This document shows positions 1-64,000 of a stretch of DNA of 64,000 bases, in pieces. The DNA comes from an uncultured Acidimicrobiaceae bacterium. GTDB taxonomy: Bacteria; Actinomycetota; Acidimicrobiia; Acidimicrobiales; SZUA-35. A program made the translations under genes and the position numbers. The stretch covers positions 131,643 through 195,642 of the forward strand of contig CAZYMB010000002.1 in NCBI GenBank assembly GCA_964648795.1, read 5' to 3'. The notes below the pieces were generated by a model, which ran no database searches, was not told the origin of the DNA, and saw only the letters and a list, made by a program, of their open reading frames with translations. Numbering within the stretch: the first letter of the stretch is position 1; every line of letters begins with the position of its first letter.

Positions 1-1446
1 ATTACTGCCAACGGTAAAGAGATTCTGCCAAGACCGTATGAGAACTGCGTTGTCCTTGGGCTACTCACCGACAAAAAGGGTAAGAAGCTTTCTAAACGTG
101 ACAAGAATTATGCCGACCCGTACTTTTTGATCGACGAATTTGGTGCCGACTCAATACGTTGGGCCATGCTTTCTAATACTGCCCCTGGCCAAGGAACAAA
201 GTTCGATGAAGACAGCCCAAAGCAAGCACTTTCTGAAGTGATCCTAAAAATTTGGAACGTCTATAAGTTCTTTGTTACCTATGCCAATATCGATGGCTGG
301 GATCCAAGTGCTGACCAACCAACACTTAATGAACGCTCTGAGTTAGACCGCTGGATTTACTCTGAGCTAAATGAAACTGTGGCACAAGTTCGTGAAGCTA
401 TGGATTCATACCGTTGGCATCTCGCAACTAGGCGTATTACCAGCTACCTGGATGCGCTCAGTAACTGGTATGTGCGTCGTAGCCGTGACCGATTCTGGGC
501 TAGTGAAGACTCAGTCGACAAACAATCCGCTTACGCTACCCTCTATGAAAATCTGATGGCATCGATTCAGCTCGTCGCACCTTTCATGCCATTTTTCACA
601 GATGAGATCTATGAAAACCTAGTTCATGGAGTCACCGACGCTCCCGAATCAATCCACCTAACTGACTATCCAGATGTTCTCGCAGAGCGAGAAGACAATG
701 ATCTACGTGTCGGCACAAGATTTGTTCGCCAAACAGTCAAGCTAGGTCAAAAACTTCGCGAAGTAGAAAAGCTGAAAGTTAGACAGCCGCTTCGCAAAGC
801 AACAATCGTCAGCTTGAGCTCGGGCAACAAAGTTCACTTCGATCGGTTCAAACAAGTAATCTCAGAAGAACTCAACGTAATTGACTCTGATTTTACAGAC
901 GAAGCCGCTGAATACGTAAGCTTCGAAGTGCTACCGAACTTCGGTGTACTTGGACCCAAACTTCGCGAAGACCTTCCAAAAGCAAAGCAGGCTCTAGCCA
1001 ACCTAGATGGCTCGGCTGCCTATGCACAGCTAGAGCAAGAGTCCAAACTCACTTTGACACTCGATGGTGGTAAAGAAATAGAATTGACTAATGACGAAGT
1101 ACAGGTTCGGATCCAACCAATCGAAGGGCTCGTGGCAGAGTCAAGTGGAGACGTCGTTGTGATCTTAGATACAGACCTTGATCAGGAACTACTGGATATG
1201 GGTCTTGCTCGTGAGCTCGTCAACCGCATCCAAGGAACCAGACGGGATCTAGACCTTGATTACACTGCGCGCATCACGGTTAACTACTCAACCGAGCACC
1301 CGAGAATGGCCCAGGTGATAGAAAACCATGGCGACTATATTCGTACCGAAACGCTAACTACGGAACTATCACCATCGACTGCAGGAAGCGTGACCACAGA
1401 AATAGACGGTCATGACTTTAGCTACACCATTGAGGTCAACAGTTAG
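1..1446 (+). CDS. ileS: Isoleucyl-tRNA synthetase, C-terminal part (5' end outside window)
   Basis: Frame 1 is open from base 1 (ITANGKEILPRPYENCVV...). Contains GKKLSKRDKNYADP, a KMSKS-loop variant of the kind I recall from eukaryote-like (type 2) IleRS, followed by ADSIRWAMLS and a long C-terminal anticodon-binding region. Confidence 0.9.
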   Translation: MTANGKEILPRPYENCVVLGLLTDKKGKKLSKRDKNYADPYFLIDEFGADSIRWAMLSNTAPGQGTKFDEDSPKQALSEVILKIWNVYKFFVTYANIDGWDPSADQPTLNERSELDRWIYSELNETVAQVREAMDSYRWHLATRRITSYLDALSNWYVRRSRDRFWASEDSVDKQSAYATLYENLMASIQLVAPFMPFFTDEIYENLVHGVTDAPESIHLTDYPDVLAEREDNDLRVGTRFVRQTVKLGQKLREVEKLKVRQPLRKATIVSLSSGNKVHFDRFKQVISEELNVIDSDFTDEAAEYVSFEVLPNFGVLGPKLREDLPKAKQALANLDGSAAYAQLEQESKLTLTLDGGKEIELTNDEVQVRIQPIEGLVAESSGDVVVILDTDLDQELLDMGLARELVNRIQGTRRDLDLDYTARITVNYSTEHPRMAQVIENHGDYIRTETLTTELSPSTAGSVTTEIDGHDFSYTIEVNS

Positions 1447-1452
1447 CACGAG

Positions 1453-2238
1453 TTACGCCAAAGCTGTAAGCAAAGCTAAGCCCAGTCTGCCAATGATCAA
1501 AAGCGCAATGGTGACTGTTGCCGCTATCGCCCATGGCGAATCAACATATCCACTCAAAGCAAATAAGTGTCGCAGGTCATTGCCAAGCACTGGGACTGGT
1601 ACGTCACTTCCATTAGAAGCTAAACCAGTGAAGGTTCTAAGCTTAAAGATGAACTCATCTCGACGAGCTGGTGAGAAAACCAAAATTACACCGCTTTGTT
1701 TGTCTCTAACTGCAACCCAGCTATTGCCAGAATCTCGGCCCACTACCCCACCGTAAATCTTTATTTGGCCTTGCCCACGTGTGTAAGAAAGACCATGCTG
1801 AAATGAGCGAAGAGCTGAGGACTCGAACAGGGTTTCCGCCGGCCAAATACCAAAAGAAGTATCAAGGCTAGAAAGCTCCACTTTCTTTCCGCCAACCCGA
1901 ATCGTCGTCGAAGTAACTTTAAGACTCGAAGCAATTCGTACTACTAAGAATATTCCTGCAACAAACGCAATCACTAACGCCGCAGCAGCGGGCACGTTTG
2001 GCAACGCCCTGCTTACAACAGCTACTGCAATCGCGAGACCAACCAGGCTGGCGATCCAAGCAATGTTGATTCCAGCTTTGTCAACATATAAGGTCTCGTT
2101 GGCATCTAAGACGACTTGTGGCTCCACGTTCGGCTGCGCTACTACTAGTTGTGTCTTTAAATGTTCCACCGTCAATGCCCTCTGATTTGTCTCTATATAT
2201 AAGGCTATGTCAGTTACCCAGAGACTGATATAGCCCAT
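1453..2238 (-). CDS. Hypothetical membrane protein
   Basis: 261-aa ORF with two central hydrophobic helices (IAWIASLVGLAIAVAVV, AALVIAFVAGIFLVV) and a C-terminal helix. Tightly packed between ileS and the glycosyltransferase. No motif recognised. Confidence 0.5.
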   Translation of the reverse strand: MGYISLWVTDIALYIETNQRALTVEHLKTQLVVAQPNVEPQVVLDANETLYVDKAGINIAWIASLVGLAIAVAVVSRALPNVPAAAALVIAFVAGIFLVVRIASSLKVTSTTIRVGGKKVELSSLDTSFGIWPAETLFESSALRSFQHGLSYTRGQGQIKIYGGVVGRDSGNSWVAVRDKQSGVILVFSPARRDEFIFKLRTFTGLASNGSDVPVPVLGNDLRHLFALSGYVDSPWAIAATVTIALLIIGRLGLALLTALA

Positions 2239-2243
2239 TAGGC

Positions 2244-3287
2244 CTATCTAGCAGCGTTAGCGTATATCTCTTCGTAAGCCGAAACCATTGCCGAGGCTGA
2301 AAAACGCTCACAGATGTTACGGCGACATGCCTCTGCATCCAGTTTCTCCACGGCTTCGGCGGCTTCAACAAATTCGTGTGTTTCATTGACGACGAACCCA
2401 GTCTCGCCGTGTTTCACAAGCTCAGAAGTCGAACCATAGTCGAAGGTAACAACGGGTGTTCCACAGGCCTGTGCTTCGGCCATAACAATACCGAATGGTT
2501 CATCCCACTGGATCGGGTTTAGAAGCCCTTTAGCTTTTGACAGCAACTCCATTTTCTCATTCGAGTAGAACCCAACCTCACCCACGTACTCGACGTTAGT
2601 TGAGAGTTGTGGCTTCACATATTCGTCGAAGTAATCTCGCTCTGCGGGCTCGTTGATCTTGCCCGCAAGATACAGTGGCACACCCAGCTTGTTGGCAACT
2701 TCGCATGCAATATGTGGTCCCTTCTCCGGGCAGAACCTGCCTAGAAATGAGTAGAAGTTTTCTTTGTTTTCTACAAACGGATACTTTGCTAGATCTAAAC
2801 CGTTGTAGACAACGTGATCAACCTGAAGCATCGGGTAAGTAGAGCGTTGATACTCCGAGATTGAAACAAACTTAGTCTTTGAGTCGCTCAACTGTTCAAA
2901 GAAGACACCGTGGGGAGCGTTAGAAGTTCCGTGAAGGGTATGAACAACTGGTATGTCAATAAACTCAGCGCAGAGTAACCCGTCTTTCCAGGTATGGTCC
3001 GCAATCACATCGAAGTCGCCATTTTCGATTTCCTTGTATGCATACATAACGTTGGCGATACTTGTCGACAAAAACGGCGATGGCGGAGCATCTAGATAGC
3101 TGAGCTGACCGAAATCAAACAGAGCCAGTTTGTTTGCCTTAGTCTGTGAATCCTCGACGGTAAACACTGTTACATCGTGGCCTTTATCTACTAGCCCATC
3201 AACAAGTAGCTCGGCTACGGATTCAATGCCCCCATAGTTCTTGGGAGGCATAGGTATCCATGGCGGCAAAACAACGGCGATTCGCAT
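2244..3287 (-). CDS. Glycosyltransferase, GT4/GT-B fold family
   Basis: N-terminal YGGIESV and C-terminal EPFGIVMAEAQACGTPVV...GETGF, the typical Glycos_transf_1 signature (E-x7-E region). Confidence 0.85.
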   Translation of the reverse strand: MRIAVVLPPWIPMPPKNYGGIESVAELLVDGLVDKGHDVTVFTVEDSQTKANKLALFDFGQLSYLDAPPSPFLSTSIANVMYAYKEIENGDFDVIADHTWKDGLLCAEFIDIPVVHTLHGTSNAPHGVFFEQLSDSKTKFVSISEYQRSTYPMLQVDHVVYNGLDLAKYPFVENKENFYSFLGRFCPEKGPHIACEVANKLGVPLYLAGKINEPAERDYFDEYVKPQLSTNVEYVGEVGFYSNEKMELLSKAKGLLNPIQWDEPFGIVMAEAQACGTPVVTFDYGSTSELVKHGETGFVVNETHEFVEAAEAVEKLDAEACRRNICERFSASAMVSAYEEIYANAAR

Positions 3288-3358
3288 CCAATCAGACTAG
3301 TACAATGTATCAAGACGGCCATCTGGGGTTACCCTTAAGTAAGACAAAGGCGGCCACT

Positions 3359-3634
3359 ATGAGCGACATACATAAAGCTATTTCAGCTATTGCTAGCTTC
3401 ACAAGCAACGAAGCAAAAAATTACTACCCGCTGCTTAACCGAAGACAAGCAGAAGTTCTCATCAACTACCTCATATCAGCAACTAGTCGAGGTGGGATAG
3501 AGGAAACATTAACTCAAGATCAAAGAGGCATTGCCAGAGCCCATGCTGCAAAGTTTAAACGAATGCATCCCAACAACCGTTTAGGCTTTCCAGCGAACCC
3601 ATCGGAAGCTAGACGAATTTTAAACTCTTTGTAA
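3359..3634 (+). CDS. Hypothetical small protein (start uncertain: 3305 or 3359)
   Basis: ORF 3260-3634. The first 28 nt overlap the divergent glycosyltransferase start, so an internal ATG is more plausible. No motif recognised. Confidence 0.35.
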   Translation: MSDIHKAISAIASFTSNEAKNYYPLLNRRQAEVLINYLISATSRGGIEETLTQDQRGIARAHAAKFKRMHPNNRLGFPANPSEARRILNSL

Positions 3635-3635
3635 A

Positions 3636-4583
3636 CTAAGCTTCGACGCCTAGTTCGAGTCCTTCAGCTTCAGCTGATGCAATCAGGTCTGCGCCAAGGT
3701 CATCTCTAGTTAAATCAATATCAACAGCTGACTCTTTGATTAGGTGAACTGAAACTTCTGGGTCAGCGGTCACAAGCAAAGTCTTTCTTACCGACGGAGT
3801 CTTCGCTGCTACTGAGAGCATCTCTCCTGCGACCTTAACAAGTAGGTGAGCTTGCGCTGGGTCAGAGATTGGTTCTAACTGCCAATCAATTACTGTGTCT
3901 GCTCCAACTTCTTCTCTTAACGATGCAGCCTCAACTTCGACACATAGTCTCGCAAGATTTTCCGAATCATCAAACGGACTTTCGTCTGACATTGGATTGA
4001 CAGAAACATTTGTTCTCCACAAACGCTCACTGCGCAAACACTCAAGACGCCACAGCGACTCTGAACGCTCAGTTGGCCCATCAAAGTTTTCAGTCTCTAC
4101 GTCTGGCTCTTGCAGACTATCAACCTCGGTTACGGGCGCTAACTCAGGGGCTGCATATACGGGCTCGACTATAAGGTCAACAAACTTTCGTTCTGTTGTA
4201 GCCAAATTAGTCTCGGCATTAATAACTCGTCTACGTATCCCACCAAGTTCTCTACGCAATAATGTCTGGTGTCGAACCGCTCGATACATCGAGGCTCGGC
4301 TCATGCTGAATCCGGATTGAAGCTGCGAGTTTGCACGATTTGCGGAGTCAAGCTGACCCTGCAGATCTTTGGCCTTACTTGAAGAGTTCATCTGCTTGCG
4401 GCGCCACTGGGATGCTTCGTCAACTGCCTCTTCGGTTAGGCCTCTTTGTTTAAATAGTAAGATAGCTAACAGAAGAGAAACTAAACATGCGATCAAAAGG
4501 GCGAGAATCACAAATATAAAGATAGCATCTTTGACCTTGTACTTACTCTTAAAAACGCCATAGGTTGATGTGTAAATATACAT
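3636..4583 (-). CDS. Hypothetical N-terminally membrane-anchored protein with coiled-coil region
   Basis: The longest ORF (to 4616) would overlap tRNA-Arg, so the internal Met (MYIYTSTYG...) at 4583 is used. One TM (AIFIFVILALLIACLVSLLLAILLF), then a Q/R-rich helical segment. Confidence 0.5.
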   Translation of the reverse strand: MYIYTSTYGVFKSKYKVKDAIFIFVILALLIACLVSLLLAILLFKQRGLTEEAVDEASQWRRKQMNSSSKAKDLQGQLDSANRANSQLQSGFSMSRASMYRAVRHQTLLRRELGGIRRRVINAETNLATTERKFVDLIVEPVYAAPELAPVTEVDSLQEPDVETENFDGPTERSESLWRLECLRSERLWRTNVSVNPMSDESPFDDSENLARLCVEVEAASLREEVGADTVIDWQLEPISDPAQAHLLVKVAGEMLSVAAKTPSVRKTLLVTADPEVSVHLIKESAVDIDLTRDDLGADLIASAEAEGLELGVEA

Positions 4584-4601
4584 GTCTACAATGATTGGTC
4601 T

Positions 4602-4675
4602 GCACCCGTAGCTCAACTGGATAGAGCGTCTGACTACGAATCAGGAGGTTCGGGGTTCGAATCCCTGCGGGTGCG
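4602..4675 (+). tRNA. tRNA-Arg (anticodon ACG)
   Basis: Hand-folded cloverleaf: acceptor GCACCCG/CGGGTGC, D-arm GCTC..GAGC, anticodon stem TCTGA/TCAGG with loop CTACGAA, T-arm CGGGG-TTCGAAT-CCCTG, discriminator G. Confidence 0.9.
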
Positions 4676-4877
4676 CTTTTCTTCTCCCCATAAAATACGC
4701 AAAAAAATGCTCGACAAATGGGCTCTGTGTCGTTAAGATCCGATTGTCGGGTGGAGCTGACTTGCCGTAAGGCCTTCTTTAGCGTGCGCTTTTATGTAGC
4801 AGCTTTGGGTAAAAACCCATGTTTAGCTCTATTAATGAAGTTTTCGCCGATAGGAGCCTCAAGGTTTGGAGGCCGAA

Positions 4878-5141
4878 ATGCCAAAACAATGGATGTACAC
4901 AATCGTATTACTGTTTGTTCTCTTCCTCATTTACGCTGACCCATCTGGGGCAGGAGAGTTCGCCGGAAGTTTCTTCGGGCTACTAGGAAGACTGGGCGCA
5001 GGAATAGTAACCTTCTTCCAAAATGCAGCTAGTAACGCTGACGCACCTGACCTAGTTCAGAACGCAATTACAACAACGACCCTCGACCTAGATTTCAACG
5101 GCTTAAATGCTGGTCAAGATCTTGGACCATCCTCTAACTAA
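4878..5141 (+). CDS. Hypothetical small membrane/secreted protein
   Basis: ATG preceded by GGAGG. N-terminal hydrophobic helix (WMYTIVLLFVLFLIYA). Confidence 0.45.
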   Translation: MPKQWMYTIVLLFVLFLIYADPSGAGEFAGSFFGLLGRLGAGIVTFFQNAASNADAPDLVQNAITTTTLDLDFNGLNAGQDLGPSSN

Positions 5142-5159
5142 TCACTTAGGTATGACCCT

Positions 5160-5906
5160 ATGACGCAAGCTAGCGCATCTTTTGGCGACGACTTTCTAGC
5201 CATTGAGAAAGCTGGCCTTAAACGTCGTAGACCTCGAGGGCTTCGGACACTGTTTGTCCCTCTGCAAGAGTCGGAAATCCTTGTTCGCGACGAAGTTGTT
5301 CTATACAAAGAACGCAAGCACTGGTTCTCTCTCGCAGAGCCTGTATTTACCGCATTTGTTCTTATATGCGCACTAGCGATAATAACCTTTGGACTCGTAC
5401 CAACCACAAGCTTCGGAGTGGCCTTTGTAGGGTTTACCTTCGTGTTTGCCATCTGGTTTACACATCGCAAGATTAAAGACTGGTCTAAGCCCGCGCTATA
5501 CACCCTCGGAGTACTCGCCTTCTTCGCCCTCACCGAAGCAGCCCTCGACAGCCTCGCATTCCTAGCGATGGCTGTCATCTTGTTAAAACTGTTCTTCGAA
5601 CTGAGCAGAGCCTATTGGCGCACTATGTACCTAACGAATAGACGTGTGTTAATGGCAGAGAGCCCATGGTCACGAGACATCTCCTCTGTAGCCCTGGGGC
5701 GAATCACCGACATAAGCATCCACCAGACACACACTGGCGGGTTCTTTGGCTACTCTCACCTCAAAGTGGAGACAGCTGGACAGGATCAGGCACTAAAGCA
5801 TGTCGACTTCCTACGGTACCCTGACGACTTCTATCAAAGCCTAATTACGCTGTCTACCGGCGAAGCTAACCTCGAGAAGTTCTTCAAATCTGAAGACGAC
5901 GCCTAG
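5160..5906 (+). CDS. Membrane protein with bacterial PH (bPH_2-like) domain
   Basis: Several TM helices, followed by YLTNRRVLMAESPWSRDISSVALGRITDISIHQTHTGGFFGYSHLKVETAG. This resembles the bacterial PH-domain pattern of YdbS/YdbT-like proteins. Confidence 0.6.
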   Translation: MTQASASFGDDFLAIEKAGLKRRRPRGLRTLFVPLQESEILVRDEVVLYKERKHWFSLAEPVFTAFVLICALAIITFGLVPTTSFGVAFVGFTFVFAIWFTHRKIKDWSKPALYTLGVLAFFALTEAALDSLAFLAMAVILLKLFFELSRAYWRTMYLTNRRVLMAESPWSRDISSVALGRITDISIHQTHTGGFFGYSHLKVETAGQDQALKHVDFLRYPDDFYQSLITLSTGEANLEKFFKSEDDA

Positions 5907-6031
5907 AAACTCCCAGGGGTGTAAAAATCTAGCTTCAAGGTAGGATAATCGGGGCAGAGAAAGTATCTCTCTCATCATTTGTGTGGGCCATCCCGACGCC
6001 AGTGGGGATCCAAACTAAACAAGGATTTGTT

Positions 6032-6268
6032 ATGTCTAACATTTGTCAGGTAACAGGTAAAAAACCAAGCTTTGGTAATAGCATTTCTCACTCGCACAGA
6101 GTGACTAAGCGTCGTTGGAACCCAAACATCCAGAAGCAACGCTTCTATCTTCCGTCTGAGAAGCGATGGGTCTCGCTTACTGTGAGCGCCAAAGGAATTA
6201 AGACCATCAACAAGCGTGGTATCGAGTCCGTTGTAGCAGAGCTACGTAACCGTGGAGAAAAGGTCTAA
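6032..6268 (+). CDS. rpmB: 50S ribosomal protein L28
   Basis: [34 protein letters not shown]... is the canonical L28 N-terminus. The internal ATG is chosen over the 5981 ORF start. Confidence 0.93.
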
Positions 6269-6435
6269 TGGCTAAAGGTTCCGATAAACGTCCAGTAGTT
6301 AAGCTACGTTCAACAGCTGGCACAGGCCACATGTATGTGACTACAAAGAACAAAGTCAACACACGAGAGCGCCTTGAGCTAAAGAAGTTCGACCCTGTAG
6401 CGCGCAAGCACGTTACCTACAAAGAAGAACGCTAA
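6268..6435 (+). CDS. rpmG: 50S ribosomal protein L33 (Cys-less form)
   Basis: Not in the ORF track (55 aa). My own translation is [55 protein letters not shown]. Its ATG overlaps the rpmB stop (TAATG). There are no CxxC pairs. Confidence 0.9.
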
Positions 6436-6557
6436 GCCTCAAAGTTATCGCAACTCATTCTAGTTGCTAAACTAATTTGCGTACTCGGAATACTGTGTTC
6501 GTCTAGTAGGTTTGAAATTACCCTGAGCAATCGCTCAATCAAACCTGAAAGGCAATA

Positions 6558-7205
6558 ATGACACTTGCATCTGCACTAGAGGCACAAGTAGAAGGCTTCA
6601 AAGAAGTAGCTCCGTTGGAAGTAATAGAACTAGCAGGAGCCAAAACGCAAGAACTTGCAGAATCTGGAATCGTTGAACAAACACCACAAGTCGGTGATGT
6701 ACTTAAAGACTTCGAACTTCCGAATGCTCAGGGCGAAAACCGCTCGTTAACTGACTTGCGTGCCGATGGCCCAGTAGTTATCACTTTCTACCGCGGCGGT
6801 TGGTGCCCATACTGCAACCTAGAACTAAATGCTTGGCAAGAACAACTAGCAGAAGTCAAAGCTGCTGGAGCAACCCTTGTTGCTATCACTCCAGAGCTTC
6901 CCGATTCATCGTTAACGACCGCAGAGAAAAACAATCTAGAGTTTGAGGTTCTAACTGATAAAGACAGTGCCTACATCAAACAGCTAGGCCTTGTTTTCAC
7001 GCTCGCTGAAGAGCTTCGGCCAGCATACGAGGGCTTTGGAATCGATATCGCCAAGCACAACGGTAACGACACATTCGAGCTACCACTAGCTGCTACATAC
7101 GTGGTTAACACTCAGGGCGAAATCGTAAGCGCATGGGCTGACGCCGACTACACAAAGCGTCAAGAACCTAGCGAGGTAGTAGAAATCTTGAAAGGTCTTA
7201 ACTAA
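6558..7205 (+). CDS. Peroxiredoxin-like thiol-disulfide oxidoreductase (AhpC/TSA family)
   Basis: Thioredoxin-fold motif VVITFYRGGWCPYCNLEL. Confidence 0.75.
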   Translation: MTLASALEAQVEGFKEVAPLEVIELAGAKTQELAESGIVEQTPQVGDVLKDFELPNAQGENRSLTDLRADGPVVITFYRGGWCPYCNLELNAWQEQLAEVKAAGATLVAITPELPDSSLTTAEKNNLEFEVLTDKDSAYIKQLGLVFTLAEELRPAYEGFGIDIAKHNGNDTFELPLAATYVVNTQGEIVSAWADADYTKRQEPSEVVEILKGLN

Positions 7206-7223
7206 CAAACTCTTCAGGGACCG

Positions 7224-7274
7224 CGAAAACGAGTTGTGCGCAGGCCATAGGGATCTGCGCACAACTCGTTTTCG
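7224..7274. terminator. Perfect 20-bp-stem hairpin between convergent genes (bidirectional terminator candidate)
   Basis: cgaaaacgagttgtgcgcag (7224-7243) / 11-nt loop / ctgcgcacaactcgttttcg (7255-7274). A/T runs lie on both flanks. Confidence 0.75.
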
Positions 7275-7313
7275 AATTACATTCACGCCTCGACTGCCGA
7301 ACGTCCTAATTTG

Positions 7314-7976
7314 CTAAGTATTTCTAAAAATCATCAACGGTTCGGTGCCAATGAAAGATACCTTATCTCCATCTACTACTACAGCAGCATCATCGGCAAT
7401 ACCGTAGATTGGAACATTTGGCTGGGACCCGAAAGTACGTCTTAGTTCTTCATTAGTACTTGGATAACCTATCCGATCAACATGAGGGCAAATGCCGAAG
7501 TCAACCAACTCAAGATATGAATCGATCCCGTATTCATTCCCATCAGTCAGCTCCGTTTCAGAAACCAGCACAGGAGTTCGATGGCCAAGGACCATGGAGC
7601 CAGCCGAACTGCCTACCCAAACCTTTGTTTCCAAAGTATCTCTGATCGAAGTGTCAAAGCCTGTGTCTATAAATGTTCTCATCAAGAAGTCCGTATGACC
7701 ACCAACACAATAGATTGCATCACAGTCTGCCATCTTGTCTACAACCTGGTCCGAGCTCAATGCTCTCAGGTTCACTAACTCAACTGGACCACCAAATTTG
7801 GTGGCTATAGCATTCAGTTGCATGATGACCCAGCGCTTGTCCCCCGGCTCTCCCGGATAGGCTTCGTTGATAACTGCAAATGAAATCTCGCTGGCCGGTT
7901 TACCTACAAGCTCAATACAAGCATCTACAATTTCTTGAGTTGGAAATCCACCCTCTGATGTAAGTAGCAATCGCAT
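7314..7976 (-). CDS. Peptidase family S51 (dipeptidase E-like)
   Basis: Motifs IYCVGGHTDFLMRTF and VWVGSSAGSMVLG (nucleophile Ser in a GSSAG context). Confidence 0.75.
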   Translation of the reverse strand: MRLLLTSEGGFPTQEIVDACIELVGKPASEISFAVINEAYPGEPGDKRWVIMQLNAIATKFGGPVELVNLRALSSDQVVDKMADCDAIYCVGGHTDFLMRTFIDTGFDTSIRDTLETKVWVGSSAGSMVLGHRTPVLVSETELTDGNEYGIDSYLELVDFGICPHVDRIGYPSTNEELRRTFGSQPNVPIYGIADDAAVVVDGDKVSFIGTEPLMIFRNT

Positions 7977-8055
7977 AGTCCAAGATTACACAAAGTGAAG
8001 GTTGCGCTTTCGGTCAATCTGAAAATTAGTCGGCAAAGCACTTCCGGTAAAAACA

Positions 8056-8088
8056 GTTGTGCGCAGACTGTATTAGCCTGCGCACAAC
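8056..8088. terminator. Hairpin downstream of the sigma-factor gene with the same 11-bp stem as the 7224-7274 hairpin
   Basis: gttgtgcgcag (8056-8066) / 11-nt loop / ctgcgcacaac (8078-8088). Confidence 0.6.
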
Positions 8089-8114
8089 CATGGTATTAGA
8101 TTAGATTTGTTGTT

Positions 8115-9074
8115 CTATTGTTTTCGAACAGCTGAACTTGCCAACTTGCGAACCGGGATGAAAGGCTCTTCGGGGATTTGATACTCATCATCCCAAGTTG
8201 TAAGTCGCTCATGCCAATCAGAAGCCGTTCCAATTGAGTCAGAGAATGCTGCTCTTCGTTTAGCTACTTTGCCCACAGGTTTATCAGAATCATCTTCAAT
8301 TGTGTATTGAGCTTCGATACCAAGCTTTAGTGCTTGCAGGGCCTCACTTCGAAGTTGAGATACTCGAGACTCTGTGACGTTTAGATACTGAGCTAGTTGT
8401 TTAGATGACTTTCCTTCTAGGAAGTAACCGATAATGACTGCTCGTTGGCGTTCTGGCAGAAGCCTTACAGCGTCACGCAGGTAAGAGTGGATCTCTCGGC
8501 CTTCTAGTTCTTCAGTAGGGTCAATGGCCTTTGGGTCACTTAGTACATCAACAAGAGTTAGTTCTTCATCAGATGAGTCATTGGTCTCGTGGTCTAATGC
8601 CAGAACGACAGATCGGAATAGACGGTCTTGGATTCTAGCTAGGTCTGAGCGGGACATTCCCATCTCTTTTGCTGTCTCATGATTCTCAGGAACTCGTCCA
8701 AGTCGAGAAGCTAATTGTTGTTCGGTTGCTTCAAGGCGACGTGCTAGAAGTCGCACAGAGCGTGGTGCCCAGTCTGCTGCTCTCACTGAGTCAAGGATTG
8801 CGCCACGTATTCTTTGAGCGGCAAATCGTTCGAATGGTACGCCTCGTGAAGCGTCAAAGCGACGAGAAGCTTCTACTAGACCAAGCGCTCCAGCTCTTGC
8901 TAGCTCTTCACGATCAACGTGTCTTGGAAAGTGCACCGCTACTTGGAACACCACATGGTTTACTAACTCAACGTTTGCTTCGATACGAGCGTTGATTTCA
9001 GTAAGATCCATTTCTGGTTCCTGAGCGTCAGTCTTGGTTTTGTTTGCTTTGGTTTTATTAGCCACTTTGTTCAC
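8115..9074 (-). CDS. RNA polymerase sigma factor, group 3 FliA/WhiG-like, with C-terminal extension
   Basis: ARAGALGLVEASRRFD (region 2), FAAQRIRGAILDSVRAADWAPRSVR (FliA/WhiG-type 2.4/3 junction), LNVTESRVSQLRSEAL (region 4.2 HTH), then about 75 further residues. Confidence 0.85.
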   Translation of the reverse strand: MNKVANKTKANKTKTDAQEPEMDLTEINARIEANVELVNHVVFQVAVHFPRHVDREELARAGALGLVEASRRFDASRGVPFERFAAQRIRGAILDSVRAADWAPRSVRLLARRLEATEQQLASRLGRVPENHETAKEMGMSRSDLARIQDRLFRSVVLALDHETNDSSDEELTLVDVLSDPKAIDPTEELEGREIHSYLRDAVRLLPERQRAVIIGYFLEGKSSKQLAQYLNVTESRVSQLRSEALQALKLGIEAQYTIEDDSDKPVGKVAKRRAAFSDSIGTASDWHERLTTWDDEYQIPEEPFIPVRKLASSAVRKQ

Positions 9075-9234
9075 CCCGTTGGCCCGGATAATCCGGTTCG
9101 TTTTTGTTAGAACACAGTTAACGACACAAAGTGAGAAAACCTTTAGCGAAAATCTAAAGAAATTTCGTTATCGATAGTAACGGTAAATAAACCTCGCTTC
9201 TTTAGCGAAATAGGCCGGACGGTCTAACCCTGAT

Positions 9235-10332
9235 CTAATATCGAAAAACTCGAATTCCTGCCCCAGCAACTGCTGCCAGGACCTCATCTGTGGATCTGAG
9301 GCCCGCAAGGCCGTATGCGCCTCGAGGCAGCTCATGGCTAAGTTGAAGCTCTGCTACTGCTGCCACTACTTCTGCTGATATATAGCTTGGGCTACCGGAA
9401 ACTCCATAGACAACCGTCGAGGAAGCCCCATCACTTTCACCATTAGCTTCAACACGAATACCAGCTGGACCACCATCTGTATGCGGAGGACGCAACATTG
9501 GCAGCCTTGAAGTTAACCTATCTCTTCTGTTGGCGGCGAGGCGGGCACGAATCTTAGGAACTTCTAGAAAGGGTCTGAGCAACAGCGGTGACGCTAGCGC
9601 TGCCCTATAACAGTCCCGACCCCCAATTGGCTCCGGAAACCAATGCAGCAGCCGACCTGTCCCCGACTGGCCGTGCTGCCAAGCACCGTCAACCCAATTT
9701 AGTGTCTTGCCTTTTAACGAGCTATGGTGGCTTCTCGCACACGCTGGGCCAGCGGTTCCTGCCTTAGATATGACGACATCGGAACATTCATCCAACTGAT
9801 TAGCCGCTTTAACTGCCAATAAACAGCTAAGACCGGGGCTTAAACCAGCACCTATTATGAGAGATGTGTCGTTGTTTTCTGCTAACTCAGATAGCTCTTT
9901 TAGGTCTTGGCATTCCTCTAAGTCATCTGACAGCGTGATAACTGTAACTCCTGCGGTTAGCGCTTGACGAGCGAATCGGGTGTGAGTTCGCCGGGGCGTT
10001 GCAATAACTACCAGGTCGACGTTGGCCTGTTTAATCTCTTCAGCTGACCAATCGCTAGCGTTAGAGCGTGTGGCCAACTTAACTCTAAACCCACTTCGGA
10101 TTAGGGATTGCTCTATTGCTCTACCCGTTAGCCCATACCCAAAAATTAAGGCAACTTCACCAACAGCTTCCGAACCGTCGAAGTCCTCCTCACTAAAGTT
10201 GACACGCTGCCAATGGTCATGAGTATCTTGGATTGCTTGACTCGAATTTGATTGAGAACGCACAAAAATCGAAGCAAGGCCAGTCAGGCCAAGTGCTAGC
10301 ACCACCCGTCGAGCTAGTTCTAATATCCGCAT
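9235..10332 (-). CDS. Putative NAD(P)-binding oxidoreductase (saccharopine dehydrogenase-like), N-terminal signal/anchor
   Basis: Rossmann-like ALIFGYGLTGRAIEQSL after a hydrophobic N-terminus. Family assignment is weak. Confidence 0.4.
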   Translation of the reverse strand: MRILELARRVVLALGLTGLASIFVRSQSNSSQAIQDTHDHWQRVNFSEEDFDGSEAVGEVALIFGYGLTGRAIEQSLIRSGFRVKLATRSNASDWSAEEIKQANVDLVVIATPRRTHTRFARQALTAGVTVITLSDDLEECQDLKELSELAENNDTSLIIGAGLSPGLSCLLAVKAANQLDECSDVVISKAGTAGPACARSHHSSLKGKTLNWVDGAWQHGQSGTGRLLHWFPEPIGGRDCYRAALASPLLLRPFLEVPKIRARLAANRRDRLTSRLPMLRPPHTDGGPAGIRVEANGESDGASSTVVYGVSGSPSYISAEVVAAVAELQLSHELPRGAYGLAGLRSTDEVLAAVAGAGIRVFRY

Positions 10333-10354
10333 TGACGCCTTTCGGCTTATCTAG

Positions 10355-10428
<74 letters not shown>

Positions 10429-10464
10429 AGACTCATTGAATCTAGTGGTTGATTGACGAATTAA

Positions 10465-11490
10465 CTACCTAGAGTCTCGACTCGTAGTTGACAGCTCTTC
10501 TTCAACGACAGTTACCCGGATTCCACCTACAAGGTCCGATATAAGGTTGAATATCACTGCAAATAGCACGTGTAGCAAAGTCCCCAGAATAACTAAGATA
10601 AAGGAGAACTGAGCTAGTGCTGTTGCCAATGGCCGCAATCGAATCTCGAATACTTCCAGATTGAATAGTTGTTGAATCTGAGTCTCAACTTGCTCAAGCA
10701 GATTCAGCTGTACCGAGAGAACGAAGACCAACAAGGTGGCTATAAATATGGACCCTACCACGACTAAATGAAAGATCACAGAGAATGTTAGTACCGACCA
10801 TGGGTCGATGTGGCGTATAACCCGTCGCACTTTACGAGCACGAAGGCGTTTACCATTGTCAGAGGCAAACCATCTCTCGAAGAAGGAACCTCGTGAGTCT
10901 CTTACTGGACCGCCTTGACTAGCGGCTGCAGCGGCACCAACGACGGGCACACTAGCGTCCACAACTCCCCCTGTGCCTTTCGGTGCGGGTTTAGGTTCGA
11001 CACGAGTAGTCGAGGTTTGTGTTGTTGATTCTAGCTCAACATCTGTTTCCTCATCAGACTCTATATCTTCATTTACTGCTTCGACTGTCTCTGTTTCGTC
11101 TAGCTCGAGGTCTTCTTCATCTTCTCGATCTTCTTGTTGTTCAGAATCGAAGTCGTCTATTCCAGTCGGGTCTGAGTCGTCTTTGTCTTTAGTCTCGTCG
11201 TCAATATCCTCTTCATCTAAGTCATCATCTGTATCTTCTTCGTCAACGCTCGCATCAGACTCCTCAACATCGTCGGCTTCGGCACCATCATTGTCTTGAT
11301 CTTGGGGTCCAGTCTCTTCTACTTCGTCTTCGCCGGTGCCCGACATAAAGAACTCAGCAGTTGACTCACCCTGAGAATCAGCGGCAGCGGATGCTGTTGA
11401 TTCGGATTCGTTCAAATCTTTCGAGTCTGAACTATCAGACTTGTCTTCAGAAGATTTTTTGCTGTTTCGTTTTCTCGACTTTCGACTCAT
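10465..11490 (-). CDS. DUF3566-like membrane protein with about 190-aa acidic low-complexity N-terminus
   Basis: Conserved position directly downstream of gyrA (Rv0007-like). C-terminal RKVRRVIRHIDPWSVLTFSVIFHLVVVG... with several TM helices. Confidence 0.7.
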   Translation of the reverse strand: MSRKSRKRNSKKSSEDKSDSSDSKDLNESESTASAAADSQGESTAEFFMSGTGEDEVEETGPQDQDNDGAEADDVEESDASVDEEDTDDDLDEEDIDDETKDKDDSDPTGIDDFDSEQQEDREDEEDLELDETETVEAVNEDIESDEETDVELESTTQTSTTRVEPKPAPKGTGGVVDASVPVVGAAAAASQGGPVRDSRGSFFERWFASDNGKRLRARKVRRVIRHIDPWSVLTFSVIFHLVVVGSIFIATLLVFVLSVQLNLLEQVETQIQQLFNLEVFEIRLRPLATALAQFSFILVILGTLLHVLFAVIFNLISDLVGGIRVTVVEEELSTTSRDSR

Positions 11491-13946
11491 TCATCTTCCT
11501 CGGTTTCAGTATGAAGAAGCCTAGCTGCAGCTGCGACACTATCTTGATCATCTAAGTTCATTACTCGAACGCCACTGGCATCACGGCCTTGTTGCGAGAT
11601 GTCCTCAGCTCTAGTACGAATCATAATTCCGTTAGTTGAAACTAGGAGTAGCTCATCTTTTGGTGAGACGAACTTGGCACAGACAACCTTGCCTTTGGCA
11701 GGATTGACCTTTGCACATCTAACTCCTAAGCCACCACGGTTCTTTGGTGAGAATAGTTCAGGGTCAGTTCGTTTTCCGAAGCCTTCAGAGGTAATAACCA
11801 AGAATTCAGCATCTGAACGAAGAACGTTACAACTAACAAGCTGATCGCCTTCTCTGAACTTCATTCCCTTTACACCAGCAGCGGTACGACCCATTGCTCT
11901 AACGTGCTCTTCTGAGAAGCGGATAGCTTGACCTTGTTCTGAGGTCATAAAGATATGATCTTCGCCATTAGTAGGTACTACCGAAACTAGCTCATCGCCG
12001 TCGTTCAGCTTTATGGCGATAAGCCCGGACTTGAGGTTGGTGTCATAAGCAGTGAACTGCGTTTTCTTGACTCGACCTTGACGTGTAGCGAAAAACAAGA
12101 ATCTGTTTGTCTCATAATCACGAGTGTCTACTACTGCCTGAATGGTCTCACCATTCTCCAGAGGCAAAATATTTACTAGTGCGGTACCCCGAGCGGTACG
12201 CGACGTGATTGGGATCGTGTGAGCCTTCTTACGATATACCTTGCCCTTTGTTGAGAAGAACAATAAGTAAGCGTGGGCTGTTGTGTGGATTAGATGGTCG
12301 ACTATGTCTTCATCATCTTTGGTCTTTGCTCCAGCTACACCACGTCCACCTCGACCTTGCGTCTTAAACTCGTCAGCTGATACTGACTTGATATAGCCAG
12401 ACGACGTAAGGGTAACAACAAGGTCTTCGTCATCGATTAAGTCTTCAATGTCAATCTCACCTGGGTCATCAATCATTATTGACTGACGCGGTGTTGCGTA
12501 CTTATCTCTGACCTCTCCTAGCTCTTCCTTAATCACTTCTCGGAGTCGTTGGTCATCAGCCAAGATAGCTTTCAACTCTTTGATTACCTTGGCGAGCTCG
12601 GCTAACTCATTCTCGAGGTTTGTTCGCCCTAACCTTGTGAGGCGGTGTAGTTGCATGTCAAGAATGTGGTCGGCTTGACGCTCCGAGAACTCAAAAGTGT
12701 CGCCCATTAAGGCGCCTTTTGCTGCCGCACGGTCTGCGCTTTGCTTGATAGCTTCAATGATCTGATCAATCAGGTCGAGAGCTTTTAGCAGGCCTTCGAT
12801 AATATGGGCACGAGCTTCTGCCTTAGCTAGGCGGAATTTGGTACGTCGTGTGACGACTTCAACTTGATGGTCTATGTAAGCGACTAGAGCTTCTCGCAGG
12901 TTGAGTGTTCTGGGAATGCCGTCAACTAGTGCAACCAAGTTAACGCCAAACGATGTTTGCATTGGGGTGTGCTTGTACAAGTTGTTGAGGACAACGGTCG
13001 AGTTAGCGTCTCGGCGCAGTTCGAAGACCATTCGTGTCTTGCCTTTGGCGGACTCATTTCGAATTTCCCGAATACCTTCGAGCGCTCCTCTTTCGATAAG
13101 CTCAGCGGTCTTGCGTTCGATTTGTTCTACAGACGTCTGGTATGGAACTTCGGTAACAACAATTGTGTCGCTTCGTTTACCAGGAACGATCTCTGCAACA
13201 GCACGAATCTTTACTGAACCTCTACCTGTTTGGTAAGCAGCTCGTGACCCAGCACGCCCTAGAATTTGGCCTTTAGTCGGGAAGTCGGGAGCCTTTACAA
13301 ACTCCATCAAGTCAACGGGCTGTGCATCTGGATTATCGATTAGGTGCATTGTTGCATCGATTACTTCGCCCAAGTTATGCGGTGGAATGTTGGTGGCCAT
13401 ACCAACGGCAATCCCCTGGCTTCCGTTTACTAGAAGGTTAGGGAAGCGACTTGGCAACACTGTTGGCTCTGCGTGCTTGCCATCGAAGTTGTCTGCAAAA
13501 TCAACTGTGTCCTCGTCGATGTCGGCGAGCAACTCCATAGCTATCTTCTCGAGGCGACACTCTGTGTATCTGTAAGCAGCTGGTGGGTCATCGGGCGAAC
13601 CGAAGTTGCCGTGCGGATCAATTAGACGATGCCGTAGTGAAAAGTTTTGACCCATTCGTACAAGTGAGTCATAGATTGCTTGGTCACCGTGAGGGTGGTA
13701 CTTACCAATTACGTCACCAACAACAGTTGCACACTTAACGTGGCCTCTATCTGGGCGGTGGCCTGCGTCAAACATTGACCAGAGGATGCGGCGATGCACT
13801 GGCTTCAGTCCATCTCGAGCGTCGGGCAAAGCACGCGACACAATCACCGACATGGCATATTCCAAGAAGGACTGCTCCATCTCAGTTTGGATATCGATTG
13901 GTTCTATGTCTTGCTCGTCTAGATCTGTTGTTGGGATATCAGTCAT
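11487..13946 (-). CDS. gyrA: DNA gyrase subunit A
   Basis: SRALPDARDGLKPVHRRILW, HPHGDQAIYDSLVRM and the catalytic-Tyr region AAYRYTECRL. Confidence 0.98.
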   Translation of the reverse strand: MTDIPTTDLDEQDIEPIDIQTEMEQSFLEYAMSVIVSRALPDARDGLKPVHRRILWSMFDAGHRPDRGHVKCATVVGDVIGKYHPHGDQAIYDSLVRMGQNFSLRHRLIDPHGNFGSPDDPPAAYRYTECRLEKIAMELLADIDEDTVDFADNFDGKHAEPTVLPSRFPNLLVNGSQGIAVGMATNIPPHNLGEVIDATMHLIDNPDAQPVDLMEFVKAPDFPTKGQILGRAGSRAAYQTGRGSVKIRAVAEIVPGKRSDTIVVTEVPYQTSVEQIERKTAELIERGALEGIREIRNESAKGKTRMVFELRRDANSTVVLNNLYKHTPMQTSFGVNLVALVDGIPRTLNLREALVAYIDHQVEVVTRRTKFRLAKAEARAHIIEGLLKALDLIDQIIEAIKQSADRAAAKGALMGDTFEFSERQADHILDMQLHRLTRLGRTNLENELAELAKVIKELKAILADDQRLREVIKEELGEVRDKYATPRQSIMIDDPGEIDIEDLIDDEDLVVTLTSSGYIKSVSADEFKTQGRGGRGVAGAKTKDDEDIVDHLIHTTAHAYLLFFSTKGKVYRKKAHTIPITSRTARGTALVNILPLENGETIQAVVDTRDYETNRFLFFATRQGRVKKTQFTAYDTNLKSGLIAIKLNDGDELVSVVPTNGEDHIFMTSEQGQAIRFSEEHVRAMGRTAAGVKGMKFREGDQLVSCNVLRSDAEFLVITSEGFGKRTDPELFSPKNRGGLGVRCAKVNPAKGKVVCAKFVSPKDELLLVSTNGIMIRTRAEDISQQGRDASGVRVMNLDDQDSVAAAARLLHTETEEDE

Positions 13947-13958
13947 TTTGTTCTCGTT

Positions 13959-15938
<1,980 letters not shown>

Positions 15939-16146
15939 CTATTTTTGTAACTATTTTGTGACTAATAATTAGCATCAATTGACTGCCAAAAACAGGCTTA
16001 AATAGCGGTGTTCTAGAGCGTTTTTAGCTCATTTCATTGTAGCAGAAAAAGACCCCTTTTAGACGCTTATTTTGGGTACGGAAACAATTGATTTCTTGAC
16101 CGATGTGTCTTGGGGTGTCGCTACCCCCGAACCAGTTTTGTCAGAC

Positions 16147-16443
16147 TTATTTGGCGCTGAGTCGCGCTTTAACTGCACTCAATTTATTGGGCGCAAACTG
16201 GGCTTCGTAGGCCTCAATTATTTGGGTTTCCATCCACTTTATTTGGGCTATAAAGGCCGGGTCTGTGCAGCTAATTTCTAGCACTCCGTCTTGCACCGAA
16301 ATAGGTTCGGTGACTTTAGATAACGCTGGGCCCATAATGTCTTCCCATTTATCGCTCAAAGAAGCCACAACTTGTATGGGGGGTGCACCTAAGTTTGCAA
16401 AGAATGTCTCTAAACTTTTCTGAATTGGGTTCGGTTCGCTCAT
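16147..16443 (-). CDS. DUF721 (Rv0004/DciA-like) small protein
   Basis: 98-aa ORF overlapping the recF stop by 4 nt, in the conserved recF-X-gyrB slot. Confidence 0.65.
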   Translation of the reverse strand: MSEPNPIQKSLETFFANLGAPPIQVVASLSDKWEDIMGPALSKVTEPISVQDGVLEISCTDPAFIAQIKWMETQIIEAYEAQFAPNKLSAVKARLSAK

Positions 16444-17516
16444 CCGTAGAACCCATTATTAGATGCAAACTCTCTAAATTCAGCATCAGGTGTGACGATT
16501 TCTGGAAGCTCCACAGCGCTAGTAATGATGGTCTGAGTATCACCAAGGCTGTTTAGTAACGCCGTTGCCCTATCCATGTCTAGCTCACTCAAAACATCGT
16601 CTAAAAGCAGTAAAGGCGCCTCTCCTAGAGCCTCTGTAAGCAGCTTATGACCAGCCAAGCGTAAGCTCAGGGCCAGAGACCTTTGTTCTCCCTGTGACGC
16701 TTCATTGCGTGTATCAAAGCCATCCAGAGTGGTGACTAGGTCATCTCGATGTGGACCGGTAGTTGTTACAGACCTTCGAATATCGTTGGTTCGATTATCG
16801 ACAAGGGTTTCGACCAGGTCATCTTCCCAAGTTGATTCATAATCAAATGTGACGTCGCGCCGCTCCCCTGCTAACTCAGCGTATGCCAATGAACTTATTG
16901 GCCGCAGACGATTCAGAAGTTCGATGCGTAAGTTCCGCACTCTCGTTCCAGACTCACCAACACGCTTGTCCCAAACGTCGAGTGTTGCTTCGACAGATTC
17001 ATCTTTGGTCGTACTTATTTGTTTAAGTAATGAATTTCGTTGTTTCAGACTCTTGTCAAAAGTGGCATATGTGCCCGACTGACTCGGATCAAGTGCGATA
17101 ACTAAATTATCTAGATAGTCACGACGGTGGCTAGGTCCAAACTTTATAAGTGCCAAGTCATCTGGTGCAAACACAGTGACCTGTAAAGCACCTAGTAAGT
17201 CCTTAGCCCTCTTTAAGGGCTGCTTATTTACAAATGCCTTAGTCTTGCCTTTAGCGACTTCTAGCTCAATAAGAACATCTCTATCGTCGCGTATCCCTTT
17301 GGCCCGTAGCACCCCAATCTCAGTCCCTCGACGAATCAAGTTTTGGGTTGGCGAACCACGATGAGACTTCTGTGTCGACAAAACACTGAGCGCCTCAACT
17401 AAATTTGTTTTGCCAATGCCATTCGGCCCAATGAAAGCATTAAGCCCTGGTGAAAATTCAAAATGTGCTGACTCGTAACTACGAAAGTTTCTAATCCAAA
17501 GATCAGAAATAATCAC
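16440..17516 (-). CDS. recF: DNA replication and repair protein RecF
   Basis: Walker A GPNGIGKTNLVEAL, SQGEQRSLALSLRLA signature and LLLLDDVLSELD Walker B. Confidence 0.96.
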   Translation of the reverse strand: MIISDLWIRNFRSYESAHFEFSPGLNAFIGPNGIGKTNLVEALSVLSTQKSHRGSPTQNLIRRGTEIGVLRAKGIRDDRDVLIELEVAKGKTKAFVNKQPLKRAKDLLGALQVTVFAPDDLALIKFGPSHRRDYLDNLVIALDPSQSGTYATFDKSLKQRNSLLKQISTTKDESVEATLDVWDKRVGESGTRVRNLRIELLNRLRPISSLAYAELAGERRDVTFDYESTWEDDLVETLVDNRTNDIRRSVTTTGPHRDDLVTTLDGFDTRNEASQGEQRSLALSLRLAGHKLLTEALGEAPLLLLDDVLSELDMDRATALLNSLGDTQTIITSAVELPEIVTPDAEFREFASNNGFYG

Positions 17517-17532
17517 AGGTAATCGTTTGCCT

Positions 17533-18618
17533 TTAAGAAACGCGAACCGGCATTAGCAAGTATAGATAATCCTCTACACCCACACTGTGGATTAACGCTG
17601 GCTTTAGCTCATCGATTGTGGAAAGCGTAATTTCGTCGCCTGGAGTGACTTCAACACCTTCTGCTAAGTACTGCGGGTTGAATGCAACAATTAGGTTAGA
17701 ACCATCGTATTTGCCTTCTACAAACTCTCTAGCTGTACCTACATCTTGTGTGATAGCAACTAGTTCTACCCCGTCAGAATTCATCTCTAATCGAACAGGT
17801 GTTGACTCACGAGCTAGAAGCTTGACTCTGCGAAGAGCCTCTAAGAAGTCGCCTCTATTGATAGTTAGCTTGTTCGGGTGACTGTCCGGAATTAGACCAC
17901 GGTAGTTGGGGAACTCGCCTTCGATAAGTCGAGTTGTAATCTTGATGTCACCAACCAAGAACGCTGCTTCGTTGTCACCAAGCTGAAGATCAACCTTGTC
18001 ACCTTTGTCTAGAACTTTGTTGAGTTCTTCCAACGCTCGAGATGGAATTAAAACACTTTGGCCCTTTTTAAGAACTGCTGCGTTCTTGATATCTCGCATA
18101 GCTAAACGGTAAGAGTCTGTTGCCACTAGACGAAGACCATCACCTTCGCTTGCTAGTAAGACACCTGTAAGAATTGGACGAGAATCATCTGAACTAGCAG
18201 CTAAGACAACTTGTTGTAAAGAGTCGTTTAGTTCTTCTGCTGAAAGCGTAAACGTTTCTGCTTCGGTAGCTGCAAGCTTTGGAAAATCGTCTGAAGCGAT
18301 TAAACGGATACTGAACTCACTTCGACCAGATGTGATCTGTAGTGAATCTCCAGATACTTCTAAAGACACAGCTCCTGGTTTGATTGCTTTAACAATGTCT
18401 GCTGCTAGTCGTGCAGGAATAACTGCTTCACCATCAGTAGAACCTGAAACTTTGACATCAATAGAAATCGTAAGATCACGATCTGTACCAGTCAGACTCA
18501 GTAAGTCTTTCTTTAAAATTGCCTGAATACCTGAGAGTCCTGGCAAACCTTTGTTCACAGCACGACCCGCTGTTGCTAGAGATTCGACTAGTACATCTCT
18601 TTCACACTTGAACTTCAT
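17533..18618 (-). CDS. dnaN: DNA polymerase III beta sliding clamp
   Basis: MKFKCERDVLVESL... is a typical DnaN N-terminus, so the internal Met is used. Length is about 361 aa. Located between dnaA and recF. Confidence 0.95.
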   Translation of the reverse strand: MKFKCERDVLVESLATAGRAVNKGLPGLSGIQAILKKDLLSLTGTDRDLTISIDVKVSGSTDGEAVIPARLAADIVKAIKPGAVSLEVSGDSLQITSGRSEFSIRLIASDDFPKLAATEAETFTLSAEELNDSLQQVVLAASSDDSRPILTGVLLASEGDGLRLVATDSYRLAMRDIKNAAVLKKGQSVLIPSRALEELNKVLDKGDKVDLQLGDNEAAFLVGDIKITTRLIEGEFPNYRGLIPDSHPNKLTINRGDFLEALRRVKLLARESTPVRLEMNSDGVELVAITQDVGTAREFVEGKYDGSNLIVAFNPQYLAEGVEVTPGDEITLSTIDELKPALIHSVGVEDYLYLLMPVRVS

Positions 18619-19011
18619 AACGCTCCGAAAATAAAATGGGCTAAGGCAACTGGCAACGCTGCTCCAAGCCCTATGCAATATAGCCTAGCCAATTATCACT
18701 GAGGTTTCTCTATTTATGAGAGTTCTGATTCAAGAAAGAAACGCAGGTAAATCACACTAATGCAATTCGTCCACGGTTGGTTCGTCTTGGTTTCCCCACA
18801 ATTAGTTTTGGATTTGTTTTTAAATGATAGTTATATGTAATAGGACCTGTGGATTGTGAGTAAGTAGTCACTGACTGCTCCAACAGCTAACTATTTTTCC
18901 ACACCACCATGTCGACTATGCACCGAACTACAAATTGGTAATTAGTTAGCTGTGAATAAGGCACTTTGGGGCCTTCAGTTGTCCGCAGAATACGAACAGA
19001 TTTATCCCTAA
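18619..19011. promoter_or_regulatory. Candidate oriC (dnaA-dnaN intergenic region) with DnaA boxes and an AT-rich unwinding segment
   Basis: Boxes fitting TTWTNCACA: TTTTCCACA (18895-18903) and tgtgaataa, i.e. TTATTCACA on the minus strand (18951-18959). Near-boxes: TTGTCCGCA (18979-18987), TTCCCCACA (18792-18800), tgtggattg (18848-18856). Segment 18801-18840 has only 7 G/C in 40 nt. Confidence 0.75.
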
Positions 19012-20415
19012 CTAATCCCCAGCTTCTGCGGTGTTACGCACAGCTTTTTCCAGAGTAGTTACATGGTTGTAAATTTGTGTTCGTTCTTTCATTAGAGCTT
19101 CAACTTTGTCACAAGCATGAATAACGGTGGTGTGATCTCTGCCACCGAACTCTCTAGCAATCATCGGAAAGCTCAAGTCCGTCATTTGTCGTGACAGATA
19201 CATTGCAACTTGTCTAGCAATTACTAATGGTCTGCGGCGAGACTTCCCTTTGAGTTCATCTATTCCAAAACCAAAGTGTGCTTGAGTTGCGTCCATAATC
19301 ATGTCGACATTGATTTGCTTTGGCTGACGATTTGCTATGAAGTCACCCAGTACCTCAGATGCAAGTTCGACCGTGATGTCTTGGCGATTTAGATTGGCGT
19401 GAGCTGCGACCTTATTGAGCGCACCTTCAAGCTCACGAATATTTGTCTTTATTGATGTTGCTATGAATTCAGCAACGTCGCTTGGTAGGTCAATCGAGTC
19501 GTTGTCTGACTTCTTTTGCAGAATCGCCATACGAGTTTCAACGTCTGGTGGCTGAATATCCGTTAGCAGACCCATCATAAAGCGGCTTCTTAAGCGGTCT
19601 TCAAGCGTTGGGATAGCGTCAGGTGGCCGGTCAGAAGAAAGAATGATCTGCTTATTCTCTGCATACAGATCGTTAAAAGTATGGAAGAGCTCTTCTTGAA
19701 GGCGGTCTTTGCCTTCGATGAACTGGATGTCGTCAATTAGCAGAACATCGATTTTGCGATAGCGAGATTTGAAATCGTTTCCGGCAGAGTTCTTGATCGA
19801 GTCGACAAATTCGTTCAGGAAAGTTTCAGTCGAGACATATCTAACAGTCAGCTGAGGATACACATCGTTGATGTAGGTCTCGACAGCTTTCAGAATGTGA
19901 GTCTTACCGAGCCCTGCTTGGCCGTATATAAAGAGTGGGTTGTAGGAATTACCAGGGCGTTCTGCAACTGACAAAGCTGCAGCATGAGCGAATCGATTGG
20001 ACTGGCCAATAACGAAAGTCTCAAATGTATAGCGGCCCTGATCATTCTTGATTGGACTTGTTGGAGCTTTAGGCTTTTCAGTTACATCTATTACTGGGTC
20101 TGCGTTGGTTAGATCTAGTTGCGCTTGCGAATCATCAAACAGTGTTGGCAACAACGTGTCAAATTTGACGCTGATTACAGAGCCGAGTGCTTCAGCTACA
20201 GCCTCTTCGACGAAGGGCCGATATTTACCGTCGAGTTTGTCTCGAACGATCCCGTTTGGCAGGCCTACGACTAGTTGGCGTTTGGTTAACTTAATACCTT
20301 GGGCCTGTGAGAAGGTACTTTGCCAAATCCCTGCTGAATACTGGCCTCTAAGGATTTCAGAGGCACTTTTCCACAGGTTGTCTGCGTCAAGCTGTGAATC
20401 TAGGCTTTTTTCCAT
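19012..20415 (-). CDS. dnaA: Chromosomal replication initiator DnaA
   Basis: AAA+ Walker A GQAGLGKTHIL, VLLIDDIQF, and C-terminal DNA-binding FGGRDHTTVIHACDKV. Confidence 0.98.
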   Translation of the reverse strand: MEKSLDSQLDADNLWKSASEILRGQYSAGIWQSTFSQAQGIKLTKRQLVVGLPNGIVRDKLDGKYRPFVEEAVAEALGSVISVKFDTLLPTLFDDSQAQLDLTNADPVIDVTEKPKAPTSPIKNDQGRYTFETFVIGQSNRFAHAAALSVAERPGNSYNPLFIYGQAGLGKTHILKAVETYINDVYPQLTVRYVSTETFLNEFVDSIKNSAGNDFKSRYRKIDVLLIDDIQFIEGKDRLQEELFHTFNDLYAENKQIILSSDRPPDAIPTLEDRLRSRFMMGLLTDIQPPDVETRMAILQKKSDNDSIDLPSDVAEFIATSIKTNIRELEGALNKVAAHANLNRQDITVELASEVLGDFIANRQPKQINVDMIMDATQAHFGFGIDELKGKSRRRPLVIARQVAMYLSRQMTDLSFPMIAREFGGRDHTTVIHACDKVEALMKERTQIYNHVTTLEKAVRNTAEAGD

Positions 20416-20676
20416 GATCTTTCCCCAATTCCCACAGGGTTTTCCACACCTTTGGCGGGTTTGTAGACTTGAAACTAGCAGCTATCGACATATTCTCGCT
20501 ATAAAACCTGTGGAAAAGTCAGTTGAGCCCTACTGAGAGTTGGGATGACATACATATACCAATAGCATTAAGGTCGCTCTCAAGTTTGAGGGCTTATTGT
20601 TTGTATATAGCTAGCCGGGTAATCCTTCCTAACGCATCTCACTTGGTTCGCAGTTTTTAACTCGGAGATTCTCATC
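20416..20676. promoter_or_regulatory. dnaA/rpmH divergent promoter region with an inverted pair of perfect DnaA boxes
   Basis: TTTTCCACA at 20440-20448 (+) and tgtggaaaa at 20509-20517 (box on the minus strand). Weaker ATTCCCACA at 20428-20436. Confidence 0.7.
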
Positions 20677-20811
20677 ATGAAACGTACGCTTCAGCGAAAC
20701 ACTCGTAAGCGCTCAAAAAAGCATGGCTTTCGTAAGCGTCAATCAACGCGTGCTGGTCGAAAGATTTTGGCCGCACGTCGTAAAAAGGGTAGAGCTAAAA
20801 TAAGCGCGTGA
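20677..20811 (+). CDS. rpmH: 50S ribosomal protein L34
   Basis: Not in the ORF track (44 aa). My own translation is [44 protein letters not shown]. Confidence 0.95.
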
Positions 20812-21149
20812 TTCTCGAACGAGTTTCATCCAAGGACACCTTTTCTAGATTTTCTTCTGTTGGTGTCAAAGTAAGTTCTGGTCCCGTGAGCGTGGTATTT
20901 GTGCCAATTGAATCCCAAAAACCTGAAGTAGCAATGGCTATAACCAAAAAGTTTGGTAACGCCGTTGATCGCAACAAGGCTCGTCGACGACTTCGTCATG
21001 CATTCAACGAGACAATCCAAAACTATTCGCACCTCTATAACAATGCATATCTCTTGTTCGGGTCAAGAAAGATCCTGAGCTGTGATTATGCTGGCCTTGT
21101 CAGCAGCCTTGATGAGTGCTGCCGCAAGATTTCGGAGAAGTCACAGTGA
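20808..21149 (+). CDS. rnpA: Ribonuclease P protein component
   Basis: The GTG start overlaps the rpmH stop (GTGA). Contains [20 protein letters not shown] (RNR motif). Confidence 0.9.
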
Positions 21150-21370
21150 AAGAAATGCTGCTTCGTGGAATCAAAACGTATCAGTCCTACTCTGCTACTA
21201 GACCATGTCGCTGCCGGTACTTCCCCACCTGCAGCCACTACACAGCCGAAGCGATTGAAACCTACGGCGCTGTTAAAGGTTCGTGGATGGGCCTGAAACG
21301 AATATCTCGATGCCGACCTTTTGGTGCACACGGCTATGACCCTGTTCCTGCAGAAAGTGAGTGTTGCTAA
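21146..21370 (+). CDS. yidD: Membrane protein insertion efficiency factor YidD (start 21146 GTG or 21155 ATG)
   Basis: [46 protein letters not shown] is the YidD signature. Confidence 0.88.
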
Positions 21371-22429
21371 GTGAGAGCAATTATTGATTTCTTCCTAGAG
21401 TTGGCTGCTTCGGCACTCGCCTTCTTCTATTCACTCCCAGTAGTTGGTGGCAACTACGGACTCGCAATCATCTTGCTGACTCTTTCAATCATGATTGTGT
21501 TGATGCCGCTCACACTCAAGGCAACTAAGTCATCTATTAAGTTGTCGAGTCTGCAACCAAAATTGAAAGCTGTTCAGAAAAAGTACAAAGACGACCGTAC
21601 TGTAATGAACCAAAAAGTCTTGGAGCTTTACCAAGAAGAAGGCGTCAACCCTGTAGGTGGTTGTATCCCAATTCTTGCCCAAGCTCCTGTCTTCCTACTT
21701 TTGTTCTCAGTTATCCGTGGGATTACACGTAAGGTCGAAGACCTTCCATTTTCTGGTTTGGCACAGAGAACATGGGAAGAAGCAGGAACTCCCGTTTCCA
21801 CAGAACTGTTTGCTCCAGATCACCTAGATGAAAGTACAGATCTATTTCGAGATCTTTCTATGAGCGAGACAATGGGCTTTGGGCCTTTCGATCTCGGAGC
21901 TCAAGCTTGGGAAATCATCCAGAGCAATTTGGTCGAGAGCATTCCTTACGTTCTTTTGATCTTGTTAGTAATGGGAACGTCGTTCTATCAGCAGAAACAA
22001 ATTGCTGCCCGAAGAACTTCTTCTTCACCAGCAATGAATCCGCAACAACAACTCTTGCTTCGGGTCTTTCCAATCTTGAGTGGTGTTTGGTCACTGTTTT
22101 TCCCTGCTGGATTAGTACTTTATTGGGCCACTTCTAACTCATTTAGGGTCGCACAACAGGCATTCATTACCAGGTCGATGTTCTCCGGTGAGCAGCAGGC
22201 GGCTGATGATTTTGATCTAGATGATGATGACGATGATGAACCGGAAGAGATCATCGATGTTGATTCTGTTGAAGACAACTCAACATCAAACAAAGAAGTT
22301 TCTGAAAGAGAGCAAGCGTGGGAAGCTCGTCGTAAGGCAAAAGCTAAGAAGGCTAAGTCCAAGCGAGCGACATCCAAAGGCTCCTCCAGAATCACACCAA
22401 AGGGCACAAAGCCCAAGAACCAAAATTAA
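21371..22429 (+). CDS. yidC: Membrane protein insertase YidC/Oxa1 family
   Basis: YGLAIILLTLSIMIVLMPLTLK, EEGVNPVGGCIPILAQAPVF and GLVLYWATSNSFRVAQQ. The C-terminus has an acidic run followed by a Lys-rich tail. Confidence 0.93.
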   Translation: MRAIIDFFLELAASALAFFYSLPVVGGNYGLAIILLTLSIMIVLMPLTLKATKSSIKLSSLQPKLKAVQKKYKDDRTVMNQKVLELYQEEGVNPVGGCIPILAQAPVFLLLFSVIRGITRKVEDLPFSGLAQRTWEEAGTPVSTELFAPDHLDESTDLFRDLSMSETMGFGPFDLGAQAWEIIQSNLVESIPYVLLILLVMGTSFYQQKQIAARRTSSSPAMNPQQQLLLRVFPILSGVWSLFFPAGLVLYWATSNSFRVAQQAFITRSMFSGEQQAADDFDLDDDDDDEPEEIIDVDSVEDNSTSNKEVSEREQAWEARRKAKAKKAKSKRATSKGSSRITPKGTKPKNQN

Positions 22430-22445
22430 GTAAGAAGGTAATTCA

Positions 22446-23288
22446 ATGGAATGGATATCAACAACAGCTAAGTCTGTACCAGAGGCGATTGATCTCGCTC
22501 TCGACAACTTGGGCGTTGACGAGGCAGAGGCAGAAATCGTAGTTGTCGAAGAACCAAAGCAGGGTTTCTTCGGAAGAGCTAAAGGCGTTGCACGAGTAGA
22601 GGCAAGAGTAAAGCCGAAGGCAGTTCGTAACAAGAACGAAAAGCGTCGCCGCAACAACAATCGTTCTGGTGGTAACAACCGAACAGGTGGAAACAACAAT
22701 AAGAAGCAGAACAACAATCGTTCGGGCGGAAACAACCGAAACAATAATCGGAATCGCAACAACAACAATCGTTCGAACAACGCCCCAAGCCGTAACTCAG
22801 CAGATGAAAAGCCTCGTCCTAATTCATCAATAGAGGAAGTCTCAGACTTCATTTCTAACTACATGAATGGGTTAACAGATGCATTTGGTATTGAAGATAA
22901 CGTAAAGGTAGTTGGCGATGCAGAGGCAGGTCTAACTGTTGCTGTTGAAGGACAACACGGACTTCTAGTTGGCTCAAAGGGCCGAACACTAAACGCTATT
23001 CAAGAGCTACTTCGAGTTTCAACGCAGCGTTCAAAACCAAGCGAATATCGCATTTATGCCGACGTTGGTGGCTACCGAGAGAAGCGTCGTGGCGCTCTCG
23101 TCGAGTTTGCGACACAGGCAGCTGAGAAAGCAAAGAGTGAGAGTGTAGAAGTAGTACTAGACCCAATGAATTCTGCTGACCGAAAAGTTATTCACGATGC
23201 ACTAACTGATGACCCAGATGTAAGTACACGTTCAGCAGGACAAGAACCTCGACGACGTGTGATTGTTGTTCCAGGTGACGCCGAGTAG
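22446..23288 (+). CDS. jag: Jag/KhpB RNA-binding protein (Jag_N, KH, R3H) with N/R/G-rich insert
   Basis: Conserved position after yidC. C-terminal VVLDPMNSADRKVIHDAL (R3H). Insert: RRRNNNRSGGNNRTGGNNNKKQNNNRSGGNNRNNNRNRNNNNRSNN. Confidence 0.88.
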   Translation: MEWISTTAKSVPEAIDLALDNLGVDEAEAEIVVVEEPKQGFFGRAKGVARVEARVKPKAVRNKNEKRRRNNNRSGGNNRTGGNNNKKQNNNRSGGNNRNNNRNRNNNNRSNNAPSRNSADEKPRPNSSIEEVSDFISNYMNGLTDAFGIEDNVKVVGDAEAGLTVAVEGQHGLLVGSKGRTLNAIQELLRVSTQRSKPSEYRIYADVGGYREKRRGALVEFATQAAEKAKSESVEVVLDPMNSADRKVIHDALTDDPDVSTRSAGQEPRRRVIVVPGDAE

Positions 23289-23297
23289 AGCTCAAAG

Positions 23298-23906
23298 GTG
23301 AGCGAACTCCATAACGTTTTAGAAAGAGCTAGGCAGCTTGGTTTCTTCGGTCCATCAGAAATTGAGGGTCAGATAAACCATGCCCTAGCCTTTCTGCCTT
23401 TACTGACAAGCATTAGATCTGAAACGGATTCTGTATCGATTGTAGATCTAGGAGCAGGCGGTGGTCTGCCTTCGCTCCCTTTGCTTGAGGCTGAACCTTC
23501 ACTGTCGATTTCAATGCTCGATACGTCTGAGCGACGCTGTTCGTTTTTAACATGGGCAATATCAGAGTTGGGCTTTGCCCAAAGAGCACAAGTTTTACAT
23601 CGACGCGCCGAAGAGTTCGCCAGTGAAACTGAAAACCGAGAGACCTTTGATGCGGTTATCGCTAGAGGGTTCGGTCCGCCTGCCGCAACTATTGAATCGG
23701 GAGCTCCCCTGGTTCGTCTAGGCGGCCTAGTGGTCATTAGCGAGCCCCCAAAGCAGAGAAACTGGCCAGCAGAGGCTTTGGCTACTGTTGGGCTCGAATT
23801 GGCCGAGACAGGTCAGGTTGTGGCTTTTTCTAAGGTAGCTGAGAGTCCAGCAGAGTTTCCTAGAAGTTGGAAGCATATAAAGGCAAAGCCTCTATTTAGG
23901 ATCTAA
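23298..23906 (+). CDS. rsmG: 16S rRNA (guanine527-N7)-methyltransferase RsmG/GidB
   Basis: SAM motif IVDLGAGGGLPSLPL, ARGFGP, and conserved synteny. Confidence 0.9.
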   Translation: MSELHNVLERARQLGFFGPSEIEGQINHALAFLPLLTSIRSETDSVSIVDLGAGGGLPSLPLLEAEPSLSISMLDTSERRCSFLTWAISELGFAQRAQVLHRRAEEFASETENRETFDAVIARGFGPPAATIESGAPLVRLGGLVVISEPPKQRNWPAEALATVGLELAETGQVVAFSKVAESPAEFPRSWKHIKAKPLFRI

Positions 23907-23963
23907 CGCCGACTGCCTAGTAAGGCCGAAACTTTTTTCAAACGGGCCTTGTAGGCTTGGGCG

Positions 23964-24779
23964 GTGAGCAGTATTGACTCAAATGAACTACGGGACCCCT
24001 CCCCCTTCAAGTCAGCCCGACGGATAGCGGTTGCCAATCAAAAAGGTGGTGTTGGGAAAACTACGACTGTCGTAAATTTTGCTGCTGCAGCCGCTGAGAC
24101 TGGCAAACGTGTTCTGGTTGTAGATCTTGATCCGCAAGGTAATGCGAGCACGGGGCTAGGGCTAAACCCTCAAGATATTGAGCGGTCAATGTTTGAGGTA
24201 TTGCTACATGACGCTCCAATCGATGACATTATCGAGCCGGCAGGTGTACCGAACCTGTTTGTTGCTCCTTCGAATATTCGCCTTGCAGGCGCTGAAATCG
24301 AGCTTGTTTCGGCCTTTTCTCGCGAAACCAAATTGAAGAATGCCTTGGATAAGGTGTCTAGTGAATACGACCTGATAGTCGTTGATTGTCCCCCATCGCT
24401 CGGTCTGCTAACCATTAACGCTTTCACAGCAGTCACTGAAGTAATAGTGCCAATACAGTGCGAGTACTTTGCTTTAGAGGGCGTTGGCCAGCTGATTCGC
24501 AATGTTGATCTCGTGAAAAAAGCACTAAATACAGACTTAGTGCTATCTCATGTGGTGCTCGTGATGTATGACGGCAGAACAAACTTGGCTACCCAAGTAG
24601 TCGATGAGATTCGTCAGCACTTTGCAGAGAGAGTCTGCAGAACAGTTATTCCTAGATCCGTAAGACTCTCAGAAGCTCCGAGCTACGGTCAACCAATTAC
24701 TGCGTTTGACTCTGAGTCACGGGGTGCAGCCGCCTACAGAGAATTGAGTAGGGAGATCCTAGGAGATCACGCTGTCTAA
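23964..24779 (+). CDS. parA: Chromosome partitioning ATPase ParA/Soj
   Basis: Deviant Walker A NQKGGVGKTTT, VLVVDLDPQGNAS and IVVDCPPSLG. Confidence 0.96.
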   Translation: MSSIDSNELRDPSPFKSARRIAVANQKGGVGKTTTVVNFAAAAAETGKRVLVVDLDPQGNASTGLGLNPQDIERSMFEVLLHDAPIDDIIEPAGVPNLFVAPSNIRLAGAEIELVSAFSRETKLKNALDKVSSEYDLIVVDCPPSLGLLTINAFTAVTEVIVPIQCEYFALEGVGQLIRNVDLVKKALNTDLVLSHVVLVMYDGRTNLATQVVDEIRQHFAERVCRTVIPRSVRLSEAPSYGQPITAFDSESRGAAAYRELSREILGDHAV

Positions 24780-25680
24780 AGGACTATCCGACCTATTAAA
24801 TCTTTCTGGCGACAACCGCTCCCCCGCTGTCGGCGCTACGTCAGAGAGCGCTGCGGTTAGCTCTTCAAAGCGCGAGCTTATCGAAGTAGATCCGAAGTTA
24901 GTTTCTCCCAACGAATACCAGCCGCGCAAGGAATTCGACTCTGAGGAGCTAGTTGGTTTGGCGGCGTCGATTGCAGAGATTGGGGTTCTCCAGCCGATAC
25001 TGATCCGTCCAAATCCAGATGGTTCAACCTATGAGCTTATTGCAGGCGAACGACGTTGGAGAGCTGCTCAAATAGCTGAATTAGAGGCTATTCCAGCCGT
25101 TGTTGGAGACTTCACTGATAGAGATTCCTTGGAGCAGGCAATCGTTGAGAACCTTCACCGACAAGATCTAAACCCAATTGAAGAAGCCTTAGCCTATGAC
25201 CGCCTAGCTACCGAATTCAGTTTGGGGAACTCCCAGATTGCTGAGCGGGTTGGTAAGTCACGACCTGCTGTTGTTAATACCAGAAGACTACTCAAACTGC
25301 CAGATGCAGTTATTAGCCAAGTCCAGGACGGAAGAATCTCAGCCGGTCATGCAAGGACTCTGCTAGCTCTTGAAGATTTATCTTTGGTCACAGAACTTGC
25401 CGAAAGAGTTGAGCGTGAGGGGCTTAGTGTAAGAGCAGTTGAAGATATTGTTCGCAACGCCAACTCCCCTGAGCTGCCACCCACGCAAAGCAATAATGGT
25501 CCTGCCAGCTTCGCTCACTTAGAAGTCGCCTCGTTATTGGAGGATCATCTATCAACCAGATGTAATGTGTCGGCCAGTCGAGGAAATGGCAAGATAACGA
25601 TCGAATTCGCTGATTTAGACGATCTAAGCCGCATATTTGAACTAATCATACCTAATCAAACTGGAAATCTACCGGATTAG
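24772..25680 (+). CDS. parB: Chromosome partitioning protein ParB/Spo0J (start codon non-canonical; CTG at 24772 proposed)
   Basis: The frame is open from 24763. It encodes SKGLSDLL... and then the essential IEVDPKLVSPNEYQPRKEFDSEELVGLAASIAEIGVLQPILIR. The first ATG/GTG/TTG in frame (TTG 24958) lies after these motifs. The HTH and C-terminal domain follow. Confidence 0.85.
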   Translation: MSKGLSDLLNLSGDNRSPAVGATSESAAVSSSKRELIEVDPKLVSPNEYQPRKEFDSEELVGLAASIAEIGVLQPILIRPNPDGSTYELIAGERRWRAAQIAELEAIPAVVGDFTDRDSLEQAIVENLHRQDLNPIEEALAYDRLATEFSLGNSQIAERVGKSRPAVVNTRRLLKLPDAVISQVQDGRISAGHARTLLALEDLSLVTELAERVEREGLSVRAVEDIVRNANSPELPPTQSNNGPASFAHLEVASLLEDHLSTRCNVSASRGNGKITIEFADLDDLSRIFELIIPNQTGNLPD

Positions 25681-25916
25681 GCAGTGTTCATGCCCATCGA
25701 GTAGGTGCTAGCGCAAGAAACATACTGCTTTATCGTTGATCAGTATGTCTTGTACCTCGTTGGTCAACTCTCTAACGGTTCGCAAGTTTGCGTAGCTTAG
25801 CGGCGCCCTGGCCAACGGTGGTAATTGCATAAACGTGATTACAGGGATGGAACTACACTGTTGTAGCCAAACTGGGGGCGGGAATAGCCGGTGAAATGAA
25901 TGGCTAGAAGTATTTA

Positions 25917-25932
25917 TGTTTCACGTGGATCA
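25917..25932. promoter_or_regulatory. parS-like centromere site
   Basis: TGTTTCACGTGGATCA matches the widely conserved parS consensus TGTTNCACGTGAAACA at 14 of 16 positions. Confidence 0.55.
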
Positions 25933-26109
25933 TAGTAGCCAAGATTGGCAGCCGAAATGGGCTATGGCTTTTGCTAAGAACTTGGGCTCTTGGTAGAACT
26001 AGCGAACAATAGGTGTAAGCCCGTGCATCTTACGATGATCCCACATGGCAAAGGGAAGTTCCCCTATGATTAGTGCCAACTGCAGTATATCCATGTTAGT
26101 TAAGGGGAA

Positions 26110-26991
26110 ATGTTGGTAGATATAGAGACGATAGACAACTCAGTTGTCGTAGGAATTGGTAAAGGCGGAAGTTGCAAGACGACTCTCGCCACCCAACTTT
26201 CAGGCATCTGGTCAAGTGAGGGTAAACGCATCCTTTTGGCTGACCTTGACATGCAAGCCTCGGCTACGAAGGTAGTTGGTCTTGATCCAAGTCAGCACGG
26301 AGACGGGCGTCACCTAATGGACTCTATTCTTTACGGAGATGAGTTGAAGACTGTTCGGGCCAGAGACAACTTAGATATTTGTGTAGCCGGACGCCATACT
26401 AAGGCACTAAGTAATCACCTTGTCACTGCAGATACTGCAGCCGCCGACTTTGCACTGCCTTTCCAGAAAGCAGCAGCATCAGGCGACTATGACCGCATCG
26501 TATTTGACCTACCGCCATCTGGCTCTTCACGCCTAGCCGATATGGCAATGCAATCTGGTAAGTACCTGTTGGTGCCGACCTCTAGTGGGGTAGACAATCT
26601 TGAGGGGCTTAGAGTCTTAGCGGCCGAGCTAGAAGAGCTACGTTCAAACATTGTGTTACTCGGAGTGGTTCTAATGAAAATAGGAGCCGGAGCGCCTAGG
26701 AAACGAGCAGAAACTAGAGATCAGGTTGGCGAAATATTAGCTGGTGTAGCTGATCCATTTGAAACAATAATCAGAGATGCAGGTGCCGCTTACGACGACA
26801 GCCGTCGTGCAAGTTTGTTCCTACACGAGTACGCAGAATGGGCGACCACAGTTTCGGTTGCAAACCAGATCAAGTCTAAGATTCGGATACCGCAGAACTT
26901 AGAGAGCTTGGCTCAGGAATTTTATGAGTTGGCAGATGAGGTTGATGATCGTATAGCAACGGCTGACAAAATTTTGGCAGGGGAGAGCTAA
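26110..26991 (+). CDS. Second ParA/MinD-family ATPase (plasmid/type I partition-like)
   Basis: Deviant Walker A GIGKGGSCKTTLA, ILLADLDMQASAT and IVFDLPPSGS. 293 aa. Confidence 0.8.
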   Translation: MLVDIETIDNSVVVGIGKGGSCKTTLATQLSGIWSSEGKRILLADLDMQASATKVVGLDPSQHGDGRHLMDSILYGDELKTVRARDNLDICVAGRHTKALSNHLVTADTAAADFALPFQKAAASGDYDRIVFDLPPSGSSRLADMAMQSGKYLLVPTSSGVDNLEGLRVLAAELEELRSNIVLLGVVLMKIGAGAPRKRAETRDQVGEILAGVADPFETIIRDAGAAYDDSRRASLFLHEYAEWATTVSVANQIKSKIRIPQNLESLAQEFYELADEVDDRIATADKILAGES

Positions 26992-27695
26992 TGGTAGAGA
27001 AAAACTTATCAGCAGCTAGGGGCCTCAATTCAATCGCTGATCCGTCTTCGTTTCGTGGATCATCGGGCAGGCGAGGTAGGAAAGTCAGTGAGGCAGTAGT
27101 AGCTGATGTCTCAGAAGAGCTACAAGAAGATTCAAGCACTCACAAATCGGCAGAGACCGACGATTCGAAGAGGTTCTTCGGGCTTGGAGCGACCGCTACT
27201 ACTCAAGCATCTGTTGTAGAGAACAAATCTGCACAAACAAAGGTGGCAGAAGCTAAAGCCATCACTCAGGATGCAGTTGCTAGGGGAGATTCTGTAATTG
27301 ATCTTAGGACTGGCGATGAAAATGTCACTAAGCCAGCGCCTAAAGTCGTAGCTGGGCCAGCTCGTCAGACTAAGCCTCTAGTTAGCAGCGATGATGAATC
27401 AACCAGAGTGCAAAAGGAAATGTCAATACCTCTGCCTGTACACGAAGCAGTCGAGGCAACAGGGTATAACGTCACTGACTTATTGAGGCGAGCGTATAGA
27501 AACCATGCAGAGGCAGTCAGAGCAGGCGAGTACCTTAGGGGGATGCATCGGGGTAGAAAACGGATTCGCCTTTCAATGGCCCCAGGAGACTACGCTCGCC
27601 TAGACAAGCTGGCACGAAGTCGAGGATGGAACCGTTCAGAAACTGTAACTATCTTGCTCGAAGCCGAACTCAACAGCGGCGAATATAAAAACTAA
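26991..27695 (+). CDS. Hypothetical protein with C-terminal ribbon-helix-helix-like domain (candidate centromere-binding adaptor)
   Basis: The ATG overlaps the stop of the ParA-like gene (TAATG). A long low-complexity N-terminus is followed by RKRIRLSMAPGDYARLDKLARSRGWNRSETVTILLEAEL, which has the strand-helix-helix pattern of CopG/ParG/Arc folds. Confidence 0.55.
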   Translation: MVEKNLSAARGLNSIADPSSFRGSSGRRGRKVSEAVVADVSEELQEDSSTHKSAETDDSKRFFGLGATATTQASVVENKSAQTKVAEAKAITQDAVARGDSVIDLRTGDENVTKPAPKVVAGPARQTKPLVSSDDESTRVQKEMSIPLPVHEAVEATGYNVTDLLRRAYRNHAEAVRAGEYLRGMHRGRKRIRLSMAPGDYARLDKLARSRGWNRSETVTILLEAELNSGEYKN

Positions 27696-27724
27696 GCCCT
27701 GGGATCGCTCAGCGAACCCAGGGC
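27696..27724. terminator. Hairpin between convergent genes (bidirectional terminator candidate)
   Basis: gccctggg (27696-27703) / 13-nt loop / cccagggc (27717-27724). Confidence 0.6.
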
Positions 27725-27751
27725 CAAATTCCAAACATATGTAGCTAGAAC

Positions 27752-28075
27752 TTATGCGAGTTCTAGATCTTTTAGAAGATCGTCTTTACCCTTAGCGCCA
27801 ACGATGGTCTTAGTAACTTCTCCACCAGAGAAGACAAGCATTGTTGGGATAGAGCGAACACTGTAACGCATAGCGATCTCTTGGTTCTCGTCAACATTTA
27901 GTTTTGCAATTTGAATCTTGTCTGTGTTCTCGTTAGCAATCTCTTCTAGAACTGGAGCAACTGCGCGACATGGTCCACACCACTCAGCCCAAAAGTCAAC
28001 AAGAATAGGCAATTCAGAACTGCTTATTGCTTCATCGAAATCACTCGATGTTAATTCTTTTACATTTTCAGCCAT
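27752..28075 (-). CDS. trxA: Thioredoxin
   Basis: WAEWCGPCR active site. 107 aa. Confidence 0.96.
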   Translation of the reverse strand: MAENVKELTSSDFDEAISSSELPILVDFWAEWCGPCRAVAPVLEEIANENTDKIQIAKLNVDENQEIAMRYSVRSIPTMLVFSGGEVTKTIVGAKGKDDLLKDLELA

Positions 28076-28153
28076 TGGGTCCTCCTAAGACTGTGCGGCA
28101 ATCTAATAACAGGATAAGCCCGCGTTTTATTCAATCCTGGAAAAAATAGGCAT

Positions 28154-29119
28154 TTAGTGCACGTTAGCTTCTAGCCAGCGTTCTGCATCAATCGCTGCCT
28201 TGCATCCGGAACCAGCAGCACTAATTGCCTGACGATAGGTCTTGTCTTGCACGTCGCCACACGCAAAAACGCCATCAACATTTGTGTAAGTGCTTGGAGA
28301 CTTCGTAGCAATATAGCCTTCTTCGTCCAAGTCGATCTGGCCATCGAACATTCCAGTATTTGGTTTGTGTCCAATTGCGACGAACATTCCGGTGACAGCC
28401 AGTGTCGAAGTCTCTTCGGTCTCTCGGTTCTTGACTTCGATCGACTCGAGAGCCTCAGCTCCATTCAAACCAACGACCTCTGAGTTCCACATGAACTCGA
28501 TCTTAGGATTAGCAAATGCTCGATCCTGCATGATTTGGCTTGCTCGCAGTTCGTCACGCCTGTGAATAATGGTGACCTTGTCGGCAAACTTAGTCAAGAA
28601 GTTGGCTTCTTCCATTGCGGAATCGCCTCCACCTATCACAGCTATTTCTTGGCCACCGAAGAAGAAACCATCGCAGGTAGCGCAGGTAGATACACCTTTA
28701 CCAATTAGCTCAGTTTCTCGCTCTAGGCCTAACATTATGGCCTTTGCGCCGGTCGAAATAATAACTGCTTGAGCTAAGTAGGTGGGCTCGGCCGCTTCTG
28801 GGTCACCGACCCAAACTTTGTGTGGACGGCTGGTGAAGTCAACTTTAGATGCCTTCACTGTTTCGATTTTAGTGCCGAAGCGCTCAGCCTGTTTGCGGAG
28901 TGAGCTCATCAAATCTGGGCCCATTATCCCTTCTGGGAAACCAGGGAAATTTTCGACGTCGGTTGTGAGCATGAGCTGGCCACCTGGCTGGTCGCCAGTA
29001 GAGGAAGGCTCACCTTCTAGTAGTAGCGGCTCAAGACTTGCGCGGGCTGCATAGATCGAGGCGGTTAGACCGGCCGGTCCGCTTCCGATAATGAGAATGT
29101 CAGTTGATTGGGGTGCCAT
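28154..29119 (-). CDS. trxB: Thioredoxin-disulfide reductase
   Basis: FAD motif IIGSGPAGLTA, redox CATCDG and NADPH motif VIGGGDSAMEEA. Confidence 0.96.
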   Translation of the reverse strand: MAPQSTDILIIGSGPAGLTASIYAARASLEPLLLEGEPSSTGDQPGGQLMLTTDVENFPGFPEGIMGPDLMSSLRKQAERFGTKIETVKASKVDFTSRPHKVWVGDPEAAEPTYLAQAVIISTGAKAIMLGLERETELIGKGVSTCATCDGFFFGGQEIAVIGGGDSAMEEANFLTKFADKVTIIHRRDELRASQIMQDRAFANPKIEFMWNSEVVGLNGAEALESIEVKNRETEETSTLAVTGMFVAIGHKPNTGMFDGQIDLDEEGYIATKSPSTYTNVDGVFACGDVQDKTYRQAISAAGSGCKAAIDAERWLEANVH

Positions 29120-29458
29120 TTAGGGCTCCTTTGGTTCTTTCGCTTTCCAAAGGAATGTCCCTAGCAGTGTCATGAGCCCACCAATAATGAGGTATGCAAG
29201 CCAAGGTTCGCCTTCGTCAACGAAGCCAAGTTCATTGGTAGCCAATATGACTACTCGTAGCAGAACAATAAAACCGACTATCGCAACGATTATTCCGATC
29301 AGGGCAGCGGCGACAAGATAGACAGCGTAGCGAGATGCAACCAGGGCAGGCCCCGTGGTCTTGGCGCGAGCAGTGTCAACATAGCCAACGAGCATGTTCG
29401 ATGCTTTGGCAGGCCAATCGAGATCGGAGGACTCTGAAGTTTCTATTGGGTCGGTCAT
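29120..29458 (-). CDS. Hypothetical membrane protein
   Basis: 112 aa with two clear TM helices. It abuts the trxB start. Confidence 0.5.
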   Translation of the reverse strand: MTDPIETSESSDLDWPAKASNMLVGYVDTARAKTTGPALVASRYAVYLVAAALIGIIVAIVGFIVLLRVVILATNELGFVDEGEPWLAYLIIGGLMTLLGTFLWKAKEPKEP

Positions 29459-29509
29459 GGTAACGCTGAAAATCCTATCAAGGATCTATCGACAGCTTTT
29501 GAAATGTCG

Positions 29510-30892
29510 TTAGTTTAATATGACTTGACTAAGCTCTGCTGCACTATTTTCTGGGGCCCTGAACTCTATTAGGGCGAATTTTGCGTCTACGCTGTCGGAC
29601 AACTCAATGGTCGTTGAGTTATCAAACATCAACTCGACAATTGGTTCGTTCAGTCGGTCGTCGATGCCGAACAACTCCAGACTTACAACCCAGTCTTGCC
29701 CAGTCGCATTGATGGCGACTTGTGATATTTCCGATTGTCGGTTTAGTTCGAGCAAGATCGATTGGCCTGACTGAGTAGAAGGAAGACCAATGTTGGTGGG
29801 AGCTCGGGAGAGTTCTTGACGACTTAAGATGTCATTGTCAGCATCCAAAATCGAAACTGCAGCTAGAGTAATCGGCCGGTCGTCCCCATTGCTGTTGCCG
29901 AAGCCAGTAATCGAGATGACAAGCAGCCATATTGCCAGGATAAGAGACCCGACGAAAACCAAGCAGCCAATGACGCCATAGCGCCAGCTGATGTGGTGGT
30001 TGGTGAACTCTTCATCATCTTCCATAAAACCCTGCAGCGATGGTCTGGGCACGTAGGTGCCGGCAGATGTTTTGCGTGCGGCTTCTATGAATTCCTTGGC
30101 ACTCTTGTAGCGAGCGTTCGGATTGGTAGCCAGAGCTTTTTTAAAGAAATGGTCGTAACCAAGGTCTAGATCTGGTCGGAGTTCGCTTGGGGGAGTAGGA
30201 ACAGTTTGTAGTCGAGCAAGAGCCATTTCAGTATCGGTTCCACCGTTAAATGGAGTCTCGCCAGTTAGCGCTTCGTAAAGGACGATGGCCAGTGAATAAA
30301 GGTCGCTACTTGCATCAACGGTCCCGCCATTAATTTGTTCCGGTGCAACATACTTGGCAGTACCCAGCAAACTGCCGGTTTCCGTTAGATCAAGGTCACC
30401 TGTAGCTTTCGCTATCCCAAAGTCAGTGATAACGCTAGGCCCGCTTTTCTGGAGCATTATGTTTGCAGGCTTGATGTCTCGGTGAATTATGCCGCTGTCG
30501 TGAGCAACGTTAAGAGCGGCTGCGATTTCAACTCCGATGTCCATAACTTTCTTAGGGAACAAAGGCCCGTCGGAATCCATGACCTCACGCAGATCCCGGC
30601 CTTCGATGTATTCCATAACGATGGCGTTAACTGGGTCTTCGATTGTTTCGATAATGTTTACGATTGATTTGTGTTCTAGCTGCTTAGCTCTAAGCGCTTC
30701 ACGCTTGAATCGTGAGCGAAAGCCCTCGTCTGTGGCCAGGTGCTGGTGGAGTAATTTTATTGCAACGCTTTGATTGGTGGTTAAGTCGTTGGCTATCCAG
30801 ACTTGTGCCATCCCACCGGTGGCAATTCGCTGAATCAGCTCATAGCGGGTGGCTAGGACGAGTCCCTGTTCGATTGTCAATGTCTCGGCCAT
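29510..30892 (-). CDS. Hanks-type Ser/Thr protein kinase with single TM and extracellular C-terminal domain
   Basis: G-loop IATGGMAQVW, VAIK, catalytic HRDIKPANIM, TDFGIAK, YVAPE, and TM GVIGCLVFVGSLILAIWLLVISI. All catalytic motifs are intact. Confidence 0.9.
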   Translation of the reverse strand: MAETLTIEQGLVLATRYELIQRIATGGMAQVWIANDLTTNQSVAIKLLHQHLATDEGFRSRFKREALRAKQLEHKSIVNIIETIEDPVNAIVMEYIEGRDLREVMDSDGPLFPKKVMDIGVEIAAALNVAHDSGIIHRDIKPANIMLQKSGPSVITDFGIAKATGDLDLTETGSLLGTAKYVAPEQINGGTVDASSDLYSLAIVLYEALTGETPFNGGTDTEMALARLQTVPTPPSELRPDLDLGYDHFFKKALATNPNARYKSAKEFIEAARKTSAGTYVPRPSLQGFMEDDEEFTNHHISWRYGVIGCLVFVGSLILAIWLLVISITGFGNSNGDDRPITLAAVSILDADNDILSRQELSRAPTNIGLPSTQSGQSILLELNRQSEISQVAINATGQDWVVSLELFGIDDRLNEPIVELMFDNSTTIELSDSVDAKFALIEFRAPENSAAELSQVILN

Positions 30893-32633
30893 CTATTTTG
30901 CCCCCGCCTAGGTCTATTCCATTATAAGGCGGCTCTTCGTCTTCTAAACTCACAATTCTCGGCTCCGCTATAGAGGAGGAATCGCTGTTTCGGCGAACTG
31001 TCCAACCCCACCAGGCCAGCAAAGAAGCTAGTGCCAGAGCGGAGAGACCGACACCCATGCCTGGAAAAGCCGTGGATCTGACGGGGAGGCTCTCGCTAGA
31101 TACGGTGACCCTTGAATCTAGGGTTGTTAGTGAGATGTCTAGATCTGTGCTGCCCAGAGAGCGAAATTCCACCCTTATGTTTTCCAGATTTGTGCCCGGT
31201 TCAACCGTAATTTGCCTGGATGACTCTGCGATTGTTGCCTTTTCACTGTCAGCGTTTAAAGTCAGTTGCCTGGTTGTGTCGCTATTGTTTACGATCGTGA
31301 CGGGTAGCTCTGCTTCGGTCGACGCCACATTTATCTGTTGGCCTGAGAGGATTTCGACCTGCGCCAAGTCGGTAGTTATCTCGGCGGTGAGGCTTGCTAG
31401 TTCAGGTTCTGCAATGTCTTCATCTAGAAGTTCTATTAGCTGTCTCTGGTAGCCCAACCCAGTTGCGATTGTGTCGTCGCCCTGAGAAGCAAAGCTGCGA
31501 GCAAGTTGAAATGCCATTGCTAGCTCTGTGCTGTTGCTGTAGCTAGTGATTTGGTTGCTGGTCGGAAGGTCTCGCGTGGACAGTATTTCATTATTAGCAA
31601 GACTGGTTCCTGCGAAGTCTTCGAGAAGAGCTTCGGCAGCCCCAAGGTCAACTTGGGCTCTAAGATCTAGGGGGACCACAGGTGCAAGGGTTGCTAACTT
31701 TACAGCAGCTTCAGATACCGCAGAACTAGGCAACTGAATAATCGGCTCTGCAGAAACGATTGGATGGACCTGCGTATCGAGTACGTCATTTGGTCGGTAC
31801 GCCTCGCTGACCGAACTGTCGGTTAGAACAAATTGGTTTATGCCTGAATCGGAAAATGCTTGGTAGGTCTGCAGGTCTGGTTCTTGCTCTATCAGTGTGA
31901 AAGAAGGCAGTACCGCTATGCCAATCTCTGATAGTTGTTCGTTACCATTTTCGACAAGAACAATAAGTTCATCTAAGAGTTCTGATGCGTTGACCTGGGA
32001 GATATCTGCATTGGTCGAGGCATAGCTGAAAGCAGTCGAGTTCTCTAAAGCGCTAACCGCCCTGGAACGAAGATCAGCATTTTCTAGAAGTAGTTCTATC
32101 GCAGCGATATCAAGCGCTACTAAGGCACCCCCATTGGTGCGCTCAAGTAGATCGAAAGTCATGGCAAGTCCTTCGCTATCTGTAATCAGAGCGAGGGTAG
32201 GGTCCGGGGTGGCATCGTTTGTCGTTACGTTCAGAACGGTCTCGGTTGCGGCGATAGTGGTTTCTGAATTTGTGAGCTCTATGCCAATGATGTACGTTCC
32301 AGGTCCGGGGATCAGAGTGCTGTCAGTTTCGGATGAACTAAGGGATCGAATATCAAGTTGCCAATCGGTTTGATTCGATTCCACTTCGACCGGAATTTCA
32401 TCGAAGCGATGTATCGGGATGCGGCTTCCGTCTTCGATGGCGAAGACTGTGATGTTTGCGCTAACTGCTTCCTCTGTGGCATCGGTAGCGAACGTGAGAT
32501 TCCAGGTTCCATCATTTGGCACATGCCAATCTTGTGAGAGCACTTCGATTGAGGAACGCTGCTGGGCGGCAGCGGTTCCAGGTATTGAAATTATGAGGCC
32601 AAAAAGTAGCAGTGCTACTAACTTCTTTGCCAT
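30840..32633 (-). CDS. Large secreted, C-terminally anchored protein (possibly DUF6049/Rv3909-like by position)
   Basis: Signal peptide MAKKLVALLLFGLIISIPGTAAAQQ and C-terminal TM GVGLSALALASLLAWWGW. The family guess rests on synteny only. The 3' end overlaps the kinase start by 53 nt. Confidence 0.55.
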   Translation of the reverse strand: MAKKLVALLLFGLIISIPGTAAAQQRSSIEVLSQDWHVPNDGTWNLTFATDATEEAVSANITVFAIEDGSRIPIHRFDEIPVEVESNQTDWQLDIRSLSSSETDSTLIPGPGTYIIGIELTNSETTIAATETVLNVTTNDATPDPTLALITDSEGLAMTFDLLERTNGGALVALDIAAIELLLENADLRSRAVSALENSTAFSYASTNADISQVNASELLDELIVLVENGNEQLSEIGIAVLPSFTLIEQEPDLQTYQAFSDSGINQFVLTDSSVSEAYRPNDVLDTQVHPIVSAEPIIQLPSSAVSEAAVKLATLAPVVPLDLRAQVDLGAAEALLEDFAGTSLANNEILSTRDLPTSNQITSYSNSTELAMAFQLARSFASQGDDTIATGLGYQRQLIELLDEDIAEPELASLTAEITTDLAQVEILSGQQINVASTEAELPVTIVNNSDTTRQLTLNADSEKATIAESSRQITVEPGTNLENIRVEFRSLGSTDLDISLTTLDSRVTVSSESLPVRSTAFPGMGVGLSALALASLLAWWGWTVRRNSDSSSIAEPRIVSLEDEEPPYNGIDLGGGKIDGRDIDNRTGTRPSHPL

Positions 32634-33289
32634 TTCAAAACGACCAATCCCTCTGATTCAAGTTGAAAACCCATCTTTGTGTATAGGTTCTGTGCTGCCA
32701 CATTAGGCAACTGCGTATTTACCATAGCCTTGTTGCAGCCTTGATGGTAGAGCCAATGGAGAGAATCCGTAACTAAATCGCTCCCAATGGATTGTCCACG
32801 CAATGCTGGGTCAACGCCAAGACGCTGAATGTAGCCGATTTCTTGCGTTGATCCGGTCAGGCAGTAACCGGCAATGGCTCCGTCGATTTCAACGACTCGG
32901 TTTGTGTTGTATTTGGTGGCTCGTCGGGCTCGGTTGAAGGAGCGTTTGTCGAAACGCCAGAACTGATCGAAACATAGTTGGTCTAGGTGCAACACAGTTT
33001 CGAGGTCTCGTCGCCTAGCGTCTCGGACACGATGGTTCGAACTCAGTGTTGGTTTTTCAACAGGTTTAGAAAGCAGATGTAGTCGTTCATGAACTACAAA
33101 ACCGGCGTCTAGAAATCGCCTGGCAGTTCTCTCAGGTAGCGCAGGTGTTACGGCTTCAAGGTTCTGTTGCCTCAATTTGCGTGTGGTTAAGTCAATCTGA
33201 GAAGCCGTTGTACTGTTTGGGTTCGTGGGTAGGACTAATCGCATTGAGCTACCTGAACGCCACTTTGTTGACCTTATTGCTACCGACAT
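32618..33289 (-). CDS. GNAT family N-acetyltransferase
   Basis: IQRLGVDPALRGQSIGSDLV (motif A) and NVAAQNLYTKMGF. Confidence 0.75.
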   Translation of the reverse strand: MSVAIRSTKWRSGSSMRLVLPTNPNSTTASQIDLTTRKLRQQNLEAVTPALPERTARRFLDAGFVVHERLHLLSKPVEKPTLSSNHRVRDARRRDLETVLHLDQLCFDQFWRFDKRSFNRARRATKYNTNRVVEIDGAIAGYCLTGSTQEIGYIQRLGVDPALRGQSIGSDLVTDSLHWLYHQGCNKAMVNTQLPNVAAQNLYTKMGFQLESEGLVVLKWQRS

Positions 33290-33365
33290 CTTCTATTAGA
33301 AGCTAGCCGCTAACCGATTAGAGAGTTGCAATTGTAGGTAGAAGACTTACAGGTAGGCTTCGGGA

Positions 33366-34568
33366 GTGAGTCCAACGTCTGATCGCCTGAAAACTATTTG
33401 CGAATCTATTGAGCTAGTGGTTCGGGGTTTTGCTGAGGCAGGTTATGAACTTTTTCTAGTAGGTGGGGTAGTACGGGACGCTTTGCTTGCCAATGGCGGC
33501 GAATACGACATTGACCTGACCACAAATGCAAGACCGGACCAAATTCGCGAGGTTATCGAACCAATAGCACAGAGCATTTGGGATCAGGGTGAGAGATTCG
33601 GAACGTTAGGGGCGAGAGTTGCGGGTAAGGATTTAGAAATCACCACGTACCGGGCTGAAGCCTACTCACCCGATTCTCGTAAACCAGAAGTTTCTTTCGG
33701 CGACACAATCCAGGACGACCTTGAGCGCAGGGATTTCACTATTAATGCCATTGCCTTTAACTGTATTGAAGACGAGCTATTGGATCCTTTTGGAGGCCAA
33801 CAAGACTTAACCAACAAGACCCTGCGTACTCCAGCCGACCCTATCCAGTCGTTTTCAGATGACCCTTTGCGAGTACTTCGAGCAGGTAGGTTCGCAGCCA
33901 GGCTAGATCTAAAGTTTGATCAAGACTTAGTTGCCGCTGCACGAGGCCAATCAGATCGAATGTCGGTAGTTTCTGCCGAACGAATCAATGTTGAGATTGA
34001 CAAACTTTTAGCTGCCGATCATCTCGAAGTCGGATTTGAGTTCTTAGCGGAGGCAAATTTCTTCGAACGGTATTTGGCTTGGCTCAGAGACAAAGAGTTG
34101 CGCGACACCTTTGTTATACAGGCTTCGCAAACTAGCGATGTAAGTATTAGACGGGTGATCCTCTTTAGTTCGGCGCCCGATGCAGCTACTTCGATGCAAG
34201 AGCTTAAGTACTCAAAGACTGACACGAACTTCGTGATCTCGACTCTGTCAGCCATTGCTGAGCTAGAGAGCTCAAGTGATAGCCGGGCGACGCTTCGTAA
34301 ACTAATTCATCGTAAGCCAGAGGTGGTTGCTGCTGGGGTCGAGTGCGTTTCTATTGCTGGAAACCATGAGGTTGTAGCTACTTACAAAGAGCTAATTGAG
34401 TTAGAAGGCGAAAGGCTATTCTTGCCGATCACAGGCGACGAGGTAATGGCTCGATTGGGGATCGCTTCTGGACCAGCTGTTGGTGAAGCTTTGGATAAAG
34501 TCTCTAACGCAATGTATGAGCGGGGCCCAATCACGGCTGATGAGGCTTGGGAGTTGCTAGCCGATTAG
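33366..34568 (+). CDS. CCA-adding tRNA nucleotidyltransferase / poly(A) polymerase family
   Basis: LVGGVVRDALL...DIDLTT head-domain motif, RRDFTINAIA, and a PcnA-like syntenic position. Confidence 0.85.
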   Translation: MSPTSDRLKTICESIELVVRGFAEAGYELFLVGGVVRDALLANGGEYDIDLTTNARPDQIREVIEPIAQSIWDQGERFGTLGARVAGKDLEITTYRAEAYSPDSRKPEVSFGDTIQDDLERRDFTINAIAFNCIEDELLDPFGGQQDLTNKTLRTPADPIQSFSDDPLRVLRAGRFAARLDLKFDQDLVAAARGQSDRMSVVSAERINVEIDKLLAADHLEVGFEFLAEANFFERYLAWLRDKELRDTFVIQASQTSDVSIRRVILFSSAPDAATSMQELKYSKTDTNFVISTLSAIAELESSSDSRATLRKLIHRKPEVVAAGVECVSIAGNHEVVATYKELIELEGERLFLPITGDEVMARLGIASGPAVGEALDKVSNAMYERGPITADEAWELLAD

Positions 34569-34771
34569 GTAGTTGGCGGGTAATAGTTGGCTCTTATATA
34601 TAGAGCACTAGCACCACGTGGGTGTGAGCAGTTGCACCCATAATGGCTCAAACAGCCAAATACGACTACCAACTTTGTCTTAGCCAAGGTACTCTGGGGT
34701 TAGATCAAAAAGGCGGATCTGCGTGGGCTTCGTTAAAATGATCTTGTGGCTAAATATGGGTAGCCGAGGGT

Positions 34772-37732
34772 ATGACTAACATTTTTAAAACAATGCCAGG
34801 CATTATTTCTAGACCGGCTTATGTGGCTGATAGGTCTCGCAATCCTTTGTGGCGCCTACGAAGAGCCATGTTCGGCTTGTTCGTTCTAGGTTGCTTGGGC
34901 TTATTCGCAATTGCCTCCTACTACTTCACTATTGATCTTCCTGGTACTTCGACTGAACAGGCGCAAGCCTCTCATATATGTTTGGACGAGTTACAAGAAC
35001 GAGGTTCTTGTAACGCTCGGGTTGCTGTTGCTTCTGCAGCCCAAGCTGATGCAGATCGCGAAACGATCGATGACTTAGACGCCGTCCCAGGAGTTGTTAT
35101 CGATGCTCTTGTCGCAACAGAAGATCAGGACTTCTTTGATCACCGTGGTGTTAATACACGCGGTATCGCAAGAGCCGGTTTTCAGACAGCCAAACGAATC
35201 GTAACCGGTAGTGGAAGTCTTCAGGGTGGCTCTTCAATCACTCAGCAGCTAGTCAGTGAGAGATACCTTGACCCGACTAAGAAGTTCGATCTTGCGTCGA
35301 AGCCAGAAGAGATTGCTCTTTCTATTAAGTTAGAGCGTCGACTGCAATCAGAAGTTACTTGTGCTGATGGCATCTCTAGTGAGCGTTGCGCTAAGAATGA
35401 AGTTCTTAGACAGTACTTCAATACTGTGTTTTATGGTCGTGGCGTAAATGGTGTTAAGAGTGCAGCACGCGTTTACTTTGACAAAGACATCACCGAAGTT
35501 AACCTTGAGGAAGCAGCCTTTCTTGCCGGGGTCCTCCGTAACCCAGGAAGCGCCGAACCAACAAACAACCCTGATGAGGCGCGTCGTCGTATCGACGTAA
35601 CACTGCAGTTCATGCTCAACCAAGGCTATATAACTCAGATCGAACTTGACGAAGCTCAGGCTCGTATGGTGCAGAACTTTACTAATAATCCAGAGCTCGG
35701 CCAGCCACTACCTAATTTCGTTGACAAGGTTTCCAAAGAAGGGCTTGGCGAAGTCGAGTTTTCCGAATTCGGCAGTGAGTATTTTGTCGATGAAGTTTGG
35801 CAACAAGTCGACGCAGTATTCCCAGGCCAAAGATTCTCTGGCGGTCTAAAGGTATATACGACTCTTGATCCAGTAGCGCAGCAAGCTGCATGGAATTCTG
35901 TTACCGGAACAATCGACCCAAACAATCCAGAGCTTCCAGATGCAGCACTAGTAAGTGTGGATGGTCAAGGTTTGGTACGAGCACTGATCGGTGGATCCGA
36001 CTTTGCGAATCAACCATTTAACTTTGCGACTGCTAGAGGAAGCGCAGGCCGCCAGCCTGGTTCGACCTTTAAGACGATTGGTCTAGCCGCAGCAATCGAA
36101 GATGGAATCAGTGTTGACTCGTTGTTCACAGCGCCTCGTGAGATTGAAATTCCATCTGGCTACAACGGTGTCCCTCTAGGAGACACTTGGACTGTTGGTG
36201 GAGGCCGTTTCGATGACGCTACCTTCCCTAACTTCATAAATCTAGAACAAGCTACTTGGAGCTCAACCAACACTGTGTTCGCCCAGCTTCCATTCGCATT
36301 CGAAAATGGTACCGGCCCAGAAAGAATTGTAGAAACAGCACGAGCTCTTGGTATCAACTCTGATTTTGGTAACCCTGAGCCTTCGTTTATTCTTGGTTCA
36401 AGAGAAGTTTCGGTCATTGACTTGGCAGGCGCTTACTCTACGTTTGAGCGTGGGGGACATCAGATAGATCCTCGAGTTATCGAACGTATTGAAGACTCAA
36501 ACGGTCGAGTTATTTGTTGGTATCCATCTAACGGTGAATGCGTAGACGCCGGTACAGATACCCCACCATCTCTTATTGAGGGCGATCCAGCAATCCGTCG
36601 AGAAACAGCGCAACAAATTAACCAAGTACTTCGTGGGGTCATTAACAACGGAACCGGTCAGCGTGCAGCGATTGGTCGGCCAGCAGCAGGCAAGACTGGA
36701 ACTTCCCAGGGCAACCGGGATGCATGGTTTGCCGGTTACACCTGTGACCTAACTACAGCGGTTTGGGTTGGTTACGATGACAACCGCAACATGCAAAACT
36801 TGTCGAGCCTGTTCCCAGGACAGCTTGGCAACTCTGGCGATATCCAGGGTGGTAATTTACCTGCAGGTATATGGGGTGAGTACACCTCTGCGGCCGCGAC
36901 GTCGGATTGTCAAACCTTGGATGTAACATCCAACTTCAGTGGCAATGTGCTCAATGCTGATCTAGTTAGCGAGCTACAAGCATGTTCTGTCATTGGCCTT
37001 CCTGGAGAATTAAACCCTGGCGAAGGCGTCAAGTCAGATGAAGACGCTATCGATCCAACTGGACCTACAACCTCGATCGATCCAGGAAACGGACCTCAAC
37101 CAAGCCAGATTCCTGATCAGACTGCTCCAGAAGTGTTGGTTCCTGAGATCATCATTCCCGACAGGCTTGTCCCAGTAGACCCAGAGCCAGCTGAAGTTGT
37201 TCCAGAAGTAGGCGAAGTCCTACCTGCTAGCTTCTCATTCATACCGTTCCAAGCTCGGAACCAGAATCAGGCACAAAATCAGAATCAGGCACAAAACGGG
37301 AATCTAAATCAGGGTAATAACAACGTTGAGATTGAATCTGATTGTTTGGTGCCTGGCGATGGCGTCGATAAGCGTTGGGTTATCGCAGGCTCAGAGGGTG
37401 CTGCGCCAGATCCGAGCGGCCCAGTAATTACGCCGCCGACGACGAACCAAGACTTTGATTCGACTAGCTCTTCAATAATCGATGGCGAAGATACAACTAC
37501 TACATTTGACAATGAATTTGAGCCTTCGACCACGTTGCCGCCGGCCACTATTGAGCCTGCGCCATCTACGACGTTGACAGACAGCACGGTACTGGTTCCA
37601 GAACCTGATCCTGGTCCTGGTGCCACAAATGCACCGGCGTTGCCAGCTCCGCGAACTACCTTGGATGAAACTCAAATTCCTGAACAAGGACTACTTCCAG
37701 GCTTTGGCGACATACGGGATCGCCTTAACTAG
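34772..37732 (+). CDS. Class A penicillin-binding protein (transglycosylase + transpeptidase) with about 260-aa low-complexity tail
   Basis: GT51 motifs TEDQDFFDHRGV and GGSSITQQL. Transpeptidase motifs STFK, SSTN and KTGTS. Tail includes QARNQNQAQNQNQAQNGNLNQGNNN and P/T/E-rich segments. Confidence 0.92.
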   Translation: MTNIFKTMPGIISRPAYVADRSRNPLWRLRRAMFGLFVLGCLGLFAIASYYFTIDLPGTSTEQAQASHICLDELQERGSCNARVAVASAAQADADRETIDDLDAVPGVVIDALVATEDQDFFDHRGVNTRGIARAGFQTAKRIVTGSGSLQGGSSITQQLVSERYLDPTKKFDLASKPEEIALSIKLERRLQSEVTCADGISSERCAKNEVLRQYFNTVFYGRGVNGVKSAARVYFDKDITEVNLEEAAFLAGVLRNPGSAEPTNNPDEARRRIDVTLQFMLNQGYITQIELDEAQARMVQNFTNNPELGQPLPNFVDKVSKEGLGEVEFSEFGSEYFVDEVWQQVDAVFPGQRFSGGLKVYTTLDPVAQQAAWNSVTGTIDPNNPELPDAALVSVDGQGLVRALIGGSDFANQPFNFATARGSAGRQPGSTFKTIGLAAAIEDGISVDSLFTAPREIEIPSGYNGVPLGDTWTVGGGRFDDATFPNFINLEQATWSSTNTVFAQLPFAFENGTGPERIVETARALGINSDFGNPEPSFILGSREVSVIDLAGAYSTFERGGHQIDPRVIERIEDSNGRVICWYPSNGECVDAGTDTPPSLIEGDPAIRRETAQQINQVLRGVINNGTGQRAAIGRPAAGKTGTSQGNRDAWFAGYTCDLTTAVWVGYDDNRNMQNLSSLFPGQLGNSGDIQGGNLPAGIWGEYTSAAATSDCQTLDVTSNFSGNVLNADLVSELQACSVIGLPGELNPGEGVKSDEDAIDPTGPTTSIDPGNGPQPSQIPDQTAPEVLVPEIIIPDRLVPVDPEPAEVVPEVGEVLPASFSFIPFQARNQNQAQNQNQAQNGNLNQGNNNVEIESDCLVPGDGVDKRWVIAGSEGAAPDPSGPVITPPTTNQDFDSTSSSIIDGEDTTTTFDNEFEPSTTLPPATIEPAPSTTLTDSTVLVPEPDPGPGATNAPALPAPRTTLDETQIPEQGLLPGFGDIRDRLN

Positions 37733-37749
37733 AGCCTTCGTGAATCACA

Positions 37750-37812
37750 ATATCTAGACAGTTGCGAACTGAAATATCTAGACAGTTGCGAACTGAAATA
37801 TCTGGACAGTTC
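37750..37812. repeat. 24-bp tandem direct repeat, about 2.6 copies, each with an internal CAGTTnnnAACTG palindrome
   Basis: atatctagacagttgcgaactgaa begins at 37750 and again at 37774. A third, degenerate copy (atatctggacagttcgggg) begins at 37798. Confidence 0.9.
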
Positions 37813-37924
37813 GGGGTAGAAAAGCTTTGTTCTCTCGCTAGTCTGTAGGCGTCGTAAGAAAAGCGGCACCCTGCTTCGAGAGGTTCTCGCAGCCCCATTA
37901 TCGGGTCCATAGGGAGGAATATCA

Positions 37925-38248
37925 ATGAGAGCTTATGAGCTCATGGTCATTTTTACCGCTGATTCAGAAGAGTCAGAAATTCAGACCACAGTTAACAAAC
38001 TAGGTGACATGGCCACAGAGGCCGATGGGACACTAGAAACAACAGATAAGTGGGGCGTACGACGCTTTGCTTACGAAATGAAGAAGGCTCGAGAGGGCTT
38101 TTATGTTGTTTGTCAATTCGTAGCGCCAAATGCTTTGTCAGAAATTGACAGAACCCTGCGCTTAGATGATTCTGTAATCAGACACAAGATGCTGAGATTG
38201 CCAGTCGATGAGGCTCATCGCCGTGGTCTAGCAGCTGTAACTAACTAA
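37925..38248 (+). CDS. rpsF: 30S ribosomal protein S6
   Basis: MRAYELMVIF...DKWGVRRFAYEM. RBS AGGGAGGA lies upstream. Confidence 0.95.
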   Translation: MRAYELMVIFTADSEESEIQTTVNKLGDMATEADGTLETTDKWGVRRFAYEMKKAREGFYVVCQFVAPNALSEIDRTLRLDDSVIRHKMLRLPVDEAHRRGLAAVTN

Positions 38249-38258
38249 GGAGTAAAAC

Positions 38259-38708
38259 ATGGCAGCAGATAATAACGTAACAGTAACAGGTAACGCCACC
38301 CGTGAACCAGAACTAAGGTTCACCCCATCAGGACAGGCTGTAGCCAACTTTGGCATTGCAGTTAACCGTCGCTGGCAGAACCGTCAAACACAAGAATGGG
38401 AAGAACAAGTTTCTTTCTTCGATGTAACAGCTTGGGCTCAGCTAGCAGAAAATGCTGCAGAGACAGTTTCTAAAGGAACCCGTGTAACTGTTTCTGGTCG
38501 TCTAGATCAGCGCAGCTGGGAAAACCAAGATGGTGACAAGCGTTCAAAAGTCGAGATCGTTGCAGACGATGTAGCGGTGAGCCTTAGATGGGCCACAGCT
38601 GATGTAGCTCGCAATGAGCGTGCTAACCCAGGCGACGGAAGCGCAGCTGGGATGAATCAACCAAACCAGGCAAAGCCTGCCCACAACCCTAACGAGGAGC
38701 CGTTCTAA
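38259..38708 (+). CDS. ssb: Single-stranded DNA-binding protein
   Basis: OB-fold N-terminus [33 protein letters not shown] and an acidic tip ...NEEPF. Confidence 0.95.
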
Positions 38709-39244
38709 TGCCTAAACCACAAAGAAAACCAATGGGCGGTCGCGGAGACCGAAAGTTTAAGAAGCGAGTAAGTCCACTAGCTTCTGCTGAAAATTCTTAC
38801 ATTGACTACAAAGATGTTGACCTTCTGAACAAGTTCATTTCGGACCGTTCTAAGATCCGCACTCGCAATGTAACGGGTAACACTATTCAGCAGCAGAAAG
38901 AAGTTGCTCGAGCGGTTAAGAATGCTCGTGAGATGGGACTTATTGCATACACTTCACGTGTAACCACGCAGCGTCGTGGACGTCGTGATCGCGATGACCG
39001 TCGACCTTCTCGTGGTGACAGCGATGACAGAAAGAACACGACTAATAAGAGTGATGTTCCAGCAGCAGTAGACACAGACGTCACCGATGCGCCAACTTCA
39101 GAAGCTCCAGTTCAAGAGACTCCAGTTGTTACTAGTCCAGCTCCAGCCCAGGAAGTTCCGGCTGTACCGGAAGCAGAAGCGAAAGCATCTGAGGCTCCGG
39201 CTGAAGAGGCTACACCGCCAACACCAGAGGAGGCAGCAGAATAA
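38708..39244 (+). CDS. rpsR: 30S ribosomal protein S18 with about 95-aa C-terminal extension
   Basis: Core [50 protein letters not shown], then an R/D-rich and P/E/A-rich tail. Start and stop overlap ssb and rplI (TAATG at both ends). Confidence 0.9.
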
Positions 39245-39690
39245 TGCGAGTTCTACTTTATGAATCTGTTGAAGGTCTTGGTAATACTGGTGACATCGTT
39301 GAAGTTGCAGACGGTTACGCCCGCAACTCTTTAATTCCACGAAGAGTTGCTACCAAAGCAACCGATGGTGCTGTTGCTCAGGCTGAGAGAATGCGTAAAG
39401 CTTGGCAAGACAAGAACGCCGAAGAAGTTAGTGCTGCAACTGAAATTGCTGAGCGTCTAGCGGACACCTCCTTAGAGATGCCAGCTAAGACTTCACAAGA
39501 AGGCAAGTTGTTTGGCTCTATTGGTGCTCGTGAAATTGCAGATGCACTTTCTCTTGAATCAGGCGTTGACTTTGATCGTAAGACGGTTCAGTTAGACGAA
39601 CCAATCAAAGCCCTCGGGGAAACAGGCGTAACGGTTAGCACTCACCCTGAGGTATCTTTCGAGATCACAGTAAACGTCGTAGAGGGTTAA
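39244..39690 (+). CDS. rplI: 50S ribosomal protein L9
   Basis: [32 protein letters not shown]. Confidence 0.95.
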   Translation: MRVLLYESVEGLGNTGDIVEVADGYARNSLIPRRVATKATDGAVAQAERMRKAWQDKNAEEVSAATEIAERLADTSLEMPAKTSQEGKLFGSIGAREIADALSLESGVDFDRKTVQLDEPIKALGETGVTVSTHPEVSFEITVNVVEG

Positions 39691-39712
39691 TTATCTTTAG
39701 CAATAGGTCCTG

Positions 39713-41092
39713 ATGAATACAGCAGCAACGCGCATACCGCCGAATAATCTTCCAGCCGAAGAGTCGGTTCTTGGTGCAATGCTGCTGTCACGGGAAGCTA
39801 TTGCCGAAGTTGTAGAAATTGTTGACGCCGACAACTTCTACAAACCAGCCCACGGCCATATCTGCGACGCCATCCTCAGCTTGTACGCAGCCGGCGAACC
39901 CGCTGATGCGGTTACGGTGGCAGACGAGCTAAGCCGTTCTGGTTTGTTGGAAGACATTGGTGGCCAATCATTCTTATTAGATTTGCAGGCTTCGACGCCT
40001 GCTATTTCTAATGCTGCGCATTACGCCAAGATTGTCGAAGAGCTGGCCCTGTTGCGCCGGCTAATTTATGTCAGTGGCGAAATAGCTGAGAACGCTTACG
40101 GCATGCCCGACGACGTTATTAAAACTCTGGATGATGCAGAGTCTCGAATCTTTGAGGTTGCTCAGCGCCGTGTAACGAATACAACGTCTCCAATTAAGGA
40201 CCTAATTGGTGCGACTCTTGACCGCCTTGAGATGCTCTACGACAAGGGTGATTCCATAACCGGATTGCAAACAGGTTTCCTTGATCTAGACGAGATGATG
40301 GCTGGTTTACAGCCGAGTGCCTTCTATGTAGTCGGTGCAAGACCGGCCATGGGTAAAACAGCGTTCGCTCTTGGGCTCAGCACTAATGCTGCCATGGCCG
40401 ACCAGAGGCCCGTTCTGATCTTCTCACTAGAGATGAGTCAGCTTGAGATCTCTCAGAGGATTCTCTGCTCAGAGGCTCTTGTGGACTCGTCGAGGCTTAA
40501 GACTGGACGAATTGAAGAAGGCGACTGGAATAGAATCTCTCACGCGGTTGGACGACTAGCTGAAGCCCCGCTTTACATTGACGATAATCCACATACTTCG
40601 GTAATGGAGATCCGTGCGAAGTCTCGTCGTCTCAAGAGTCGCATTGGTGACCTTGGTTTGATTGTCGTTGACTACATCCAGCTGATGACAGGTCGCAGCA
40701 ATGCCGAGAGTCGCCAGGTTGAGGTTTCAGAGATAAGTCGTAATTTGAAGATCCTGGCTCGTGAGTTAGAAGTTCCGGTAATTGCTTTGGCTCAGCTCAA
40801 CCGTGGGTTGGAGCAGCGAGTAGACAAGCGGCCGATGTTGAGTGACTTACGTGAGTCTGGTGGTCTTGAGCAGGACGCTGATGCTGTGTTCTTCTTGTAT
40901 CGTGACGAGGTTTACAATCAAGAATCACCAGACGCCGGTATTGCCGAAGTGATTATTGCTAAGCACCGCTCTGGTCCAACTGGGACATGTCGTCTAGCGT
41001 TCCGTGGTCAGTACACACGCTTTGACAATATGGCTAAGACTGTGTCTTCAGGGGCTTCGACACAATCTGGTGAGCCGACGGCAGGCTTTTAG
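39713..41092 (+). CDS. dnaB: Replicative DNA helicase DnaB (no intein)
   Basis: PPNNLPAEESVLGAML, Walker A GARPAMGKTAFAL, IVVDYIQLM and IALAQLNRGLEQR. Confidence 0.97.
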   Translation: MNTAATRIPPNNLPAEESVLGAMLLSREAIAEVVEIVDADNFYKPAHGHICDAILSLYAAGEPADAVTVADELSRSGLLEDIGGQSFLLDLQASTPAISNAAHYAKIVEELALLRRLIYVSGEIAENAYGMPDDVIKTLDDAESRIFEVAQRRVTNTTSPIKDLIGATLDRLEMLYDKGDSITGLQTGFLDLDEMMAGLQPSAFYVVGARPAMGKTAFALGLSTNAAMADQRPVLIFSLEMSQLEISQRILCSEALVDSSRLKTGRIEEGDWNRISHAVGRLAEAPLYIDDNPHTSVMEIRAKSRRLKSRIGDLGLIVVDYIQLMTGRSNAESRQVEVSEISRNLKILARELEVPVIALAQLNRGLEQRVDKRPMLSDLRESGGLEQDADAVFFLYRDEVYNQESPDAGIAEVIIAKHRSGPTGTCRLAFRGQYTRFDNMAKTVSSGASTQSGEPTAGF

Positions 41093-41095
41093 CCG

Positions 41096-41320
41096 CTAGC
41101 TAGGTGCTAGCAAGGTAACGGAGGCCCAGATTGTCATTACTGCGCCTGCAATTATGAATAGGGCGTTTCTACGCTGAATAGCTTTTTGGGTGGCTTCGTC
41201 GTGGTCGCCGGTCGGGTTGTTTCGTTCAGAAATTATGCGAGAAACCGTCCCAATTACGGCTCCAGCGCCAAAAGCCAAAATTAATAATGGAAAGAAATTC
41301 TCACCCAAAAGCATGCCCAA
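41096..41320 (-). CDS. Hypothetical small two-TM membrane protein
   Basis: 74 aa with two hydrophobic helices separated by a charged loop. Confidence 0.45.
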   Translation of the reverse strand: MGMLLGENFFPLLILAFGAGAVIGTVSRIISERNNPTGDHDEATQKAIQRRNALFIIAGAVMTIWASVTLLAPS

Positions 41321-41457
41321 ACCCTACCAAAAAAGCGGTGATTTCACCATTTGCCCAACGCCTGTAGTCGGTTTTGCTTAGGTTTGTGATCTAGAAGTTT
41401 GGACAAGCTTCTTTAGACTGGAACTAGCAGTAATTAGTAACTGTTAACCAAACTCGT

Positions 41458-42051
41458 ATGGAGGTTATTGTGCGGACGGTTGTATTTAAAGTAATTGGAA
41501 TTAGTGCAATGCTGGTAGGCGCTCTTGTCGCTCCAGCTTTTGCTTCAACGGCAACAGTAAGTGTTAGCGACCAGGGCTACATTTTCGGTTCAGAGGGTGA
41601 CGTAGTTTCGCTACAGTCAATTCCCGTGAGTAGTGAATACCAGGGTCAGACTCGCACGGTAACTGTTGAGACTCTGAACAACTTTAGTGTTCATGAGGGC
41701 AATGTGTTGACTGTTGTATCGGGAGATTCAACAAGCGAAATCATTTCCGTTGAAGGTGTCGCAGATGGCGCGGTATCGGAAAGTTTCGACCTTGTCTTGG
41801 GTGAGACAATTGAGCTTTCAGTAACACTTGGTGAAAGTGGGTCGTCTTCACTAACTGTAGACGTAACGCATGAGCCTTCAGTAGAAATTCAGGTTGAGTC
41901 AGTAATTGCTGATGTGTGTGACACAACAACAACTGGCGATGCTAGCTCTGATGATGCTAGCTCTGACTGTGACGTTGAAGAAGTAGTAACTGAGATTCCA
42001 GTTGCTGCTCCAGCTAAAGCTGTTACGGGTGAACCAGTTTACGCTGGCTAA
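41458..42051 (+). CDS. Hypothetical secreted acidic S/T/V-rich protein
   Basis: Signal peptide ...ISAMLVGALVAPAFAS. A strong terminator follows. An alternative GTG start is at 41470. Confidence 0.55.
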   Translation: MEVIVRTVVFKVIGISAMLVGALVAPAFASTATVSVSDQGYIFGSEGDVVSLQSIPVSSEYQGQTRTVTVETLNNFSVHEGNVLTVVSGDSTSEIISVEGVADGAVSESFDLVLGETIELSVTLGESGSSSLTVDVTHEPSVEIQVESVIADVCDTTTTGDASSDDASSDCDVEEVVTEIPVAAPAKAVTGEPVYAG

Positions 42052-42073
42052 GTCATCGTAAAATTAGAATTTA

Positions 42074-42115
42074 ATTTGGGAGCCGGGTGAAAACTCGGCT
42101 CCCAAATTATTTTTC
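42074..42115 (+). terminator. Rho-independent terminator
   Basis: atttgggagccg (42074-42085) / 10-nt loop / cggctcccaaat (42096-42107), followed by tattttt. Confidence 0.85.
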
Positions 42116-42255
42116 ACCCGATTAATTTCGCTCGAGGATTGAGCCATAGAGACCCTTGGGTGACTTTGTGAGTTTTCGCCCACGTCAGTGTCTGGGGCGC
42201 GTGCTAGTATTTCTCGAACGGATAGTTCAATGTGAATAAAAACACTTGACTACTT

Positions 42256-42277
42256 CTAATTACACATGTGTAATTAG
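42256..42277. promoter_or_regulatory. Perfect 22-bp palindrome upstream of nrdA (candidate operator)
   Basis: ctaattacaca|tgtgtaattag lies about 100 nt upstream of the nrdA ATG. Confidence 0.5.
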
Positions 42278-42376
42278 AGATCCAACATCTGCGATATGTG
42301 CAGGTCTACCAGCCCCACCATATTCACCTCAGGTGTTTACTTAACCGCCCTACTAAGCCCTTAGAGGTCAATTTTC

Positions 42377-44830
42377 ATGACACTTACAAACGATTACAGC
42401 GAAACAGAAACACTTAAAACGACTGAGTCGCCAGGTTCGGATCAACCAGTAATCGAGATGAGGGTCAAGAAACGTAACGGCGCTTTGGAATCTGTTGACG
42501 TTAACAAGATCGTTAACGCTGTAGCCAAGTGTTCGGAAGGGTTGCTCAACGTCGACCCAATGCGAGTTGCTACCCGAACTATCTCCGCTCTTGCAGACGG
42601 CGCTACTACCCAGGAGTTAGACGAGCTATCTATTAGAACTGCAGCTGGCTTCATTGTCGAAGAGCCAAACTACTCCAAGCTTGCTGCTCGACTTCTTTCT
42701 ACATATATAGACAAAGAAGTTCGCAACCAGAGCATTCCTTGGTTCTCTGAATCAATATCACGTGGTCACGAGCTGGGACTAATCAGCGATGAAGTTCTTG
42801 CGTTCGTAAATGACAATGCTCCAGCGCTAAATGCAGCCGTTAACTCAGATAGAGCCCGTAAGTTCGAGTTCCTAGGCCTACGCACTGTTTATGACCGCTA
42901 CTTGCTACGTCACCCTGAAACACGGGAAATTATAGAAACCCCACAGTATTTCTTCTTGCGTGTGGCCTGTGGCCTGTCTCGTTCAGCTGAAGAGGCTATT
43001 TCTTTCTATGACCTTATGAGTTCGTTGGCTTACCTGCCTTCAAGCCCAACTTTGTTCAACTCAGGTACGCGTCACGCTCAGATGTCGTCTTGTTACCTTC
43101 TTGATTCACCAAAAGATGACCTTGTAGATATTTACAAGCGTTATTCAGACATCGCCCGCCTCTCAAAGTTTGCTGGCGGCATTGGTGTTGCTTGGTCACG
43201 TATCCGATCTAAGGGCTCTCTAATTAAGGGGACCAATGGTCTTTCTTCTGGAGTTGTGCCTTGGCTTAAGACTCTTGATTCTTCAGTAGCGGCAGTTAAC
43301 CAGGGTGGCCGGCGTAAAGGCGCAGCTTGTATCTATCTAGAAAGCTGGCACGCAGACATAGAAGAATTCCTCGAACTGCGTGATAACACAGGCGATCATC
43401 AGCGTCGTGCGCATAACTTGAATCTTGCTAACTGGATTCCTGACTTGTTCATGGAACGTGTCGATAAAGATTGGCAGTGGTCACTGTTCGACCCTAAGAA
43501 GGTTCCTCAATTAGTAGATACCTATGGTGAGGACTTCCGTAGAGCTTACGAAGAAGCAGAGTCTAAAGGGCTTTACGAAAGACAAGTTTCTGCCCGTGAC
43601 CTTTACACCCGCATGATGCGAACCCTTGCTCAGACCGGTAACGGTTGGATGACTTTCAAGGACGCTTCGAATGAGAAGTGTAATCAGACTGGTTGGAACC
43701 CTGAAGAGGGCGAAGCGCCACCAGTTGTGCACCTATCTAACCTTTGTACCGAGATTCTAGAAGTTACCAGCGCTGGAGAAACAGCTGTATGTAACCTTGG
43801 TTCGGTCAACCTGGGTGAGTTCGTCAAGCCTGACAACAAGTCGTTCGACTTCGATGGCTTGGCTGCAACTGTTCAGCAGGTAATGCCATTCCTAGACCGT
43901 GTAATCGACATTAACTACTACCCAACAGAAGAAGCCGCTCACTCAAATGAGCGTTGGCGCCCGGTTGGTCTTGGTCTTATGGGGCTACAAGATGTCTTCT
44001 TCAAGATGGGGCTGTCTTTCGACTCACCAGAAGCGCAGAAACTATCTGCTCGCATCTCTGAAGAGATTTACTACAACGCTCTATGGGCCTCAACCGAACT
44101 AGCTGAGGCTAATGGCCCTCACGAGACGTTTGCTAAGACAAGAGCCGCTAAGGGCGAGCTTCAGTTCGACATGTGGGATGTAACCCCAACAGATGAGGAA
44201 CGTTGGCAACTAGTTCGTGACCGTATTGCTTCCCACGGTTTGCGCAACTCACTAATGATCGCAATTGCTCCAACAGCTACCATTGCTTCGATTGCTGGTT
44301 GTTTCGAGTGTATTGAACCGCAGGTTTCTAACTTATTTAAGAAAGAGACTTTGTCTGGCGAGTTCCTTCTAATTAACCGCTACTTGGTTAGCGAACTTCA
44401 GGAGCGAGGTCTCTGGGATGAAGAGATGATCTCAGAGGTTAAGCAAGCAGAAGGATCAATCCAAGGCATTGATCGTATCCCTGATGACCTGAAAGAGATC
44501 TTCAGAACTGCTTGGGAAATCCCAATGCGGTCACTAATTGATATGGCAACTGGTCGAGGAGCATTCATTGACCAAAGCCAGTCACTAAACCTATTTATGG
44601 AATCTCCAACAATAGGTAAGCTCTCGTCTATGTATATGTATGCGTGGAAGGCGGGTATTAAGACCACTTACTACATGAGGTCTCGCCCAGCTACTCGCAT
44701 CAACAAGACAACTACTCAGAAAACAACTCCAATAACATCACCAGATGATGACAAAAAGACTGAGTACACAGACGCAGAAGCGCTTGCATGTTCGCTGGAG
44801 AACCCAGAATCGTGCGAAGCGTGTGACTAG
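42377..44830 (+). CDS. nrdA: Ribonucleoside-diphosphate reductase alpha subunit, class Ia (ATP-cone present)
   Basis: N-terminal ATP-cone VKKRNGALESVDVNKIVNAV, active site SNLCTEI, and C-terminal Cys pair ...ESCEACD. Confidence 0.95.
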   Translation: MTLTNDYSETETLKTTESPGSDQPVIEMRVKKRNGALESVDVNKIVNAVAKCSEGLLNVDPMRVATRTISALADGATTQELDELSIRTAAGFIVEEPNYSKLAARLLSTYIDKEVRNQSIPWFSESISRGHELGLISDEVLAFVNDNAPALNAAVNSDRARKFEFLGLRTVYDRYLLRHPETREIIETPQYFFLRVACGLSRSAEEAISFYDLMSSLAYLPSSPTLFNSGTRHAQMSSCYLLDSPKDDLVDIYKRYSDIARLSKFAGGIGVAWSRIRSKGSLIKGTNGLSSGVVPWLKTLDSSVAAVNQGGRRKGAACIYLESWHADIEEFLELRDNTGDHQRRAHNLNLANWIPDLFMERVDKDWQWSLFDPKKVPQLVDTYGEDFRRAYEEAESKGLYERQVSARDLYTRMMRTLAQTGNGWMTFKDASNEKCNQTGWNPEEGEAPPVVHLSNLCTEILEVTSAGETAVCNLGSVNLGEFVKPDNKSFDFDGLAATVQQVMPFLDRVIDINYYPTEEAAHSNERWRPVGLGLMGLQDVFFKMGLSFDSPEAQKLSARISEEIYYNALWASTELAEANGPHETFAKTRAAKGELQFDMWDVTPTDEERWQLVRDRIASHGLRNSLMIAIAPTATIASIAGCFECIEPQVSNLFKKETLSGEFLLINRYLVSELQERGLWDEEMISEVKQAEGSIQGIDRIPDDLKEIFRTAWEIPMRSLIDMATGRGAFIDQSQSLNLFMESPTIGKLSSMYMYAWKAGIKTTYYMRSRPATRINKTTTQKTTPITSPDDDKKTEYTDAEALACSLENPESCEACD

Positions 44831-44897
44831 AGATATTTAACCACTAGTATCAAAACCCGCACCAGAATTCCCGTCCAACCAACTCAGAAAGACTTTA

Positions 44898-45977
44898 ATG
44901 GCTGTTACCAATGACGCTCAATCGTATGAGAAACAAGAGAGTCAAGCCCCTAAACAACAAACCTCTAGCCGCCCAAACAACATTCTGGACCCAGGGTTTG
45001 ATTTAACGCTTCGCCCAATGCGTTACCCACAATTCTACGAAATGTACCAAGACGCTATTAAGAACACTTGGACAGTAGATGAAATTGACTTTTCAGATGA
45101 CTTAACTGATCTTGATCGCAAGCTAATGCCAGCAGAGAAGCATCTTGTGTCTCGCCTGGTTGCATTCTTTGCTACCGGCGATTCGATTGTTGCGAACAAC
45201 TTAGTGCTGAACCTTTACGAACACATCAATGCTCCAGAAGCTCGCATGTATCTGTCTCGTCAGCTTTACGAAGAAGCACTACACGTACAGTTCTATTTAA
45301 CACTTCTAGATAACTACATTCCAGATCATGAAGAGCGTGCCCAAGCATTCGATGCACTAGAGAACATTCCTTCTATTCGCCATAAGGGCGAGTTCTGCTT
45401 TAAGTGGATTGATTCACTTGAGCACATAGACAAGATCGAAACTAAGGAAGATCGTAAGAAGTTCTTGTTGAACCTCATCTGCTTCGCTACTTGTATTGAA
45501 GGCTTGTTCTTCTTCGCAGCGTTCGCTTATGTTTACTTCCTGCGTTCTAAAGGCCTACTTAACGGTCTAGCGTCTGGAACTAACTGGGTGTTCCGTGACG
45601 AAAGCTGTCATATGAACTTTGCTCTAGAAGTAGTGAATACAGTTCGTAACGAAGAACCAGACTTGTTCGATGATGATCTAGAAGAACAGATCATTCAAAT
45701 GATTAATGAAGCAGTGGATGCAGAGCACATGTTCGCTGCCGACGTGTTGGGCGAAGGTGTGCCAGGTATGAGCCTTAAAGATATGCGCACATACCTAGAG
45801 TTTGTTGCCGATCAGCGTTTCTCGCAGCTTGGTATCGAACCACAGTTCAAAGTAAAGAACCCGTTTGACTTTATGGAACTACAAGACGTTCAAGAACTAA
45901 CTAACTTCTTTGAGCGAACAGTGTCTGCTTACCAAACAGGCGTCACGGGTGACGTCAGCTTCGACGAGGAATTTTAG
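44898..45977 (+). CDS. nrdB: Ribonucleoside-diphosphate reductase beta subunit
   Basis: Di-iron ligand contexts YEEALHVQFY and FRDESCHMNF, and an acidic C-terminal tail ...DVSFDEEF. Confidence 0.95.
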   Translation: MAVTNDAQSYEKQESQAPKQQTSSRPNNILDPGFDLTLRPMRYPQFYEMYQDAIKNTWTVDEIDFSDDLTDLDRKLMPAEKHLVSRLVAFFATGDSIVANNLVLNLYEHINAPEARMYLSRQLYEEALHVQFYLTLLDNYIPDHEERAQAFDALENIPSIRHKGEFCFKWIDSLEHIDKIETKEDRKKFLLNLICFATCIEGLFFFAAFAYVYFLRSKGLLNGLASGTNWVFRDESCHMNFALEVVNTVRNEEPDLFDDDLEEQIIQMINEAVDAEHMFAADVLGEGVPGMSLKDMRTYLEFVADQRFSQLGIEPQFKVKNPFDFMELQDVQELTNFFERTVSAYQTGVTGDVSFDEEF

Positions 45978-45984
45978 TAACTCT

Positions 45985-46896
45985 TTACTGGGTCGGGGGC
46001 CTTCGAGCATTCTCGGCTCGTTTAGTTAGAAAGTCTTGGAGACTCTCGGATATATCTTCAGGTTTAGTTTCTACGATCCTGATTGATTTGCGGGTCTTAG
46101 GTTGCGGGGCTCGTTTCGCTGGGGCCTTACGCTTGCTCGTTTGTGGTTTACTTCTCTTGGACTTAGTGGCCTTAGTCGGATCTGATATACCAGTTTCTGG
46201 TGCTGTTAGATCCATCAAGCCCAGAAGAAAGAGTTGTTCTCTGACGACATGAAGGTCGACCCCAACTTTCTGAGCGAGAAGTTGCTGTTTGCCGCTGTGT
46301 CTTATTCGTTGTAGGACTACTGATTCGCTAATATCTCGGTTGGCTTTTTTAGCCGCATCTATTTTTTCTGTAGTGTCTGCTAGTTCTAGTTGTATGTCCA
46401 GTATGGCTTTAAAGTGCGAGCCGGGCTGCTTTGCTTCACTAGTGATGATGCCTTTGATTCGGCTATTTACGTTGCGCCGAATCTGGGTTGCAAGTAGGTC
46501 TTTGGTAGCGGCGTCGACGTCCGTGATAGATCGAATAGTTCTGTAGAGCTCGAGGGAACCGGCAGCTAGCAATATATCCGGGTCAATTAGTCCAAGCAGT
46601 CTTGGGATGTGATTGATACCAAGTGCAGTTGGATCTGCCGCATTGAGTTGGCTTTTGGCCCTCTTAGTGACTGCCATGACAAGGGGCGAGTAGTGTCGCC
46701 AGAGCAGTTTTGCTGCTTTATCTCCTTCAAAAAGTTTAGTGCTGACTTCGAGTTGTTGGCTTGGGTCAAGGTTGCGGTTATCTACGCCACGGAGCTTGTT
46801 GGCATCGGTAAGAGTTTTCCACGTTGATGCTAGTTCTTTGGCGCCTAGTTTTTGGCCGGAGAACAACGATGAAAAATTTGAAATGTTTATGGTCAT
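45985..46896 (-). CDS. Hypothetical protein with Lys/Arg/Pro-rich tail; possible sigma-like/HTH regulator divergent from the T4SS-like operon
   Basis: 303 aa. LLWRHYSPLVMAVTKRA weakly recalls sigma region 2. QQLLAQKVGVDLHVVREQL looks like an HTH. Tail: KSKRSKPQTSKRKAPAKRAPQPKTRK. The functional call is speculative. Confidence 0.35.
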   Translation of the reverse strand: MTINISNFSSLFSGQKLGAKELASTWKTLTDANKLRGVDNRNLDPSQQLEVSTKLFEGDKAAKLLWRHYSPLVMAVTKRAKSQLNAADPTALGINHIPRLLGLIDPDILLAAGSLELYRTIRSITDVDAATKDLLATQIRRNVNSRIKGIITSEAKQPGSHFKAILDIQLELADTTEKIDAAKKANRDISESVVLQRIRHSGKQQLLAQKVGVDLHVVREQLFLLGLMDLTAPETGISDPTKATKSKRSKPQTSKRKAPAKRAPQPKTRKSIRIVETKPEDISESLQDFLTKRAENARRPPTQ

Positions 46897-47171
46897 TTGT
46901 CCGCCTTATTGGTTATTAACTCTAGCCAAAAGCCATCGTTTTTGGTGATTCGGTCAACTTGATAGGGCAGCGGCCCCAATAGCTTGGGTAAATCTATTAT
47001 TCAGCTAGAATAGCGAGGTTAACGCCCTGGTTATCTAAAAACCAGTGTGGTAATCTTTAGATATAGCTAATTAAGAACTAGCTAGGCGGAAATTCGGCGG
47101 AACATTTTAAGCAAGGCTTTAGCGGGCAAGCTTCCAATTACTTCCGGGTTCTTACTAAAAGGAAAGTAATC

Positions 47172-47540
47172 ATGTTAGAAGTTCTAGATATTGTGAGCTT
47201 TGATTTATTGGCACAAGTAGATGTGCCCGAAGTTGGAAGTACAGAGATTCCTGGTCTTGGGCCAGTTCTCATAACAGTCCTTGAATGGGTTAAGTGGCTA
47301 TCAATCATCGCAGGTATTGGTGGCATTATTGTTATCGCCATCATGATGATGATCGGTCGTAGAAACCGTTCGCAGATGGCTGCAGATGGTCTATCTGCTC
47401 TCCCATGGATTGTTGGCGGGCTTATCTTAATTGGTATCTCAACTCAGTTTGCTCAGTGGCTAATCGATGCTGGTGAAGCAGGAGAATTTGGCGACGAGCA
47501 AGCGGCAGCATTAGTCGTAGAAGAAACTGAAGCTATCTAG
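47172..47540 (+). CDS. VirB2/TrbC-like two-TM small protein (paralog 1)
   Basis: RBS AAAGGAAAG. Two TM helices are separated by IGRRNRS. The protein aligns without gaps to the product of 49616-50302. Confidence 0.6.
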   Translation: MLEVLDIVSFDLLAQVDVPEVGSTEIPGLGPVLITVLEWVKWLSIIAGIGGIIVIAIMMMIGRRNRSQMAADGLSALPWIVGGLILIGISTQFAQWLIDAGEAGEFGDEQAAALVVEETEAI

Positions 47541-47583
47541 CTAAAGCTTCTTCTAGGAGCTTAGTTAGCGACAGGACCGAGAG

Positions 47584-48315
47584 ATGCGTCAGTCACAGGC
47601 ACAAGCAAGGATCATACTTTCCACGGTTGCCATATTGGTAATCGGAGGCCTTGCCGTGCTTGGCTGGTTCGTCATTAATAACACTCGAGACGAGACCATT
47701 GAAGAGGTAGCGGCTGCACCTGTTAGCCTTGAGCAAGTTCCGGCGACTCCATTTGAGTCCGAGCTTGACCGGCTTGGGACACTTACGAGAGCACAATTGA
47801 TCGCTAATCCAGTTGGTTACTCGTTTGAATCGCCTCAGCAAACATACTGGTATCCAGTCTCAGAAGAGTTTGGCCCAACTATTTTTGATGGCGTCACATC
47901 GTCTGGTTTCAGTAGGACTACTGAAGGAGCGGGCTTAGCAGCTATTCATCTGTACTATCGAAGCTTTCCAGTTAATCCAGAATTCCAGACAGTGTTAGAT
48001 GACCAGATAACCGGGCCTTCTAAATCGGTTATCGCTGATTCTAGGGTCTCTGCTGCAGAGCAACTGACCGGTTTTGATTCGGTCGCTCAGCGAACTTTCC
48101 CGGTCGGGTGGGATGTGTTGTCCTATGACGAAAACTCAGCAGAATTTCTTATTTACTATGGCGAAATAGAATCTGTTGATCTTTTTGGTCGACGACTCAG
48201 GGTGGCATGGAGTGACAATGATTGGAAGTTAGTGGCTTCTGGTGAGGCCCCATTCAGATCAATTAGTGATGTAGGTGTTCCAAGAGATTTCGATCTTACA
48301 GGGGCGTTCAAATGA
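47584..48315 (+). CDS. Bitopic membrane protein, possible VirB8-like T4SS component
   Basis: One N-terminal TM (IILSTVAILVIGGLAVLGWFVI) followed by an extracytoplasmic domain of about 200 aa. The VirB8-like call is based on architecture and position only. Confidence 0.4.
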   Translation: MRQSQAQARIILSTVAILVIGGLAVLGWFVINNTRDETIEEVAAAPVSLEQVPATPFESELDRLGTLTRAQLIANPVGYSFESPQQTYWYPVSEEFGPTIFDGVTSSGFSRTTEGAGLAAIHLYYRSFPVNPEFQTVLDDQITGPSKSVIADSRVSAAEQLTGFDSVAQRTFPVGWDVLSYDENSAEFLIYYGEIESVDLFGRRLRVAWSDNDWKLVASGEAPFRSISDVGVPRDFDLTGAFK

Positions 48316-49616
48316 AACGAATAATTTTTCTTAGTGTAGCTATTGTGTTCGCCGTGCTGTTGGCGCCGAGTGTTGCCTTTGCACAAGAGGTATCAATTCC
48401 TAATGACGCCGAGTGGCCGGCGATTCAGAACGATGAGAACTTCTTAGAGCTATACGAATTGTTTTCGAGTGAGGTTTCGGGTAATAGTACGTTGTCGGTC
48501 CCCACAGCGGAAGAGTTCTTTCAGACATTGAGTGAATTTGATGGTAATGATGGAGAGTACGGACGAGAGGAAGCGAGAAATCTTGGCCAAGTCTTTGTTG
48601 AGGTGCGAGGCGCCGATATACATGATCAGGGGAGTATCAACTCTTGTTCCTACAACGAGTTGGGCGGTCGTAAAGGAACAATTTCTAGCCCTCTTTCATT
48701 CATTGACGGACCGTTTGTTAGGGCCGACGCTTGGATTTGTAACAATTTTGTACCGAGTGAAATTGCGGAAGATGCCTTAGACAGCGCTGGCGATCAAATA
48801 TCTGAGACAGGTGATAGTGCGAGGGCTTGGGCAACCGAAGCTTTTGAATCTGTTGTCCATTGGATAGCAGGACGTCCTTCACTTATTACTACTGATGGTT
48901 GGGCTCAAACCACCCTGGCTGTTAATAGAGCCCTATTCACAATCACCATTGGAATAGTTGCGGCTGGAGTGCTTTGGCAGGCATTACGAATAATTTGGAA
49001 TAAGAGCGGCGTGCCGTTAGCTGACCTTATTAAGTCGATAGGTATTTTCGTCTTTGTCTCCATAACAGGGGTTTTCTTAGTTCAGTTAGCTTCAGCTGCT
49101 TCTGATGAGTTAGCAGCAAATTTCATTAGTTCAATTGACCTCGAGGAGCTAGAAGATTTTCAGCTGCCTGTACCCGAAGCCGTAGGCGATGTAGTAGTGG
49201 CAATATGGTCTCTGCTGTTGATCGTTGGGTTGGCGTTTCAGTTCATTGCAATCTTCGTCAAGGAGATTGGTGTTGTTATAGCAAGTGGCGCTCTAGCACT
49301 GGCTGCGGCAGGTCAGTTCTTTAATTTCTCTAAGCAATGGTTAGACAAGATAATTGGTGCCGTTATTGGCTTCATGGTGTTCAAGCCATTTATCGCTTTG
49401 AGTTTGGCGATCGGGTTTGAGATGATGAAGATCCCTGGAATCGTCGGGGTGATGGCTGGTGGTGTTACTGTCTTTATGACTGCTTTCGGTATCGGTCCAT
49501 TAATGAAGATCTTCACCAATATTGACTATGCCGGCAGTATCGGAAGCGGCTCGTCAATGGGTACTGGGGCTGTAATTCCAAGCGCTGGCCGAGGCGCACC
49601 AACGGGGGCGAGCTAA
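48312..49616 (+). CDS. TrbL/VirB6-like polytopic membrane protein
   Basis: Signal peptide ...APSVAFAQE, an ectodomain of about 180 aa, then 5-6 TM helices and a Gly/Ser-rich tail. Confidence 0.65.
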   Translation: MKRIIFLSVAIVFAVLLAPSVAFAQEVSIPNDAEWPAIQNDENFLELYELFSSEVSGNSTLSVPTAEEFFQTLSEFDGNDGEYGREEARNLGQVFVEVRGADIHDQGSINSCSYNELGGRKGTISSPLSFIDGPFVRADAWICNNFVPSEIAEDALDSAGDQISETGDSARAWATEAFESVVHWIAGRPSLITTDGWAQTTLAVNRALFTITIGIVAAGVLWQALRIIWNKSGVPLADLIKSIGIFVFVSITGVFLVQLASAASDELAANFISSIDLEELEDFQLPVPEAVGDVVVAIWSLLLIVGLAFQFIAIFVKEIGVVIASGALALAAAGQFFNFSKQWLDKIIGAVIGFMVFKPFIALSLAIGFEMMKIPGIVGVMAGGVTVFMTAFGIGPLMKIFTNIDYAGSIGSGSSMGTGAVIPSAGRGAPTGAS

Positions 49617-50302
49617 TGATAGTTAAAGCACTAGTAGCGAGTCTATTCTTTGGCATCTTCGTATTCGCCAGCCCTGTACATGCACAGAGTAACTGCGGAC
49701 CAGGACAAGTTAATCCCAATGCCTGCGAAAGTTTTAATGGGAGCGAAGAAGACCAAGCCGAGATAGCTGAAAGACTAGAAAATTTGGACGAAGAATTTTC
49801 CATACCCCAAGAGATTCCATCTCCAGTGATCGGTGGCGGTAATGACCAAGTAGGTTTACCACTTTTGCGTACCGTGCTTGGCTACCTTAAGTGGGTTGCA
49901 GGTATTGCAGGGCTTGGCGCATTCTTGTTGATTGGGCTTCAGATGTCTATTGGCCGACGCAATCGCTCAGCTTCGGCTGCCACAGCGTTAGGGGCGGCTC
50001 CTTGGGTTGCCGTAGGCCTAGTCTTAGTCGGTTTGAGTTCAGGTCTGGCTGAGTGGGTACTAGAAATAGCCCACCCTGACAACACCCGGGTAGCACCAAG
50101 TGTTCAAGAAGCTTTTGATGACTATCAATCTTGCCTGGAAATCGATGGCGCTAGTGAGCGTTCTGACTGCATAATCCAGTGGCGAGATGCGGACGGTTTC
50201 GGAGGCGGGATTAGGGAACAGGGCGCCCAATTTGCTGCCTGTGAGCTCATAGGTGATTCAGAAGAACGAGACATTTGCCACCTCAATAACAGCGGCCTCT
50301 AG
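49616..50302 (+). CDS. VirB2/TrbC-like protein (paralog 2) with signal peptide and Cys-containing N- and C-terminal extensions
   Basis: MIVKALVASLFFGIFVFASPVHAQ signal peptide, CGPGQVNPNAC, the core LKWVAGIAGLGAFLLIGLQMSIGRRNRS...PWVAVGLVLVGLSSGLAEW, and four Cys in the C-terminal 60 aa. Confidence 0.6.
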   Translation: MIVKALVASLFFGIFVFASPVHAQSNCGPGQVNPNACESFNGSEEDQAEIAERLENLDEEFSIPQEIPSPVIGGGNDQVGLPLLRTVLGYLKWVAGIAGLGAFLLIGLQMSIGRRNRSASAATALGAAPWVAVGLVLVGLSSGLAEWVLEIAHPDNTRVAPSVQEAFDDYQSCLEIDGASERSDCIIQWRDADGFGGGIREQGAQFAACELIGDSEERDICHLNNSGL

Positions 50303-50359
50303 GTCGAATGAATCATTAATTGAATAGGGGCTAGCTGACCTTTTCCTGAATAGGTCACA

Positions 50360-51898
50360 GTGGTACTCTTGTGTACATCGGCGGATATTGGAATAGGCGT
50401 GACAGAAACATCGGGTGAAGTAAGAACTTATGGCGGTTGGCGTCGTAAGCGCGGGCTTGGTCTATTCGGGTTGGGTCAAGTCGAGATGGGCGTAGCGTTT
50501 GTCGTACTAGCTGTGTTCTTCTGGGTACTAGTTTCGTTCAGAGTAATCCTTATCCCTATGGCCATAGTGACTGCAATCGTTATAGCTTCACTAATTCGCA
50601 TCGATGGTCTGCCTCTATGGTCCATAGTCAAACAAGAACTTAAACTTATTATGTCGGCTGCTCAAGGCGGCGGCCAGTTTGTATCAGGTTACTTCTCAAA
50701 CTATGCACAGGGCTCCGGCGCAAATCTTCCGGGGGCACTTGCTCCAACTAGAACGTTTGAGATAACAACTGACTCTGGCTCAAGCTACGGCGTTGTTTAT
50801 AATGATGCTTTAGAACATGCGACAGCAACCTGGCGAGTTCATCCTCATACTCCTCATTTAGCCGACCAAGCTCAGGTTGATACTTGGGTTGCTTCATGGC
50901 ATCAGTTCTTGGCGAGTCTTGGCTACATCGATCAGATATCGCATGTGGCTGTGACTGTGGCGACAGCAACTGAGCCGGGAGCGGTAGTCGCAGAGAATTT
51001 GATGGCTTCTCGAGCCGCTAATGCCCCAGCATTGGCGAAGGGCCTACTAGACGAGTTAGCCAGGCGAGAAACCGATGGAACTACTGTTTCTTCTACCTAT
51101 ATATCAGTAACATTTGACACTCGCTACGGGCCCGCTGGCCGTGAAAAGAATGCCGGGACCAGAATTGAACACGTTACTGGTCTGATAAGAGCTATGAACA
51201 GAGATATCAGAACATCTGGTTTGGCCTCAGCTACTCTGCTATCAGTCCCAGAACTGTCTGCGGTTACAAAGGGTGCCTTTGTTCCTTCTTTACGTAAGCC
51301 TTTAGTGGGGGCATTGCGAAGAGGTCAGACTGGACCGTTGCAATGGCATATCTCTGGACCAGGAAAAGCGGAATCTAATCGTTTCTACTACAGGCACGAT
51401 AACGCAATTACCACAGCCTGGACTATGCGAGAAGCTCCACGAGGGCATGTCACTGAAGATGTCCTATACAACCTTATGGCACCGGGTACGTTCCCGAAGC
51501 GAGTTACTTGGATGTGGAATCCTACCAAAGCCGATGATGCAGCAAGAATTCTTGAGACGGAAAGAACGTTAAGCGAAGCTAGACGGCTAGTTCGCGATCG
51601 AGGGCTGCGTGATGAAACAGCACGAGACGAATACGACCGTCAAATGACAGACATGGCAGCTGCTGATGAAGCCAGGGGTGCGGGCCTAGGAGACTTTACA
51701 ATTTTGGTTACAAACACAATCGAAGTGTCACCGGAGATTACAGAAGATCAGATTAACTCTCTGATCGATCAGGTCACTGTCGAAGTCGAGTCACGAGCGA
51801 AGCAGGCTCGTATGTTGTTGCGTCCAGCTTTCGGTTATCACGATTTAGTTCTTTTCAGCACTCTGCCAGCAGGCATCAACCCGGTGAAAGTTGGTTGA
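50360..51898 (+). CDS. VirB3-like TM hairpin fused to a soluble domain (resembles what I recall as the 'SCO6880 family'; possible VirB4 N-terminal-domain equivalent)
   Basis: YGGWRRKRGLGLFGLGQVEMGVAFVVLAVFFWVL...ILIPMAIVTAIVIASLI, then about 420 aa. The start is uncertain (50360 GTG or 50399 GTG). Confidence 0.5.
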   Translation: MVLLCTSADIGIGVTETSGEVRTYGGWRRKRGLGLFGLGQVEMGVAFVVLAVFFWVLVSFRVILIPMAIVTAIVIASLIRIDGLPLWSIVKQELKLIMSAAQGGGQFVSGYFSNYAQGSGANLPGALAPTRTFEITTDSGSSYGVVYNDALEHATATWRVHPHTPHLADQAQVDTWVASWHQFLASLGYIDQISHVAVTVATATEPGAVVAENLMASRAANAPALAKGLLDELARRETDGTTVSSTYISVTFDTRYGPAGREKNAGTRIEHVTGLIRAMNRDIRTSGLASATLLSVPELSAVTKGAFVPSLRKPLVGALRRGQTGPLQWHISGPGKAESNRFYYRHDNAITTAWTMREAPRGHVTEDVLYNLMAPGTFPKRVTWMWNPTKADDAARILETERTLSEARRLVRDRGLRDETARDEYDRQMTDMAAADEARGAGLGDFTILVTNTIEVSPEITEDQINSLIDQVTVEVESRAKQARMLLRPAFGYHDLVLFSTLPAGINPVKVG

Positions 51899-51900
51899 TA

Positions 51901-53769
51901 ATGGGTTTATTTAAGAAAAAAGAGATCGAAGTTGTAGAGACGAAGATTTATGGACCAGATGGACGCGTCTTGCCGCCATCTCCACATAACAGAGCTATCG
52001 TGCCAACCGAAGTTGTCGACTCCAATGCAGGGGCCGGACTTTCTAGAACTGCTCGTCCAATACATGGTGAATACCAAGAACAAAAGTCTGAGTACACCGA
52101 CGAAGGTATTAGGTCGGTTGCTCGTGGGTCTACAGGAACAAGAGTTGCTGCGGCTGGACCATTGGAGCCATCTGGCGAATCAAGTATTGGTAGTAGGAGC
52201 GGCGACTCTGGAAGACACGGTTACGTTCCTAACTTGAGCCTGTATACAGCACCAACTTCACAAGCCTGTGGTCTTTTCCCATTCGTAGTTGGTTCGGGTT
52301 CACCTAAAATTGGTGTTCCACTAGGACAACACGCGATCTTTGGTGAGACAATCTGTTTTGATCCGTTCTTTTGGCTTAGGGACAAAATTGTCACTAACCC
52401 CGGTGTATTCGTTATTGGACAACCCGGAATCGGTAAGTCGTCAACGGTTAAGCGCTTGCTCACAGGTATGGCAGGGTTTGGGCATCGGCCGTTAATCTTG
52501 GGCGACGTCAAACCAGACTACCCAGGGTTGATTCATGCTCTTGGTGGCCAAGTGATATCACTCGGGCGAGGTAAAGACCGACTAAACCCACTTGACAGCG
52601 GTCCGATCGCAGCAGCGGCTCGACGCTTAGAAGCCGCTGGTCTTCATGCCGAGGCGAAGAGACTAAACGAAGAGGCAAAGGGTAGACGTCTATCACTCTT
52701 AGTTGGGCTATGTCAGATTGGTCGCAAAGGCGAAGTTGTACAACCACACGAAGAAGTAATGCTGGCAAACTGCATCGAGTTTCTTGATAAGCGCGGCGTT
52801 GAATCTCCGCTTATCTCTGACGTAGTTGCGTTACTCCGAGATCCTCCGCTGGAGTTGGTTGAGGAATCTGGTTTCATCGTCGCTGGCCATCAGCGTCTTA
52901 CAACAGCTGCAGAACGGGCAATAGCCAATGAAGCTGGAGCAGAAATGAACGCACTGCAGCGGAGAGGCTTAACTGGCTTCTTGGATGCAGCTCAACCTGT
53001 ATTCCATACTCTCGAGTTGATGTTGAAGGGTTCTCTTCGAGGAATCTTTGATGGGCCTACCACGACGCCTATGGATTTAGATGCTCCGGCGATTGAAATT
53101 GATATTTCTTCTATCTCGTCGGTCGATGATGAGATGGGTATTTCGGCTTCGATGCTTGCGGTGTGGAGTTATGCATTCTCGACAGTAGATGCTGCATTAG
53201 AGTTATCAGATGCAGGTCTTATTCCGAGACGTAACTATGTTGCAGTCCTGGACGAATTGTGGCGAGCGTTACGTGGGTCTTCTGGGCTTGTAGACCGCAT
53301 TGACTCACTGACTCGTGTGAACCGCCAAAAGAGTATGGCTCAGATTATGGTCACTCACTCGTTGGCTGACCTTGAGGCTCTTTCGAGCGATAAAGACAGA
53401 GCTAAGGCAAAGGGTCTTATCGACCGCTCCGCAACGAAGTTGATTGGTGCTGTTCCTTCAAATGAGTTGGATGCGATTGCTGAACACGTTGGTGGATTAA
53501 CTCAGGCTGAACGCGACCTAGTTAGTAGTTGGACAGCTCCTGCTGATTGGAGTGGCGAGAGTATTCACCCTGGGATGGGACGTATGTTGATTAAGGCTGG
53601 TGAAAGAACGGGTCTGCCGGTTTCAGTATCGCTAACTGAAACAGAACTAAAGCTGTATGAGACGACCAATGTTGCTCAAGCGGCAAGAGAACACGAAGAT
53701 ATGACCCAACTTGGAAGCGGTCAGCGGCAGTTACCGCCGTCTCCGCCAGTCGCAGGAGGTTACAACTAA
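51901..53769 (+). CDS. VirB4-like T4SS ATPase (C-terminal ATPase module with disordered N-terminus)
   Basis: Walker A VIGQPGIGKSSTVKRL and Walker B YVAVLDELWRAL. ATG 51901 follows the upstream stop (TGATAATG). The ORF track starts at TTG 51895. Confidence 0.8.
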   Translation: MGLFKKKEIEVVETKIYGPDGRVLPPSPHNRAIVPTEVVDSNAGAGLSRTARPIHGEYQEQKSEYTDEGIRSVARGSTGTRVAAAGPLEPSGESSIGSRSGDSGRHGYVPNLSLYTAPTSQACGLFPFVVGSGSPKIGVPLGQHAIFGETICFDPFFWLRDKIVTNPGVFVIGQPGIGKSSTVKRLLTGMAGFGHRPLILGDVKPDYPGLIHALGGQVISLGRGKDRLNPLDSGPIAAAARRLEAAGLHAEAKRLNEEAKGRRLSLLVGLCQIGRKGEVVQPHEEVMLANCIEFLDKRGVESPLISDVVALLRDPPLELVEESGFIVAGHQRLTTAAERAIANEAGAEMNALQRRGLTGFLDAAQPVFHTLELMLKGSLRGIFDGPTTTPMDLDAPAIEIDISSISSVDDEMGISASMLAVWSYAFSTVDAALELSDAGLIPRRNYVAVLDELWRALRGSSGLVDRIDSLTRVNRQKSMAQIMVTHSLADLEALSSDKDRAKAKGLIDRSATKLIGAVPSNELDAIAEHVGGLTQAERDLVSSWTAPADWSGESIHPGMGRMLIKAGERTGLPVSVSLTETELKLYETTNVAQAAREHEDMTQLGSGQRQLPPSPPVAGGYN

Positions 53770-56012
53770 TGGTAGTACGCAATGATGTGGACTTTAAACG
53801 AAGAGGTCCACGGGCGGGCTTAGACTTCTCGTCTCAGCCACTCCCTTGGTTCTTCGTTTTCTCTGCTATTGGAATAGTGCTCATCCTATTTGTGGCGTGG
53901 GTAGCTGGCTGGGCTGCCGCATTACTTTCTGGAGTAGACGAAGGTCCTAGGTTTAACTTAGATCTTTTAGCGGCACTATTTACAGGTCGCTTTGCTTCCC
54001 AATGGCCAGGGGTGAACTCGATACTAATTACCGTTATTGCATTCATTCTCGCAGCGATTATGATTGCTCTGTTTTATGGTTTCTATCGACTAACAGTGGG
54101 CAAGTTCGGATACCAACCGAACGGGCTCGGCAACATTGATGATCTAAGTCAATTTACATTCAAAGAACGTTCTGAGCAGGCAGTCCGACTGCGTCCTCGC
54201 ACGCTTGCAGGAGTTGACCCAAAGTCGTTAGACCCGACTGAAGTGGGTATCCCCTTGGGAACCTGGCATGGCAAAGAAATCTATGCTGGCTTTGAAGATG
54301 TATCCATAGCAATCATGGCACCTCGTTCCGGTAAAACCTCGGCGCTAGGTGTGCCACAGATCTTGGCTGCTCCCGGCCCTGTAGTAGTTACTTCAAATAA
54401 GTCAGACATTTTTACGATCACGGTCGAGAAGCGTCAGAGAGACCATCCAAATGGAACTATCTGGGCCTTCGATCCTCAGGGTGTTGTTCAAGCGGAACCA
54501 AACTGGTTTTGGAATCCTCTAGGTCACGTTGAAGATTTCGACAGCGCGATGGAACTAGCCGAGATGTTTGTTGGTCGCAAAGGTGCAGACGATCAGGGCT
54601 CAGGTAACGCAGAGTTCTTCCAGTCCGCTGGTCGTAACTATCTTGCGTATCTCTTTCTGGCAGCGGCAGTGCCGACCAAAACCTCTCCTCCGGCAACACT
54701 TCGTGAAGTGGATGCGTGGCTAGATACCTCAGACCCTATCGATGCAATCTTTAGGTTGCAGGCAGCAGGTGAACTGAACCATGCTAAGGCGTTGAAATCG
54801 ACAGTAGATGGCCCGCCAGAAACAGTCGGTGGCATCATCGCAACAGCTCGTGATGCCGCAGTTGCGTTAAAGTCCGAGAAGATTATTCGTTGGGTTAGCC
54901 CAGGTGATGGGCGTGTCGAGTTCTCGGCCGAGAACTTTATCGATTCGGAAGATACTTTGTATCTCATGTCGAACGAAAAGTCGGCATCTGCATCTGCACC
55001 TTTGATTGCTGCCTTTGCTTCCCGAGTGTTTGACGTTGGTTCTGAGCAAGCCTCAAGACGGTACAAGATGCGGCTAGATCCACCCCTTGTTGCAGTGCTC
55101 GATGAGGCTGCCAATATTTGTAAAATTCCAGGTCTTCCTTCTGGTTATTCTCACTATGGTTCACGTGGAATCTGCGTAACAACTATCTTCCAGTCTTCGC
55201 ATCAGCCGGTGCGTGTTTGGGGCCAAAATGCGTGGAAGGAAATGTGGTCAGCGGCAACGATTAAACTAATTGGTCCTGGTATTGACGATCCTTCGTTTGC
55301 CGAGGAGCTGTCTAAGCTAGTCGGTGGAACCGACCAAGAGACAGGTACCTATCAGACCTCTAGTACAGGGTCGAGCTATTCGGTTTCCATGAGGCAAGAG
55401 CAAATTCTTGCGGCATCGGATATTCGAATTATCGAGAAGTCGAAGATGCTATTGCTAGCTACAGCAACTAAACCAGCGATGTTGGATCAGGTTCGCTACT
55501 ATCAGGGACCTCATGCAGATGAGTTAAATTCTGATGAGCAGCGTATTGCCGATCTTATTACGAGGAAGGCTACTGCTGCTGCCGAACAAGAAGCTGCTGA
55601 GAAGGCACAACTGCATGCCCAAGCTGAGCAGGCTGCATCAGCCAGAGCCTCAGAGGCAACTTCACGTATGTCAGGCGGCGCAAATGCTGCTGCATCGAAC
55701 TTAACGGGTGTGGCTGTAGGTACACCGCCTCCTCCTCCAGCTGAAAGTAGAGGAAGGCAACAAATTGAGTTACCAGATCACAGGTCGAGTGGAATAGCTG
55801 ATGGTATGGGAGCCTCGGAACTTGAGGATAGTGGGCTTGCTGATGAATTCTTTGACGATGGCAGAGATCAAGCTTTGGATCCTGAGTTTGTTGAGTTCAT
55901 TACGGGTGATGCTGCAACAAACGGCGATCCAGCTAGAAAGTTGCCGCCGCCTCCACCACCGAGTGCAACGGGACGACAAACAAATAATTCATATGAAGGC
56001 GAAGGGCAATAA
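53769..56012 (+). CDS. VirD4/TraG-like type IV coupling protein
   Basis: N-terminal TM helices, Walker A IMAPRSGKTSALGVP, Walker B LVAVLDEAANI, and a long A/E/P-rich tail with two PPPPP runs. Confidence 0.8.
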   Translation: MVVRNDVDFKRRGPRAGLDFSSQPLPWFFVFSAIGIVLILFVAWVAGWAAALLSGVDEGPRFNLDLLAALFTGRFASQWPGVNSILITVIAFILAAIMIALFYGFYRLTVGKFGYQPNGLGNIDDLSQFTFKERSEQAVRLRPRTLAGVDPKSLDPTEVGIPLGTWHGKEIYAGFEDVSIAIMAPRSGKTSALGVPQILAAPGPVVVTSNKSDIFTITVEKRQRDHPNGTIWAFDPQGVVQAEPNWFWNPLGHVEDFDSAMELAEMFVGRKGADDQGSGNAEFFQSAGRNYLAYLFLAAAVPTKTSPPATLREVDAWLDTSDPIDAIFRLQAAGELNHAKALKSTVDGPPETVGGIIATARDAAVALKSEKIIRWVSPGDGRVEFSAENFIDSEDTLYLMSNEKSASASAPLIAAFASRVFDVGSEQASRRYKMRLDPPLVAVLDEAANICKIPGLPSGYSHYGSRGICVTTIFQSSHQPVRVWGQNAWKEMWSAATIKLIGPGIDDPSFAEELSKLVGGTDQETGTYQTSSTGSSYSVSMRQEQILAASDIRIIEKSKMLLLATATKPAMLDQVRYYQGPHADELNSDEQRIADLITRKATAAAEQEAAEKAQLHAQAEQAASARASEATSRMSGGANAAASNLTGVAVGTPPPPPAESRGRQQIELPDHRSSGIADGMGASELEDSGLADEFFDDGRDQALDPEFVEFITGDAATNGDPARKLPPPPPPSATGRQTNNSYEGEGQ

Positions 56013-56416
56013 TGGAAGACTTTCTGATGGACTTTGAAGAAGATCAAAAAGATGAGGGTGGCTCGCTTTATGCAAGTACTGTTGACGAATTTGTGGAGAC
56101 GTTTATACGTGTCCACTATGAAACGCCAATATTGGACACATCTGGGGCCATCAGATGGTGTAATAGGTGGAAAGACCACCCACAAGCTATACTTATATTT
56201 GAGGGTCTGTGGCGTAGTTACGAAGAAGCTAGAGCCGCAGACATGGTTAATGCAGGCGGTCAAAGCACAATGAATTACTTGGTGGGACACTTCTATCCGA
56301 TGATGGATCGAATTACTGGTTCCTATGGTCCGTTCAAACGGTGTACTCCTGATAATTGCGCTGGCGCAGTGAAACTGGGAGAGGTTATTGACCCTGAGAG
56401 GTTAGTAGGTTACTAA
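56012..56416 (+). CDS. DUF4913-like protein
   Basis: LYASTVDEFVETFIRVHYE...IRWCNRWKDHPQAILIFEGLWRSYEEA matches my recollection of the DUF4913 pattern found next to actinobacterial coupling proteins. Confidence 0.55.
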   Translation: MEDFLMDFEEDQKDEGGSLYASTVDEFVETFIRVHYETPILDTSGAIRWCNRWKDHPQAILIFEGLWRSYEEARAADMVNAGGQSTMNYLVGHFYPMMDRITGSYGPFKRCTPDNCAGAVKLGEVIDPERLVGY

Positions 56417-57744
56417 TGGGACCAAGAGACGGAAGCATGTCTGCCGGAGGACCTTCGGGTCAAAGTTCTGGTGGGACAGCAGAAACACATGCAAGAGCTA
56501 TGTCTGCTTCACTTGAAAAGTGGAAGCCAATAGACTTCAATGCCACTCCGAGTGAAACAGCTGAGCTTGTCTTAGTAGAGGCCGAGGTAGCTCAATCGCA
56601 AGCACCACGTGGTTCGTCGAGACCAGAACCAGAAACTATTTGGGCAACCGTTGTAGATGGTGTCGAAGATAGCGCTCGAATAGAAGACGAGGCTGCTCGC
56701 GAGCAGTTCATCAATGATCTCACAGATCAACTGGCTTTTGAACTTGGATTAGAAGACGCAGAGAGATCTCGCCTTGGCGTAGACCTGAAAACGTTGGCGG
56801 TTACGGCCAAAGTTCTTGGTGCTCCTTTTGTTATTGGTTACATCGGTATCCAAGTTGCAGCATTCATTTCCGCAGAGGCCATGAATGACCCCGAGGGGAT
56901 CAACGTCTTTGATGCTAGCAAGCAGGTTCTAGGTGTTCTAGGAAAAGTAGCTTCAATTGTTACAGCCGTTTACTTACTGTTCAACAAGCTTCGAAGCCGA
57001 GATGAGAGTAAGCCCTCACTGACCAGAGATCAGTTGCGAGCTCTAATTGCTAGAGATATTGATAGCTATGTTGGCAACACGAATGCTGCTGCTGAAGCTG
57101 CCAGTAGAGGTGCTGGACGTAGCGATGGAAACGGGCCTGATAACGGCAATGGTCGTGATAGTGGTGGAAATGGTCGAGGACCTGGTGGACCCGGTGACCC
57201 AACTCCAGGTAGCCCTGGTGATGATGGGTTAGGCCAAGAGTGGCCCGGTCAAAACGTTGCGGATGCCACAGTAGAGTTCGTTGAAACTGACGCTGAGGTT
57301 GTCGATGCAGAAGTGATCGATGAAGATATTGAAGACCTCGATACTGCAGCATCTTATGCAACAGAATCGAATACCCGGAAAAATTCAGTGCCTGTTGATC
57401 TACGTCCTTTGGCTGACCAAGATGGTCCTTTAGGAACAAGCGCGGCTGATACAAATACCGAGCCTGGTCCGGTTATCGCTCCGAAGCATCGAGACGACAT
57501 AGTGATTGGTGAAGAAGTTCGAGATCTAACAGGGCAGACATACCCCGATGTTAAGCCAATGCTTGCATTGCCAGCGGCGGGAGAAACTAAGAGTGCATAC
57601 GGGCCAGATATGATAGTGGACCTGCTAGTAGAAAGTGCTAAGCGTGCTGAGGCGGCTAAAGGTAAAGGTCGAGGGTATGAAGCCGCAGTCGTCGCAGAGC
57701 AGTTTGGTACTGATCGTCAAGACGACTTCGGACTTACGGTTTAG
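56416..57744 (+). CDS. Hypothetical membrane protein with G/D/P/N-rich segment
   Basis: Two central TM helices (VLGAPFVIGYIGIQVAAFISA, VLGKVASIVTAVYLLF). Low-complexity segment GRSDGNGPDNGNGRDSGGNGRGPGGPGDPTPGSPGDDG. Confidence 0.5.
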   Translation: MGPRDGSMSAGGPSGQSSGGTAETHARAMSASLEKWKPIDFNATPSETAELVLVEAEVAQSQAPRGSSRPEPETIWATVVDGVEDSARIEDEAAREQFINDLTDQLAFELGLEDAERSRLGVDLKTLAVTAKVLGAPFVIGYIGIQVAAFISAEAMNDPEGINVFDASKQVLGVLGKVASIVTAVYLLFNKLRSRDESKPSLTRDQLRALIARDIDSYVGNTNAAAEAASRGAGRSDGNGPDNGNGRDSGGNGRGPGGPGDPTPGSPGDDGLGQEWPGQNVADATVEFVETDAEVVDAEVIDEDIEDLDTAASYATESNTRKNSVPVDLRPLADQDGPLGTSAADTNTEPGPVIAPKHRDDIVIGEEVRDLTGQTYPDVKPMLALPAAGETKSAYGPDMIVDLLVESAKRAEAAKGKGRGYEAAVVAEQFGTDRQDDFGLTV

Positions 57745-57746
57745 CC

Positions 57747-58445
57747 ATGAGTCGCTCCTTTCCGGGATCAAAGCAGATACTGCAGGACAAAGCTCGTATG
57801 GCTGACTTAACTCGTCGTATAGCGAGAGATCGTCACCAAGATGCGAAACAAGAGTTAGCTGATGCGAAGGCTGATCGTAGGCGCACGAATAAAGAAGCTA
57901 ACAGTGACTACAGGAAAGCTAAAGCGAGTGCTTTGACTCCAGCTGCCGAGAAGAAGGCTAAGGAAGAATTGAAGAGGGCTAAAACTAAAGCTAATGGGCA
58001 AGTGAAACTGGCTGATGCCAAGGTTGCTAAAGCGGGTGATCGGTCGGACAAGGCTAAAGAGGTTAAGAAATCGGCCAACGGAGATTTGAAGTCATATAAG
58101 AAACAGCGTCGCGAGAAGGTTTTGGATGCTGGTGCAACCTTTATTGGCAAGCCAGCTGGTGCAGCACTTGGTGCAATGGGGCTGAAAGGCTCGAACGATA
58201 AAGGGCTAACCGATTTGATTAGTGGAGCGCTTGATAGTACTGAGGATGCTGCGCAGGGTATTACGGTGAGCGATGGTCTTGAGAGTATGCAAGATGTTGG
58301 TAAGGGAGCTCTAAAAGTTGGTAAGGCAGGCTTTGATTTAACAAAGGCGGCAATTAAGGGTGGCAAAATGCTTGTTAACCCAGCGAGTTTGGTTACGGGC
58401 CTTGCTGACAAGGTGATATCAGTCTTAGAAGGAACAAGCAGGTAG
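57747..58445 (+). CDS. Hypothetical Lys/Ala-rich coiled-coil protein with Gly-rich C-terminal half
   Basis: AKQELADAKADRRRTNKEANSDYRKAKA...KKAKEELKRAKTKA. No TM is obvious. Confidence 0.45.
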   Translation: MSRSFPGSKQILQDKARMADLTRRIARDRHQDAKQELADAKADRRRTNKEANSDYRKAKASALTPAAEKKAKEELKRAKTKANGQVKLADAKVAKAGDRSDKAKEVKKSANGDLKSYKKQRREKVLDAGATFIGKPAGAALGAMGLKGSNDKGLTDLISGALDSTEDAAQGITVSDGLESMQDVGKGALKVGKAGFDLTKAAIKGGKMLVNPASLVTGLADKVISVLEGTSR

Positions 58446-58449
58446 GGCT

Positions 58450-59169
58450 ATGGCTGAGGCTACAGAGGCTGAGGCTACAGAGGCCGAGCCGACTACTGCT
58501 GGAAGACTTCCACTTTGGAGAACCGCTAACCGAGTCGGCTATCTTGCATCTGCCGCAAACTTTGTTTTGTATTTCGCCCTTTGGCCTTTTGGACAAGAAG
58601 CTCGAGCAGCCCGTGCTCCTAGGGGCCCGATACGAAGAAACCGACGGTCTACGGCGTTCTCTTTGGTGAGGGGCACAGTAGGTAGAGTTGGTCGCCTCTG
58701 GAGAGTTATATATCGCTGGCCTCTGATTGCTTTGACGTATCAGTTCTTCGTGGGAGGTATCTCACTTGGTGTAGGAGCTCTTGGAGGCTGGTTGCTAATG
58801 GCCGGCATAGTTGCGTTCAACGCAAATAACCTCATTGCGCTCGCTAGGCGAGCTTTTCATCAACGTAGCTTCGCTAATGGTACTAATCCACAACCACCGC
58901 CGCCACCGCGACCTTTCTACATAGAGGGGCAAGGGTCGCAATGGGGGATTCACGACCACACACCTACGGTTACCGATACAGTGTTTCATCAACGTCGCTA
59001 TACAAATCATGCCCCTCCAATCCAGGTAGTCACCCGAACACGGGCAGCCTTCGGGCGAGGTGCCGTCCGGGTCAGCGATGGTATTTATGGTTTTGCTAGC
59101 AATATGGGCACACAGGCAAAAGACTTGTTTGAGCAACGTCGAGGCAAAGGCCCTAAGAATACTAAGTGA
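58450..59169 (+). CDS. Hypothetical membrane protein with EATEA repeat and poly-Pro run
   Basis: MAEATEAEATEAEPTT, encoded by a duplicated gctgaggctacagag unit. Two or three TM helices and PQPPPPPRP. Confidence 0.45.
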   Translation: MAEATEAEATEAEPTTAGRLPLWRTANRVGYLASAANFVLYFALWPFGQEARAARAPRGPIRRNRRSTAFSLVRGTVGRVGRLWRVIYRWPLIALTYQFFVGGISLGVGALGGWLLMAGIVAFNANNLIALARRAFHQRSFANGTNPQPPPPPRPFYIEGQGSQWGIHDHTPTVTDTVFHQRRYTNHAPPIQVVTRTRAAFGRGAVRVSDGIYGFASNMGTQAKDLFEQRRGKGPKNTK

Positions 59170-59189
59170 CCTTTAGCTATGCTTAGGTA

Positions 59190-59375
59190 GTGAGTTCTTC
59201 TGTGGTGTCAAGTTTCATACGAATGCTCGACGAGCCTAAGAACACTTTGGGGCGCACAGAAGAAGTTGTCGAGATGGTTTTGGAGAAGCCAGAGCTGATT
59301 GAAGATTTGTATCAGTGCTACTTAGAACTCTCTGATGATTGGATAGTACAGAATTGTTGCAGTCTAATTAGGTAG
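59190..59375 (+). pseudogene. Probable N-terminal remnant of a HEAT-like 'DNA alkylation repair enzyme' family gene
   Basis: The 61-aa ORF LGRTEEVVEMVLEKPELIEDLYQCYLELSDDWIVQNCCSLIR resembles the N-terminus I recall for COG4335-type proteins (normally about 220 aa). It ends at TAG with no continuation before the next gene. Confidence 0.35.
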
Positions 59376-59410
59376 GCTTGATCTAATCAATTCTTAGAGA
59401 GCCGGACAAC

Positions 59411-59854
59411 ATGATCAATTCGTTTAGTGCAAACCTGATGGTGGCCGACGTCACAAAATCTATTGAGTTCTACGTTGACGTCATAGGCGCAACCATTGCA
59501 TTTACCGTTGATGCCGAGAAGAATTCACTTAACGAAGCGGTCATTGATAATACGATCTTTGGTTCTATGCGAGTTGGTCAAACTGAATTAATGCTTCAAG
59601 AACGACAGAACCTAATCGCTGATGCGCCGGCTGCATTCTCAGACGAAGACACCCCTGGTGGATCGCTCAGCCTTTACTTCAGAGTCGACAATGTTGATGA
59701 AGTCGCAGAGCAAATTGCAGCAGCAACACCTGAGATAGAAGTCGTCAAACCAATGGAGCTGACCTGGTACGGCATGAAAGAAATTTGGATCAAGGACCCA
59801 GATGGCTACGTTGTTACCGCTGGGACTCCTGAGGGACCACCACCGGCTAGCTAG
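59411..59854 (+). CDS. VOC (glyoxalase/bleomycin-resistance/dioxygenase) family protein
   Basis: FSANLMVADVTKSIEFYVDVIG ... WYGMKEIWIKDPDGYVV is the typical VOC fold pattern. Confidence 0.7.
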   Translation: MINSFSANLMVADVTKSIEFYVDVIGATIAFTVDAEKNSLNEAVIDNTIFGSMRVGQTELMLQERQNLIADAPAAFSDEDTPGGSLSLYFRVDNVDEVAEQIAAATPEIEVVKPMELTWYGMKEIWIKDPDGYVVTAGTPEGPPPAS

Positions 59855-60270
59855 GCATTTGTCCAATCTTCAACAACTTTAGCCCCTGCACTAGCTTTGA
59901 TGCTTTTGCAGCCGATCGTATCTAGGAATGTCGCTGGGGTCCATTTACCGGCTTTGGAAGCTGGCTCCTCACGCTTATGTCCAGGCTCACCCCATTCAAC
60001 ATAGGCTATGACCGACTCAGGGTTCTCAAATTCAGAGTTTGAGTACAATCCCATTTCGCCTTTGGCAGCGTCCAATCCACCAAAAGCTGAAGCCGCTACC
60101 TTTACAGATGCCGATGCCGCTATCTCACCGGAAGGAACATCTGGGTATTCTGGGAATTGGCATAGTTTCAAACCTGTCGGATCGGCAGCTTCGGGGCCTC
60201 CGTTTGTCACTACAACGTAGCCGTTGTCGCCAAAGGTGATTTCTGAAATATAGAACGGACTGTCAGCCAT
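59851..60270 (-). CDS. Hypothetical protein, possibly lamin-tail-domain-like
   Basis: FYISEITFGDNGYVVVTNGG...GLKLCQ is reminiscent of the LTD pattern ISE..-..-.E.yN. This is weak. Confidence 0.35.
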   Translation of the reverse strand: MADSPFYISEITFGDNGYVVVTNGGPEAADPTGLKLCQFPEYPDVPSGEIAASASVKVAASAFGGLDAAKGEMGLYSNSEFENPESVIAYVEWGEPGHKREEPASKAGKWTPATFLDTIGCKSIKASAGAKVVEDWTNA

Positions 60271-60341
60271 TGCTTCTCCTAGGGGTTGTTTCTAGTTACT
60301 AACGAGAGTCAAGTCCACCGTACTCAACTTGTCAACTGTTT

Positions 60342-61568
60342 GTGAGTAGAGTCTTGACTATCGGTTTTCATCAGACACTTTACTCAACCGCACCCGAGGT
60401 CGTAGTACGGTCTCCTGGCCGGGCCGAGATTATTGGCAATCACGTAGATTATTGCGGCGGCGTAGTGTTGGCAGGCGCAATAGCTCAAGCAACTACAGTG
60501 TCGGTATCCCTAGCCGATGACTCATCGCAGATGCTCGTTTGGTCCGAAGGTTACGCGGAGGCTCCAGTACAGCTCGATGTTGCACAGTTACGCTCAGGCG
60601 AACGTTATCCGTTGCCTGAATCAGCAAGCTGGACTGATTATGTTGGCGCTGTCGTTTCTGAACTTATTAGAGCTGAGGTACAAGTTCCTGGGTTTGTCAT
60701 GTCTGTAACGTCCAATGTTCCTTCTAGCGGCGGAGTCTCAAGCTCGGCCTCTTTAGAGCTGGGTGTAGCCAAGGCTTTATGCGAGCTCACTGGCCATGAC
60801 ATGGCCTTAGAGGAACTGGCGGTTCTATGTCAGCGGGCCGAACACTCAGTCGGATCTAATTGCGGTCTGCTAGATCAGTACGCTGTGGCTTTGGGTGAGG
60901 CTGGTTCTTTGCTAAAGCTAGATTTCTCGGACGACTCTAGCGAAATTGTCAAAGGTGACCTTGGTGACAACTCATTTGTGGTGGTGTTTGATGCCAGACT
61001 TAAACGCACCTTGGGTGATACAGGCTATGCGGTGAGGCGCACCGCTACCGAAGACGGCCTGGCTGCAATCAACAAACTGGTCGATAGCAAGCATGAATCA
61101 TTGAGATCTGTTGACCTTGATTGGCTTATCTACAATGAAGCCAAGGTGCAGGATGCAATCGAATCAACTATTGACCCTGCGACGGTGTTTGCTCGTCTGC
61201 GTCACGTTGTATCAGAGATGGCTCGAGTCGATCTAGCAATTGAGGCACTTCGAGCAAACAATCCAGTTTACTTCGGGGAACTACTCACACAGTCCGGACA
61301 CAGTGCGCTCAAAGACTATGAGCTAGACGAAGGCACCCCTGAACTTACTGAAATCGTAGAATCAGGAGTGCTGCTGCCTGGCGTCTTGGGTATTCGAAAC
61401 ATGGGTGGCGGCTTCTCGTCTGTAAGCTTGGCTTTGGTAGAGAACTCGCAATTAGAGGACTTCAAGCGTTCTTTAAGCGTCAGCTATAGTCAAAAGTTTG
61501 GTAGTGAACTCACCTTTTTAGAGTTCGAGCCCAGCTCAGGCGTTGAGGTTACATCTAATAGCGGTTGA
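60342..61568 (+). CDS. Galactokinase-like GHMP sugar kinase
   Basis: GalK-type signature RSPGRAEIIGNHVDYCGG, and GHMP motif PSSGGVSSSASLELG. Confidence 0.75.
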   Translation: MSRVLTIGFHQTLYSTAPEVVVRSPGRAEIIGNHVDYCGGVVLAGAIAQATTVSVSLADDSSQMLVWSEGYAEAPVQLDVAQLRSGERYPLPESASWTDYVGAVVSELIRAEVQVPGFVMSVTSNVPSSGGVSSSASLELGVAKALCELTGHDMALEELAVLCQRAEHSVGSNCGLLDQYAVALGEAGSLLKLDFSDDSSEIVKGDLGDNSFVVVFDARLKRTLGDTGYAVRRTATEDGLAAINKLVDSKHESLRSVDLDWLIYNEAKVQDAIESTIDPATVFARLRHVVSEMARVDLAIEALRANNPVYFGELLTQSGHSALKDYELDEGTPELTEIVESGVLLPGVLGIRNMGGGFSSVSLALVENSQLEDFKRSLSVSYSQKFGSELTFLEFEPSSGVEVTSNSG

Positions 61569-61588
61569 AGCTCTGCCGATAGGTATGA

Positions 61589-62479
61589 GTGTCCAATACG
61601 CCTGTCGAAACCTCTAGAACTAACCGTTCAATCGTTGGCCTTGATGGCCCCCTTAAAGTACGTAAGCAAACCTTTGCATACCCAGATGACTTAGAGGTTT
61701 GTTGGAACCCACAACTTAAAGAGTTCGCGTGTGTAGCTAACTCCATTTCTCTATTGATGCCATACCTCGAGCCTTACGTTGTTAAGTCAGTAGCACGAGC
61801 ACACAAGCAAGCAAAAGCGCAGAACTTGCTGTCGGTAGAAGAAGACAAAGAGATCACCAATTACCTTGGTCAAGAAACACAGCACCACATTCAACACCGC
61901 AAGTTCAACGAACACCTAAGAGCCCGATACTCAAAGCTGTCAATTCTTGAAGGCTTGGCCGATCGCCTAGCGAAGCGACTGCTGCGTAGCGCAAGCATGG
62001 AGTACAACTTGAGCCAGTCTGCAGCATCAGAAGCATTTGCGTTCTCAGTCGCTCGTTGGACTGCACAATACCGAACTGAGATCTTCGCCGGTGCCGACCC
62101 ACTTGTTGCCGATCTATTCAAGTGGCACATGGCAGAAGAAGTCGAGCACAAACATGTTGTGTTCAACTTATGGAGCGCTTTAGCTCCTAGTTTTTGGCGC
62201 TACCGAGTAGCAGCAGTGTTCTGCGTATTGGTAATGGCATTCTTTGTAATAACTGGTGCAACCATGATGATGGCCTACGAAAAACGCATCTTCAGCCCGC
62301 TGGCGTGGTTCCGCCTAATCAAGTGGGGCATTACCTTTGCGTTCGAGCTCTTGCCCAACCTGCTGGTGTCATCGTTAAAGGACTTCCACCCAGATCAATT
62401 TGTAGACCCAGTCGAAGTCGAGAACTGGTTGATCGAATTCGATATTAGAGAATCCGAGCAGATAAATCTTAAGGCTTAG
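61589..62479 (+). CDS. Predicted metal-dependent hydrolase-like membrane-associated protein
   Basis: His/Glu-rich motifs GQETQHHIQHRKFNEHL and WHMAEEVEHKHV, with a hydrophobic C-terminal third. The family guess is weak. Confidence 0.4.
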   Translation: MSNTPVETSRTNRSIVGLDGPLKVRKQTFAYPDDLEVCWNPQLKEFACVANSISLLMPYLEPYVVKSVARAHKQAKAQNLLSVEEDKEITNYLGQETQHHIQHRKFNEHLRARYSKLSILEGLADRLAKRLLRSASMEYNLSQSAASEAFAFSVARWTAQYRTEIFAGADPLVADLFKWHMAEEVEHKHVVFNLWSALAPSFWRYRVAAVFCVLVMAFFVITGATMMMAYEKRIFSPLAWFRLIKWGITFAFELLPNLLVSSLKDFHPDQFVDPVEVENWLIEFDIRESEQINLKA

Positions 62480-63554
62480 GCATCAATGGGTCGATGTCGT
62501 CTGCCCAACGGTGGATACCGCCGATTAGGTTACGAACGTCGCTGAAACCATTGTTCATCAAGAACTCGGTTGCCTTTGCGCTTCGTCCACCTGATCGACA
62601 GTGAACAATCGTTGTTTTAGATGGGTCAAGTTCAGAGAAACGCTCTTCGAGCTCCGGCAGAGGGATAAGTATTGATGAAGCTGCCTCAGATAGGTTGGCT
62701 TCATCCCATTCATCTTGGTTGCGAACATCGACTACAACGATGTCTTCGCCAGCGTCTAGTTTCGCTTTCAATTCGGTCGGTTCAATTTCTTTGATTTCCA
62801 TACGCTCAACTCTAGCCTGTCCGCTTCCGCAGATACTGCAATCGTCTCTACGTTCAACGCCAAATTTGTGACTCTCATGGTTGAGAGTGTTAATAACTGT
62901 GAGGTTTGGTTCAGTAGCTGTGGATTGGATGATTGCTTTGACTGCTTCGGTAGCTTGCATTGCACCGAGAATAGAAGTGGTGGTTGAAAGAACGCCGAAG
63001 TCTTCGCACGCAGCTACAGCAGTCGGGTCAGCTTCGGGGAAAGCACAACCAAAGCAGGCTTCGTCAAAATTGGCGTATGTAAATAGTCGAGCTTCAAAGC
63101 GTTCGACCGAGCCGCTAACAAATACGATGCCTTGGTCTACACAAAACTCTTGCAGTAGGTAGGTGAGGGCTAAGTTGTCGGCACAATCGACGATTACGTC
63201 GGCGTTGTTAAATAACCCAGACAGCGACTCGAGGGTACTGCCAGTTACATACTCGCTAACAGTTTCTATTTCGACATCTGGGTTTTGTTGATTAACGCGG
63301 TGTGCAGCTGCTGAAGCTTTTGGGGAATCGATGTCTTGCGGCGTGTAAAGATACTGTCGTCCGAGGTTCGATTCGGCAACACTGTCACCGTCAGTTAAGA
63401 TTAGGCGTCCTATACCAATGGCTCCAAGATTAAGAGCTGTCGGGCAACCAAGGCCACCGAGTCCAACGATGGCTACCGTTGCGGTACGTATCTTCTTCTG
63501 GCCAAGAGTGCCTAGCTCAGAGAGTTTCGCCTGCATTGAATACCGGGGTTCCAC
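62469..63554 (-). CDS. ThiF/MoeB-family adenylyltransferase fused to a rhodanese domain (MoeZ-like)
   Basis: IVGLGGLGCP nucleotide motif, CFGC and CSIC zinc pairs, and the rhodanese active loop VHCRSGGRSAKA. Confidence 0.8.
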   Translation of the reverse strand: MEPRYSMQAKLSELGTLGQKKIRTATVAIVGLGGLGCPTALNLGAIGIGRLILTDGDSVAESNLGRQYLYTPQDIDSPKASAAAHRVNQQNPDVEIETVSEYVTGSTLESLSGLFNNADVIVDCADNLALTYLLQEFCVDQGIVFVSGSVERFEARLFTYANFDEACFGCAFPEADPTAVAACEDFGVLSTTTSILGAMQATEAVKAIIQSTATEPNLTVINTLNHESHKFGVERRDDCSICGSGQARVERMEIKEIEPTELKAKLDAGEDIVVVDVRNQDEWDEANLSEAASSILIPLPELEERFSELDPSKTTIVHCRSGGRSAKATEFLMNNGFSDVRNLIGGIHRWADDIDPLMPKP

Positions 63555-63645
63555 GTATCTAAGCCTAGCGCCATAGCTTGTTTACAATCCTCCTGGAGCC
63601 CGCTAAACAGAGCTTGTCACCTAGATCGGCTACTATTGTGTTTCT

Positions 63646-64000
63646 ATGACGGAGCAGGTTAAAGAACCATCAGGGCGGGCCATTACTAATGCCTCGAAGC
63701 TTGTGGCTAGCCCTTTGACTGCTCAGCGAGTGGCCGAAAAGCTTTCAGACGACGAATTATCTAATCTTGGAGCCGTTGTTAGCCAGGTTCAGTCCGAGCG
63801 TGCAATTGCCAGGGGAGACTTGGAAGAGATAATCGCTCAGGCTTTTGAAATTGGCTTTGGCCGAGACAACCTTGCTTTACTTCCGTGGATTCATGACAAC
63901 ATAGTTGTTTGTCCTGGTGGGTTGGTTCGCAAATCCTCTGCATCACATGTGTGTAGATTTGTGAGCATTAATGACACCTGGGTGTGGGACAGCCACGAAC
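63646..64000 (+). CDS. Hypothetical protein, 3' end outside window
   Basis: My own translation from ATG 63646 is MTEQVKEPSGRAITNASKLVASPLTAQRVAEKL...CRFVSINDTWVWDSHE. It is open to the window end. No motif recognised. Confidence 0.4.
   Translation, partial: MTEQVKEPSGRAITNASKLVASPLTAQRVAEKLSDDELSNLGAVVSQVQSERAIARGDLEEIIAQAFEIGFGRDNLALLPWIHDNIVVCPGGLVRKSSASHVCRFVSINDTWVWDSHE

Follow-up and report, generated by a model that had tools for sequence, protein, structure and literature searches.

An SCO6880-type type IV secretion gene cluster resident in the core chromosome of an uncultured Acidimicrobiales bacterium, tentatively interpreted as co-opted by its host

Results

The window analyzed in this study, a 64-kb stretch of DNA from an uncultured Acidimicrobiales bacterium, contains eleven tightly packed plus-strand ORFs at positions 47172 to 59169. 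A preliminary description had presented them as a T4SS-like operon of eleven same-strand genes with overlaps of 1 to 4 nt or gaps below 60 nt, with membership in the SCO6880-type clusters as one of three options. The ORF coordinates agree with this layout (overlaps of 1 to 4 nt or gaps of 2 to 57 nt), and matches to Pfam, NCBIfam, and family HMMs support an SCO6880-type assignment: eight of the eleven ORFs (47172-56416) form the conserved core of an SCO6880-type actinobacterial type IV secretion system (T4SS). This core encodes two VirB2-like pilins, a DUF8175 protein, a VirB6-like polytopic protein, an SCO6880-family protein, a VirB4-like ATPase, a VirD4 coupling protein, and a DUF4913 protein.

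The cluster is located ~27 kb from the replication origin; the origin-proximal core-chromosome setting proposed earlier holds given the positions of dnaA (19012-20415) and of the GC-skew minimum (~17-19 kb of the window). Core genes border it on both sides, rpsF-ssb-rpsR-rplI-dnaB-nrdAB to the left and VOC-galK-metal hydrolase-ThiF to the right, and the nrdB-to-VOC interval measures 13.4 kb. The nrdB stop (45977) is separated by 7 nt from the end of a minus-strand ORF (45985-46896), and the nearest tRNAs lie at 4602 and 10354, so that this spacing and the lack of a border tRNA had been described correctly. The galK gene, 1.2 kb downstream of the cluster, showed a pS of 0.12 between the window and the related assembly L123, compared to 0.5-0.8 for its neighbors. 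The intergenic region upstream of the operon (46897-47171, plus strand) includes a conserved noncoding block at ~47020-47171; it showed 76% nucleotide identity over 196 nt to the relative L127, and the core block is also present in a third relative, L003. A scan of this region for a consensus sigma-70 promoter found none.

The two VirB2-like two-TM proteins of the preliminary description were recovered as hairpins in a hydropathy scan. The first (47172-47540, plus strand) and the second (49616-50302, plus strand) share an IGRRNRS loop and matched family HMM c8, built from related loci, with E values of 1e-28 and 2.4e-20, respectively, whereas matches to Pfam TrbC and T4SS_pilin were sub-threshold throughout (5.6e-4 to 1.6e-2; TrbC 5.7e-3 and T4SS_pilin 7.6e-3 for the first, T4SS_pilin 5.6e-4 for the second). 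The copy of the first pilin in L003 is 72% identical; the second has an N-terminus resembling a signal peptide, and its extensions at both ends contain Cys. The DUF8175 protein (47584-48315, plus strand; precomputed PF26526 match, family HMM c4 2.2e-26) is bitopic, with one N-terminal TM segment (residues 6-34 in the hydropathy scan) and an extracytoplasmic domain of ~200 aa. Its family profile gave no match against PDB sequences, and we regard it as a candidate VirB8/TcpC-like channel subunit. For the protein encoded at 48312-49616 (plus strand; family HMM c2 2e-44), which had been described as a signal-peptide-bearing TrbL/VirB6-like protein with 5-6 TM segments, the topology was confirmed: a signal-peptide-like N-terminus and an extracytoplasmic domain of ~180 aa are followed by 5-6 hydrophobic segments. 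Pfam support was not obtained, as none of 25 family members had a Pfam match. Its designation as VirB6-like is suggested by topology, family conservation, and position, which is fixed ahead of the SCO6880 gene in 58 of 82 loci.

The SCO6880-family protein (50360-51898, plus strand) matched the NCBIfam model NF042935 over its full length (1.2e-96) and joins a VirB3-like TM hairpin (residues ~32-90) to a non-ATPase domain of VirB4-like character. The VirB3-like hairpin protein reported before is thus real as a hairpin, but a separate VirB3-like gene was ruled out, since the hairpin is the N-terminus of the SCO6880 protein. A Walker A motif was found in none of 75 family members. When an AF2 model of the protein (pLDDT 75.8, pTM 0.75) was compared with the PDB by Foldseek, the top 14 matches were all TrwK/VirB4 of R388 (best E value, 8.7e-11), and no RecA-type or CTD-only structures were among the matches; the alignment spans ~400 columns, the aligned half of TrwK not being given in the output. 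Sequence-level tests of SCO6880 as a VirB4 N-terminal domain were not significant. Based on this single predicted model, the non-ATPase domain probably corresponds to the VirB4 N-terminal domain.

The following gene (51895, or ATG 51901, to 53769, plus strand) encodes an ATPase of the VirB4 C-terminal-domain type with a clade-specific N-terminal extension of ~110 aa; matches from plasmids always begin at residue ~110-117. The motifs read earlier, GQPGIGKSS (Walker A) and VLDELW (Walker B), are present in its translation, and Walker A and DE[LAM]W occur in all 67 members of the family. The protein matched family HMM c3 with 1.5e-202. Checked against reference models, the proposed VirB4 and VirD4 types fared differently: the VirD4 call was confirmed by Pfam (see below), whereas NCBIfam VirB4 models matched the ATPase only sub-threshold (8.6e-16) and only in the P-loop/C-terminal half, with a further match to PDB entry 4AG5, the VirB4 C-terminal domain (1.1e-6). 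As the SCO6880 model resembles TrwK/VirB4, VirB4 appears to be split over two genes, one for the SCO6880 protein and one for the downstream ATPase.

The VirD4-type coupling protein (T4CP; 53769-56012, plus strand) has two N-terminal TM segments, carries the motifs APRSGKTS (Walker A) and VLDEAAN (Walker B) as reported, and matched PF02534 (3.8e-31), PF12696 (2.8e-28), PF10412 (3.1e-9), and NF045973 (1.9e-22). Residues 1-621 are 85% identical to the L123 ortholog, whereas the hypervariable, acidic, Pro-rich C-terminal tail (residues ~622-747) is unalignable. The DUF4913 gene (56012-56416, plus strand; PF16259, 1.8e-19), always directly after the T4CP gene, is the most conserved of the cluster (93% identity to L123, 85% to L003), and in P0141 and P0142 DUF4913 is fused to a Clp-type AAA+ module. 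An AF2 model was weak (pLDDT 62) and gave no fold match. We infer that DUF4913 is a partner or adaptor of the T4CP.

Downstream of the core lies a variable tail. An acidic protein of 442 aa (56416-57744, plus strand), translationally coupled to DUF4913 and built of a central TM hairpin and a Gly/Pro-rich linker, had no family match in Pfam, NCBIfam, PHROGs, or PADLOC, and an exhaustive phmmer search of 1.84 billion representatives found only the protein itself. At the corresponding position, L123 (458 aa; compositional similarity only) and L003 (413 aa) encode proteins of comparable architecture. An Ala/Lys-rich protein of 232 aa (57747-58445, plus strand; A16, K15) is matched in composition by ORFs at the corresponding position in L123 (166 aa) and L003 (106 aa, with a faint reciprocal phmmer match); NCBIfam and PADLOC gave no match, and Pfam DUF7232 (E 0.0028; 18.6 bits versus a cutoff of 27) and PHROG 3006 (E 0.0093) were far sub-threshold. 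The third gene (58450-59169, plus strand) encodes an Arg/Ala-rich membrane protein of 239 aa that is window-specific, having no homolog in L123 or L003 and no family match in Pfam, NCBIfam, PHROGs, or PADLOC; it is probably a lineage-specific addition and may not belong to the secretion machine. At the right edge, 59190-59375 (plus strand) is the remnant of a gene that L123 retains in intact form (180 aa; 72% amino acid identity over 50 aa; 94% nucleotide identity over 100 nt).

At the left edge, the divergently transcribed minus-strand gene (45985-46896) encodes a basic cytoplasmic protein of 303 aa, termed g0, without a match in Pfam, NCBIfam, PHROGs, or PADLOC. It occupies the position where related Actinomycetes loci have an NlpC/P60 or SLT hydrolase. 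A secreted NlpC/P60-type hydrolase was ruled out, as g0 has no Cys, TM segment, or signal peptide. Only its C-terminal 90 aa are shared with the L127 positional counterpart (BLASTP, 9e-5), and L003 has a different ORF of 155 aa at this site. Possibly g0 is a regulator, and it may or may not be part of the T4SS.

The absence of a recognizable relaxase, integrase, or cell-wall hydrolase, noted before, was confirmed by comparing every ORF of the nrdB-VOC interval with Pfam and NCBIfam, supplemented for some ORFs by PHROGs or PADLOC; the hypothetical genes at 45985-46896 and 56416-59169 likewise gave no relaxase or hydrolase HMM match. HMMs of the hydrolase, primase, relaxase, and ArdC families accompanying the module in 80 related loci found nothing in a six-frame translation of the window, and neither did the M23 peptidase, topoisomerase, and available part of the MobF relaxase of plasmid pVAPA. 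No att-like or direct repeats were found at the cluster borders, and no oriT-like inverted repeat stood out. These searches covered the 64-kb window and the 10-kb flanks of the relatives, where an SLT or NlpC/P60 hydrolase was present in 54 of the 80 loci, a DnaG-type primase in 28, a MobA/VirD2 relaxase in 8, and ArdC in 4. As 22 of the 80 loci had none of the tracked families, the absence of a hydrolase by our family clustering is not unique to the Acidimicrobiales clade, and the low relaxase count indicates that relaxase genes are only loosely linked to the module, mobile elements included.

At least three assemblies of diverged Acidimicrobiales carry the cluster in the same dnaB-nrdAB...VOC/galK/hydrolase slot, which strengthens the earlier suggestion of a fixed or domesticated system. 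With the core genes numbered g1 to g8, the order is dnaB-nrdA-nrdB-[g1..g8]-metal hydrolase in L003, [g5..g8]-tail-VOC-galK-metal hydrolase in L123, and rpsF-ssb-rpsR-rplI-dnaB-nrdAB-[g0-like]-g1 in L127. The synteny comparison thus placed the cluster between nrdB and the VOC/metal-hydrolase genes, but it yielded no clean empty site, because in relatives with 82-84% NrdB identity, where the cluster is absent beside nrdB, synteny is rearranged. That an integrase, a relaxase, and att sites of an ordinary ICE or integrated plasmid lie just beyond the examined region is extremely unlikely. The window does end only 4.8 kb to the right of the cluster, and plasmids and ICE-like islands of the class Actinomycetes carry the module together with relaxases, hydrolases, and excisionase-like HTH genes; however, core genes syntenic with the cluster at saturated synonymous divergence flank it on both sides, its borders have neither direct repeats nor a tRNA, and its composition is that of the host (GC3 0.35-0.44, within the core-gene range of 0.33-0.53). 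Moreover, only four SCO6880 homologs with >70% identity, the window's own included, exist among 5.8 billion proteins, unlike what a spreading element would show.

None of the eight core genes is truncated in the window or in L003, and the same applies to g5-g8, the four on the L123 contig. Walker motifs are whole, start/stop coupling is kept, and pN (0.04-0.22) is far below the saturated pS (0.56-0.89) in every core gene, the dN/dS of 0.04 for DUF4913 equaling that of neighboring housekeeping genes. This intactness makes it very unlikely that the cluster is a decaying, functionless remnant of an ancient ICE or plasmid insertion, as might be suggested by the lost accessory genes, the orphan tail genes, the remnant at 59190-59375, and an identity of only 33-39% between the extracytoplasmic components of the window and L003. 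Together, the shared slot, the intact ORFs, dN far below dS, and the host-like composition argue for a long-resident, selected chromosomal system rather than an ordinary ICE or a wreck.

Discussion

The SCO6880-type T4SS is the mating-channel module of actinobacterial conjugative plasmids and ICEs. The SCO6880 family occurs on 443 plasmids and the ATPase family on 535, and the core gene order recurs in ~60-80 loci of the class Actinomycetes; on plasmids, the module is accompanied by a hydrolase of the M23 or NlpC/P60 type, a primase or topoisomerase, and a relaxase (MobF or MobA). The nearest homologs outside the clade, in genera such as Micromonospora and Actinomadura whose genomes we take to be high-GC judging from the genus, are only 33-36% identical. 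Five gene families are common to our cluster and the conjugative Rhodococcus equi virulence plasmid pVAPA, where the module adjoins an M23 peptidase and a MobF relaxase (PMC6852188). On the Streptomyces plasmid SLP2, homologous genes are needed for conjugal transfer, and the chromosomal paralog cmdABCDEF has a sporulation and chromosome-segregation phenotype (PMC2782261). The view that such clusters are poorly characterized and without established function is therefore outdated.

Conjugation by SLP2 and pVAPA (PMC2782261, PMC6852188) also bears on the idea that the cluster is still a mating channel working in trans, with a relaxase and oriT elsewhere (on the chromosome, an integrative mobilizable element, or a plasmid) using the T4SS and VirD4 for single-stranded DNA transfer, which could include Hfr-like transfer of chromosomal segments. 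The retention of a highly conserved VirD4 with intact Walker motifs and of DUF4913 fits this idea, as do the frequent lack of a linked relaxase in the family and the probable failure of current profiles to detect actinobacterial relaxases (Guglielmini et al. 2014, PMC4027160). Nevertheless, no relaxase, primase, topoisomerase, or ArdC was found in the 64 kb, no oriT-like inverted repeat stood out, and a functional mating channel would not be expected to lose its hydrolase. The low pS of galK hints at recent DNA exchange beside the cluster, but it concerns a single gene and ordinary recombination could explain it. On balance, we consider a channel in trans unlikely, although deserving serious attention.

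Some chromosomally encoded T4SSs without a relaxase serve DNA uptake, such as Helicobacter ComB, and the duplicated pilin-like genes would suit a DNA-uptake or DNA-release machine. ComB systems are devoid of a VirD4 coupling protein, however, whereas our cluster keeps one; the DNA-release island of Neisseria requires its own relaxase, and family scans of the cluster ORFs recognized no competence-type DNA receptor or nuclease domain. We therefore give this explanation scarcely any credence.

Our preferred, still tentative reading is that the locus is a chromosomal, vertically inherited SCO6880-type T4SS derivative, pared down to its eight-gene core and a fast-evolving tail, that was co-opted to export a substrate different from its own DNA. 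Co-option is suggested by the lack of a linked relaxase, primase, topoisomerase, hydrolase, or integrase together with the same slot in diverged genomes. Among monoderm T4SSs close to the SCO6880-type family, we know of none with a proven substrate other than DNA. Precedents for co-option are provided by cmdABCDEF of Streptomyces (PMC2782261) and by the T4SS of Patescibacteria, which is relaxase-less, dnaA-proximal, and equipped with several VirB2 paralogs (PMC12102498).

In such a co-opted system, the VirB6-like and DUF8175 proteins would form the membrane channel and the two VirB2-like proteins its extracellular or periplasm-side part. The SCO6880 protein, with its VirB3-like hairpin and VirB4 N-terminal-like domain, would dock the separate VirB4 C-terminal ATPase to the membrane, both together rebuilding a split VirB3-VirB4 motor. 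A VirD4 hexamer with its constant partner DUF4913 would pick the substrate and feed the channel, the host using the cluster for T4CP-dependent export of a protein or nucleoprotein. The VirD4 tail, the genes at 56416-59169, and the variable extracytoplasmic components might serve as lineage-specific parts for recognition of substrates or cell surfaces.

For the family, the novelty lies in the structure model that likens the SCO6880 protein to TrwK/VirB4. For the organism, we infer that the cluster is no longer self-mobile, and the host may have turned it to a different purpose.

Results

The preliminary description of an eleven-gene operon resembling a type IV secretion system (T4SS) in the origin-proximal part of the chromosome was confirmed with respect to layout, motifs, membrane topology, flanking genes, and the position of dnaA. 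Eleven open reading frames (ORFs) lie on the plus strand between 47172 and 59169, and their junctions are either overlaps of 1 to 4 nt or gaps of 2 to 57 nt. To the left, a minus-strand ORF (45985-46896) ends 7 nt past the nrdB stop codon. As described, the borders are free of tRNA genes: the only ones in the window are found at 4.6 and 10.4 kb, and the nearest is ~37 kb away from the cluster. The replication origin region falls inside the window (11487-23288). The genes dnaA (19012-20415), dnaN, recF, gyrB, and gyrA are located on the minus strand and yidC, jag, and parA on the plus strand, with parA farther along (26110-26991), and the cumulative GC skew reaches its minimum at ~17-19 kb. Based on the position of dnaA and the skew minimum, the start of the operon lies ~27 kb from dnaA, and its transcription runs in the direction of replication.

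The eight core genes (47172-56416) were assigned with profile searches and a hydropathy scan, which reproduced the topologies noted before. The gene at 53769-56012 encodes a VirD4-type coupling protein (PF02534, 3.8e-31; PF12696, 2.8e-28) with a double transmembrane (TM) segment at the N-terminus and the motifs APRSGKTS and VLDEAAN quoted earlier, and the gene at 56012-56416 encodes a DUF4913 protein (PF16259, 1.8e-19). The protein encoded at 50360-51898, which also starts with a double TM segment, belongs to the SCO6880 family (NF042935, 1.2e-96, 324.5 bits versus a curated NCBIfam cut-off of 60); its residues 22-506 cover profile positions 1-477 and hence the full length. The next gene (51895-53769) had been called a VirB4-type ATPase, and this call held for the P-loop and C-terminal half. 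The quoted motifs GQPGIGKSS and VLDELW are present in its translation, a family HMM built from related loci matched with 1.5e-202, and the VirB4 C-terminal domain of Thermoanaerobacter (PDB 4AG5) matched with 1.1e-6. The curated NCBIfam VirB4 models, however, reached only 15 to 57 bits versus cut-offs of 325 to 1020 and aligned with their C-terminal halves only (best 8.6e-16), so that a single two-domain VirB4 polypeptide (TrbE/CagE/TraC) scoring above the cut-offs was not found.

The remaining core genes encode membrane proteins. The two pilin-like proteins (47172-47540 and 49616-50302) form two-TM hairpins and gave sub-threshold TrbC/T4SS_pilin matches, and for the first of them a family HMM matched with 1e-28. 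The DUF8175 protein (47584-48315; precomputed match, family HMM 2.2e-26) has a single N-terminal TM segment, the topology expected of a VirB8/TcpC/PrgL-like bitopic subunit; its profile had no meaningful match among PDB sequences. The protein encoded at 48312-49616 has a signal-peptide-like start and 5 to 6 hydrophobic segments and was matched by its family HMM with 2e-44. Topology and position suggest that it is VirB6-like, and no curated VirB6/TrbL/PrgH-type profile was recovered, none of 25 members of this family matching any Pfam family (E ≤ 0.01). No recognized family (Pfam, NCBIfam, PHROGs, or PADLOC) was assigned to 45985-46896, 48312-49616, 56416-57744, 57747-58445, and 58450-59169. 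PADLOC returned nothing for the unassigned ORFs, and the PHROGs matches were all far below threshold (E values of 0.0027 and 0.0066 for the ATPase and 0.0093 for 57747-58445).

The DUF4913 family was also encountered outside T4SS loci. Relatives with 52-66% identity form the N-terminal domain of two ClpA/B-D2-type AAA+ proteins, P0141 and P0142 (436 and 427 aa), whose genes lie beside DeoR/ROK regulators in contigs of the same sample series (L131 and L132). Because of this fusion, DUF4913 may be a module working with hexameric ATPases. An AlphaFold2 (AF2) model of DUF4913 computed from a 3-sequence alignment had a pLDDT of 62 and no Foldseek match, and a chimeric DUF8175-DUF4913 query for deeper alignments retrieved only 3 proteins.

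When one genome per species was scanned with the SCO6880 profile, 80 loci were obtained. One of them is in an Acidimicrobiales MAG (L003; 73% identity), and the others are in the class Actinomycetes, including Micromonospora, Kineococcus, Actinomadura, and Nocardiopsis, at 30-35% identity. Tblastn and family HMMs revealed a conserved eight-gene core of constant order (pilin-like, DUF8175, VirB6-like, SCO6880, VirB4-like ATPase, VirD4, DUF4913), relative to which the window holds an additional pilin paralogue. The ATPase gene, with its Walker A and B motifs, directly follows the SCO6880 gene in the window, and the two are adjacent in nearly all of 82 loci. In a plasmid collection, the SCO6880 protein matched 443 and the ATPase 535 plasmids, essentially all of Actinomycetota and many typed as conjugative. 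In the Rhodococcus equi plasmid pVAPA2282 the order is SCO6880, ATPase, hypothetical, M23 peptidase, hypothetical, coupling protein, DUF4913, and topoisomerase, with a MobF relaxase further on. The window contains SCO6880, the ATPase, and VirD4-DUF4913 in the pVAPA order, and upstream of them the pilin-like, DUF8175, and VirB6-like genes. These core genes place the locus in the SCO6880-type T4SS family of actinobacteria.

The preliminary description considered the function of such clusters not to be experimentally established, which is contradicted by published data. Conjugal transfer of the Streptomyces plasmid SLP2 needs the homologous genes SLP2.19-23 (PMC2782261), and for the pVAPA plasmid family conjugation has been shown experimentally, with TraA(MobF) and a T4SS described as the components used (PMC6852188). 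Effects of the chromosomal paralogue cmdABCDEF on sporulation and on the segregation of chromosomes are reported as well, and SCO6878 and SCO6881 null mutants have no visible phenotype (PMC2782261). Together with the plasmid occurrence, these data show that the SCO6880 family is a known, though poorly dissected, conjugation module rather than a functional blank.

Although the ATPase gene product is matched by VirB4 models only in their C-terminal halves, the preceding gene might supply the missing part. Plasmid homologues of the ATPase always begin to align at its residue ~110-117, which together with the C-terminal-only matches indicates that the ATPase lacks the VirB4 N-terminal domain. An AF2 model of the SCO6880 protein (19-sequence alignment, mean pLDDT 75.8, pTM 0.75) was compared with the PDB by Foldseek, and the top 14 matches were all TrwK/VirB4 of R388 (best E value 8.7e-11, probability 1.0). 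These matches span ~390-406 aligned columns, the aligned TrwK range not being printed by the tool, and the matches beyond TrwK/VirB4 were to unrelated proteins with E values above 1e-3. Neither the CTD-only VirB4 structure 4AG5 nor any other RecA-type ATPase was among the matches of the model, and a Walker A motif was present in none of 75 SCO6880 family members, which suggests that the predicted fold corresponds to the VirB4 N-terminal domain. If so, the two TM helices ahead of this domain would be the VirB3 equivalent. On this reading, for which one model is at hand, SCO6880 would represent a VirB3-VirB4N fusion and the next gene VirB4C; the C-terminal-only matches of the ATPase and the N-terminal-like fold of its neighbor point to such a split architecture.

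Sequence-based searches did not recover this relationship. The SCO6880 profile had no meaningful match among PDB sequences, a Pfam search of 39 members gave VirB3 only, in 2 members (best E value 0.13), and hhalign of the profile against the CD1110 VirB4 of Streptococcus suis was not significant. We did not find the split VirB3/VirB4 reading stated in two papers mentioning SCO6880. Weak Pfam FAD-oxidase_C matches occurred in 2 of the 39 proteins, and the only non-VirB4 Foldseek matches of the model were VAO/BBE-type flavoproteins (E values of 3e-3 and weaker); the VirB4 N-terminal-like domain may distantly resemble the fold of such proteins.

Related loci usually carry accessory genes. When all ORFs of the 80 loci were clustered and the representatives searched with Pfam, an SLT plus NlpC/P60 or an NlpC/P60 hydrolase was found in 54 loci, divergent and directly upstream, which is the position of 45985-46896 in the window. 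Other companions within 10 kb were a DnaG-type primase (28/80), a MobA/VirD2 relaxase (8/80), ArdC (4/80), and excisionase-like HTH genes. When family HMMs from these loci, including those of all 29 accessory families, were run against the six-frame translation of the 64-kb window, only those of the eight core families matched, and nothing was found with the MobA/VirD2 HMM or with the pVAPA M23 peptidase, topoisomerase, and available MobF fragment. The claims that relaxase, recombinase, and cell-wall hydrolase are missing held up: Pfam and NCBIfam detected no relaxase or recombinase domain in any ORF between nrdB and VOC, and an NlpC/P60, SLT, or M23 hydrolase was absent from both the six-frame window search and the Pfam scan of the ORFs in this interval. 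A scan for att-type direct repeats, oriT-like inverted repeats, promoters, and terminators gave short imperfect repeats only, none above chance. A linked relaxase, a hydrolase, and an integrase with att sites, which characterize self-transmissible elements, are thus all absent.

The unassigned ORFs, proposed as places where a relaxase or hydrolase might hide, were examined individually. The protein of 45985-46896 lacks cysteine, a TM segment, an export signal, and any family match, which rules out an NlpC/P60-type hydrolase in disguise. A hidden relaxase in 56416-59169 was likewise rejected, as this segment encodes membrane or low-complexity orphans without an HUH-type histidine pair that are not conserved even in the closest relatives. 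The acidic protein of 56416-57744 combines a TM hairpin with a Gly/Pro-rich linker, and when 1.84 billion representative proteins were searched exhaustively, only the protein itself was retrieved; 57747-58445 encodes an Ala/Lys-rich protein and 58450-59169 an Arg-rich membrane protein restricted to the window genome. That any of these ORFs is a hidden conserved relaxase or hydrolase is unlikely.

The main rival explanation, that the channel serves a relaxase and oriT encoded elsewhere, is on the unlikely side in our estimate. It is favored by the loose linkage of relaxases in the family (8 of 80 loci within 10 kb) and by the admitted under-detection of actinobacterial relaxases (PMC4027160).

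The synteny comparison suggested earlier placed the cluster in the same core-gene slot in three other Acidimicrobiales contigs. In L003, dnaB (88% amino acid identity), nrdA (85%), and nrdB (86%) are followed by all eight core genes (72, 34, 39, 33, 73, 77, 72, and 85%), two nonhomologous tail ORFs, and a metal-dependent hydrolase gene. L123 contains the last four core genes (78, 80, 85, and 93%), three tail ORFs, VOC (90%), galK (95%), and the metal hydrolase gene (96.5%), and L127 contains rpsF-ssb-rpsR-rplI-dnaB-nrdA-nrdB (93%), a minus-strand 260-aa ORF, and the start of the first pilin gene before the contig ends. NrdB relatives with 82-84% identity have other genes beside nrdB and a rearranged synteny with no clean empty site, which shows that the cluster is confined to a small clade.

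Several side observations concern this neighborhood. A conserved noncoding block upstream of the first pilin gene (47020-47171; 76% identity over 196 nt with L127, core also in L003) could be a promoter, operator, or leader; it matched no Rfam family and contains no consensus sigma-70 promoter. Two ORFs among the core genes have no family match: one of 197 aa between dnaB and nrdA (41458-42051), with weak conservation in L003 and a positional counterpart in L127, and one of 139 aa on the minus strand between VOC and galK (59851-60270), which L123 lacks.

Between the clade genomes, synonymous sites are at or near saturation (pS 0.56-0.89), whereas pN of the core genes is 0.04-0.22. The dN/dS of DUF4913 is 0.04, like that of its housekeeping neighbors, such ratios being bounds only since synonymous sites are saturated for most pairs. 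The GC3 of the cluster (0.35-0.44) lies within the range of the surrounding core genes (0.33-0.53), and its GC content is host-like too. The nearest homologues outside the clade are from genera presumed to be high-GC, as judged by their names. Only four proteins in 5.8 billion, including that of the window, are more than 70% identical to the SCO6880 protein, and the best match in a metagenome scan for close relatives was 36% identical. The fixed slot, the saturated pS with low pN, the host-like composition, and the rarity of homologues argue that the cluster was acquired once, long ago, and has since been inherited vertically under purifying selection; they argue against an active ICE or a decaying remnant. 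An ordinary ICE is highly unlikely given the fixed position in L003, L123, and L127, the absence of an integrase or excisionase, att repeats, and a nearby tRNA gene, and the host-like composition; a decaying remnant is improbable in view of the purifying selection on the core.

An exception to saturation was found next to the cluster. The galK genes of the window (60342-61568) and L123 (9281-10513) have a pS of 0.12, compared with 0.5-0.8 for neighboring genes and saturation in the T4SS genes, which looks like a local recent recombination tract. For the rival involving a relaxase encoded elsewhere, this low value might reflect recent DNA exchange beside the cluster.

Within the clade, the cytoplasmic motor and coupling parts are kept at 72-93% identity, whereas identity between the window and L003 falls to 33-39% in the extracytoplasmic parts (DUF8175, VirB6-like, and second pilin). 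Residues 1-621 of VirD4 are 85% identical between the window and L123, whereas the acidic, Pro-rich C-terminal tail of ~125 residues (622-747) is unalignable. The genes after DUF4913 are swapped for proteins of similar size and composition with no detectable sequence similarity, and the upstream minus-strand gene shows only weak C-terminal similarity (E value 9e-5). The two pilin-like genes of the window compare with three in L003 (6801-7581 and 9331-9867; a tandem pair upstream and one before SCO6880) and three in a Nocardiopsis locus. The 61-aa ORF at 59190-59375 shares 72% amino acid identity over 50 residues and 94% nucleotide identity over 100 nt with an intact 180-aa gene of L123 and is, by this similarity, a remnant of it, left by gene decay where the variable tail ends on the right. 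A conserved engine whose surface and substrate-side parts diversify would fit a machine that meets other cells or variable substrates.

Discussion

The SCO6880-type modules of pVAPA of Rhodococcus/Prescottella equi, SLP2.19-23 of Streptomyces lividans, and SCO6871-6884 of S. coelicolor consist of the same families in the same order as the window cluster. Differences are its class, Acidimicrobiia, with only 25-36% identity to all members outside the clade; its chromosomal position between core genes in several species; the lack of an M23 or NlpC/P60/SLT hydrolase, a primase or topoisomerase, and a MobF or MobA relaxase; and the presence of an extra pilin paralogue between the VirB6-like and SCO6880 genes, an ATPase extension of ~110 aa, and an orphan tail.

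Its closest functional analogues appear to be Streptomyces cmdABCDEF and the Patescibacteria T4SS. By their published description, the co-transcribed genes cmdABCDEF (SCO4126-4131) on the S. coelicolor chromosome form a paralogue of this T4SS-like module. CmdB is a VirB4-like ATPase, and SCO6878, SCO6880, and SCO6881 resemble CmdB, CmdC, and CmdD; the paralogue no longer serves plasmid transfer and is a precedent for host co-option (PMC2782261). Its six genes are reported without VirD4 or DUF4913 (PMC2782261), both of which the window cluster has, and its host is a mycelial sporulating organism rather than an uncultured member of the Acidimicrobiales. The chromosomal, MPF-FATA-derived T4SS of Patescibacteria is likewise of monoderm type, mostly relaxase-less, and often near dnaA, comprises VirB2-like paralogues, VirB3, VirB4, VirB6, and a coupling protein, and was proposed to be co-opted for a nonconjugative role (PMC12102498). 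In contrast to the window cluster, it has another VirB4 lineage, separate and complete VirB3 and VirB4, and no SCO6880 or DUF4913, and it is phylum-wide and, in one case that was tested, indispensable for epibiotic growth, whereas the window cluster is limited to a very small clade.

For the motor, the R388 Trw system (TrwM/VirB3-TrwK/VirB4) offers a comparison, since the predicted SCO6880 fold matches TrwK/VirB4 and its TM hairpin stands ahead of the domain, as VirB3 does of VirB4. Fusions of VirB3 with VirB4 are known (PMC12102498). The break point would be different, however, with the hairpin and the non-ATPase half in one protein and the ATPase half in another, identity is only 12-16%, and the relationship is invisible to sequence methods. 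MPF-FATA systems (CD1110/CD1112/CD1115 family; PrgI/PrgH/PrgL of pCF10) share VirB3, VirB4, VirB6, and the coupling protein, and the best NCBIfam matches of the two window ATPases are the CD1110 (VirB4-like) and CD1115 (VirD4-like) families, at 32-80 bits versus cut-offs of 250-325. Unlike in these systems, no PrgL/TcpC-type VirB8 or CHAP/SLT hydrolase was recognized in the window, and pilin-like genes, which are unusual for Firmicutes T4SSs, are present.

We consider that the locus may well be a functional, host-retained minimal T4SS that is no longer self-mobile and whose exported substrate is not its own DNA. Its channel would consist of the VirB6-like protein and DUF8175 and its surface part of the VirB2-like proteins, a split VirB3/VirB4 (SCO6880 and the ATPase) would act as motor, and VirD4 with DUF4913 as substrate gate. 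More tentatively, it is possible that a conjugation-derived, relaxase-less T4SS was permanently domesticated near the origin in a small Acidimicrobiales clade, as a contact-dependent export machine or an Hfr-like donor for chromosomal DNA. In a domesticated exporter, the diversifying VirD4 tail, pilins, and downstream orphans could mediate lineage-specific cell-cell recognition or effector delivery. A DNA uptake or release machine is disfavored and seems very improbable.

T4SS-based conjugation is common on actinobacterial plasmids, such as the R. equi virulence plasmid and many plasmids of Streptomyces, Rhodococcus, and Arthrobacter, and yet the parts are mostly annotated as "hypothetical," "ATP-binding protein," or "SCO6880 family." The VirB3/VirB4 N-terminal reading would give a concrete role to SCO6880, a family found on hundreds of plasmids. 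A T4SS without relaxase would not astonish a specialist; useful and testable points are its fixation within the Acidimicrobiales, a minimal set of eight genes occurring in nature, and the reading of VirB4 as split. The chromosomal copy reveals which eight genes persist once DNA-processing and mobility functions are gone. If the domesticated reading is true, with either export or DNA donation as its function, the locus would represent a minimal actinobacterial T4SS of eight genes occurring in nature, with VirB4 split into an SCO6880 subunit (VirB3 plus N-terminal domain) and an ATPase subunit. If co-option is real, the locus would be another monoderm conjugation machine captured by its host, besides Streptomyces cmd and the Patescibacteria T4SS, here in an abundant, uncultured aquatic lineage. 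If a relaxase exists elsewhere, it would be a candidate for an apparatus that exchanges chromosomal genes in Acidimicrobiales.
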